Virus record (IMG/VR): IMGVR_UViG_3300037634_000578
Location: 1-36,299 of that record
From: a virus
Lineage: Duplodnaviria; Caudoviricetes
Length of the DNA stretch: 36,299 nucleotides
Strand: one strand, 5' to 3'
Numbering within the stretch: position 1 is the first letter of the stretch; each line of letters opens with the position of its first letter. Made by a program: the position numbers and the translations under genes. The notes under the pieces were generated by a model. That model ran no database searches. It saw only the letters and a program-made list of their open reading frames with translations, and was not told the DNA's origin. This document shows positions 1 through 36,299 of the stretch, in pieces.

Positions 1-2
1 AC

Positions 3-1190
3 CCTAAATCGGCAATCATTAAAGGAAATGTCCAAAGAGGTGGAGAAGACGCGACTCCTACAAAATTAAATCAATTCTCCGATCAGATTACAGATCTTTA
101 CGCAGGGGGATATACAGCGAAGACACAATGGCTAGAGCCAGCAGCTAACCCCACTGGACAAGGAACTGCTACCGAAAACTACACAGATGCGGGATCAGAC
201 GCTACTGGTAGGTGGATTAAAATGGTTGACGGAACCTATAACATGGCAGGAGGGGATGACGGAACAGGAACAGCGGCAACTAATAACACCGCTCTTATTG
301 GAGACGCTACTGTAACTCCTAAAACGGGGATGCAAGCCCTAGATGATGACGTTCTCAACATCGGTATTGCGTTAGTCCCAGGAGTGTACAACCAGAGTGT
401 GCAGAACAATCTAATCACTTTGGCTGAGAAAACTCAAAATTTCCTCGCTCTTATCTCTCCTCCTTACGGAATTGGAACTCCTCAAGATGCAATTGATTGG
501 ACCAACGGTAGATCAGCCTCTACTGCTGGGTCACGGACTGCTGCTGTTAATAGTTCCTACGCTGCGGTATACTACCCCCATGTTAAAGTCTTTAGTGTAT
601 TTGATTCTAAAGATAGGTGGTATGATCCCACGATTTATGCTGCTAGACAGATGGCATTCACAGACACGGTCGCTGACAGTTGGTTCGCTCCCGCAGGGTT
701 CCGCAGAGGTCGCTTAACTAAGCCTACGGAGGTTGAAGTTAAACTTAATCAAGGCGATAGAGATAGTCTCTATAGCGGAGGCAACGTTGTTAATCCCATA
801 GTAGCATTCCCTCAACGAGGTATTACTATCTTCGGACAACGAACTGCACAACGTAGTCCTACTGCCTTGGATAGAATTAACATTCGTCGCCTTATGATCT
901 ATATAAGAAAGGTAATCCTTGCTGCTACTCAACGGTTTGTCTTTGAACCAAATGATGCATTCACTTGGTCTCAGATTGAAGGTGTTCTTAACCCCTTCCT
1001 AGATGACATCCGCAGAAGAAGAGGGATCACCGAATTCCGTGTGGTGTGTGACGATACCGTTAACACTCCCATCAGAATTGATAGAAACGAAATGTGGACA
1101 AAGGTGCTTGTTAAGCCTACTAAGACTGCTGAGATCTTAGTCTTTGAGGTTAACCTTACAAATCAATCAGCAGACTTAGGAAAATTATAA
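3..1190 (+). CDS. Tail sheath protein (T4 gp18-like), 5'-partial
   Basis: The frame is open from position 3 (PKSAIIKGNVQRGG...) into the 222 ORF. Sheath C-terminal motifs: WFAPAGFRRG, RDSLYSGGNVVNPI, IFGQRT, DRINIRRL, FVFEPND, VVCDDTVNT, VKPTKTAE. Confidence 0.95.
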   Translation, partial: PKSAIIKGNVQRGGEDATPTKLNQFSDQITDLYAGGYTAKTQWLEPAANPTGQGTATENYTDAGSDATGRWIKMVDGTYNMAGGDDGTGTAATNNTALIGDATVTPKTGMQALDDDVLNIGIALVPGVYNQSVQNNLITLAEKTQNFLALISPPYGIGTPQDAIDWTNGRSASTAGSRTAAVNSSYAAVYYPHVKVFSVFDSKDRWYDPTIYAARQMAFTDTVADSWFAPAGFRRGRLTKPTEVEVKLNQGDRDSLYSGGNVVNPIVAFPQRGITIFGQRTAQRSPTALDRINIRRLMIYIRKVILAATQRFVFEPNDAFTWSQIEGVLNPFLDDIRRRRGITEFRVVCDDTVNTPIRIDRNEMWTKVLVKPTKTAEILVFEVNLTNQSADLGKL

Positions 1191-1201
1191 GGAGATAATA
1201 T

Positions 1202-1795
1202 ATGACATACTCATACTATAAGGAAGATTACAAAAGAACTATTACACCAGGACAGGGACTCCCTGTAGTTTCAACTGAACTTGATTCAGTAAGATCCTAT
1301 CAGTTTGAAATCCACTTTCATGGACTTCCAGACACGGTAACCAACACACGAGATCTTACTCTTGCTGCTACAAAAGTTAATGGAATTGGAATCAAATCCA
1401 CTTACCTCCCCATCGATAGGGTAAACGATAAGCTGTACTATCCTGGAAAGGTTCAAACAGAAGACCTTAAAGTTACATTCGATAACTTATACTTAAGAGA
1501 AACTTCCAGTGATCTTTGGAGATACTTCAAATCTATTTACGATCCTATTACGGGAGAAATGACTCAAGACTCTAGGCCAGGAGGAGCAAATCCTGGGTTT
1601 AAAGCGGAGAGAATGGAGATTGTTCAACTTGATAATACTATGACACCTCACTCAACCGTAGAGCTTATGGGCGTTTGGCCTATCCAATGGAAGGCAGCAG
1701 AATTTAACTATTCAACTAACGAGTTTCATAAACTAGAAGTAGATTTTAAATACGATTTCATTCACCAATATGACTACGCAAACCCACCTGCATAA
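1202..1795 (+). CDS. Tail tube protein (T4 gp19-like)
   Basis: Directly follows the sheath with RBS AAGGAG. Has tube-like features: YPGK, a beta-strand VTF, and GVWP...FNYS...EVDFKYD at the C-terminus. Size 197 aa. Confidence 0.88.
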   Translation: MTYSYYKEDYKRTITPGQGLPVVSTELDSVRSYQFEIHFHGLPDTVTNTRDLTLAATKVNGIGIKSTYLPIDRVNDKLYYPGKVQTEDLKVTFDNLYLRETSSDLWRYFKSIYDPITGEMTQDSRPGGANPGFKAERMEIVQLDNTMTPHSTVELMGVWPIQWKAAEFNYSTNEFHKLEVDFKYDFIHQYDYANPPA

Positions 1796-1815
1796 GTAGT
1801 TGATATATTGTTTAC

Positions 1816-1858
1816 AAGCCCAGTCTAGTTGTACTATATTAGACTGGGCTTCTTTCTC
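1816..1858 (+). terminator. Rho-independent terminator after tail tube gene
   Basis: 12-bp perfect stem AAGCCCAGTCTA (1816-1827) / TAGACTGGGCTT (1840-1851), followed by pyrimidine-rich CTTTCTCTC. Confidence 0.7.
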
Positions 1859-1863
1859 TCTGC

Positions 1864-1875
1864 CTATAATAATGT
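1864..1875 (+). promoter_or_regulatory. CTATAATA promoter-like -10 element, likely leaderless start of the 1876 ORF
   Basis: TATAAT at 1865-1870, 5 nt before ATG 1876, with no Shine-Dalgarno. The same motif recurs before other genes. Confidence 0.6.
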
Positions 1876-4440
1876 ATGGATTATTTTAATGAACTTCTAG
1901 CAAGCTACTCTCTTCTAAAGAAGAGGACATTTAAACTTAGGTATTTAACTGAGCAGGAAGAGGAGCAGGTTAATGCGAACGCACTAGAAGCAGCTAGATC
2001 CTTAGTAATGCATCCTCAAGGTGTTTCAACAGGAGCGGCTCCTCTCGATCAAAATGCTTTTAAAAGCACAAAGAAGAAAGTAACAGCCGAGCAGGTTCCT
2101 TTCGCTTATAAAAATGAAGATGGGGAGACCGTTGTTCTGTGGACTGGGTTCGGTAGAAACACTCGTGTAATGGTTCCCAATGGCAACTTTGATGAGATGC
2201 CTGAGCCTCAGAAAAGCCAGTTAATAGGGTACTTTTCCGATGGAGCGGCTGCTAATGCAGCAGGAGAGGCCCCAGATAGCCCAGAACGTTTTGCTCAGGC
2301 TGAGTTGGCAGGGACTAAGTTTGATTTAGGTGATATAAAGCAGCGGTTGCATAAGATTTACTTGCATTATGTAAAGTTTTGCGAGACAACTCTGCGAGAT
2401 AACTATCAAGATGATAACCCTAATGTTCCTATTCCTGATAGCAATGCCGAGGATATCGAAAGGAGTTGTTATAAAAGTGCATTTTCTAAAGTATACGGAA
2501 AGACTAGGGGAGGTTTAGCTGCGCTCTTAAGTGCTACCAAAATACAGCAGCAGTTTGTGGACCCTCAAAAAGAGGGAGATGATCCTTCGTTAGAAATTAC
2601 TTTAACTGAGGAGGCTGCTCCTGGTTTAGTTATAGATACATTAGCAACTATAGAGCGTTTATTCGATTTCGCTAATGATCCAGCTAAGTTCAAGAATGAC
2701 CCTGATATTTGTGATACATTTTCTAAATCAATAGCCTTAAGTACTGAGACAGTAAGCAATAGTGGGAAGAAGATCGGTAAGGGAGGAAATAAGAGAGTAG
2801 TATTTTATGGAGCCACAAGTGGGGAAGGAATAGTTATTCCTGCTCAATCTCCTGAGTTTAAAGAAGCTATGGCGAAGGCTGAGGCAAGGTGTAAAAATGA
2901 GCCTAAGTATTCAGCGGGATTATTTGACACTATAGATCTTAGAGAGGGAGGGACGGCAGGGCTCAACGCTAAAAAGGGTACTCTTCATGAAAGGCTTTCA
3001 GGTCTTATGGTGGCTATGCATAACCTAGTAGGGACAGGAACCAAAAAACAAAAGTCTGCTGTGCTACAGGCGTTCTTAGCAGAGTTACAAAAGGCGGGGG
3101 AGATTGCTAAGTACTTAAAGGAAGCTATCGTAGAGGATGATGTGAAGAGGGTTGCTAGTATAGATGAAGCGTTAGCTAACGACTTAGGATTAGAGGAAGA
3201 CGCTTTATTCCAAGCTCACGCAAAAGGAGATCCTCTTCTTCGAAAATTCTTGATTGATTATTACAAAGGCATGAAGCCCTTCCTCGATAAAGTCAACCCT
3301 GCTGCCTACGTCCACAACGGACTAGCCAGCACGACAGGAGGCAGGGCAGATCAGTTCATGGTGTTTAGGGACGCAGCCCACGCGAAGAAGGCTTCGAAGG
3401 CTATAAATACAAAGACTTATGCAGTAGACCGAGAAGAGTTTATAAATAATTCTGAAAATCCAGAGAAAACAAAGGCATCACTTGACGCTGCTGGGGTTAA
3501 AGCAAACAAGAAGGGGGAGATTCACATCATGGAGATGGGGCAGAAGCTTTACAGTCATGCTAAGACAGCAAAGGTGGGGGAGATTGGTAGGATTACTAGG
3601 CTGATGCAGTTAATGCTAGGTAAGCTTAACAAGCAGGAGCAAGAAAAGGATAAACATCTAGATGATGCGTTTATGGATGAAGTAGATAGACGATTCCCAC
3701 TCAAAGGTAAAGCTAAAGCAGCGATAAAAAAGCTGGATGAAGATTTACAAATCATTGAAACTTATATTAATGGAGATCAAAAGTGGACTGACGAACACGG
3801 TGTAGAGCATAGTATGGGCTCGCAAGCTGACGCTACTGTAAAACATATGATAGGATCGTTAGGATGGGATACTATATCTGATTCTGAAATAGGAGACCTT
3901 CTCAAAAATTGGAAGTTTCCTAAGGGAACTCACAGGGATAGGCAAAAACTTACTGTAGAACTTCATAGATTGAAGATGGCAAGTACCATGAAGGAGTTAT
4001 CGACAACAAAGGATGGTAAAAAAGCCTTGTGTCGGATGGCTTTTATTTGTGGAGGTAATGCTAGGGATTTAGTTCAAAGTATTTTTATTGAAAATGGAAG
4101 AAAACATTACGCAGTACGGCAGAATGAGATCTTCGACAAGTTTGAAGAAGCTATTACTAATAATCATTTAACGATAACAGTTAAAGGCTTTAGTATGACC
4201 ATTGATGACGGGAATGGTTTTGTAGGTTCCGTAAAGACTACAGGTGATGATGATTCGGAGAAAGTTATGAGAAATGTAAGAACTGAGTTTGATATTACAA
4301 AAAGTACTTTAGAGGTTGACCAAGTTGGAGGAGGTAAAAAAGGGGAAGACCCAGACGGGATCCCAGATAATCTCCACGCTCATACTCTTCATAAATTTAT
4401 GAAAGGACAGATGGAACTATTAGAAACTCTTCTTAATTAA
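1876..4440 (+). CDS. Large hypothetical protein (possible virion/internal head protein; possible PD-(D/E)xK-like region)
   Basis: 854-aa ORF next to tail genes. N-terminal KKRTFKLRYLTE; central KKGTLHE...RADQ...EMGQK. Function is inference only. Confidence 0.8.
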   Translation: MDYFNELLASYSLLKKRTFKLRYLTEQEEEQVNANALEAARSLVMHPQGVSTGAAPLDQNAFKSTKKKVTAEQVPFAYKNEDGETVVLWTGFGRNTRVMVPNGNFDEMPEPQKSQLIGYFSDGAAANAAGEAPDSPERFAQAELAGTKFDLGDIKQRLHKIYLHYVKFCETTLRDNYQDDNPNVPIPDSNAEDIERSCYKSAFSKVYGKTRGGLAALLSATKIQQQFVDPQKEGDDPSLEITLTEEAAPGLVIDTLATIERLFDFANDPAKFKNDPDICDTFSKSIALSTETVSNSGKKIGKGGNKRVVFYGATSGEGIVIPAQSPEFKEAMAKAEARCKNEPKYSAGLFDTIDLREGGTAGLNAKKGTLHERLSGLMVAMHNLVGTGTKKQKSAVLQAFLAELQKAGEIAKYLKEAIVEDDVKRVASIDEALANDLGLEEDALFQAHAKGDPLLRKFLIDYYKGMKPFLDKVNPAAYVHNGLASTTGGRADQFMVFRDAAHAKKASKAINTKTYAVDREEFINNSENPEKTKASLDAAGVKANKKGEIHIMEMGQKLYSHAKTAKVGEIGRITRLMQLMLGKLNKQEQEKDKHLDDAFMDEVDRRFPLKGKAKAAIKKLDEDLQIIETYINGDQKWTDEHGVEHSMGSQADATVKHMIGSLGWDTISDSEIGDLLKNWKFPKGTHRDRQKLTVELHRLKMASTMKELSTTKDGKKALCRMAFICGGNARDLVQSIFIENGRKHYAVRQNEIFDKFEEAITNNHLTITVKGFSMTIDDGNGFVGSVKTTGDDDSEKVMRNVRTEFDITKSTLEVDQVGGGKKGEDPDGIPDNLHAHTLHKFMKGQMELLETLLN

Positions 4441-4963
4441 GCCAGAACGAATCGTAATCTTTTAGTAAATCTTCAAACTTATATATTCTATAGACTCGTT
4501 TAGTACATGGAGGCTCTTCTTTACTTATTTCTATGTATTGTTGTAACTTATTTGTTGGTACATGGTTAGGGATAATGGCTAGTGTAGGTTGTCTATCTTG
4601 TTTAAAGATAACCATTGGAATTTTATCACACTTACCTGAATCTTTTTCACATTGTTCTAGAAAACCCCAGAAATCACTGCTATAATTATATAAGCTATAT
4701 AAGTTTTCCTTATTGTATCCTTTCTTGCATTCTATACAGTATTTAAAGTTCTCTGGTGTAATTAAGTCCCCATAAATTTTAAGGTGCTCTGGCAGAGTGT
4801 GGGTGGTAGCGAAGGCACCAGATCCAGGACTTCTCGAAAATTCTGAGGTGTTGAACCTATCATTGAGTGTCTGGCTGATCTTGCGTTCAAATGTGCTACC
4901 CTTAGTCCTACTGTTCACACGCTTTTTTTTCTTCAGCTTAGAAATATCGTAATTGTCTTCCAT
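4433..4963 (-). CDS. Holliday junction resolvase-like PD-(D/E)xK endonuclease (Hjc type)
   Basis: Motifs NSRTKGSTFERKI, RSPGSGA, GDLI, IECKKG and W..QC..D match Hjc-like phage resolvases. Confidence 0.85.
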   Translation of the reverse strand: MEDNYDISKLKKKKRVNSRTKGSTFERKISQTLNDRFNTSEFSRSPGSGAFATTHTLPEHLKIYGDLITPENFKYCIECKKGYNKENLYSLYNYSSDFWGFLEQCEKDSGKCDKIPMVIFKQDRQPTLAIIPNHVPTNKLQQYIEISKEEPPCTKRVYRIYKFEDLLKDYDSFWLN

Positions 4964-4978
4964 AATTTAACCTCTACA

Positions 4979-4987
4979 CTATAATAG
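4979..4987. promoter_or_regulatory. Near-palindromic CTATAATAG element between divergent genes (bidirectional promoter candidate)
   Basis: Lies in the 30-nt gap between 4963(-) and 4994(+). Reads TATAAT on + (8 nt before ATG) and TATTAT on -. Confidence 0.55.
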
Positions 4988-4993
4988 GATACC

Positions 4994-5401
4994 ATGACCC
5001 AGACTACGACTGAAGGGATCAAATTTGATTTTAATTCTTGGAAAATAAAGGTCCGAGAGAGGAGAAACGACAGAATGAGACTACAAATTAACTTAGATAA
5101 AGATGAGGCTCTTGCCTATAAAAATTTCGCTGAAGTGTGCAAGCCTGATGAGGTTACTGACTCAGACTTTATGAAGACAATCTTCTTAACGGGAGTAGAG
5201 TCTATGAATAAACAGCTTGCAGATATGGTCCGCAAGTATGCGGAAGAGAACCGAGAAGAGCTTGCGAGTTCAGGCATCACGGTCTTAGAAGGTGAAGATG
5301 GCAGGATCCAACTAGCAGAGACAGAAAAATTAGAAGCCGAACTTTCAGGTGCGCCTGTGACTGAAGAAGGCGTTAGGCAATTAGGTCTTAAAGATAAGTA
5401 G
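4994..5401 (+). CDS. Hypothetical protein, possible ribbon-helix-helix DNA-binding domain
   Basis: 135 aa. RMRLQINLDKDEALAYKNFAE...DSDFMKTIFLTGVE has a strand-helix-helix pattern. Confidence 0.65.
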   Translation: MTQTTTEGIKFDFNSWKIKVRERRNDRMRLQINLDKDEALAYKNFAEVCKPDEVTDSDFMKTIFLTGVESMNKQLADMVRKYAEENREELASSGITVLEGEDGRIQLAETEKLEAELSGAPVTEEGVRQLGLKDK

Positions 5402-5402
5402 T

Positions 5403-5729
5403 ATGTATAACTTAGTGTTTCTCCAAAAGGAGAACGATTTAAATAAGGTTCTTAGGAAGTTTAAACGAGATCCTAAGAGGTGCAGCATCCTGTTTGTGTC
5501 CTTGTGGGACAAGTGGTGTGAAAAACTCTTGTCCAAACTAAAGGAGAAATATACTGGGTCTGAAGGAGAGACTCTTTATATTGTTGATAGTTTAAATATG
5601 CCCCATAGCTTTGTTATCTATAACACAAATAAGACTCCTCACTTAATTCAACTTCGTAGAGACCAAACGTTCTCAGAGGATTACCTTCCCCATGTTTATA
5701 AAATGCTTAAACTTAATCAAGTTTCTTAG
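5403..5729 (+). CDS. Thioredoxin-fold protein with non-canonical active site (WDKWC)
   Basis: 108 aa. ILFVSLWDKWCEKL sits at the WCxxC position, followed by LYIVD and a cis-Pro-like KTPHLI segment. Confidence 0.65.
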   Translation: MYNLVFLQKENDLNKVLRKFKRDPKRCSILFVSLWDKWCEKLLSKLKEKYTGSEGETLYIVDSLNMPHSFVIYNTNKTPHLIQLRRDQTFSEDYLPHVYKMLKLNQVS

Positions 5730-6060
5730 ATTGCATCTCTATAAACTTTTCAATCTTTAGTTTATATTTTTTTTCTTTAGTATACAAGAGCTTGAGATTA
5801 TTAACTATGATTGTTGTAAAGTAATTAAAAGCAGTCCCCTTCTTAGGTGTGAAGTTTTTAATGATTTTTAAAATGAGTGCAAAGCAATCTTGCTTAGCAT
5901 CGTCAGGATCAATTTTAAAGTTGAAGGATCCGATGATATTAGTTATTAGAAGGTCGAACATTTTTACCAACTCATCCTCATTTTCTTTTGGATTTTCTTT
6001 ATAAGCTAAGAGGAGTGCCTCGAACTCCTTATTGTCTATATAATATTTTTTATTTCCCAT
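5713..6060 (-). CDS. Late-transcription sigma factor (T4 gp55-like, region 2 only)
   Basis: YYIDNKEF...FNF...DAKQDC...IKNFTPKKGTAFNYFTTII.N...KEKK parallels gp55 YVNNKE...FNF...NFD...AYIT...N...KE.K. Size 115 aa. Confidence 0.85.
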   Translation of the reverse strand: MGNKKYYIDNKEFEALLLAYKENPKENEDELVKMFDLLITNIIGSFNFKIDPDDAKQDCFALILKIIKNFTPKKGTAFNYFTTIIVNNLKLLYTKEKKYKLKIEKFIEMQSKKLD

Positions 6061-6073
6061 ATACTTATTATAG
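6060..6073. promoter_or_regulatory. Overlapping divergent -10 elements in a 13-nt gap (sigma factor / polymerase part 1)
   Basis: The - strand reads CTATAATAAGTAT-ATG (6-nt spacer). The + strand has TATACT (6060-6065) 8 nt before ATG 6074. Neither gene has an SD. Confidence 0.55.
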
Positions 6074-7096
6074 ATGTTTGATTTAGATAGTATCTATTCT
6101 GACCATAAAATTGAACCTGAAAATCCCTTATGTGATGGGTGTTCTATTTTAAGTAAGAATAAACCATGCCATTCGGTCATGGATTATAAAAGACTTGGAC
6201 AGTCTGATGTACTGTTCCTGTCTGATTCTCTTAAGAATTCTTATGGAAAAACATTTCCATTTACGAAGCCAGAGTTTGCTGTACTTAAGGAATCATATAA
6301 AGAGAACTTCGCTTGTGCTGCTTCAGTGAAGTGCCCTAGTGTTAAGGAAGCAGATATGTCTCCTGATAATATGAACTTATGTCGCGTTCATTTGCAGGCA
6401 ACAATTGATAAAATTAAACCTAAGCTGATTCTTCCTTGCGGCAACTTAGCTATGAAAATGCTAATTAAGAAGAGCGGCATTACAGATAAACGAGGTAAAT
6501 CTTTTGAGTATACAACTGACAGTGGGCATTCTAGTATCGTTGTTCCTATTTTTCACCCTTACTTTGTGGCTAAAGAGCCTAGACACAGGTTCCTCTTCGA
6601 AACGGATATCCGAAACGCGCATGAGAAATATGTACTTGGCAAAACGTACGAAGGAAAGCTCGAATACAAAGTCCTCACAGAAATCGAAGAGGTGGAAGTA
6701 CTGGGGAAGATGCTGAAGGATACTGATGAGACTTTAGCTGTTGATATTGAAACGACTGGCCTCAATTTCTTGACAGATAACATTCAGACTATTGCCTTCT
6801 CTTCTCATGAAACCAATTGGGTTATTCCCTTAGATCATAAGGACAGTCCCTTCAAGAAGGGGAGTTGTTTTTATAAGGGCGTTTGGAGTAACTTAAGAAA
6901 GATCCTAGAGAACCCGCGCAGCAAGAAAGTATTCCATAACGCTAAGTTTGATTTGAAGTTCCTAATCAATCATGGAATCTACACTAAGAATGTGTGGGAT
7001 ACTAAGATCATGCATCACCTTCTAGATGAGAACCTACCTAAGAGTTTGATGGATTTGGTTAAGCTTTACTTTCCGACTGAGCTTGAGAGTCTTTAA
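6074..7096 (+). CDS. polA: Split family A DNA polymerase, part 1: family 4 UDG-like (Fe-S) domain + 3'-5' exonuclease ExoI/ExoII
   Basis: UDG-4-like CDGC, VKCP, NLC, IKPKLILPCG and PIFHP. Exonuclease VDIETTGL (ExoI), FHNAKFD (ExoII), WDTKIMHHLLDEN. Ends before ExoIII. Confidence 0.88.
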   Translation: MFDLDSIYSDHKIEPENPLCDGCSILSKNKPCHSVMDYKRLGQSDVLFLSDSLKNSYGKTFPFTKPEFAVLKESYKENFACAASVKCPSVKEADMSPDNMNLCRVHLQATIDKIKPKLILPCGNLAMKMLIKKSGITDKRGKSFEYTTDSGHSSIVVPIFHPYFVAKEPRHRFLFETDIRNAHEKYVLGKTYEGKLEYKVLTEIEEVEVLGKMLKDTDETLAVDIETTGLNFLTDNIQTIAFSSHETNWVIPLDHKDSPFKKGSCFYKGVWSNLRKILENPRSKKVFHNAKFDLKFLINHGIYTKNVWDTKIMHHLLDENLPKSLMDLVKLYFPTELESL

Positions 7097-7604
7097 GTAA
7101 AGCTTCTAGTGCAAGAATCCTACTCTCGTTATGCTTCATAATTACATCTTGTTCATCGTCCCTTGCATCAATATCTGCTTGGGATACGGTGTTATGAATC
7201 TGTCCAAACTTCTTAAACCAGTTTCTACCATTCTTTCTGAAGAGTGGAAGGAATACGAAAAGGATTAACCACCAGTAACCTAATGTTTTAATGAGCCCAC
7301 CCGTCTCATGTAAAGTAGAAGCGGTGCTGCCCTGAACGGGTCCTGCGCCTGCTACCTGCCCTACGATTGCCGCAGGGCTTTGAGAGGGGAATATCATCTC
7401 TGTAACCATAACCCCTCCCGCTGCCCCTGCTGCAACGGCTGCTGGCTCAGGTATAAAGGCTGCAACTGCACCTCCTCCAACTGCACCTCCAATAGCGTGT
7501 TTGATTGTACTACAGCTAGTTATAAATAACATTAAGCTGATAAGAAGAAGTTTTTTCATTGGTCTCCCGATCTGGCTTCCGTATGTTCTTGGTCCTGTTG
7601 GCAT
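7059..7604 (-). CDS. Putative lipoprotein/membrane protein (lipobox, glycine zipper, C-proximal TM), inserted antisense in the polymerase locus
   Basis: RBS AAGGAGA lies 6 nt before ATG 7604. A second ATG at 7559 begins MKKLLLISLMLFITS-C. Contains GGAVGGGAVAA/AVAAGAAGG zipper and TM LGYWWLILFVFLPLF. Confidence 0.75.
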   Translation of the reverse strand: MPTGPRTYGSQIGRPMKKLLLISLMLFITSCSTIKHAIGGAVGGGAVAAFIPEPAAVAAGAAGGVMVTEMIFPSQSPAAIVGQVAGAGPVQGSTASTLHETGGLIKTLGYWWLILFVFLPLFRKNGRNWFKKFGQIHNTVSQADIDARDDEQDVIMKHNESRILALEALLKDSQAQSESKA

Positions 7605-7623
7605 AAAAATTCTCCTTCTACGT

Positions 7624-7636
7624 CTATAATATATAG
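7624..7636. promoter_or_regulatory. Bidirectional element CTATAATATATAG
   Basis: The + strand gives CTATAATA, with TATAAT 8 nt before ATG 7639. The - strand gives CTATATATTA upstream of the 7604 gene. Confidence 0.6.
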
Positions 7637-7638
7637 TA

Positions 7639-8118
7639 ATGCTTACCATAAACAATCCGAATACTTTTGATTGGTCCAGCATAAGTCTTTCCGATTGTGC
7701 GGAAGGAAATGCTATGGATACTTATTTTACCCTTAAGTTATTCGACCTAATCTGTGAGAAATTAGGGGACAGCCCTATGATGAAGCTCATTGAGCAGGTA
7801 ATCATGCCCTCCCTTGAAGTATTTTCAGAGATGGAATATGAAGGTCTTGACGTAGATTTAGATACCTTAACCAAAGTAGGCAGAACTTTAACCTCTAAGA
7901 ACATGGACGAGGAGGACCTTTTGTACTCATGTAAGGGGGTTCAGAAAACAGACAACCTCTCTTCCAATAATCATCTTATTGAGGTGCTTTATACACGGGA
8001 GGGAGGGATGGAATTATACCCTCCTGATAAGACCGCTAGTGGGAAGCCTTCTGTGTCTGCGCCCACACTTAAATTACTTTTAGAACACATAGATGAGGAG
8101 CTAAAGAAGCGTGAGTAA
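7639..8118 (+). CDS. polA: Split family A DNA polymerase, part 2: ExoIII region + thumb
   Basis: FDW...CAEGNAMDTYFTLKL (ExoIII position), VFSEMEYEGLDVD, NLSSNNHLIEVLY, KTASGKPSVS match the PolA exonuclease C-end and thumb. Confidence 0.88.
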   Translation: MLTINNPNTFDWSSISLSDCAEGNAMDTYFTLKLFDLICEKLGDSPMMKLIEQVIMPSLEVFSEMEYEGLDVDLDTLTKVGRTLTSKNMDEEDLLYSCKGVQKTDNLSSNNHLIEVLYTREGGMELYPPDKTASGKPSVSAPTLKLLLEHIDEELKKRE

Positions 8119-9226
8119 GTGGCAGCATAGAGATGAAGGTAAAAAGATTAGCAAGTCTGTGGTCTCTTCCAAAACTACGGAAGAGTTACTACAGTCTAAG
8201 AAATTTTTAAAAGGGCTCCTTGATTTAAGGAAGTCTGAGAAATTAGCTAAGACATATATCCAAGGGACTAAGAAAGCAATTGAGTATAATGAGAAAGATA
8301 AAGTTTTTGTAGACTTTAGATTTGATGGTACTACTACGGGCAGGCTTTCTTGCGCAGCATACACCGCTAAGAAAGCTATGGGGGTCTCTTTCCACACTCT
8401 CCCCAGAGACACAGAGACCAACATCAGAAGCATTTTCAAAGCTCCGAAGGGACAAGCATTCATTACTATTGATTATGCCGCTATGGAGCTTCGTGTGCTG
8501 TCTCACATAGCTAGGGAGGGGAATATGCAGACCGCATTCAATCAGGGCGCAGATCTCCACACTTACACGGCTCAACTGCTGTTCAATAAGAAAAAAGTAA
8601 CTAAACAAGAACGCCAGATAGCCAAAACGGTATCCTTTCTTATCGTATACGGAGGAGGACCTTTCAATCTCAGTGAGACAATGGGCATTCCTATGAAACG
8701 AGCGGAAGCTATAATAGATAATTATAAAAATGTGTATCCTGGAATCTTTGAGTATATGGAATTTGTTAATGAATATATTAAGCGTAATGGGTATGCTTAT
8801 ACTATATTTGGGAGGCGCAGGAATTTGCCTGATGTTTATTCCCGTGATAGATCAGTGGTTAATCGCGCTCTTCGACAAGGACTTAACTTTACAATCCAGA
8901 GTACAGCGTCTGATATTTTACTCACTTCTCTTTTGGGTATTGCTAAAGCTTTTACTTTGCGCGGCCTTACGGCTCGCCCAGTAGCAACTGTTCATGATAG
9001 TGTAGAAATAATTTGTGAGCAAGAAGAAATTTCTGAGGTACTAAAGATAGTCTATAATGAGATGGTAAACTACCCCTCAATTAGATCAATTTTTAATATC
9101 CATTTTGATGTACCATTAAAAATTGATGCTGAAGTAGGAAGATCTTTTGGGGACGGAGTTTCCGTAGAGTTTAATGCTGCAGGAGAGGCGTTAAATATGG
9201 ACGAAATCTCTACATATTTCAGATGA
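8111..9226 (+). CDS. polA: Split family A DNA polymerase, part 3: palm/fingers catalytic core
   Basis: KLAKTYI, GTTTGRLS, motif A IDYAAMELR, DLH, motif B RQIAKTVSFLIVYG, FGRRR, NFTIQSTASD, motif C VHDS. GTG start with GAGGAG upstream. Confidence 0.95.
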   Translation: MSKWQHRDEGKKISKSVVSSKTTEELLQSKKFLKGLLDLRKSEKLAKTYIQGTKKAIEYNEKDKVFVDFRFDGTTTGRLSCAAYTAKKAMGVSFHTLPRDTETNIRSIFKAPKGQAFITIDYAAMELRVLSHIAREGNMQTAFNQGADLHTYTAQLLFNKKKVTKQERQIAKTVSFLIVYGGGPFNLSETMGIPMKRAEAIIDNYKNVYPGIFEYMEFVNEYIKRNGYAYTIFGRRRNLPDVYSRDRSVVNRALRQGLNFTIQSTASDILLTSLLGIAKAFTLRGLTARPVATVHDSVEIICEQEEISEVLKIVYNEMVNYPSIRSIFNIHFDVPLKIDAEVGRSFGDGVSVEFNAAGEALNMDEISTYFR

Positions 9227-9477
9227 ATATAAAAGAAAAATTAAAATATATATACTACACTTTAAGATACCTTAAGCTTTCTCAAGTCAGACAATTTTTT
9301 TACTCCCTTTATAGGTGGGTCAGAAGTGGTTTTAAAGTTTCAAAAGTTGCAGAAGAAAGGTTGGATATTTGTAAGGAATGTCCTCACTATAAAGAAGACA
9401 GGTGTTCTTTGTGTGGATGTCATACTCCCACAAAGACAAGATGGTTCACAGAAGAGTGTCCTATAGAAAAATGGTAG
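9223..9477 (+). CDS. Small cysteine-rich (metal-binding) phage protein
   Basis: ERLDICKECP...RCSLCGC...K......CPIEKW pattern. ATGA overlap with the upstream gene. Confidence 0.75.
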   Translation: MNIKEKLKYIYYTLRYLKLSQVRQFFYSLYRWVRSGFKVSKVAEERLDICKECPHYKEDRCSLCGCHTPTKTRWFTEECPIEKW

Positions 9478-9478
9478 T

Positions 9479-10483
9479 ATGAAAACATTAGTAATCGGAG
9501 ATCTCCACTTCGACAACAAACCTCATGGACTTCTTCATGCCCAACAGGAGAGTATTAAATTCCTGATTGCTGAGCACTCCGACGTAGATGATGTAATCTT
9601 TTTGGGGGATCTGATGATGCATAGGAAGCCTTACCCTCGCGTCCTCCTTGCATTAAAAGAGGTTATTGATTTCGCAGTGGCTCAAGGGAAGAGGGTTACT
9701 ATAATAAGAGGGAATCATGATAGCGAAAATAAGTCTGACGATGGCGTTACTGCCCTCAGTCTTTTAGAAGGCAAGTCTGTGGATGTAGTAACTCATACAT
9801 GGTATGATTACAAAACGAAGAGAGCATTTATTCCTCACTATGAAGACGAATCTAAAATTAAAGAAGCCCTGGTTAACACTCCTAAAGGGTATACTGTATT
9901 CGGTCACTTCGGTTATTGCGGTTCCCTTAATTCTGCTGGGGATGCTGATTTCAGTCTTTCTCTTGATGATTTTAACAACCCTACTTTTCTTGGGCATATT
10001 CACAGATTCGGCAGCAGTGGCTTTGTCACGCTATTAGGGACTCCTTACTCCACTAATTTCACGGAGCATTTGAAGGAGAATTATTATGCTATCCTTGAGG
10101 ATGGAGAGGTAACATTAAAGTCTGTGGATTGGGGGCCTCGTCATATTGTAATTAATTGTGATACGATTGAAGAAAATTTAGAGTGGATTAATGACGATTC
10201 ATACTTCACATTGTTAAGAATTATGGTTAATACTATCCACGAAGATCAAAGTAGTTTGTCTGATCTTACAGACAAACTAAAAGTAGGTTATACGGAAATA
10301 AAATACAAGCCGCTCTTAGATGATAAACTCCCAATGAGCAGCTTGGATCCTGATAATCCTGTTATGGAAATTAGTGAGCATCTTATAGAGGAGTACATTA
10401 ATGCGAGCCCTACTATGTTAGGGAAGGATAAACTTTACGAAGGGCTGCAATTTATTTATGAAAATCAACAAGGTAGAGATTAA
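9479..10483 (+). CDS. Recombination nuclease subunit (T4 gp47 / Mre11 / SbcD-like metallophosphoesterase)
   Basis: IGDLH, FLGD, GNHD, GH and GHIH motifs. Adjacent to a Rad50-like gene. Confidence 0.93.
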   Translation: MKTLVIGDLHFDNKPHGLLHAQQESIKFLIAEHSDVDDVIFLGDLMMHRKPYPRVLLALKEVIDFAVAQGKRVTIIRGNHDSENKSDDGVTALSLLEGKSVDVVTHTWYDYKTKRAFIPHYEDESKIKEALVNTPKGYTVFGHFGYCGSLNSAGDADFSLSLDDFNNPTFLGHIHRFGSSGFVTLLGTPYSTNFTEHLKENYYAILEDGEVTLKSVDWGPRHIVINCDTIEENLEWINDDSYFTLLRIMVNTIHEDQSSLSDLTDKLKVGYTEIKYKPLLDDKLPMSSLDPDNPVMEISEHLIEEYINASPTMLGKDKLYEGLQFIYENQQGRD

Positions 10484-12041
10484 GAATTTTTATTCTGTTA
10501 AAAATATTGTTTTAAATTTTGATAAGTTTAAAGGAGTTATTCTTGTAGAAGGGAAGAATAAAGATACGGGTGGCTCGAATGGCTCAGGAAAGAGCGTCCT
10601 AATTGAAGCAGTTGTGTGGGGTATCTTTGGTCGCACTATACGGAAGTCCACAGAAGAAGCTCTAGTGAATTCGCAAAACAAGAGGGAGTGTGTGGTGAGG
10701 ATAACCGTTAATAATGATATGGTTATTGAGCGAGGAAAGAAGCCTACACATTTAAGGTTTATTGTAGGGGGAGAGGATAGGAGCCAAGCGAACGCACTAG
10801 AGACACAGAAACTTATTGATGAGACCCTTAATACTAATTACAAGGTGTTCTTAGCGTCCACTGTATTTGGACAGCAGAACACTATGGGATTCGTCAACGC
10901 TACGCCTGATGACAAAAGAACGATCATAAAGAATTTTCTAAATCTTGATGATCTTTTTGCTCTTAGAGAATCTGTTAAATATTTAAAGTCTCAGTACTCT
11001 CAGACCATTAAGAAGCAGAACGCTATTGTCGCAGAGCATGAGATCAGTATCGCTTCCTTCGATAAAAAATTAAAAGATCTCTCTAAATTAAGAGAAGAGG
11101 TAGAGGGTAAGTATGACGAGGCTGCGCTTTCTATGTCTCTTCAAGAGGTAATCAGCCTAGAGACAAGTAACAAATCTAACCGAGACAACATAGCGGCTGC
11201 AAAAAAGAAGATACATAATTCTACTGTTGATGTTGAGACGCTACGAATCAAACTAAAAAACCCCAAGAAATTAGACTACTGCACAGAATGCGGCCAACCT
11301 GTAGAGAAGAGAGCCTCCCCCGAGCAACTCGAAAGGGATTTAGATTACGCAAAGCAGATTGTGGCAGAGCAAGAAGAGGAGATCACCAGCAGCGAGGCTC
11401 AGATCACGCCTCTTCCTATCAGTTCCTCAGAGTATCACAAGGTTATTGATTACAACCAACTCAAGAAGGAGTCGGACACCTTTGAAGGGTTGAGAGAAGA
11501 AACCAAAGAAAAAATTCAGAGGGCTCATGATATAAAACAGGACTACAATAATAAGTACGAGATTATGAGGTTTTGGGAAAAGGCTTTTTCCGAAGCAGGA
11601 TTGGTCAAGTATATTATTAGAAATATTTTAAATTATCTGAATGGAAAAGTAAATTTTTACTTGTCGCATCTCTCTAAAGGAAAGTTCTTTATAGAATTTA
11701 ACGAAGAATTAAAAGAAACTATCACACACGCAGGACGAGAAGTGCATTATATATCTTTGTCAGGAGGAGAGAAGCGAAAGATTGATTTAGCTGTGCTATT
11801 AGGCTTGCAAAAACTGTTAGCCCTCTCATCAAAAGACGAAAGCAACTTAATGTTCTTTGATGAGATTGCTGAGAATTTGGATCAAGACGGGTTAGACGGG
11901 CTCTATATATTATTGTCTGAATTAAAGAAAGAGAAGACTTTGTTTGTTATTACACATAATAATTATCTTAAATCTTTAATGGATAATGTTAAGACGCTGA
12001 CTATAACAAAGAGCAAAGGTACATCAACACTAGGTAAATAA
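10458..12041 (+). CDS. Recombination ATPase subunit (T4 gp46 / Rad50 / SbcC-like)
   Basis: Walker A NGSGKS, coiled coil with CTEC zinc hook, signature LSGGE, Walker B FFDE, H-loop ITH. Confidence 0.95.
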   Translation: MKINKVEIKNFYSVKNIVLNFDKFKGVILVEGKNKDTGGSNGSGKSVLIEAVVWGIFGRTIRKSTEEALVNSQNKRECVVRITVNNDMVIERGKKPTHLRFIVGGEDRSQANALETQKLIDETLNTNYKVFLASTVFGQQNTMGFVNATPDDKRTIIKNFLNLDDLFALRESVKYLKSQYSQTIKKQNAIVAEHEISIASFDKKLKDLSKLREEVEGKYDEAALSMSLQEVISLETSNKSNRDNIAAAKKKIHNSTVDVETLRIKLKNPKKLDYCTECGQPVEKRASPEQLERDLDYAKQIVAEQEEEITSSEAQITPLPISSSEYHKVIDYNQLKKESDTFEGLREETKEKIQRAHDIKQDYNNKYEIMRFWEKAFSEAGLVKYIIRNILNYLNGKVNFYLSHLSKGKFFIEFNEELKETITHAGREVHYISLSGGEKRKIDLAVLLGLQKLLALSSKDESNLMFFDEIAENLDQDGLDGLYILLSELKKEKTLFVITHNNYLKSLMDNVKTLTITKSKGTSTLGK

Positions 12042-13940
12042 ATGGCAAACACACAACTAAACGAACTCGGACAAGAGATCTTTGAATCACGGTATGCCTA
12101 TCCAGGCGAGACAAAATATGCAGAAAGAGCCAAAGTTGTGGCGCGAACAGTCGCCTCCGCAGAACGAGATGAAGATAAAGAACGAGTCGAAAAATCCTTT
12201 TATGAAGCTATTGGGTCTGGGGACTTTATTCCGGGTGGTAGAATCCTCTATGGTGCTGGTCGCAACCGTGGGAATCATAATTTGCTTAATTGCTATGTTA
12301 TTATTCCAGAAGACAGTGTGGACTCCATTGGAAAAACTGTACAGGATATGTATAAAATCTCCTGTGCAGGTGGAGGAGTAGGGTTTAATGTTTCTAAGAT
12401 TCGTCCCCGTGGGGACCACATTGGGAGCGTAAAGAATTCAGCCCCAGGTGCAGTCTCTGTACTGCAAATGATTAATGAAGTAGGTGAACATGTACGAGCA
12501 GGAAAAAATCGTAGAACGGCTCTTATGGGTATACTTAATATCACTCACCCTGATCTTCTTGAGTTCCTATCTGTCAAACTAGATCAAGGGCAGCTAAATA
12601 ACTTCAACATTTCGGTAGCGATTACGGACAGGTTCCTTGAGGCTGTTGAATTGGAGGAAGATTGGTATTTCACTTTTAATAATAAGGAGTACCATTCCTA
12701 CGAAATGCTTCGCAACAATGATGATGTTACTTATGTCATTGGCCTAGATGAGGAGGATGCTCTTGCTCGCGCTGAGAATTTTTATAAAAAAGATTGGAAA
12801 GATACGTTTGTTTGTCTTGGTCGTAAGGATATTAAAGCCAGGGACTTATGGGATATGATCTGGAAAAACTCGGTAGAATCTGGAGATCCTGGTATCTTTA
12901 ATATAGATTTGGCGAATAAATATACTAATGTTTCTTACTTTGAAAGATTAGATGCCACAAATCCATGTGGAGAAATCTCTCTTCCTTCCTACGGTAACTG
13001 TTGCCTAGGTAACATAAACCTAAGCAACATGGTCCTAGAGGATGGTAGCAACGTGGATTGGAAAAGATTAGCCAAGACTGTACGAACAGGAATTAGGTTT
13101 CTTGACAATGTGCTAACTGTTAACAAGTTCCCTACGGATACTTGCAGGCGAGTGGGAGAGAGGTCAAGGCGAGTTGGATTAGGTGTAACAGGTCTACATT
13201 ATATGCTTATTAAATTAGGGATTAAGTACGGTGGCGAAAAGTGCCTAGAGTTTTTAGACCGACTCTTTGCTACCATACGAGATGAGGCTTATAAACAGTC
13301 TATCTATCTCGCACGGGATAAGAAGCCCTTCCCTGAGTTCGACTACAAAAAATATTTAAATGAAGATTTCGCAAGAACTTTACCCGCCAGAATACGAATG
13401 CTCGTTAAGCGTCACGGAATTAGAAATGCTGTCATGCTCACCATCCCTCCTTGCGGAACAATTTCTATGCTGCACGGTATATCCAGCGGGATTGAGCCTA
13501 TCTTTGCAGCCATGTATAACCGAAGATACCGTAACAATAACATTTGGAAGGAGCAGTTAATTGTCGATCCGTTATTCCAAGAGTATTACGACAAAGGAAA
13601 AGCATTGGATCCGTTTGTCGGAGCCTATGACGTTCCCCCCTCCGATCACATTAAAGTACAGGCGACGATTCAGAAGTACATCGACTCCTGCATTTCAAAA
13701 ACAATTAACCTCCCATCCAATGCTACGCCTGAAAGCTTTTCTCAAGCAGCGTTGGATTATGCTCCGTACCTCAAAGGTCTTACTGTATACCGTGCAGGTT
13801 CTAAGGGTAATGAGCCTTTAGAAGCTATTACCCTTACGGAAGAGAATATAGCTAAATATATGGAGGATGGGAAAAGCAAAATACAAGAGGTTCAAGCAGG
13901 AGACGTTTGTTCCTTAGCAGGAGGAGATTGCGGTGGGTAA
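12042..13940 (+). CDS. nrdJ: Class II (adenosylcobalamin-dependent) ribonucleotide reductase
   Basis: FIPGGRIL, NCY, GGGVG, TNPCGEI, CCLG.INL, PCGTIS, SKTIN. Has KGLTVYR without the class I YY pair. No nrdB nearby. Confidence 0.88.
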   Translation: MANTQLNELGQEIFESRYAYPGETKYAERAKVVARTVASAERDEDKERVEKSFYEAIGSGDFIPGGRILYGAGRNRGNHNLLNCYVIIPEDSVDSIGKTVQDMYKISCAGGGVGFNVSKIRPRGDHIGSVKNSAPGAVSVLQMINEVGEHVRAGKNRRTALMGILNITHPDLLEFLSVKLDQGQLNNFNISVAITDRFLEAVELEEDWYFTFNNKEYHSYEMLRNNDDVTYVIGLDEEDALARAENFYKKDWKDTFVCLGRKDIKARDLWDMIWKNSVESGDPGIFNIDLANKYTNVSYFERLDATNPCGEISLPSYGNCCLGNINLSNMVLEDGSNVDWKRLAKTVRTGIRFLDNVLTVNKFPTDTCRRVGERSRRVGLGVTGLHYMLIKLGIKYGGEKCLEFLDRLFATIRDEAYKQSIYLARDKKPFPEFDYKKYLNEDFARTLPARIRMLVKRHGIRNAVMLTIPPCGTISMLHGISSGIEPIFAAMYNRRYRNNNIWKEQLIVDPLFQEYYDKGKALDPFVGAYDVPPSDHIKVQATIQKYIDSCISKTINLPSNATPESFSQAALDYAPYLKGLTVYRAGSKGNEPLEAITLTEENIAKYMEDGKSKIQEVQAGDVCSLAGGDCGG

Positions 13941-14076
13941 TCAATTTAATTCTGGAGGGAGACCCCCGTTTAAAAGAAGGAATGACCAAGTAACCCGAGA
14001 AACTATCGCACTGGCTATATTATACGCCTGTTTGTTTTCCTGCGCGATATATGGGTTACTTGAATGGAGAGGATAA
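13933..14076 (+). CDS. Small single-pass membrane protein (47 aa), not in the ORF track
   Basis: GGAGGAG lies 6 nt before GTG 13933. Translates to MGNQFNSGGRPPFKRRNDQVTRETIALAILYACLFSCAIYGLLEWRG* and fills the nrdJ-14080 gap. Confidence 0.6.
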   Translation: MGNQFNSGGRPPFKRRNDQVTRETIALAILYACLFSCAIYGLLEWRG

Positions 14077-14079
14077 GAA

Positions 14080-14580
14080 ATGCCAAGATTTGAATACGCC
14101 TGTAAAGAATGTAATGTTTCGTGGGAAATAGAAGAAGCCGTAGGGCACGCCCCTAAGACTAACGATTGCCCCCTCTGTGAGGAGGATTGTAGTAGGTATT
14201 TCGGAAATCAGATCCCCGCTATATCTTTTGGGGATAATGGGTGTGGGAACTACGGCAAAACGAAAGGAGCCAGGGATTTCCACACCGTCAGACAGCGGTA
14301 CAAGAAGTTTGAAGAGAAGGGATACGATAAAACCTCAGCCGACAAATTTCTTAGGAGATCAATCAAAGAGACTGGTGAAAGAATTTTAGATGACCGACAC
14401 TACAAGGCTATGAACTTTAATTATGATGCTTTAGCCAGGGACGGTCTTGTAAAGAAATTGACAGACAAAGAGAGCGCAGAAAAAGTAAAGAGGTGCGACA
14501 AATTGACCCAAGATGCCTATAATAAAGCAAACAAACAGGGCTACGACCTAGACATTACCAAGAACCCCAAGCAAGGTTAA
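14080..14580 (+). CDS. FmdB-like zinc-ribbon protein
   Basis: N-terminal MPRFEYACKEC...CPLC. RBS GAGGA upstream. Confidence 0.8.
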   Translation: MPRFEYACKECNVSWEIEEAVGHAPKTNDCPLCEEDCSRYFGNQIPAISFGDNGCGNYGKTKGARDFHTVRQRYKKFEEKGYDKTSADKFLRRSIKETGERILDDRHYKAMNFNYDALARDGLVKKLTDKESAEKVKRCDKLTQDAYNKANKQGYDLDITKNPKQG

Positions 14581-14586
14581 TATACC

Positions 14587-15894
14587 ATGGCATACGACTT
14601 CAGTGAGAATATCCAACGAGGTATTCTTTACTTTCTTAAGTCCAATAAAGATTTTTACCTCCAGATCGTTAACCTAGTTAACCCTGATTACTTTGAATTT
14701 CCTAGTCATCAGAAGATTTTTTCGGTAGTTAAGGAGCATTACGATAAGTATCACAAACTCCCTACTGATGATTTCATCCTACAGGATGTAAAAGGTAAGC
14801 TTACAGCACGAGAGAACGTCTCTGATTATCAGGATGAGTTAGCTTACATCAACAACCTCGATACTTCTACGGTTAGCAACCAAGATTATATGCTAGACCT
14901 AGTAGAAGGTTTTGCGAAGAAGGAGGCGATGAAGTCTGCAATCTCCAAAAGCATCAGCTTGATTCAAGAGGATCGCGTTGAGGAGGTTGAGGAGTTAGTA
15001 AAGAAGGCTCTTCTGATTAATAGAGATGTTGATACAGGACAAGAGTACTTTTCTGATTTTACTGACCGATGGGATAGAGTATTCAATAAGAAGACAGAGG
15101 AGAAGTATCGAACTTTTCTGCCCTCTATCAACCAGTCCTTAGAGGGAGGATTGGGGTCTAAAGAGATGGCTATGGTGGTAGCTCCTCCAGGGGTAGGAAA
15201 GTCTCTCTTTTTAGTTAATCAGGGAGTTCACTCCATGATGGAGGGACGTAAGGTTCTTTACGTTTCCTTAGAAATGAGTGAGGATAAGATCGCTCAGAGA
15301 TTCGACTCTGTAATGACTCTCATTCCTCAAGGAAAGTTAAAGGACTCGGCTGCTCACCTAAGCGTGAAAGAACGCCTAACGATTTTCCAAAAGCAATTCC
15401 CTGGAAGTGAGTTAGTTATCAAGGAGTTCCCCACAAGCCAAGCTTCAATTAATACGGTGCGGAATCTTTTAGTGCAACTCCAGAACTACGATGAGTTTGT
15501 TCCTGATCTTGTAATTGTAGATTATTTAGAGCTTATGCGTCCTACCCGAGACATACAGCAAGAGTACCATGCACAGCAAAAGATCGCAGAAGAGCTACGT
15601 GGAATAGCTATGGAGTATAACCTCCTTATCTGGACCGCTACACAAACCAACCGTCAAGGAAGGATGGTGAAGATTATTACAGACGCCGAGCTTGGGGATT
15701 CTTATGGCAAAATTCGTACTTGTGATTTTGCCTTATCTTTAAATCAAACTGAGGAGGAGTTTGATAATGGCTCGATGCGAGGGTATGTGATTAAGTCTAG
15801 AAATGGTCGCCCCAGATTCATCGTCCCTATGGAGATTGATTACTCGGTTCTTCGTATGACCGAAGGAGAAGCTCCGCTTAATTCGGTGGAGTAG
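14587..15894 (+). CDS. Replicative DNA helicase (T4 gp41 / DnaB-like SF4)
   Basis: Walker A APPGVGKS, YVSLEMSE, IKEFP, Walker B IVDYL, TATQTNR, KSRNG. Confidence 0.95.
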   Translation: MAYDFSENIQRGILYFLKSNKDFYLQIVNLVNPDYFEFPSHQKIFSVVKEHYDKYHKLPTDDFILQDVKGKLTARENVSDYQDELAYINNLDTSTVSNQDYMLDLVEGFAKKEAMKSAISKSISLIQEDRVEEVEELVKKALLINRDVDTGQEYFSDFTDRWDRVFNKKTEEKYRTFLPSINQSLEGGLGSKEMAMVVAPPGVGKSLFLVNQGVHSMMEGRKVLYVSLEMSEDKIAQRFDSVMTLIPQGKLKDSAAHLSVKERLTIFQKQFPGSELVIKEFPTSQASINTVRNLLVQLQNYDEFVPDLVIVDYLELMRPTRDIQQEYHAQQKIAEELRGIAMEYNLLIWTATQTNRQGRMVKIITDAELGDSYGKIRTCDFALSLNQTEEEFDNGSMRGYVIKSRNGRPRFIVPMEIDYSVLRMTEGEAPLNSVE

Positions 15895-15904
15895 CTATAT
15901 ATTA
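15895..15904 (+). promoter_or_regulatory. Candidate late promoter CTATATATTA
   Basis: Identical 10-mer to the - strand motif at 7636-7627. Followed by RBS GAGGTG and ATG 15918. Confidence 0.45.
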
Positions 15905-15917
15905 AAAGAGGTGATGC

Positions 15918-16283
15918 ATGAAAGACTTAGCACTTATAGATATATTTCCCCGCTACCCTAGCAGGCCAACGAGAGTAGTAGTTCTTCAAAACGGCCACTG
16001 GACTTTTACAAACACAAACTTTAACAGTGGGATGCACCGAGACGATGGAGCTACGTATTTTTATTACTCCGTTCCTTTTGGAATTGTTTTAGGGACACAG
16101 CCCAATCCTAGAAGATTGTATAAGCGTGGAAATCCTGGAGATTATCTCGTATATAATCCAGGAGGCTTCTATGATATATTAGACAAAGAGGAGTACCTTG
16201 CACTTTTCCCTCACCTGAGAGCAGGCCAAGGGACGGGTACTCCAGTAGCAGGATTTACAGGCTCCACATCTATGGGTTATTAA
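15918..16283 (+). CDS. Hypothetical protein (PGDY-motif; Gly/Ser/Thr tail)
   Basis: 121 aa with RBS. Contains GNPGDYLV..G.FY....EEY, resembling PGDYG-type domains. Confidence 0.7.
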   Translation: MKDLALIDIFPRYPSRPTRVVVLQNGHWTFTNTNFNSGMHRDDGATYFYYSVPFGIVLGTQPNPRRLYKRGNPGDYLVYNPGGFYDILDKEEYLALFPHLRAGQGTGTPVAGFTGSTSMGY

Positions 16284-16286
16284 AAT

Positions 16287-16718
16287 ATGCATGAACTAAT
16301 TGAGTCCCTTGAAGACTTTACTTGGGAGAACTACAAAGATATCAGTGATGCTCTCGTTCAGTTCAACGAGTACGAAGTAGAAAATGAGATGTTTCGACAA
16401 GCATCCATTTACTCCTACTATTATGGATTGATGAGCATGGCTAAGAAGATGGTAGGAGAACGCAACGTCCAACTAACTCGATTCATGTCTAAGCTTCGCA
16501 AGGAGGCCAAGCGTGAGTCCCGTGTCAAGCTCACCGCAAAAGACTTAGATGATCGAGTTTTCACAAACGACCAGTACCTAGCAAGACAGACTGCTGTGGA
16601 TGACGCTGTCTTCAAATACGAACTCCTCAAGGGCCTCGTTCGGGCTCTTGAGCAGAAAAAAGATATGCTGCAACAGGTGTCAGCAAATAAACGAGAAGAA
16701 ACCAAATTATACAAGTGA
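16287..16718 (+). CDS. UvsY-like recombination mediator
   Basis: 143-aa helical protein with Q.S.YSYY...KLTAKDLD...Y...LK.L..ALEQK. Located between helicase and SSB. Confidence 0.7.
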   Translation: MHELIESLEDFTWENYKDISDALVQFNEYEVENEMFRQASIYSYYYGLMSMAKKMVGERNVQLTRFMSKLRKEAKRESRVKLTAKDLDDRVFTNDQYLARQTAVDDAVFKYELLKGLVRALEQKKDMLQQVSANKREETKLYK

Positions 16719-16758
16719 TATCACTATCATTAACTAACCACTAACTAAAGGAAAAACT

Positions 16759-17499
16759 ATGGCTATTGATCTCAATAAACTTCGTGCCAAGCACGAGCAA
16801 CTTAACAACCCCCAAGCGGGTAACTCAAACTCGGACTTCCTTAAGAAGTTCTATCAAATTCCCGAAGGGAGTAATGCTGTTCGGATTCTTCCTTGGAAGG
16901 ATGAGGATAGGGAATTCTATGCGGAGACTAAAATCCACCGTATCACTGGGCCTGATGGGAATGTGAAAAATCATCACTGCCGTAAGGTTCACGGGGAGCC
17001 CTGCCCCATTTGTGATGTGTATTTTGGCTTGTGGAAAACGGGCAGAAAAGAGGATGAAGATTTGGCCCGTCAAATCAAGCCTCGTGCTCGCTACTACATG
17101 AACGTTCTAGATCGTGACAGTGGTGATGTGAAGATCCTTTCGGTCGGAGTGATTCTTTTCAAGAAAATCGTTGGAGCTATGCTTGATGAAGATTTTGGAG
17201 ATATTACCGATCCTCAAGAGGGCCATGATTTTAAAATCGTTAAGGAGATGGATGGACAGTGGCCGAAGTACGACCAGTCCCAGCCTCGTCCCAAGGCATC
17301 TCCTTTGGGGTCTAACTCAGAAGTGGCAGAGATTATGGACAGTCTCCATGAGATCCACGATCTAGTTAAGTTGGAGGAATATGAGGCATTTAAGCAAGTA
17401 GCGGAAAGCCTCATTACCCCTACGCAGGGTGTATCACAGACCGTACCTGAGTCAGAGGAGGTTTCAGACGGCGATTACCTTAGTAAACTTCAAAGCTAA
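16759..17499 (+). CDS. Single-stranded DNA-binding protein (T4 gp32-like)
   Basis: AVRILP, H...C....GEPCPIC zinc site, YYMNVL, DITDP..GHDF, YDQS, acidic C-tail. Confidence 0.88.
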   Translation: MAIDLNKLRAKHEQLNNPQAGNSNSDFLKKFYQIPEGSNAVRILPWKDEDREFYAETKIHRITGPDGNVKNHHCRKVHGEPCPICDVYFGLWKTGRKEDEDLARQIKPRARYYMNVLDRDSGDVKILSVGVILFKKIVGAMLDEDFGDITDPQEGHDFKIVKEMDGQWPKYDQSQPRPKASPLGSNSEVAEIMDSLHEIHDLVKLEEYEAFKQVAESLITPTQGVSQTVPESEEVSDGDYLSKLQS

Positions 17500-17524
17500 G
17501 TTCTTACATAGTCCTTCTATAATA

Positions 17525-17560
17525 AGGAGACATCTTATTCAGGTGTCTCCTATATTTTTA
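17525..17560 (+). terminator. Stem-loop between SSB and the glycosylation operon (terminator or 5' leader hairpin)
   Basis: AGGAGACATC / GGTGTCTCCT stem (one G-U), then ATATTTTT. Immediately preceded by CTATAATA at 17517-17524. Confidence 0.6.
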
Positions 17561-17562
17561 CC

Positions 17563-18708
17563 ATGAGTGATAAATTAAAAATACTGGCTGCTCCCGCCAA
17601 TGAGGGAGGATGTGCATACTATAGAATTATCGCACCGTATAGAAAGCTGGAAGAACTGTATCCTGACCAAGTAGAGGTGCGCTGGGATAAGAACCCTTTA
17701 GGAATAGACGAGAAGACTGGTCGCTGGCAAGAGGGTTGGGACTATGAAAATCTAAAGTGGTGTGATGTTGTTGTTACTGGTAACTTGAGCAACTTCGGAG
17801 GAAACTACACGGCAAGGATTGTAGGAAAGGCCAAGGAGTTTGATAAGTTTGTCCATTATGATACGGATGACCTACTGACAGATCTGTACGAAGGGCACAG
17901 GCTTTACGGAGTTTATAAAGAAAAAGGTCTTAGTGAAATCACTAAGTTTATTTATAATAACTCTGATCTAGTTACCGTCACCCAGAGGAAGTTTGCAGAA
18001 AGGATAAAGCCTTTTTGCCGACACACTTTAGCTGTGATTAAGAACTGTGTGGATTATAACCTGCCTGCCTGGAATATGCAGCGACTAATGACTAAGAAGA
18101 ATTATTGTCGCTTTGGTTGGGCAGGAGGAATCCACCATGAGCAGGACGTAAAGTACTTTGCAGGTGTCCCTCAAATGGTTAATCAGCGAGCAGGGAGAGA
18201 GAATGTAAGGTGGGATTTTTATGGGGCACCTCCTCCTAACACCCCAGAAGATGATTGGCAAATAGAGGTTTGGAAGAACTATAAAAACATTATCATGAGG
18301 GGCTTTAAAGGCCAACCAAATTTCACTATTAATTATGCTCTTCCTGCTGACAGGTATGGACAATTCTTTACGAATATGGATATTGCTGTGGCTCCTCTCG
18401 AAATGAATCCCTTTAATGATTCTAAGTCGGAGATTAAAGTTGCGGAGTGTGGGAGATATGCCATTCCGTTAGTTGCTTCAAATGTAGGGTGCTATGACGA
18501 GTGGATTGTGAATGGGGAGACTGGCTTTTTGATAGATCCTGATAAGGGAACCAAAGAGTGGGTTAAGATTTTGACGAAATTAGCTAAGGATAAAAAGTTG
18601 CGAGAAAGGATGGGCCGCAATCTTAAAAAGATAACAGATGAGAATTTTGATATGAATAAAAATGTCAAGGACCGCTTAGATCTGTACAAAAAATTAATAA
18701 ATGAGTAG
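17563..18708 (+). CDS. Glycosyltransferase, GT-B fold (GT4-like)
   Basis: GCAYYRI, YDTDDLL, FGWAGG..H..D, DIAVAPL...FNDSKSEIK..E, VASNVGCY, GETGFL. Confidence 0.9.
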   Translation: MSDKLKILAAPANEGGCAYYRIIAPYRKLEELYPDQVEVRWDKNPLGIDEKTGRWQEGWDYENLKWCDVVVTGNLSNFGGNYTARIVGKAKEFDKFVHYDTDDLLTDLYEGHRLYGVYKEKGLSEITKFIYNNSDLVTVTQRKFAERIKPFCRHTLAVIKNCVDYNLPAWNMQRLMTKKNYCRFGWAGGIHHEQDVKYFAGVPQMVNQRAGRENVRWDFYGAPPPNTPEDDWQIEVWKNYKNIIMRGFKGQPNFTINYALPADRYGQFFTNMDIAVAPLEMNPFNDSKSEIKVAECGRYAIPLVASNVGCYDEWIVNGETGFLIDPDKGTKEWVKILTKLAKDKKLRERMGRNLKKITDENFDMNKNVKDRLDLYKKLINE

Positions 18709-19489
18709 TGTTAAGATTTTGAGTGGGTGGTCGAACCCTGGTGGCTCGACGGTACACCACATAGCTCTAACGAATTTGTTAAATTCCAAGGGCGTCGCTT
18801 GTACGTTTTATGGTCCTCACGAGTATCATTTGGATAAATGTAAGGGGGAGAAGATTGATAAAATCTTGATTACTCCCGAGGATATTTTAATATCCCATTT
18901 TTTAAATGTGCCTAATACTCCAGGGGGTTGGAGACAACATATTCTTAGTTGTCACGAGACTAATTTATTTCCGTTAGCTCACTTAACCTCAGATCAAATT
19001 ACCACATACGATACTATCCAATACGTAAGCAACCGTCAAAAGGAGTGGCATAGCGTGGATCACCCTTCGGTGGTTATTCCTCCTATCGTCGCTCAGATAG
19101 ACTGGGCCACTCCTGAGAATAAGTGTGCTGGCGTAATTGGAAGTATCGACTCTCACAAACAACCTCATTTGTCTATTCAAGCTGCATTGGATGATGGTTT
19201 TAATCAAGTGCTTTTATTTGGTGAGATTACGGAGTCACCTTACTTTAATGAGAAAGTTAGTCCTTACGTTGAAAGAGGACAGGCTGCGCTCAGAGGCCAT
19301 GAGAGCGACCGTAAGGCGATGTACGAGCAGATCGAAGCGGTATACCATTCCTCCCTTCGGGAGACCTACGGGCTCGTAGAGGCCGAGTGTAGGCTTGCTG
19401 GGATCCCCTTCGTCGGAACGTCCAATGAGCAGCCGATCCTTACAAAAGATGAAATATGGGAGAGATGGGAAGAATGTCTGAATCTATAA
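18701..19489 (+). CDS. Glycosyltransferase, compact GT-B (GT4-like)
   Basis: N-terminal PGGS, IGSIDSHK, SSLRETYGLVEAEC..AGIP (ExFGL..xE motif). Confidence 0.8.
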   Translation: MSSVKILSGWSNPGGSTVHHIALTNLLNSKGVACTFYGPHEYHLDKCKGEKIDKILITPEDILISHFLNVPNTPGGWRQHILSCHETNLFPLAHLTSDQITTYDTIQYVSNRQKEWHSVDHPSVVIPPIVAQIDWATPENKCAGVIGSIDSHKQPHLSIQAALDDGFNQVLLFGEITESPYFNEKVSPYVERGQAALRGHESDRKAMYEQIEAVYHSSLRETYGLVEAECRLAGIPFVGTSNEQPILTKDEIWERWEECLNL

Positions 19490-20217
19490 CTGTAATACTT
19501 AATTGCTACAAAAGACCTGAGTACCTTGAGGAGCAAATAAAGGCTATTCGAGCACAAAGCATTCCTCCTGAGAGTATATGGCTGTGGGTTAACAGCACTA
19601 AGGCGAATAGAAAAACTAAATTTTATAATCTTGGACTAGACAAGGTATTTAAGTCTGATACAAACTGTAAGTACCATGCTAGGTTTGCAATAGGGCTTAT
19701 CGCTCAAACTGATTATGTTGCTTTTTTTGATGATGATACTATTCCTGGGAAAAAGTGGTTTGAAAATTGCCTAAATACAATGGAGGAAACTCCTGGTATT
19801 TTAGGGGGGGCTGGTTGCGTCCTTCAAAGCAGGAGTTATGTGCAGCATCGTAGGATGGGTTGGCCTACTCAAAATGAGTTTACGGAGCCTGTCGATCTAG
19901 TAGGTCACGCATGGTTTATGAGACGAGATGATTTAAATCATATGTGGAGTGAGACTCCCTTTACCTTAGAGAACGGAGAGGATATACAGTTGGGGTATTT
20001 GGCTAAAAAGAACGGAGGGGTCCAATGTTATTGTCCTCCTCATCCTGTAGATAAGCCTGAACTGCATAGCTCCTTAAAGGCAGAGCAATACGGGAACGAT
20101 GCTAAAGCTTCTTCTAATGGAGGGTTAATGTCTATCCCTCAATTTTACGAACAAAGAGATCAGTGCATAGATTATGGAATAACGAACGGATGGGAAACGG
20201 TGTTAGGTGTTAAATGA
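19474..20217 (+). CDS. Glycosyltransferase family 2 (GT-A)
   Basis: ITVILNCYKRPEYL, YVAFFDDDTIPG (DxD), GEDI. Start taken at MSESIT (19474). Confidence 0.85.
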   Translation: MSESITVILNCYKRPEYLEEQIKAIRAQSIPPESIWLWVNSTKANRKTKFYNLGLDKVFKSDTNCKYHARFAIGLIAQTDYVAFFDDDTIPGKKWFENCLNTMEETPGILGGAGCVLQSRSYVQHRRMGWPTQNEFTEPVDLVGHAWFMRRDDLNHMWSETPFTLENGEDIQLGYLAKKNGGVQCYCPPHPVDKPELHSSLKAEQYGNDAKASSNGGLMSIPQFYEQRDQCIDYGITNGWETVLGVK

Positions 20218-21203
20218 TTTTATTAAGCTATGGAACTCGGCCCGAATATATTAAGCTTTTACCTCTTATAAAAGAGCTAAAAAAAGAAAATTTACCCGTT
20301 AAGATAGTTCAGATTGGACAACACACTAGTTTATTAAACGACGATTATGATGATCGGTTACAAGTTTTTAAGAGAGAAAATAGACTAGATTCGATTGTAA
20401 CCTCCGTGCTTGCTCATGGGAACCATTTATATAAAGGAATTTCGCATGTGGTAGTTCAAGGAGATACAACAAGTGCTATGGCAGTAGGCTTAGGAGCTTT
20501 TCATAGGGAAATCCCAGTGTACCATATAGAAGCTGGATTGCGGACGGGAGATAAACAGAACCCCTATCCTGAAGAGGCAAATAGGCGAATTTTATCAGCT
20601 ATAGCTTCTACTCATTTTTGTCCTACTAAAAAGGATAAAATAAATTTGATAGTAGAGGGGTTTGAAAAAGATAAAATTGTAGTTACTGGAAATACAGCAA
20701 TTGATAATTTGAAGGGAATTAAAAGTGGAAGTAGTCAAGAGATTTTGGTTACGATGCATAGGAGAGAAAACTTAGACAGTTTAGATTCTTGGTTTTCTTC
20801 TATTGAGGAGTTAGCAGAGAAGTATCCTCAGTACAAGTTTGTATGCCCTGCTCACCCTAATCCCTTAGTCCAGCATCACGCGAGGGACATTTTTAAAAAG
20901 GTGCGTGTTATTAAACCTTTAGAGCATTTAGAAATGGTCAGACGTATTGCAAAGTGTAAGCTTGTAATCACTGATAGCGGAGGAATTCAGGAAGAATGTA
21001 GTTGGTTCAAAAAGCTATGTTTTGTTTGTCGAATGGCTACTGAGAGGCCCTCTCAATCAGGAGTTCTCTGTAGACACCCTCACATCCTTGTTGATAATTT
21101 TAAATTAAATCATAATCGAGTGATAACACAAACCTGCCCTTTTGGAGATGGAAATGCAGCAAGAAAAATCGCAGAACAAATCTGCCAAGACGTTCTCAAG
21201 TGA
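20214..21203 (+). CDS. wecB: UDP-N-acetylglucosamine 2-epimerase (non-hydrolysing)
   Basis: GTRPEYIK, GQH, VQGDTTS, HIEAGLRT, PYPEEANR, TGNTAID, HRREN, TDSGGIQEE, TERP, PFGDGNAA. Confidence 0.93.
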   Translation: MILLSYGTRPEYIKLLPLIKELKKENLPVKIVQIGQHTSLLNDDYDDRLQVFKRENRLDSIVTSVLAHGNHLYKGISHVVVQGDTTSAMAVGLGAFHREIPVYHIEAGLRTGDKQNPYPEEANRRILSAIASTHFCPTKKDKINLIVEGFEKDKIVVTGNTAIDNLKGIKSGSSQEILVTMHRRENLDSLDSWFSSIEELAEKYPQYKFVCPAHPNPLVQHHARDIFKKVRVIKPLEHLEMVRRIAKCKLVITDSGGIQEECSWFKKLCFVCRMATERPSQSGVLCRHPHILVDNFKLNHNRVITQTCPFGDGNAARKIAEQICQDVLK

Positions 21204-21984
21204 GTTTGATAAGCTATTTCAGAAGCTGAAGGATAATGAGCCCTTTGCTTTTAGCCGATTTTCAGATGGAGAGGTTTACATCCTTAAAGGAGAGAAGTTA
21301 GTTCTAGCTCCCGACCATTACATTACAGGGGAAAGGTCAGGAGGAGGGGTTTATACTAAAGAGGAGCATAAAAGCTTCGACCCCGAGAAGGACTCGTTCT
21401 TCCAGGAAAAACTTATAGAAGCTTTACAGCATAGGCAGCACAACTACTTTAAAGGGTTAACTGGTGTAGCTGATGAGGATATTGCAGGGAAGGATGCTTT
21501 TCAGTTTCAGTTAGATCTATGTGGGGAAGGAGACGAAGACCACCTTACTTTTTCTAACCTGTTTATTAACAATAATTACCCCCGATTCATGCAGGAGATG
21601 CTTCCTGTAATTTGTGAAAAGGAAATAGTTGTTATAGCTAATGAAGCTGTTAACTTGGATGAGTTACCTCTAAAAGTTATTAAGCGTTTCAATGTTGGAA
21701 GCAATTGTATCATTAATGATTACCATTTAGTTGAAGAGATTAAGAACTGGATTGCCTCAAACCATATTGATGATACGATATTCCTATTCTCCGCTTCTAC
21801 CTTGAGTAATTACATTATTCATGAATGTTTTAAAGAGCATAGTAATAATACTTATTTAGATATAGGTAGTTGTTTAAATCCGTGGATGGGCTTGGAAGGA
21901 TGGAAACACAGCCGAGCATACTTACAGCATTGGATATTAAAAATGCCTAACAAGTATGGAACCCAAGTTGACACATGGATTTAG
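21142..21984 (+). CDS. GT-D fold (DUF1792-like) putative glycosyltransferase
   Basis: FAFSRFSDGE near the N-terminus and YLDIGS near the C-terminus. Confidence 0.7.
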   Translation: MEMEMQQEKSQNKSAKTFSSEFDKLFQKLKDNEPFAFSRFSDGEVYILKGEKLVLAPDHYITGERSGGGVYTKEEHKSFDPEKDSFFQEKLIEALQHRQHNYFKGLTGVADEDIAGKDAFQFQLDLCGEGDEDHLTFSNLFINNNYPRFMQEMLPVICEKEIVVIANEAVNLDELPLKVIKRFNVGSNCIINDYHLVEEIKNWIASNHIDDTIFLFSASTLSNYIIHECFKEHSNNTYLDIGSCLNPWMGLEGWKHSRAYLQHWILKMPNKYGTQVDTWI

Positions 21985-22343
21985 TTTTAATAACGCCCGA
22001 CTACTACGAGTTTGTTAGGGAACTGCGACTGCATCCTGAAACTAAGAGTGGATTCTTAGAGGAGGCAACCATTACGCCTGAGCAGCAAATCAAATATATG
22101 GAAAGGCATAGGTATAATTATTATATCTGTCTATTATATGGTAGCCCAGTGGGGTATGTGGGGGCCATAAATAGTGATATACGGTTCTGCACAGACCCCG
22201 ATTTTCAGGGTATGGGAGTGGGGTCATTTATGCTCTCGAAAATTAAAAAACTATACCCTGAAGCCACAGGACGGATTCTTAAGGACAATATTGGGAGCCA
22301 GAGAGTGTTCGATAAGTGTGGCATAGACTATAAGATTATATGA
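21975..22343 (+). CDS. GNAT N-acetyltransferase (PseH-like)
   Basis: PDFQGMGVG acetyl-CoA motif A and NIGSQRVF.K.G. Adjacent to an aminotransferase. Confidence 0.85.
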   Translation: MDLVLITPDYYEFVRELRLHPETKSGFLEEATITPEQQIKYMERHRYNYYICLLYGSPVGYVGAINSDIRFCTDPDFQGMGVGSFMLSKIKKLYPEATGRILKDNIGSQRVFDKCGIDYKII

Positions 22344-22960
22344 AGAGGATCGTCCATAATCCGTACAAAATCGTAAAGATGTTTGAGGAAGAGGTAGCTG
22401 AATACACAGGGGCTCCTTACGCTGTCTCTGTAGATAGTTGTACAAATGCTATCTTTCTGTGCTGTAAGTATTTGAATGTAACACAAGTTACTATTCCAAA
22501 GCACACTTACTTGTCTGTACCAATGTCTATCATCCACTCTGGAGCGGAGGTAGTCTTTGAGGATAGAGATTGGTCAGGGATGTACAAGCTTAAACCCTAC
22601 CCTATATTTGATGCTGCTAAACGGTTTACCTCCGATATGTATGTTCCAGGCTCTTATATGTGCCTCTCGTTTCACATTAAAAAACTTCTTCCACTAGGCA
22701 AAGGTGGCATCATTCTTACGGACAATAAATATGCTGCTGAGTGGTTTAGGAAAGCACGATACGAGGGTAGGAGCGAGAAGAACTATCATGAGGATGATAT
22801 TGATATGTTAGGGTGGAATATGTATATGACCCCGCAACAGGCGTCTCATGGGTTAGCTCTCATGCAGAATTACCCAGAGCATGTAGAAGATCTCGGAGAG
22901 AATAATGGCTACCGAGATCTAACCACTAACACAGTATTTAAGGACTGCAAAGTATTATGA
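22340..22960 (+). CDS. DegT/DnrJ/EryC1/StrS-family PLP aminotransferase (unusually short)
   Basis: FEEEVAEY.G..YAVSVDSCTNA, DAA, SFHIKK...GKGG, GWNMYM. Only 206 aa. Confidence 0.85.
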   Translation: MKRIVHNPYKIVKMFEEEVAEYTGAPYAVSVDSCTNAIFLCCKYLNVTQVTIPKHTYLSVPMSIIHSGAEVVFEDRDWSGMYKLKPYPIFDAAKRFTSDMYVPGSYMCLSFHIKKLLPLGKGGIILTDNKYAAEWFRKARYEGRSEKNYHEDDIDMLGWNMYMTPQQASHGLALMQNYPEHVEDLGENNGYRDLTTNTVFKDCKVL

Positions 22961-23853
22961 TTCACATAGTAACACTACATTTTGGAACACAGGCTTGGTT
23001 TGATATTCAGAAAAGATATATCACTAAGTACACTACGGGCGATTATAAAGTATGGATCGGCACATATAGAAACGAAATCCCTGAAGACTTTGATTTGCCT
23101 GACAACTGGCAGCACATGGATTTAGATAAAGACTACCCTTCAGATGGTATTAATGAGCATTATGCTCAGACAGAGTTTATGTACTCTAATTATTTAAGGG
23201 ATGAGATGAAGGATGACGATGTGCTTATTTTTATTGATAGTGATGCATTTCCAGTCACGGACAAATGGACACAGAAGATTCAAAATCTTTTTGAGAGTGG
23301 ATCAGAGGACGGTCCTTGCGATGTATTAGGGATAGCTCAGCCAGAGAATAAAGGAATAGCGGCAACTGACGATTACGATCCATACCCTGACCTATGTTTT
23401 TTCGCAACCACTAAAAAGGTTTGGGAAGATAATAATTTAGAGTGGGGCCTATTCTTACCCAAACACCAGAACCCTGGCTTCGGAATGCTAGACCGTATTA
23501 AAGCTGCAGACCTTGCATTAATGTATATTCAAAGAACAAATAGCTTCGAAGCTAACAGTGTCATGTTTGGTGTATATGGTGATATGATTTACCACCAGCA
23601 TTGTGGTTCAAGAGCGATTATAGGGCGACCCCTGGCAACTAACAAAGCCAAAGCCATGAATAAAAGACAATGCTATACAGGTCGTGACCTTTCTTACCGA
23701 CTGTCCCTAGGTAATTTCTTTGAAGTAGAGTTCGAAGACGTATGCCCCGATATCATTGAGACGAATACGGCTATCTTTGATATAATTTATGAAAGACTGG
23801 TAAAAGATGCAGACGCTAATTTTGTACCTCGTTATTTCTTAGGAAGACCATGA
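22957..23853 (+). CDS. Putative GT-A glycosyltransferase-like protein
   Basis: IHIVT N-terminal strand and LIFIDSDAFP DxD motif. Operon context. Confidence 0.6.
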   Translation: MIHIVTLHFGTQAWFDIQKRYITKYTTGDYKVWIGTYRNEIPEDFDLPDNWQHMDLDKDYPSDGINEHYAQTEFMYSNYLRDEMKDDDVLIFIDSDAFPVTDKWTQKIQNLFESGSEDGPCDVLGIAQPENKGIAATDDYDPYPDLCFFATTKKVWEDNNLEWGLFLPKHQNPGFGMLDRIKAADLALMYIQRTNSFEANSVMFGVYGDMIYHQHCGSRAIIGRPLATNKAKAMNKRQCYTGRDLSYRLSLGNFFEVEFEDVCPDIIETNTAIFDIIYERLVKDADANFVPRYFLGRP

Positions 23854-24581
23854 TTAAGGAACTTGCTATCATAACAAACACTCACTCTAAAAATAGTGAT
23901 TTATGGGAAGCGTACATTGGACAGATACAGAAGTACATGGATGAACCTTTGTACTTTTTTACAGATCAACATCCTCCCTTTGATACTTCGGGGGTGGAGT
24001 CTCTGCTATATGACGCAACTTTCAACTTTAGAACACAGTTTCTACAGGGTCTAGTTCATGTTAATCATGAGTTTTGTTTGTACATGAATGAGGATTATCT
24101 TTTATATGACAACCCAGATAAGAAAAAATTGTCTGAGTACATTCAAGTTCTACGAGACAACCCCCAACTCTCTTTTATTAGATTAGGAAAGGGCATAGAT
24201 CACTTTAACTATCCAGTGACAAAGACGCTCAATTATTTGGATGTTAGGAACCCCTATTTTTATTCACAAACTGCGACTCTTTGGAAAACAAATCATCTAA
24301 AAGCAGTTCACGTTCATGGGCCTGATTTGCACATAGGAGGGGAGGATATGTCCCAACAGTTTGAAGTTGCTGCCCATAAAACCTGTTATGATTTGGGAAT
24401 TCAGGGAATGTATCATTATGACGGTGAATCCAAGCGTGGAGAACATCACTATGATTCAAATGTATTCCCGTATACTGCCTCTGCCTTAGTTAAGGGTAAG
24501 TGGTGTTCGGAGTACAAAAAAGAACTTCTTCCTATTTTTGAAGAGTACGGAATTGATAAAGACAGTAGAGAGTGGACATAA
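23850..24581 (+). CDS. Putative GT-A glycosyltransferase-like protein
   Basis: THSKNSDLW, LYMNEDYLL, FIRL, Q.TLWK, KGKW pattern seen in polysaccharide-locus proteins. Confidence 0.6.
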   Translation: MIKELAIITNTHSKNSDLWEAYIGQIQKYMDEPLYFFTDQHPPFDTSGVESLLYDATFNFRTQFLQGLVHVNHEFCLYMNEDYLLYDNPDKKKLSEYIQVLRDNPQLSFIRLGKGIDHFNYPVTKTLNYLDVRNPYFYSQTATLWKTNHLKAVHVHGPDLHIGGEDMSQQFEVAAHKTCYDLGIQGMYHYDGESKRGEHHYDSNVFPYTASALVKGKWCSEYKKELLPIFEEYGIDKDSREWT

Positions 24582-25306
24582 TGAAACTGATACAAAATAA
24601 TAAAGATAATATCACGGGATTCTCTGTGGTAGAGGGTACTGATTTTGGAGTTGACGAAGACAATAAAAAGGCTATGGGATACCAGCACCATGACGCATTA
24701 TGGTGGGGTGGGGTAGACAAGGTTGAAGCTTCTAGACCTAAGACGATGGATTTCGACCAGACTATGAACTGGTTTAAATCCATGTTTGCTTATGTCGCTA
24801 GACAAACTTTAGATGTTTACAACCCAGACTCATTGTTAGAGTTAGGTTGCGGTAGTGGTTTAATGTCTAGGATTTTTAAGCGTTACAAACCCGACATGGT
24901 TGTGGCTACTGTGGACGCAAATCAAGTGGTGAAAGAGAAGAGTCCTTATGTTGGAGAGAATCATTTCCTAGCTAGATCTGATAAGAAATTAGATATTACA
25001 GACGAGGACGGCAAGAGAAAGTTCTTTGATGTGGTTATATCTCTAGAACATTTCGAGCACATCCCCCCAGAAACTTGTGATACTATGATGGAGAACATTA
25101 GAGATCATACGCAGCCAGGAGCACACCTCATATTTACTGCTGCTGAATGGGAGTATGAGGACGATCAGAACCATATACATTGTAATGCACAGACGGAGGA
25201 GTACTGGCAGGATTATGTGGTCAAGTTTGGGTTTGAGGTTATTGAGAATCCTTTTACAATCGGTAGAGCGGGAGACACCTGGGAAGTTTTCGCTAGGAGA
25301 GTGTAA
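24572..25306 (+). CDS. Class I SAM-dependent methyltransferase
   Basis: LLELGCGSG, FDVVISLEHFEHI, HIHCN....YW. Confidence 0.9.
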   Translation: MDIMKLIQNNKDNITGFSVVEGTDFGVDEDNKKAMGYQHHDALWWGGVDKVEASRPKTMDFDQTMNWFKSMFAYVARQTLDVYNPDSLLELGCGSGLMSRIFKRYKPDMVVATVDANQVVKEKSPYVGENHFLARSDKKLDITDEDGKRKFFDVVISLEHFEHIPPETCDTMMENIRDHTQPGAHLIFTAAEWEYEDDQNHIHCNAQTEEYWQDYVVKFGFEVIENPFTIGRAGDTWEVFARRV

Positions 25307-26277
25307 TGTTTGTTTGTACGGATCTAAGAGCAGAGGTGCCCGACACTAATGCCCACTCTTTTGGTTTAGAAAAGCATCATGATGAGGAGTCTTTTGATAA
25401 CTTGTATTACGGTTATGATGCAACCGTTCTAGCGTACAGATCAGGAAATAGACAAGTGATGATAAATCAGTGGGCACCTACTGAATTTGCTCAAGTTAAA
25501 GATCATCACGGATTAACTCCATTAGAGCATAGCGCATCCTCAACTGAAGTTTATTCAATCTGTCCATATACAGTGGATTGGTTAAATAAAGTTGATTCTC
25601 CAAAGTACAAGTATATCTTTTACCCCTTCAATAAAAAAGATATACCTTTCGCAACAGAGAAGGAATATGATGTATGTTACTTTGGGGGGATTCATTCTGT
25701 TATGCATCAAGAGTGTATGGCGGTTATGCGTCTTTTTAAGTATTGCTACATGACTATGGATCACGGCATTGGCCCACTAACTCAAGCTTATCTTCCTATG
25801 GCTACTCACATTAATCTCTCCCATAGAGAGAAGATCGTTCAAGTTGGGAAATGTAAGGTTTCTGTTTGTTATCATATCGTACCCTTATACGAGTTTCACA
25901 TAAAAAATATAAAGAGCTATCCAGAGTGGGAAAAGAACGAAGCATTTTCTCGTCTCGATCAGGCTATCCTGCCTCAATTCAAATCCAGAATGCATGAAGC
26001 TGCTATGGCAAGGACGCTTAATTTAGTCTATAGAGATCCGTGGGGAATCTCAGAGGACTATTACACTCCTGACGTTGATTTTGTTTACTTTGATTCTAAT
26101 GAAGAGTTAGAGGAGAAACTACAGCACATTCTAAATAACTGGGAAGACTACGAGAAAATGATTGAAAACGCCTATAATAAAGCGTTGAACTATACTACTG
26201 ATAGAATGTTCGATGTCATCAAAAAAGGAAAATTATGGAAACCAAAGAATGCAGATCGTGCGGATCTGATAGCTTAA
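25306..26277 (+). CDS. Putative glycosyltransferase (CgeB / GT-B C-terminal domain)
   Basis: KEYDVCYFG, KSRMHEAA, Y.PDVDFVYF...EL.EKL..IL...MIENAY.KA. Confidence 0.7.
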   Translation: MFVCTDLRAEVPDTNAHSFGLEKHHDEESFDNLYYGYDATVLAYRSGNRQVMINQWAPTEFAQVKDHHGLTPLEHSASSTEVYSICPYTVDWLNKVDSPKYKYIFYPFNKKDIPFATEKEYDVCYFGGIHSVMHQECMAVMRLFKYCYMTMDHGIGPLTQAYLPMATHINLSHREKIVQVGKCKVSVCYHIVPLYEFHIKNIKSYPEWEKNEAFSRLDQAILPQFKSRMHEAAMARTLNLVYRDPWGISEDYYTPDVDFVYFDSNEELEEKLQHILNNWEDYEKMIENAYNKALNYTTDRMFDVIKKGKLWKPKNADRADLIA

Positions 26278-27452
26278 TCTCTATCTTAGACTTAGGCGAT
26301 CAACCTTGGTGTAACGATCTAATTACTGCTAGGTACAGCAGTGATGAAACAAAGGTATATCCTCTGCATTTAGTTTCTTGCAGAGACTGCGATCTACTTC
26401 AATTAGATTATACGGTCCCTAAAGAGGTTATGTTTACAAAACACGGGTATTTGTCAGGTATGACTCAAACTCTCACAGACCATTTCTACGAAATTGCAAA
26501 AGAGAACGTAGAGCAGTTCAGCGTAGATTCCAAGGATTTGGTAGTAGACATTGGGGGAAATGACGGCACCCAGTTGTTCCAGTACATAAAGCTTGGCATC
26601 ACCAATGTAGCCAATGTAGAGTCTGCAAAGAATATTGCTGAGATCTCATCCCAAAGAGGTATTTTCACTATTAACCGATTCTTTAATGAGGAGACCGTTA
26701 AGAAGTCTTTTGCGGAAGGCGCAGCCAAAATTATTAATGCTGCGGGGGTTTTCTTTCATTTAGAGGAGTTGCATAGTGTGATTAAAGGTGTGAAGTATCT
26801 CCTCGCAGATGATGGTGTGTTTACTGTACAATGTATGTATGCGGGTGAGTTGGTCAAAAATGAAAGCTTTGATATGATCTATCATGAGCATCTCTGCTAC
26901 TACACCCTTAAGAGCTTAATGTCTCTTTTGCAACCCTATGGTTTGAATGTGTTTGATGCTTATCACTCCCCCATCCACAGTGGCTCTTTGATTGTTAAGG
27001 TGTGTCATGGTAAAAAGTACCCCTCCACTCCTCGAATGATGGAGACTTTGGAGATGGACAGTGAATTTAATTTAAGTAGCTTTCTTCGTTTTGGTGATAA
27101 GATGAGAAAAAAACGTGGACAACTGAAAGAGCGTCTGGAAAAGCTAAAGGAGAAGGGAAAAACCGTGTGGGCTTACGGGGCTCCTGCCAAGGGGAATACG
27201 CTTTTATGTTATGAAGGAATCGACTCCACTTTAGTAGACCGCGCCGTGGAGATCAATGAGTTAAAAATAGGTAAGTTACTGCCTGTCTCTAACATTCCTA
27301 TCCACCGTGAAGATTCATCGGAGTATCCTGATTATTATTTGCTCCTTTCCCATAATTTTGAGGAAGAGATTTTGGAAAGAAATAAAGATTTATTAGATAA
27401 GGGAGTTAAGTTTATTATTCCTTTTCCTGAAGTGCATGAGGTAAGTGCATGA
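26235..27452 (+). CDS. NDP-sugar C-methyltransferase (zinc-binding N-domain + SAM + C-terminal domain)
   Basis: CRSCG, LDLGDQP, CRDC.L.QL, DIGGNDG, FDMIYHEHLCYY, IHSGSL, YGAPAKGNT. Confidence 0.92.
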   Translation: METKECRSCGSDSLISILDLGDQPWCNDLITARYSSDETKVYPLHLVSCRDCDLLQLDYTVPKEVMFTKHGYLSGMTQTLTDHFYEIAKENVEQFSVDSKDLVVDIGGNDGTQLFQYIKLGITNVANVESAKNIAEISSQRGIFTINRFFNEETVKKSFAEGAAKIINAAGVFFHLEELHSVIKGVKYLLADDGVFTVQCMYAGELVKNESFDMIYHEHLCYYTLKSLMSLLQPYGLNVFDAYHSPIHSGSLIVKVCHGKKYPSTPRMMETLEMDSEFNLSSFLRFGDKMRKKRGQLKERLEKLKEKGKTVWAYGAPAKGNTLLCYEGIDSTLVDRAVEINELKIGKLLPVSNIPIHREDSSEYPDYYLLLSHNFEEEILERNKDLLDKGVKFIIPFPEVHEVSA

Positions 27453-28390
27453 ATGTTTTAGTTACAGGAGCCACAGGATTTCTAGGAAGAGTCTTAGTAA
27501 AGAAGTTGCGCTCTTTAGATATGAAGGTTTTTGAGTGTAATACGAAAAACGCTAACTTATTAAACTACAAGAACTTAGAAGTATTTGACCATGATACTGA
27601 TGTTAAGTTTGATATGATTTTTCACCTTGCTGCTAATACTAAGGCGGGGGATTGGTGTGTGTATAATTCGGGAACCCAATGGATTACCAACCAGCTAATT
27701 AATACTAACATTTTAAAGTTCTGGGCAGAGAGGCATCCCTTCGCTAAGTTGGTAGCTATTGGAACCAGTTGTAGTTATGATCCTGATTTGCCTTTGCGCG
27801 AGGATCAGTACGAAGAGGGCTCGCCCGAAGCTAACCTGTATTATTATGCCCACACTAAGAGAATGCTTTTGACGGGCCTGAAAGCCTTGCATAAGCAGTA
27901 TCACGCTGACTGGCTGTATGTTGTGCCTTCTACACTTTACGGACCAGGGTACGATAGGAGCGACAATCATTTCATTTTTGATCTCGTCAGAAAGATCTAT
28001 AAAGGAAAGTACGAAGGTGAGGAGGTAGAGTTGTGGGGTAATGGCGAACAGAAGCGCGAATTGATCCACGTTAACGATTTCGTAGAACTGCTGATGAAGG
28101 TTCTTTATAGGAAGAATGAAGTTATAAATATAGGAAGAGGGGAGGAGTTACCTATTTCGGTTTATGCTAAAGGAATATCTAACATCTTAAACTACGATGC
28201 TACTCAAATAGTCTATAATACTAACAAGTTCGTCGGTGTTAAGTCTAAGTGTCTCGATACGACTAAACTTAAAACCTATGTTCCTGATTTTAAATACACT
28301 CCATTAGAGGAAGGACTCAAAGAATTAATTGAATGGGAGGATCAACAATATGGAAAGAAAATATTTACCAACGCTGTCGGAATTGATTGA
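27449..28390 (+). CDS. NAD-dependent epimerase/reductase, GDP-L-fucose synthase (Fcl)-like
   Basis: VTGATGFLG, HLAA, GTSCSY, YAHTKR (YxxxK), LYGPG, LWGNG...RELIHV.D. Confidence 0.85.
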   Translation: MNVLVTGATGFLGRVLVKKLRSLDMKVFECNTKNANLLNYKNLEVFDHDTDVKFDMIFHLAANTKAGDWCVYNSGTQWITNQLINTNILKFWAERHPFAKLVAIGTSCSYDPDLPLREDQYEEGSPEANLYYYAHTKRMLLTGLKALHKQYHADWLYVVPSTLYGPGYDRSDNHFIFDLVRKIYKGKYEGEEVELWGNGEQKRELIHVNDFVELLMKVLYRKNEVINIGRGEELPISVYAKGISNILNYDATQIVYNTNKFVGVKSKCLDTTKLKTYVPDFKYTPLEEGLKELIEWEDQQYGKKIFTNAVGID

Positions 28391-28733
28391 TAGGCTGTCT
28401 ATTGCACAGCTAAAAGAGGTATTCATTCCTGAACACAAAGAGGAATATGCTGAAGAGATTAAAGATATTATGCATGATATATCCTCCTGTGGTCTTGATG
28501 GAGAATTGGTTAGAGCTATAGTGGTTCTTGCTCAAATGAATTTACACATTTGGCACAATGAATCTAATTACAGGAACGGAATAAAAGATGGAAACAACCT
28601 AGAGCTTACGCACGGCATTAATGGAATTAGAAACACAGCTAAGAATAAGGTGCAGGAGAAGTTTGGGGGTAGGAAGGATTACAAGATCGACTGTCTAGCA
28701 GCAGACTTTAAGGACTGGGAGGTTAGCTGGTGA
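28350..28733 (+). CDS. Hypothetical helical protein of the polysaccharide locus
   Basis: RBS GGAGG upstream of ATG 28350. Contains TLSELIDRLSIAQLK...NLHIWHNE...NGIRN. Confidence 0.75.
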   Translation: MERKYLPTLSELIDRLSIAQLKEVFIPEHKEEYAEEIKDIMHDISSCGLDGELVRAIVVLAQMNLHIWHNESNYRNGIKDGNNLELTHGINGIRNTAKNKVQEKFGGRKDYKIDCLAADFKDWEVSW

Positions 28734-29836
28734 GTATATCACAGGATTCAGACACGAAGCCAGGGTATAGGGATCTTCGGGAGGACAATTGGAATGATTG
28801 TCCCTTTCCTAAGATTTTAATTACGGGAGGTGCTGGGTACATCGGGACAGTCTTAGTTCAGAAATTAATGGAGTCAGCAAAAATGTGGACCCAGAAGAGC
28901 GTTTCCAAAAAGGATATGAAGGGTCGCTGGTATAAGGATTGTGGATCTACTATCCAAGGGTTTAAGAAAATAACCGTTTACGACAACCTAATGTATCAAC
29001 AAACGCCCCTCACTCAGTATTGTTATAGACCTGAATTTGAGTTTGTAAGAGGGGATGTGCGTGACCAAGAAAAGCTGAGAAAGTATGTAGAAGAAGCAGA
29101 TGTTATTATCCCTCTCGCAGCAATTGTTGGGGCTCCTGCGTGTGAAAGGGATAAAGAGTTAGCCACTGCTGTAAACTATGAACACGTTAAATTTATTTGT
29201 GAGAATGCAAAGCCTCTCGCTAAAATCATTTATCCAAATACTAATAGCGGCTACGGAATAGGAGAGGCAGGGGTACCTTGTACGGAGGATATGCCTCTCA
29301 CTCCTATTAGTCACTACGGTAGAACAAAGTGTGATGCGGAGAGAGTTGTTTTAGACCATGGTGGGATCGTTTTTAGGCTGGCAACGGTGTTCGGCGTATC
29401 CCCTCGACAACGCTTAGACCTTTTAGTTAATGATTTTACATACAAAGCCTATAAGCAAGGGTATATTGTTTTGTTTGAACATAATTTTGTAAGGAATTAT
29501 ATTCATGTACAAGACGTTGCGTTAGCCTTTATGAGAGCTATGTATTATTACAGAAACCCGAACCGTAAGATGTGGGGGGTTTATAATGTGGGGCTTTCGT
29601 CGGCCAACCTTACTAAGTTAGAGTTAGCGGAAAAGATTAGGGAGCAGGTGCCAGGATTCTCCATTCAATGCGACGAGATTGCCGAAGACCCTGACAAGAG
29701 AGACTATGTTGTATCGAATGCGCGATTCGAGAAACAAGGATGGAGACCTCGATACACTTTAGAGAGGGGAATTGAGGAACTTCTTAAAGCTTTTGAAATA
29801 CTTGGACCCTCTTTAAATCAATACACGAATTTATAA
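28730..29836 (+). CDS. NAD-dependent NDP-sugar epimerase/dehydratase (extended SDR)
   Basis: ITGGAGYIG, GDVRD, PLAAIVGAPAC, YGRTK, RLATVFG.SPR.RLDLLVNDF, RNYIHV.D, DKRDY.V. Confidence 0.92.
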   Translation: MSISQDSDTKPGYRDLREDNWNDCPFPKILITGGAGYIGTVLVQKLMESAKMWTQKSVSKKDMKGRWYKDCGSTIQGFKKITVYDNLMYQQTPLTQYCYRPEFEFVRGDVRDQEKLRKYVEEADVIIPLAAIVGAPACERDKELATAVNYEHVKFICENAKPLAKIIYPNTNSGYGIGEAGVPCTEDMPLTPISHYGRTKCDAERVVLDHGGIVFRLATVFGVSPRQRLDLLVNDFTYKAYKQGYIVLFEHNFVRNYIHVQDVALAFMRAMYYYRNPNRKMWGVYNVGLSSANLTKLELAEKIREQVPGFSIQCDEIAEDPDKRDYVVSNARFEKQGWRPRYTLERGIEELLKAFEILGPSLNQYTNL

Positions 29837-29837
29837 T

Positions 29838-31007
29838 ATGAAGCAGACTATTTGTTTAACTATGATTGTTAAGAACGAAATTGATGTTCTTAAAAACGCT
29901 TTTGATAGCGTAGCCCATTTAATTGATTATTGGGTAATTGCGGATACGGGCTCTGACGATGGAACTCAGGACTTTATTAAAACGTATTTTAAAGAGAAGG
30001 GAATTGAGGGAGAATTGTACGAAGATGAGTGGGTTAACTTTGCTCACAATCGTCAATTAGTCTCTGAGAGGGCCAAAAATAAAGCCGATTACCATCTCAC
30101 GATAGATGCTGATGAAGTTCTTGTTCCGCTCAAGAAAGACGTACCTAGTCTTAAAGAGAAGATTAAGAAGCTCCCTAAGTTTAAAGAGGATCTAGTGAGA
30201 GTGTATACCCACTTAAATCCGTGGGTATATAAGAGAGCCCAACTCTTTAGAGGGTCTCTAGATTGGAAGTGGGCAGAAGGACTGCACGAGTATCCTTATT
30301 GTGAGCAGGCTACCTCCGAAGAGTTTTTTGATTCTTTTTGTATTTACACAGAGGGAGGAGGATCAAGAGGAAAAGAGGATAACCGTCTAGAAGCAGATGT
30401 TCGAGAACTAGAAAAGATGCTAGAAGAACAGCCCTCTGGTAGAAATTACTATAATCTAGGAATGACGCACCAATCTCGAACAGACTATGGCCCAGCGATT
30501 GATGCTTATACCAAATGCATTGAACTAACTAGTTGGGATGAGGAGAAGTATTTGGCCTATCTCTCTAAAGCAGCGTGTATGCATTATAGTGGAAGGATGG
30601 ATGGAGCAGTTCGTGAGTATTCCAAAGCTACTACTATTATTCCTTATCGGTCTGAAGCATATTATTACCTAGCCGAGATGTATTTCCACAAGAATGAGTA
30701 TATGATAAGTAAGGTTCTTTTGGAGTACGCTTCTAAATTGCCTTTTCCTAAAGGAGAGCTTAGTTTAGTAGATAAAGAAGTAACGGAGTGGAAGATTCAG
30801 GATGTATTATCCTTATGTTACTATGAAGAAGGTAAATATAAAGAAGCCTATAAACTACTCAAATCAGTGCTTAGGAGTAAGACGGTAAAAATATTTGATA
30901 AAGCCCAGAGACATAGGTTGGAAAATAATTTTGCCTTATTTAAGAGAGTGCATGGGTATCCTCGAAAAGTGCAAAAAGAGATTAGAGAAAAAAAGGAGAA
31001 AGAATAA
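29838..31007 (+). CDS. Glycosyltransferase family 2 with TPR repeats
   Basis: ICLTMIVKNE, DTGSDDGT, WVNFAHNR, IDADE, LHE, followed by TPR helices (YYNLG, EAYYYLA). Confidence 0.9.
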   Translation: MKQTICLTMIVKNEIDVLKNAFDSVAHLIDYWVIADTGSDDGTQDFIKTYFKEKGIEGELYEDEWVNFAHNRQLVSERAKNKADYHLTIDADEVLVPLKKDVPSLKEKIKKLPKFKEDLVRVYTHLNPWVYKRAQLFRGSLDWKWAEGLHEYPYCEQATSEEFFDSFCIYTEGGGSRGKEDNRLEADVRELEKMLEEQPSGRNYYNLGMTHQSRTDYGPAIDAYTKCIELTSWDEEKYLAYLSKAACMHYSGRMDGAVREYSKATTIIPYRSEAYYYLAEMYFHKNEYMISKVLLEYASKLPFPKGELSLVDKEVTEWKIQDVLSLCYYEEGKYKEAYKLLKSVLRSKTVKIFDKAQRHRLENNFALFKRVHGYPRKVQKEIREKKEKE

Positions 31008-31222
31008 TGCCTGTATATAATTGGGAATGTACTGAGTGCGGAACTGTTTGGGAGATTTTTCAGTCGATGACTGAGCGTGATGAAGAACCTCCTAAGTATT
31101 GTAAGAAATGTAACCCTGATTTTGTGGGAGAGGGAACCTTAAAGCAGGTTCACTACCCTGGGAGCTTACCTAAGTTTAAGATTACAGGAGAAGGGGCATA
31201 CTACCCTGATAAGTGGCAGTGA
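31007..31222 (+). CDS. FmdB-like zinc-ribbon protein
   Basis: MPVYNWECTECG...CKKC...F...GEG.Y..D. Confidence 0.8.
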   Translation: MPVYNWECTECGTVWEIFQSMTERDEEPPKYCKKCNPDFVGEGTLKQVHYPGSLPKFKITGEGAYYPDKWQ

Positions 31223-31563
31223 ACGACAAATTAAATCATTTTGATGTGTATCAGGACGCAGCCGAGGCTACTGCAATCTATCCTGCTAAAGGGGATAACT
31301 TATACTACCCTGCACTTGGACTCGCTGGAGAGGCAGGAGAGGTTTGTGAGAAGATTAAGAAGATCATGCGTGACCAGAAGGGTTATTGCACAGAAGAGGA
31401 TGCAGAAGAAATAAGTAAAGAGCTTGGAGATGTTCTATGGTATCTCTCCACTCTTGCAACTGAAATTAATATTTCTTTATCCACTATTGCGGAGGACAAC
31501 TTAAAGAAGCTGGCAGACCGTAAAGAGCGCAATATGCTTAGTGGATCAGGAGACAACAGGTAA
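31213..31563 (+). CDS. mazG: MazG-like nucleoside triphosphate pyrophosphohydrolase
   Basis: LGLAGEAGEV.EKIKK..RD, KELGDVLWY, NLKKLADR, GSGDNR. Confidence 0.92.
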   Translation: MAVNDKLNHFDVYQDAAEATAIYPAKGDNLYYPALGLAGEAGEVCEKIKKIMRDQKGYCTEEDAEEISKELGDVLWYLSTLATEINISLSTIAEDNLKKLADRKERNMLSGSGDNR

Positions 31564-31931
31564 TGTTGGATTTAGATGACCCGTTCCCGCCGATGAGGGC
31601 AGCTATTAATGAGTCCAAAAAGTCAAAACATAGGTTTCAAATAGGTGCTGCCATTGCCAAAGGTAAAAGAATCTTAGCTAAGGCTCATAATAGCCGCAAG
31701 ACTCATCCTATATTTGGATCGGGAGATTACTCGACCCTCCATGCTGAGAGCTATGCCATATACAAAGCAGTTCGTCAAGGGATAGACTTAGCGGGGACCA
31801 CTATTTATATCTATCGTCACAATAATAACTTAGCGAAACCTTGCCCTTGTTGCATGGGCCTCATTCATAAATATGGTATAAAAGAGGTCGTTTATAGTGG
31901 TAAAGAACTTAGGTCCAAGAGTGTCTGTTAA
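31563..31931 (+). CDS. Zinc-dependent cytidine/dCMP deaminase-family protein
   Basis: IGAAI, LHAE, KPCPCC, GIKEVVYS. Confidence 0.88.
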   Translation: MLDLDDPFPPMRAAINESKKSKHRFQIGAAIAKGKRILAKAHNSRKTHPIFGSGDYSTLHAESYAIYKAVRQGIDLAGTTIYIYRHNNNLAKPCPCCMGLIHKYGIKEVVYSGKELRSKSVC

Positions 31932-32781
31932 CACTATATTCTGCAAAGCCTTCATCTTTGCCTGGGACGCTACCTTGTTCATCAAAATCAGGCACCCAGT
32001 ACTCTATATTTGTAACAGCGTGCCCTAAACCGTCAATATAATTGGCTATATTAGTGGGGTTTTCTTGACTGGTAATATATTGGTAAAATAGGGTATAATC
32101 CTGCTCTCCCACGTTGAAAAACTCACCGTGATCTAAAAATGTGTTTGCGTTAGTGGACCCCAGCATATTCTTAAATTCCCCAAAGTTATTTATACCCCCT
32201 CGATACCTAGGTGTGCTCGCTGTTCCTTGGTAACGGTACTGTACTTCAAAATGCCTTAGTCCATGCATCTGCTTAAGTGTCTCAGTATCTGTTGCCTGCC
32301 ATAGTCTCCTGTGATACCATTTTTGTTTTGTCTGAACATTACCTTGGGGACCGAGAGCAGAAACCCCTACAGCCCCGTAAGTATTGCCATAAGAATCAGC
32401 ACTAGCAGGATACCATTCAAAGGTTTGTGGTTGCGTAAATGCTGAAGTGGAATAATTATCATATGATTTTTCTATTTGGTAATGTGCCGTTACTAAAGAT
32501 TGCAGTACGGTGCGTCCAACTCTGTACTCACAAGTTGGCTCAGTCAAGCTAAATGTAGTTGCTGAGGGGCCATAGACTGGAACTCTTACATATTGTATTC
32601 CCAGATCTTGTGTTTCTATCATCCATGGACCAGAGCATTGATAACCTTGTCCGCTGGGAAAGGAGGGGCACCCCGAAACTCCAGAAGCAGCCCATGTACT
32701 GCCTCCTCCTGATAAGGATAGTCCAGGGACATTTCCTGTGGGATCTACTGGCGTAACTGGTGATGGGCTTACTGCGGGCAT
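31909..32781 (-). CDS. Hypothetical protein (Pro/Ser/Gly/Thr-rich, possibly virion-associated)
   Basis: 290 aa with RBS GGAG, antisense to its neighbours. Preceded by CTATATAATA. Confidence 0.75.
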   Translation of the reverse strand: MPAVSPSPVTPVDPTGNVPGLSLSGGGSTWAASGVSGCPSFPSGQGYQCSGPWMIETQDLGIQYVRVPVYGPSATTFSLTEPTCEYRVGRTVLQSLVTAHYQIEKSYDNYSTSAFTQPQTFEWYPASADSYGNTYGAVGVSALGPQGNVQTKQKWYHRRLWQATDTETLKQMHGLRHFEVQYRYQGTASTPRYRGGINNFGEFKNMLGSTNANTFLDHGEFFNVGEQDYTLFYQYITSQENPTNIANYIDGLGHAVTNIEYWVPDFDEQGSVPGKDEGFAEYSVNRHSWT

Positions 32782-32910
32782 AATTTATTCTCCGTTTATA
32801 TTATATAGTAAAACTAAAAAAGAATAACCCCTAAAATATTATCAAGAAATAAAAAAAAATCATTATATAGAAATAATACCTCCAAAAAGTCAAATTGTCT
32901 ATAATAAGGT
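32782..32910. promoter_or_regulatory. AT-rich divergent promoter region
   Basis: The - strand has CTATATAAT at 32808 and 32870. The + strand has TATAAT at 32900-32905, 5 nt before the recA ATG. Poly-A tracts lie between. Confidence 0.6.
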
Positions 32911-33897
32911 ATGGAACAAGCTGTATTAAAACGATTAAAGAACGCTGGATTACTCTCTGAACAGATCCCTGACTTGGGGTTTGTTTCTACTGGAAGCTAC
33001 TCTCTCAACAAGGTAATCTCAGGTGATTACTCCAAAGGCATTCCTGTTGGGATGATTACTCAATTTCATGGGGAGGCTTCTACTGCAAAGACTGTATTTG
33101 CCACTCATGTTCTTAAAGAGGCTCAAGCTCAAGGTTACTATTCAATGCTTGTGGATTCAGAGAATGCTTACAACGCTCAATTCGCACAGCATTTAGGATT
33201 AGATCCCAAGAAGCTAATCTATGCTGCTCCTGAAACTTTGGAAGACTGTTTTCAAGTTATAGAGGACACTATCCTAGCCATTAGAGAGAGCGACGCAGAT
33301 ACTCCGATTGTTGTAGCATACGACAGTATTGCAGTCTCCCCCTCTAAAGCAGAGTACGAGGCAGAGAACTACGAAGGAAACAATATGCAGGGAGCTATTC
33401 GAGCTAAGTCTACGGGAGCTTGTTTGAGAAAGATCAACCCTCTGATGCGTAAGTATAAAGTTGCTCTTGTAATCATCAACCAAATTAGGAATAAAGTGGG
33501 CGTCATGTACGGGAGTCCAGAGACTATGGCAGCAGGAGGAAAATCATTAGAGTATTACCTTGGCGTAAATCTAAAGTGTATTTCAAATAAAACTAGCGAC
33601 CTCCTTCGTGATGAGCATAAAAGTGTGATTGGGATTAAGGGTACAGTACGAAACACAAAGAACAAAGTCTCTGTTCCCTTTAGGGAATGCGAATTTGAGT
33701 TGATGTATAACGAGGGCCTTAAGCCTTTTGCGGGAGTCCTGAAACAGCTAGAAGCTGATGATATTATTCAGAGAAGTGGTGCATGGTATTCGGTGGATGG
33801 AACGGAAAAGAAGTTTCAATCGAAAGACTTTCTAGGACTACTTCAAGACACTACGGAAGCGGGATTCGACCCAATTAGAAAATTTTTAGGATTTTAA
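32911..33897 (+). CDS. recA: RecA/UvsX recombinase
   Basis: STGS..LN, GIP.G.I, Walker A variant GEASTAKT, DSENA, YDSIA, IINQIR.K.GVMYG.PE..AGG, KNKV..PFRE, SGAWY. Confidence 0.95.
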   Translation: MEQAVLKRLKNAGLLSEQIPDLGFVSTGSYSLNKVISGDYSKGIPVGMITQFHGEASTAKTVFATHVLKEAQAQGYYSMLVDSENAYNAQFAQHLGLDPKKLIYAAPETLEDCFQVIEDTILAIRESDADTPIVVAYDSIAVSPSKAEYEAENYEGNNMQGAIRAKSTGACLRKINPLMRKYKVALVIINQIRNKVGVMYGSPETMAAGGKSLEYYLGVNLKCISNKTSDLLRDEHKSVIGIKGTVRNTKNKVSVPFRECEFELMYNEGLKPFAGVLKQLEADDIIQRSGAWYSVDGTEKKFQSKDFLGLLQDTTEAGFDPIRKFLGF

Positions 33898-33899
33898 TC

Positions 33900-33927
33900 T
33901 TGCATTCTCTAACGGATCTGCTATAAT
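33900..33927 (+). promoter_or_regulatory. Sigma70-type (early) promoter
   Basis: TTGCAT (33900-33905), 16-nt spacer, extended -10 TGCTATAAT. Then RBS GAGGAG before ATG 33951. Confidence 0.65.
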
Positions 33928-33950
33928 AGGCGCACAAGAGGAGAATACCT

Positions 33951-34208
33951 ATGACTGATGATTCAACACTCGACGAACTTGCTGATCTTATTGATGAGGC
34001 TTTTGCTAAAGCCTTCGGAAGATCGACAGACAAGTCTGAAAAAACCTACGCCCCTTATAGTAAGGAGCAACCCACAACTTCCTCTCTTTATGAGTCTATC
34101 GAGGACTATACTGCTCAGACTGGTAAGCGATTCCGCATGACCAAAGAGCAGAAGAACCTTGGATTGACCCGTGAAGAGGCTTTTACTGAAACCTATGGAG
34201 ACAACTAA
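33951..34208 (+). CDS. Hypothetical protein
   Basis: 85 aa with strong RBS and an upstream promoter. Confidence 0.75.
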   Translation: MTDDSTLDELADLIDEAFAKAFGRSTDKSEKTYAPYSKEQPTTSSLYESIEDYTAQTGKRFRMTKEQKNLGLTREEAFTETYGDN

Positions 34209-34209
34209 T

Positions 34210-34995
34210 ATGATTAAAAACGAAGAACTACTGCGTACTTATGCCCCTGCTGCTTTTGCAACCGAACCCGAAAAAGGACAGGTATCTAGCCGATACTCTT
34301 TCCTTCCCACTACGGATATTCTTGAGATCCTTCAAGATGAGGGCTGGACGGCATGGAAGGCCCAGCAAGTGAAACCGCGCCTGTGGAGTACAGGTCATGC
34401 TAAGCACCTTATTCGCCTTCGCCATGAAGACCTTGATATGGATTCTTTTGGTGTTGGTGATTCCTTTCCTGAGATGCTTCTTATGAATGCACACAACGGG
34501 ACTGGTGCCTACGATCTTATGGGAGGTATCTTCCGTATGGTCTGCTCTAATGGCATGGTGATCTCTGAGAGCGACTTTGGGAAGATCCACATCCGACACA
34601 TCGGCTTTGAGCCTAAGCAGGTTGTAGAGGCTTCTAGGGCTCTCATTATGAACGCCACCAAAGTGGCTGATAAGATCGACACTTGGCAGAATACTGAGCT
34701 TAGTGAGCGTTCTCGTCTGGACTTCTTTACGGATGCTGCTAAGATTCGTTTCGAGAACCCTGATGAGGGTCTGATCCAAGACATGGCTACTGTTCGCAGA
34801 GAAGAAGACCGTGGGACTGATCTCTGGAGGACTTTTAATGTCGCTCAAGAGAACCTCATTCGAGGTGGTTTCCTTAACGGTTCTACCCGTCGCAGAGTGC
34901 GCCCTCTTACTTCTATTCAAAAAGATGTGAAATTCAACTCACAACTTTGGGATTTGGCGAGTACATATAGTGGAGAGAACGTTTCCCTCAACTAG
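34210..34995 (+). CDS. DUF932/DUF945 family protein
   Basis: SSRYSFLPT..IL..L..EGW, KHLIRLR, PE.LL.NAHNGT, GIFRMVCSNGM, IRH, RREED...DLW.TFNV.QENLIRGG. RBS GGAG before 34210. Confidence 0.9.
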   Translation: MIKNEELLRTYAPAAFATEPEKGQVSSRYSFLPTTDILEILQDEGWTAWKAQQVKPRLWSTGHAKHLIRLRHEDLDMDSFGVGDSFPEMLLMNAHNGTGAYDLMGGIFRMVCSNGMVISESDFGKIHIRHIGFEPKQVVEASRALIMNATKVADKIDTWQNTELSERSRLDFFTDAAKIRFENPDEGLIQDMATVRREEDRGTDLWRTFNVAQENLIRGGFLNGSTRRRVRPLTSIQKDVKFNSQLWDLASTYSGENVSLN

Positions 34996-35012
34996 CCGAA
35001 GGAGATAGGGTG

Positions 35013-35045
35013 GGGAGGGAAATACGTATTTCCCTCCCTATTCGT
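35013..35045 (+). terminator. Perfect 26-bp palindrome, probable terminator
   Basis: GGGAGGGAAATACGTATTTCCCTCCC (35013-35038) directly after the DUF932 gene, with a weak U-tail. Confidence 0.6.
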
Positions 35046-35051
35046 ATATCC

Positions 35052-35399
35052 ATGAAAAATCCTGAATTTAGAGAGCCTTTGGCTAGTGATAGTGAAGGCT
35101 TATTCATAACCGTTGCTCAAATGCAGTTCTTCCTTAATCGCCCTTATGGGGCTGAGAAGTTTAAAGCGGGAGATTCGGACTTTATGCGGTACTATAAAAA
35201 CTGCAAATTATACAATCTAATCTATGAAATGATGGAAGAGGATCCTGATTGTGCGATGATGTACTGGGATGCTAAGGCTGGAGGGGTAGCGATTACCTTC
35301 CCAGTTCAAGGGAAAGTAGCTAAGTCTTTAGATGAGTATTCTTTCTTAGCGAGTTTCGATGATGAAGATGACGATGATGAAGATTCTTATATATTTTAA
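35052..35399 (+). CDS. Hypothetical protein with acidic C-terminus
   Basis: Start taken at MKNPEF, downstream of the hairpin. Ends in DDEDDDDED. Confidence 0.7.
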   Translation: MKNPEFREPLASDSEGLFITVAQMQFFLNRPYGAEKFKAGDSDFMRYYKNCKLYNLIYEMMEEDPDCAMMYWDAKAGGVAITFPVQGKVAKSLDEYSFLASFDDEDDDDEDSYIF

Positions 35400-35401
35400 A
35401 A

Positions 35402-35581
35402 ATGGGAAGAACTTATAGATTTAACAAAAAAGATGGGTCAGGGAAACGAAAGCATAAGGCGAAGGCTTCTCGACAAAAAAAGAAGCGTAATTTAGGACGA
35501 AGAATAGCATCCAGGGACTATGATATAAGTGAGGATCGTTTTGAACGATTTACCAATCATGGAAAACCTAGTAAATCATAA
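35402..35581 (+). CDS. Small highly basic protein (59 aa), not in the ORF track
   Basis: Translates to MGRTYRFNKKDGSGKRKHKAKASRQKKKRNLGRRIASRDYDISEDRFERFTNHGKPSKS* and fills the gap exactly. Confidence 0.6.
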   Translation: MGRTYRFNKKDGSGKRKHKAKASRQKKKRNLGRRIASRDYDISEDRFERFTNHGKPSKS

Positions 35582-36143
35582 CCCTAATCCTAACTACATT
35601 ACAGCTACGGACGCTATTTCTCCCGAAGCGGCATCTGCGTTATGCTCTTTAGTAGACGAGCGCGGGACAAAATCTGGATGGTTTTACAACCCAGACTGCT
35701 TAGAATATCAAATAGCGAACCCATTTTCTAAAGTTCAGCGCAAGAATGATGAGGAGATTGTCTCCGTTCTTCCTGAACTTTTTTCATTAGCTGAATCATG
35801 TATGCGTCACATGAATCGGGAGTTTACAAATACAGCTTGTGAAACAATTACTGGGTATCATGGTTTTTGGATTTTAAAGTATACGCAGGGAGGAGGTTTT
35901 GATTGGCACTGTGATTGGGACTCAGGACCAAACGGTATACGACCTCCCATTGTTGCGACAGCATGTATCATGTTAAATGATGATTTCACAGGAGGCGAGA
36001 CCTGCCTTTCTAATGTAGGGATTTTAAATCGAGAAAAACTATCCTTAGTAATGTGGGATGGCTTCACACAGCATAGAGTATCACCAGTTATCGAAGGCTC
36101 ACGCTACGCCTTAGTTATGCACTATACGGGGACTTTCAAGTAA
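35559..36143 (+). CDS. 2OG-Fe(II) oxygenase (prolyl hydroxylase-like)
   Basis: ILKY..GG.FDWHCD (HxD), LNDDFTGGE, HRVSPV..GSRY. Confidence 0.9.
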   Translation: MENLVNHNPNPNYITATDAISPEAASALCSLVDERGTKSGWFYNPDCLEYQIANPFSKVQRKNDEEIVSVLPELFSLAESCMRHMNREFTNTACETITGYHGFWILKYTQGGGFDWHCDWDSGPNGIRPPIVATACIMLNDDFTGGETCLSNVGILNREKLSLVMWDGFTQHRVSPVIEGSRYALVMHYTGTFK

Positions 36144-36299
36144 TGCTTGCCGCACCCTCAGTCCACAATTTGGCCCCTACTTATTTGATGTATCAAGATG
36201 TTATGTCGAAAGAGATGGCACAAACATTGATGGATTTAGTTGATGAGAAAGGAAAAGAGACTATCTGGGATGATAATCCTAATTGCATAGAACTTCAGA
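36143..36299 (+). CDS. Second 2OG-Fe(II) oxygenase paralog, 3'-partial
   Basis: TAATG overlap. HNLAPTYL...S.E.A..L.DLVDEKG...W..NPNCIE.Q aligns with the N-terminus of the preceding protein (HNPNPNYI...SPEAA..L.SLVDERG...W..NPDCLEYQ). Confidence 0.75.
   Translation, partial: MLAAPSVHNLAPTYLMYQDVMSKEMAQTLMDLVDEKGKETIWDDNPNCIELQ

What the first reader, a model, noticed from the sequence alone, without database searches (positions are those of the whole stretch)
6074..9226. Family A DNA polymerase naturally split into three separately expressed genes
Seen: PolA motifs are distributed collinearly over three ORFs. Part 1 has UDG-like + ExoI + ExoII. Part 2 has the ExoIII position + thumb. Part 3 has motifs A/B/C intact. 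The first break falls inside the exonuclease domain and holds a whole antisense gene. Part 2 has its own TATAAT 8 nt before its ATG, and part 3 has its own GAGGAG/GTG in an 8-nt overlap. I see no intein termini and no obvious group I intron. The part 2/3 junction carries extra charged helical residues (HIDEELKKRE / SKWQHRDEGKKISKSVVSSKTTEE) that could form a new interface. Inference: this is a heterotrimeric PolA whose proofreading site is assembled from two polypeptides, rather than a pseudogene.
Basis: partly seen in the sequence, partly recalled or inferred. Interest (0 to 1): 0.85.

Follow-up and report, generated by a model that had tools for sequence, protein, structure and literature searches.

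The report
Three-gene phage DNA polymerase, split stepwise
This uncultured marine phage, like many related phage contigs, encodes its Pol I-type DNA polymerase as three separate conserved genes, cut inside the proofreading domain and inside the thumb, so the enzyme likely works as a three-protein complex, and relatives that have only the first cut suggest it was split in steps.

Summary
A UDG-type PolA of a marine T4-like myovirus lies in three ORFs: 6074-7096, 7639-8118 and 8111-9226.

All 44 distinct close types share both cuts. Overlaps fall in different frames, dN/dS medians are 0.06-0.13 on the few unsaturated pairs, and all six catalytic carboxylates are invariant. Independent assemblies show no indel. 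Three near-complete relatives have this as their only detected polymerase.

Added here: a sister group carries only the exonuclease cut (56 loci, P1 | P2+P3). The thumb cut arose or was lost more than once (AU p 8e-8). The motif before part 2 occurs in 20 of 20 types with an antisense insert and in 0 of 24 others.

Corrections: the thumb is split as well; the ExoIII tyrosine is an invariant glycine; the antisense gene is variable cargo.

Complex formation and activity are inferred, not shown. This scan reported the same three-gene system six times on other genomes. My paper searches found only a two-gene PolA in print. Verdict: new variant of a known kind.

The parts
6074..7096 (+). P1: UDG-like domain (C20, C23, C87, C103 invariant) plus the N-terminal three quarters of the 3'-5' exonuclease (ExoI D224/E226 at 6743-6751, ExoII D293 at 6950-6952)
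7639..8118 (+). P2: ExoIII helix (D27 at 7717-7719; Tyr position is G23), exo-pol linker and first half of the thumb; C-terminal helix extended by about 10 aa
8111..9226 (+). P3: about 27-aa N-terminal extension (predicted helix 2-19; W4, R7, K11 invariant), second thumb helix, palm and fingers with motif A D121, motif B K172/F176/Y180, motif C D296
7059..7604 (-). Antisense cargo gene in the first cut (start 7604 or 7559); hydrophobic N-terminus ending in Cys, Gly/Ala-rich; no Pfam hit; variable between strains; not part of the polymerase
7625..7636 (+). Near-palindromic TATA-rich motif ending 2 nt before the P2 ATG; putative divergent promoter giving a leaderless P2 mRNA
   Evidence: 20 of 20 antisense-insert types, 0 of 23 no-insert types, 0 of 1 sense-insert type; 7 of 36,283 window positions
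8095..8118 (+). Shine-Dalgarno-like GAGGAG, GTG start of P3 and 8-nt overlap with the P2 stop
   Evidence: SD-like word in 36 of 44 types
6061..6073 (.). 13-nt gap between the divergent starts of the late-sigma-like gene (5713-6060, minus strand) and P1; putative bidirectional leaderless promoter
   Evidence: TAT.ATAG-type word upstream of P1 in 43 of 44 types

Best explanation
The three ORFs are separately encoded pieces of one UDG-type family A DNA polymerase, and they likely assemble non-covalently into the phage's three-chain replicative enzyme. Shown: the collinear anatomy, the conservation of both cuts, purifying selection on each part and invariant catalytic residues. Inferred mechanism: P2 would be the hub. 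Its N-terminal ExoIII helix would dock into P1 and complete the four-carboxylate proofreading site. Its C-terminal helix would pair with P3's N-terminal helices to rebuild the thumb. P3 would be translated by coupling to P2 from its own start codon. P2 would be coupled to P1 in insert-free alleles and driven by a divergent leaderless promoter when antisense cargo sits in the gap. Inferred history: an intact ancestor of about 800 aa; a single cut in the exonuclease, shared by the whole lineage together with ExoIII Tyr-to-Gly; then a thumb cut, most parsimoniously gained at least twice.
For: Conservation: 44 of 44 types (95% aa, from 75 complete loci, 2 set aside for an extra frameshift in P2) have both cuts. 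No fusion was seen in 162 loci with P1 and P2 or in 166 with P2 and P3. Among 424 redundant loci, 290 are three-gene, 56 are P1|P2+P3, and none has P1 in one ORF with P2. Frames: P2/P3 overlaps are -8 (29), -4 (14) and -1 (1); P1/P2 is -1 (22), 0 (1) or an insert of 274-2287 nt (21). Selection: median dN/dS 0.133, 0.064 and 0.067 on 9-10 unsaturated pairs of 946. D224, E226, D293, D27, D121 and D296 are invariant in 43 of 43. One PolA match and no PolB or DnaE match in 5 of 5 long genomes, 3 of them at least 99% complete. No indel in contigs of 4 runs; one contig spans 7024-9412 without a gap. In 1.84 billion representatives, the top P2 hits are stand-alone proteins of about 160-180 aa or fragments, then 480-563-aa proteins that begin at P2's start, then intact enzymes. 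Tree: all split forms are separated from 9 intact ones (100/100); a single three-gene clade is rejected (p-AU 7.6e-8).
Against: No protein, RNA or activity data. Most pairs are saturated at synonymous sites, so dN/dS rests on about 10 pairs, and the P2 range reaches 0.39. The ExoIII Tyr is lost and the loop that joins the two halves in intact relatives is cut, so proofreading may be weak. The loci were fetched with split-form queries, which cannot reach intact genes at about 30% identity. The base of the split lineage is an open polytomy, and L423 holds the thumb insert within one chain, so re-fusion is not excluded. The promoter motif was defined after I had seen the sequences, and it may serve mainly the antisense gene.
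Confidence: 0.8

Rival explanations
1. P2+P3 form the working polymerase, while P1 is a loose or part-time partner, and the composite exonuclease site proofreads weakly or not at all.
For: The ExoIII Tyr is replaced by an invariant Gly. P1 can lie up to 3.7 kb from P2. Two-gene relatives keep P2+P3 as one chain.
Against: All four exonuclease carboxylates are invariant across both chains. The ExoIII helix is an integral part of the domain in Klenow. PMC10201439 states that PolAs need the exo domain for stability (passage).
Confidence: 0.12
2. Programmed frameshifting or ribosomal bypassing joins the parts, at least P2 and P3, into one chain.
For: The ORFs overlap or abut at both junctions in many types.
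Against: The overlaps need different frame changes in different types (-8 versus -4 or -1). A slippery heptamer lies before the P2 stop in only 7 of 44 types and before the P1 stop in 4 of 44. An ATG or GTG start is present in 44 of 44 and an SD-like word in 36 of 44. Inserts of up to 2.3 kb with antisense genes interrupt junction 1.
Confidence: 0.04
3. RNA splicing or protein trans-splicing restores a single polypeptide.
For: Introns and inteins are common in phage PolA genes; intein-bearing UDG-PolAs appear among the hits (for example PF14890 in P0065).
Against: No Rfam match and no intein domain. Insert-free alleles are still out of frame, and the inserts are unrelated protein genes. The one joint that skips 7072-7637 comes from a DNA run and has other letters in between, which fits an insert-free relative.
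Confidence: 0.03
4. A decaying pseudogene or an assembly error.
For: 3 of 290 three-gene loci show a further break.
Against: The same cuts occur across 51-100% identity, dN/dS is far below 1, there are no indels in independent runs, and no other polymerase was found.
Confidence: 0.01

Closest known systems
Two-gene exo|pol PolA of S-SBP1-like T7-like cyanophages (PMC10201439; passages and section 32 read)
   Same: Natural gene fission of a phage family A polymerase; overlapping stop and start; association of the products predicted.
   Different: [quoted passage not shown] Here: two cuts, both inside domains (exonuclease and thumb), in a UDG-PolA of T4-like myoviruses, with cargo genes in the first cut.
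UDG-PolAs (N4-like cluster 17, SPO1-like; PMC10201439 passages)
   Same: N-terminal family 4 UDG-like domain before exo and pol; the nearest intact proteins have this layout at about 30% identity.
   Different: Those are single chains; the paper's passages on 'split' do not mention a split UDG-PolA.
Split gp43 (PolB) of T4-like Aeromonas and Acinetobacter phages (described in PMC3061061, passages read)
   Same: Subunits made from separate ORFs 2 bp to 3 kb apart, with variable intervening DNA, in T4-like phages.
   Different: Family B, two pieces, cut at the finger tip; no catalytic site is divided.
Fragmented NrdA-a/NrdA-b of a T4-like phage (PMC3045599, abstract and outline only)
   Same: An essential enzyme assembled from gene fragments that carry extra terminal tails.
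   Different: A ribonucleotide reductase split by the mobE endonuclease; no endonuclease was seen in the inserts scanned here (10 proteins), and the role of the tails here is untested.
CCPol-MP complex (PMC10201439 section 32)
   Same: A PolA chain that begins with the last exonuclease helices, like P2 and the P2+P3 forms.
   Different: In CCPol the rest of the exo gene is absent and an unrelated protein caps it; here the complementary exo fragment is kept on P1 with its carboxylates.

Membership tests
Family A DNA polymerase | PF00476 over cut-off with motifs A, B, C | tested here: met
   258.8 bits against a cut-off of 34.3; D121, K172, Y180, H295 and D296 invariant
Family A DNA polymerase | 3'-5' exonuclease with ExoI, II, III carboxylates | tested here: met
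   D224, E226, D293 on P1 and D27 on P2, 43 of 43; the ExoIII Tyr is absent
Family A DNA polymerase | Polymerase and exonuclease activity | not testable with these tools
   Needs purified proteins
UDG-PolA | N-terminal family 4 UDG-like domain ahead of the exo domain | tested here: met
   PF03167 over cut-off; best PDB hit 4zbx, E 8e-14; four invariant Cys
UDG-PolA | Intact uracil-excision motifs | tested here: not met
   The Asn before VKC in 4zbx is absent, and the GEAPG-type word seen in intact P0254 is replaced; H161-P162 is kept. The role of these motifs is recalled.
S-SBP1-like split PolA | Single cut between exo and pol domains in a T7-like (cluster 5) enzyme | tested here: not met
   Two cuts, both inside domains, and a UDG-type enzyme
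Intron- or intein-interrupted PolA | Group I/II intron fold or Hint domain, with frame restored on removal | tested here: not met
   insert-free alleles remain out of frame
Programmed frameshift gene | Conserved frame offset and slippery site | tested here: not met
   Offsets differ; heptamer in 7 of 44

The most novel reading that the evidence does not exclude
A large, deep lineage of marine T4-like phages replicates with a heterotrimeric PolA whose proofreading site and thumb are each built from two chains. The lineage shows the fission in progress (one, two and three genes), with the thumb cut arising at least twice at the same place. Separate expression of P1 could let the phage tune proofreading, and so its mutation rate, by subunit ratio.
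Probability: 0.3. Interest if true: 0.85.

Novelty: new variant of a known kind. Interest (0 to 1): 0.62.

Why it matters
PolA has been treated as a single chain; the first natural two-gene case was reported in 2023. A three-gene form cut through the exonuclease active site and the thumb shows how far the fold tolerates fission. It marks two permissive split sites for engineering Pol I-type enzymes, and it gives a natural series (intact, two-gene, three-gene) for testing how subunit interfaces arise. It also makes a direct experiment possible: polymerase with and without its proofreading half. In practice, polA marker surveys that need full-length genes would miss or discard this lineage, and the middle piece has no Pfam hit.

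Tried and rejected
Complex prediction of P1+P3+P2 with P2 as partner: the tool's verdict was 'no answer'. The score was 0.86, but the control that kept P1 and P2 and replaced P3 also scored 0.86. It is no evidence either way, and halves of split genes can pass by likeness to solved structures.

Sequencing runs: no RNA holder listed, so expression and splicing were not tested. The runs laid were contigs, not raw reads.

The sigma-70 scan found 9 sites against 10.6 expected and did not list the P2 motif. My first motif regex missed 8 of 21 insert types and was redefined.

GenBank phages hold no close relative: best identities 36% or less. A 'longer' search with the P2 alignment gave only bacterial Pol I-type hits. 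A PDB search with A3 at E<=1e-60 gave nothing because the threshold was too strict. A scan with the distant-P2 alignment could not run, so distant three-gene loci are under-sampled in the tree.

Host: a 130,604-bp relative lies in a record titled Prochlorococcus sp. AG-409-P03, but 0 of 5 long genomes carry PF00124 and no paper names that strain. The host is left open.

Literature: 9 searches showed no three-gene PolA in the listings. PMC11348598 and PMC4889955 were checked by term passages only and say nothing on it. Most subscription papers and all supplements were not seen.
Full report
CONTEXT. The window is a 36.3-kb virus record, 33% complete by CheckV. It encodes a tail sheath, tail tube, late-sigma-like factor, SbcCD-like nuclease pair, ribonucleotide reductase, DnaB-like helicase, gp32-like SSB and UvsX-like recombinase. 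This is a T4-like myovirus gene set, but with a family A polymerase. All 20 public runs that hold the region are marine metagenomes.

OBSERVATION. P1 matches UDG and positions 3-131 of the 173-position exonuclease profile; P3 matches positions 51-380 of PF00476. The three parts tile phrog_17 in order: 482-785, 797-930 and 926-1243. The P2 profile aligns with Klenow chain residues 160-292 (E 3e-8): D27 sits on the ExoIII Asp and G23 on the ExoIII Tyr (D501 and Y497 in recalled E. coli numbering). So cut 1 separates ExoI and ExoII from ExoIII. Cut 2 falls between two thumb helices (helix assignment from established PolA structure). TATAAT, GAGGAG, GTG and the 8-nt overlap are as described.

NOT AN ERROR OR PSEUDOGENE. 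Searches fetched 98 loci. Of these, with the window, 85 hit all three parts and 75 were complete; 2 were set aside for an extra frameshift in P2, and the rest collapse to 44 types at 95% identity, all with both cuts. After more fetching, 0 of 162 loci fused P1 with P2 and 0 of 166 fused P2 with P3. Contigs of four runs not marked as the source show no insertion or deletion, and one spans 7024-9412 without a gap. Nei-Gojobori dN/dS medians are 0.133, 0.064 and 0.067; only 9-10 of 946 pairs were unsaturated, and the P2 range is 0.05-0.39. All six catalytic carboxylates are invariant in 43 of 43 aligned types. Five long relatives, three of them 99-100% complete, each have one PF00476 match and no PolB or DnaE match.

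NOT RECODING OR SPLICING. P2/P3 overlaps are -8 in 29 types, -4 in 14 and -1 in 1, which are two different frames. P1/P2 is -1 in 22, 0 in 1, and an insert of 274-2287 nt in 21. Every P2 begins with ATG and every P3 with ATG or GTG. An SD-like word precedes P3 in 36 of 44 types, and a slippery heptamer precedes the P2 stop in only 7 of 44. Rfam finds nothing in 6800-8400 and Pfam finds no intein.

THE INSERT. The first cut holds variable cargo. Of 79 distinct junction sequences, 37 are empty and 42 carry genes of many unrelated families, mostly antisense. Insert and no-insert types are interspersed on the P3 tree. Of 10 cargo proteins scanned, one is a glycosyltransferase and none an endonuclease. 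The window's cargo gene has only unnamed viral look-alikes. A TATA-rich motif ending 2 nt before the P2 ATG is present in 20 of 20 antisense-insert types, 0 of 23 empty types and 0 of 1 sense-insert type, against 7 of 36,283 window positions. This fits a divergent promoter that restores P2 expression when coupling to P1 is lost. The motif was defined after seeing the data and is untested.

STEPWISE HISTORY. A P2 profile searched against 1.84 billion representatives returns first stand-alone proteins of about 160-180 aa (and fragments), then eight proteins of 480-563 aa that begin at P2's start and run through the polymerase, then intact enzymes of about 800 aa. Loci confirm this. Among 424 redundant loci, 290 are three-gene (3 with a further break), 56 are P1 | P2+P3, 78 are partial, and none joins P1 to P2. 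On the polymerase core of 319 loci this is 86 three-gene and 37 two-gene types at 95%. The queries were split forms, so intact genes at about 30% identity were out of reach of these scans; they came from the protein search. Two-gene loci share the same P1 end, the same P2 start, the ExoIII Gly and the same tendency to hold inserts, up to 3.7 kb. A maximum-likelihood tree of the core used 42 of 64 rows; 22 were left out for time or as long branches. It separates all split forms from 9 intact ones (100/100). It places the window in a 12-row three-gene clade (100/99) and nests three-gene L387 among two-gene forms (95/98, 100/97, 100/99). It rejects a single three-gene clade (p-AU 7.6e-8) and a single two-gene clade. 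Most parsimonious reading (inference): one exonuclease cut, then at least two thumb cuts. Re-fusion or local recombination is not excluded: the base is unresolved, and the L387 P3 extension resembles that of the main clade.

JUNCTION RESIDUES. Most intact UDG-PolAs bridge cut 2 with roughly ten residues or fewer, while the three-gene clade has about 30 more. AlphaFold2 models give a helix at P2 142-158 and at P3 2-19 (mean pLDDT 82 for P3, 68 for P2). W4, R7 and K11 of P3 are invariant and lie outside the overlap, so the extension is under protein-level selection, which fits an interface. But fused P0218/L423 carries a similar insert within one chain, so the extension may predate the cut.

MECHANISM. 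The most likely mechanism is non-covalent assembly with P2 as the hub, contributing ExoIII to P1 and half the thumb to P3 (confidence 0.8). This follows from fold anatomy and from precedent: reconstituted split Pfu and natural split gp43 (PMC3061061, passages) and fragmented NrdA (PMC3045599, abstract). It is not shown here. The invariant ExoIII Gly leaves the strength of proofreading open. The UDG-like domain keeps four invariant Cys and His-Pro but not the canonical excision motifs, so it is likely structural or DNA-binding.

NOVELTY. PMC10201439 reports a two-gene exo|pol PolA as the first split PolA (abstract, passages and section 32). My nine searches listed no three-gene PolA; subscription papers and supplements were not seen. 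This scan reported the same three-gene system on six other windows. I had reached that reading before the look-up, and those notes are not independent support. The lines shown of those notes do not mention two-gene relatives, and a word search for them returned nothing. Verdict: new variant of a known kind, interest 0.62.

Noticed in passing
window 5713-6074: A late-sigma-like gene (phrog_234, weak) and P1 start head to head only 13 nt apart, with a TAT.ATAG word upstream of P1 in 43 of 44 types; this suggests leaderless mRNAs from a bidirectional promoter.
   Followed up: partly
window 32781-32911: The same TATA-rich motif (32799) lies between a lone minus-strand gene (31909-32781) and the UvsX-like gene, repeating the 'antisense gene plus divergent motif' pattern.
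   Followed up: no
window 17563-31007: A 13-kb cassette of glycosyltransferases, nucleotide-sugar epimerases, a DegT-type aminotransferase, GNAT and methyltransferase; possibly virion or DNA glycosylation.
   Followed up: no
window 8633-8641 (P3 S175-F176-L177): Motif B reads S-F-L, invariant in 43 of 43, where intact P0243 reads N-F-G; Phe at the position that discriminates ddNTPs (role recalled).
   Followed up: partly
L260:5001-6059: A 130,604-bp relative sits in a record titled Prochlorococcus sp. AG-409-P03 but has no PF00124 match; host or co-sorted phage is unresolved.
   Followed up: partly
L423:5998-7692 (P0218): A fused P2+P3 chain that carries a thumb insert of about 45 aa resembling both junction extensions: either a pre-fission state or a re-fusion.
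   Followed up: partly
L387:3661-5246: A three-gene locus nested among two-gene relatives, cut at the same thumb position (L388, L392 and L400 look alike).
   Followed up: yes
window 7559-7604, minus strand: The cargo ORF has a short extra N-terminal stretch with its own SD; most homologues start at the equivalent of 7559 with a lipoprotein-like signal.
   Followed up: partly
L011:5581-6008: P2 is broken by an additional frameshift in this contig (also L059); error or real not determined.
   Followed up: no
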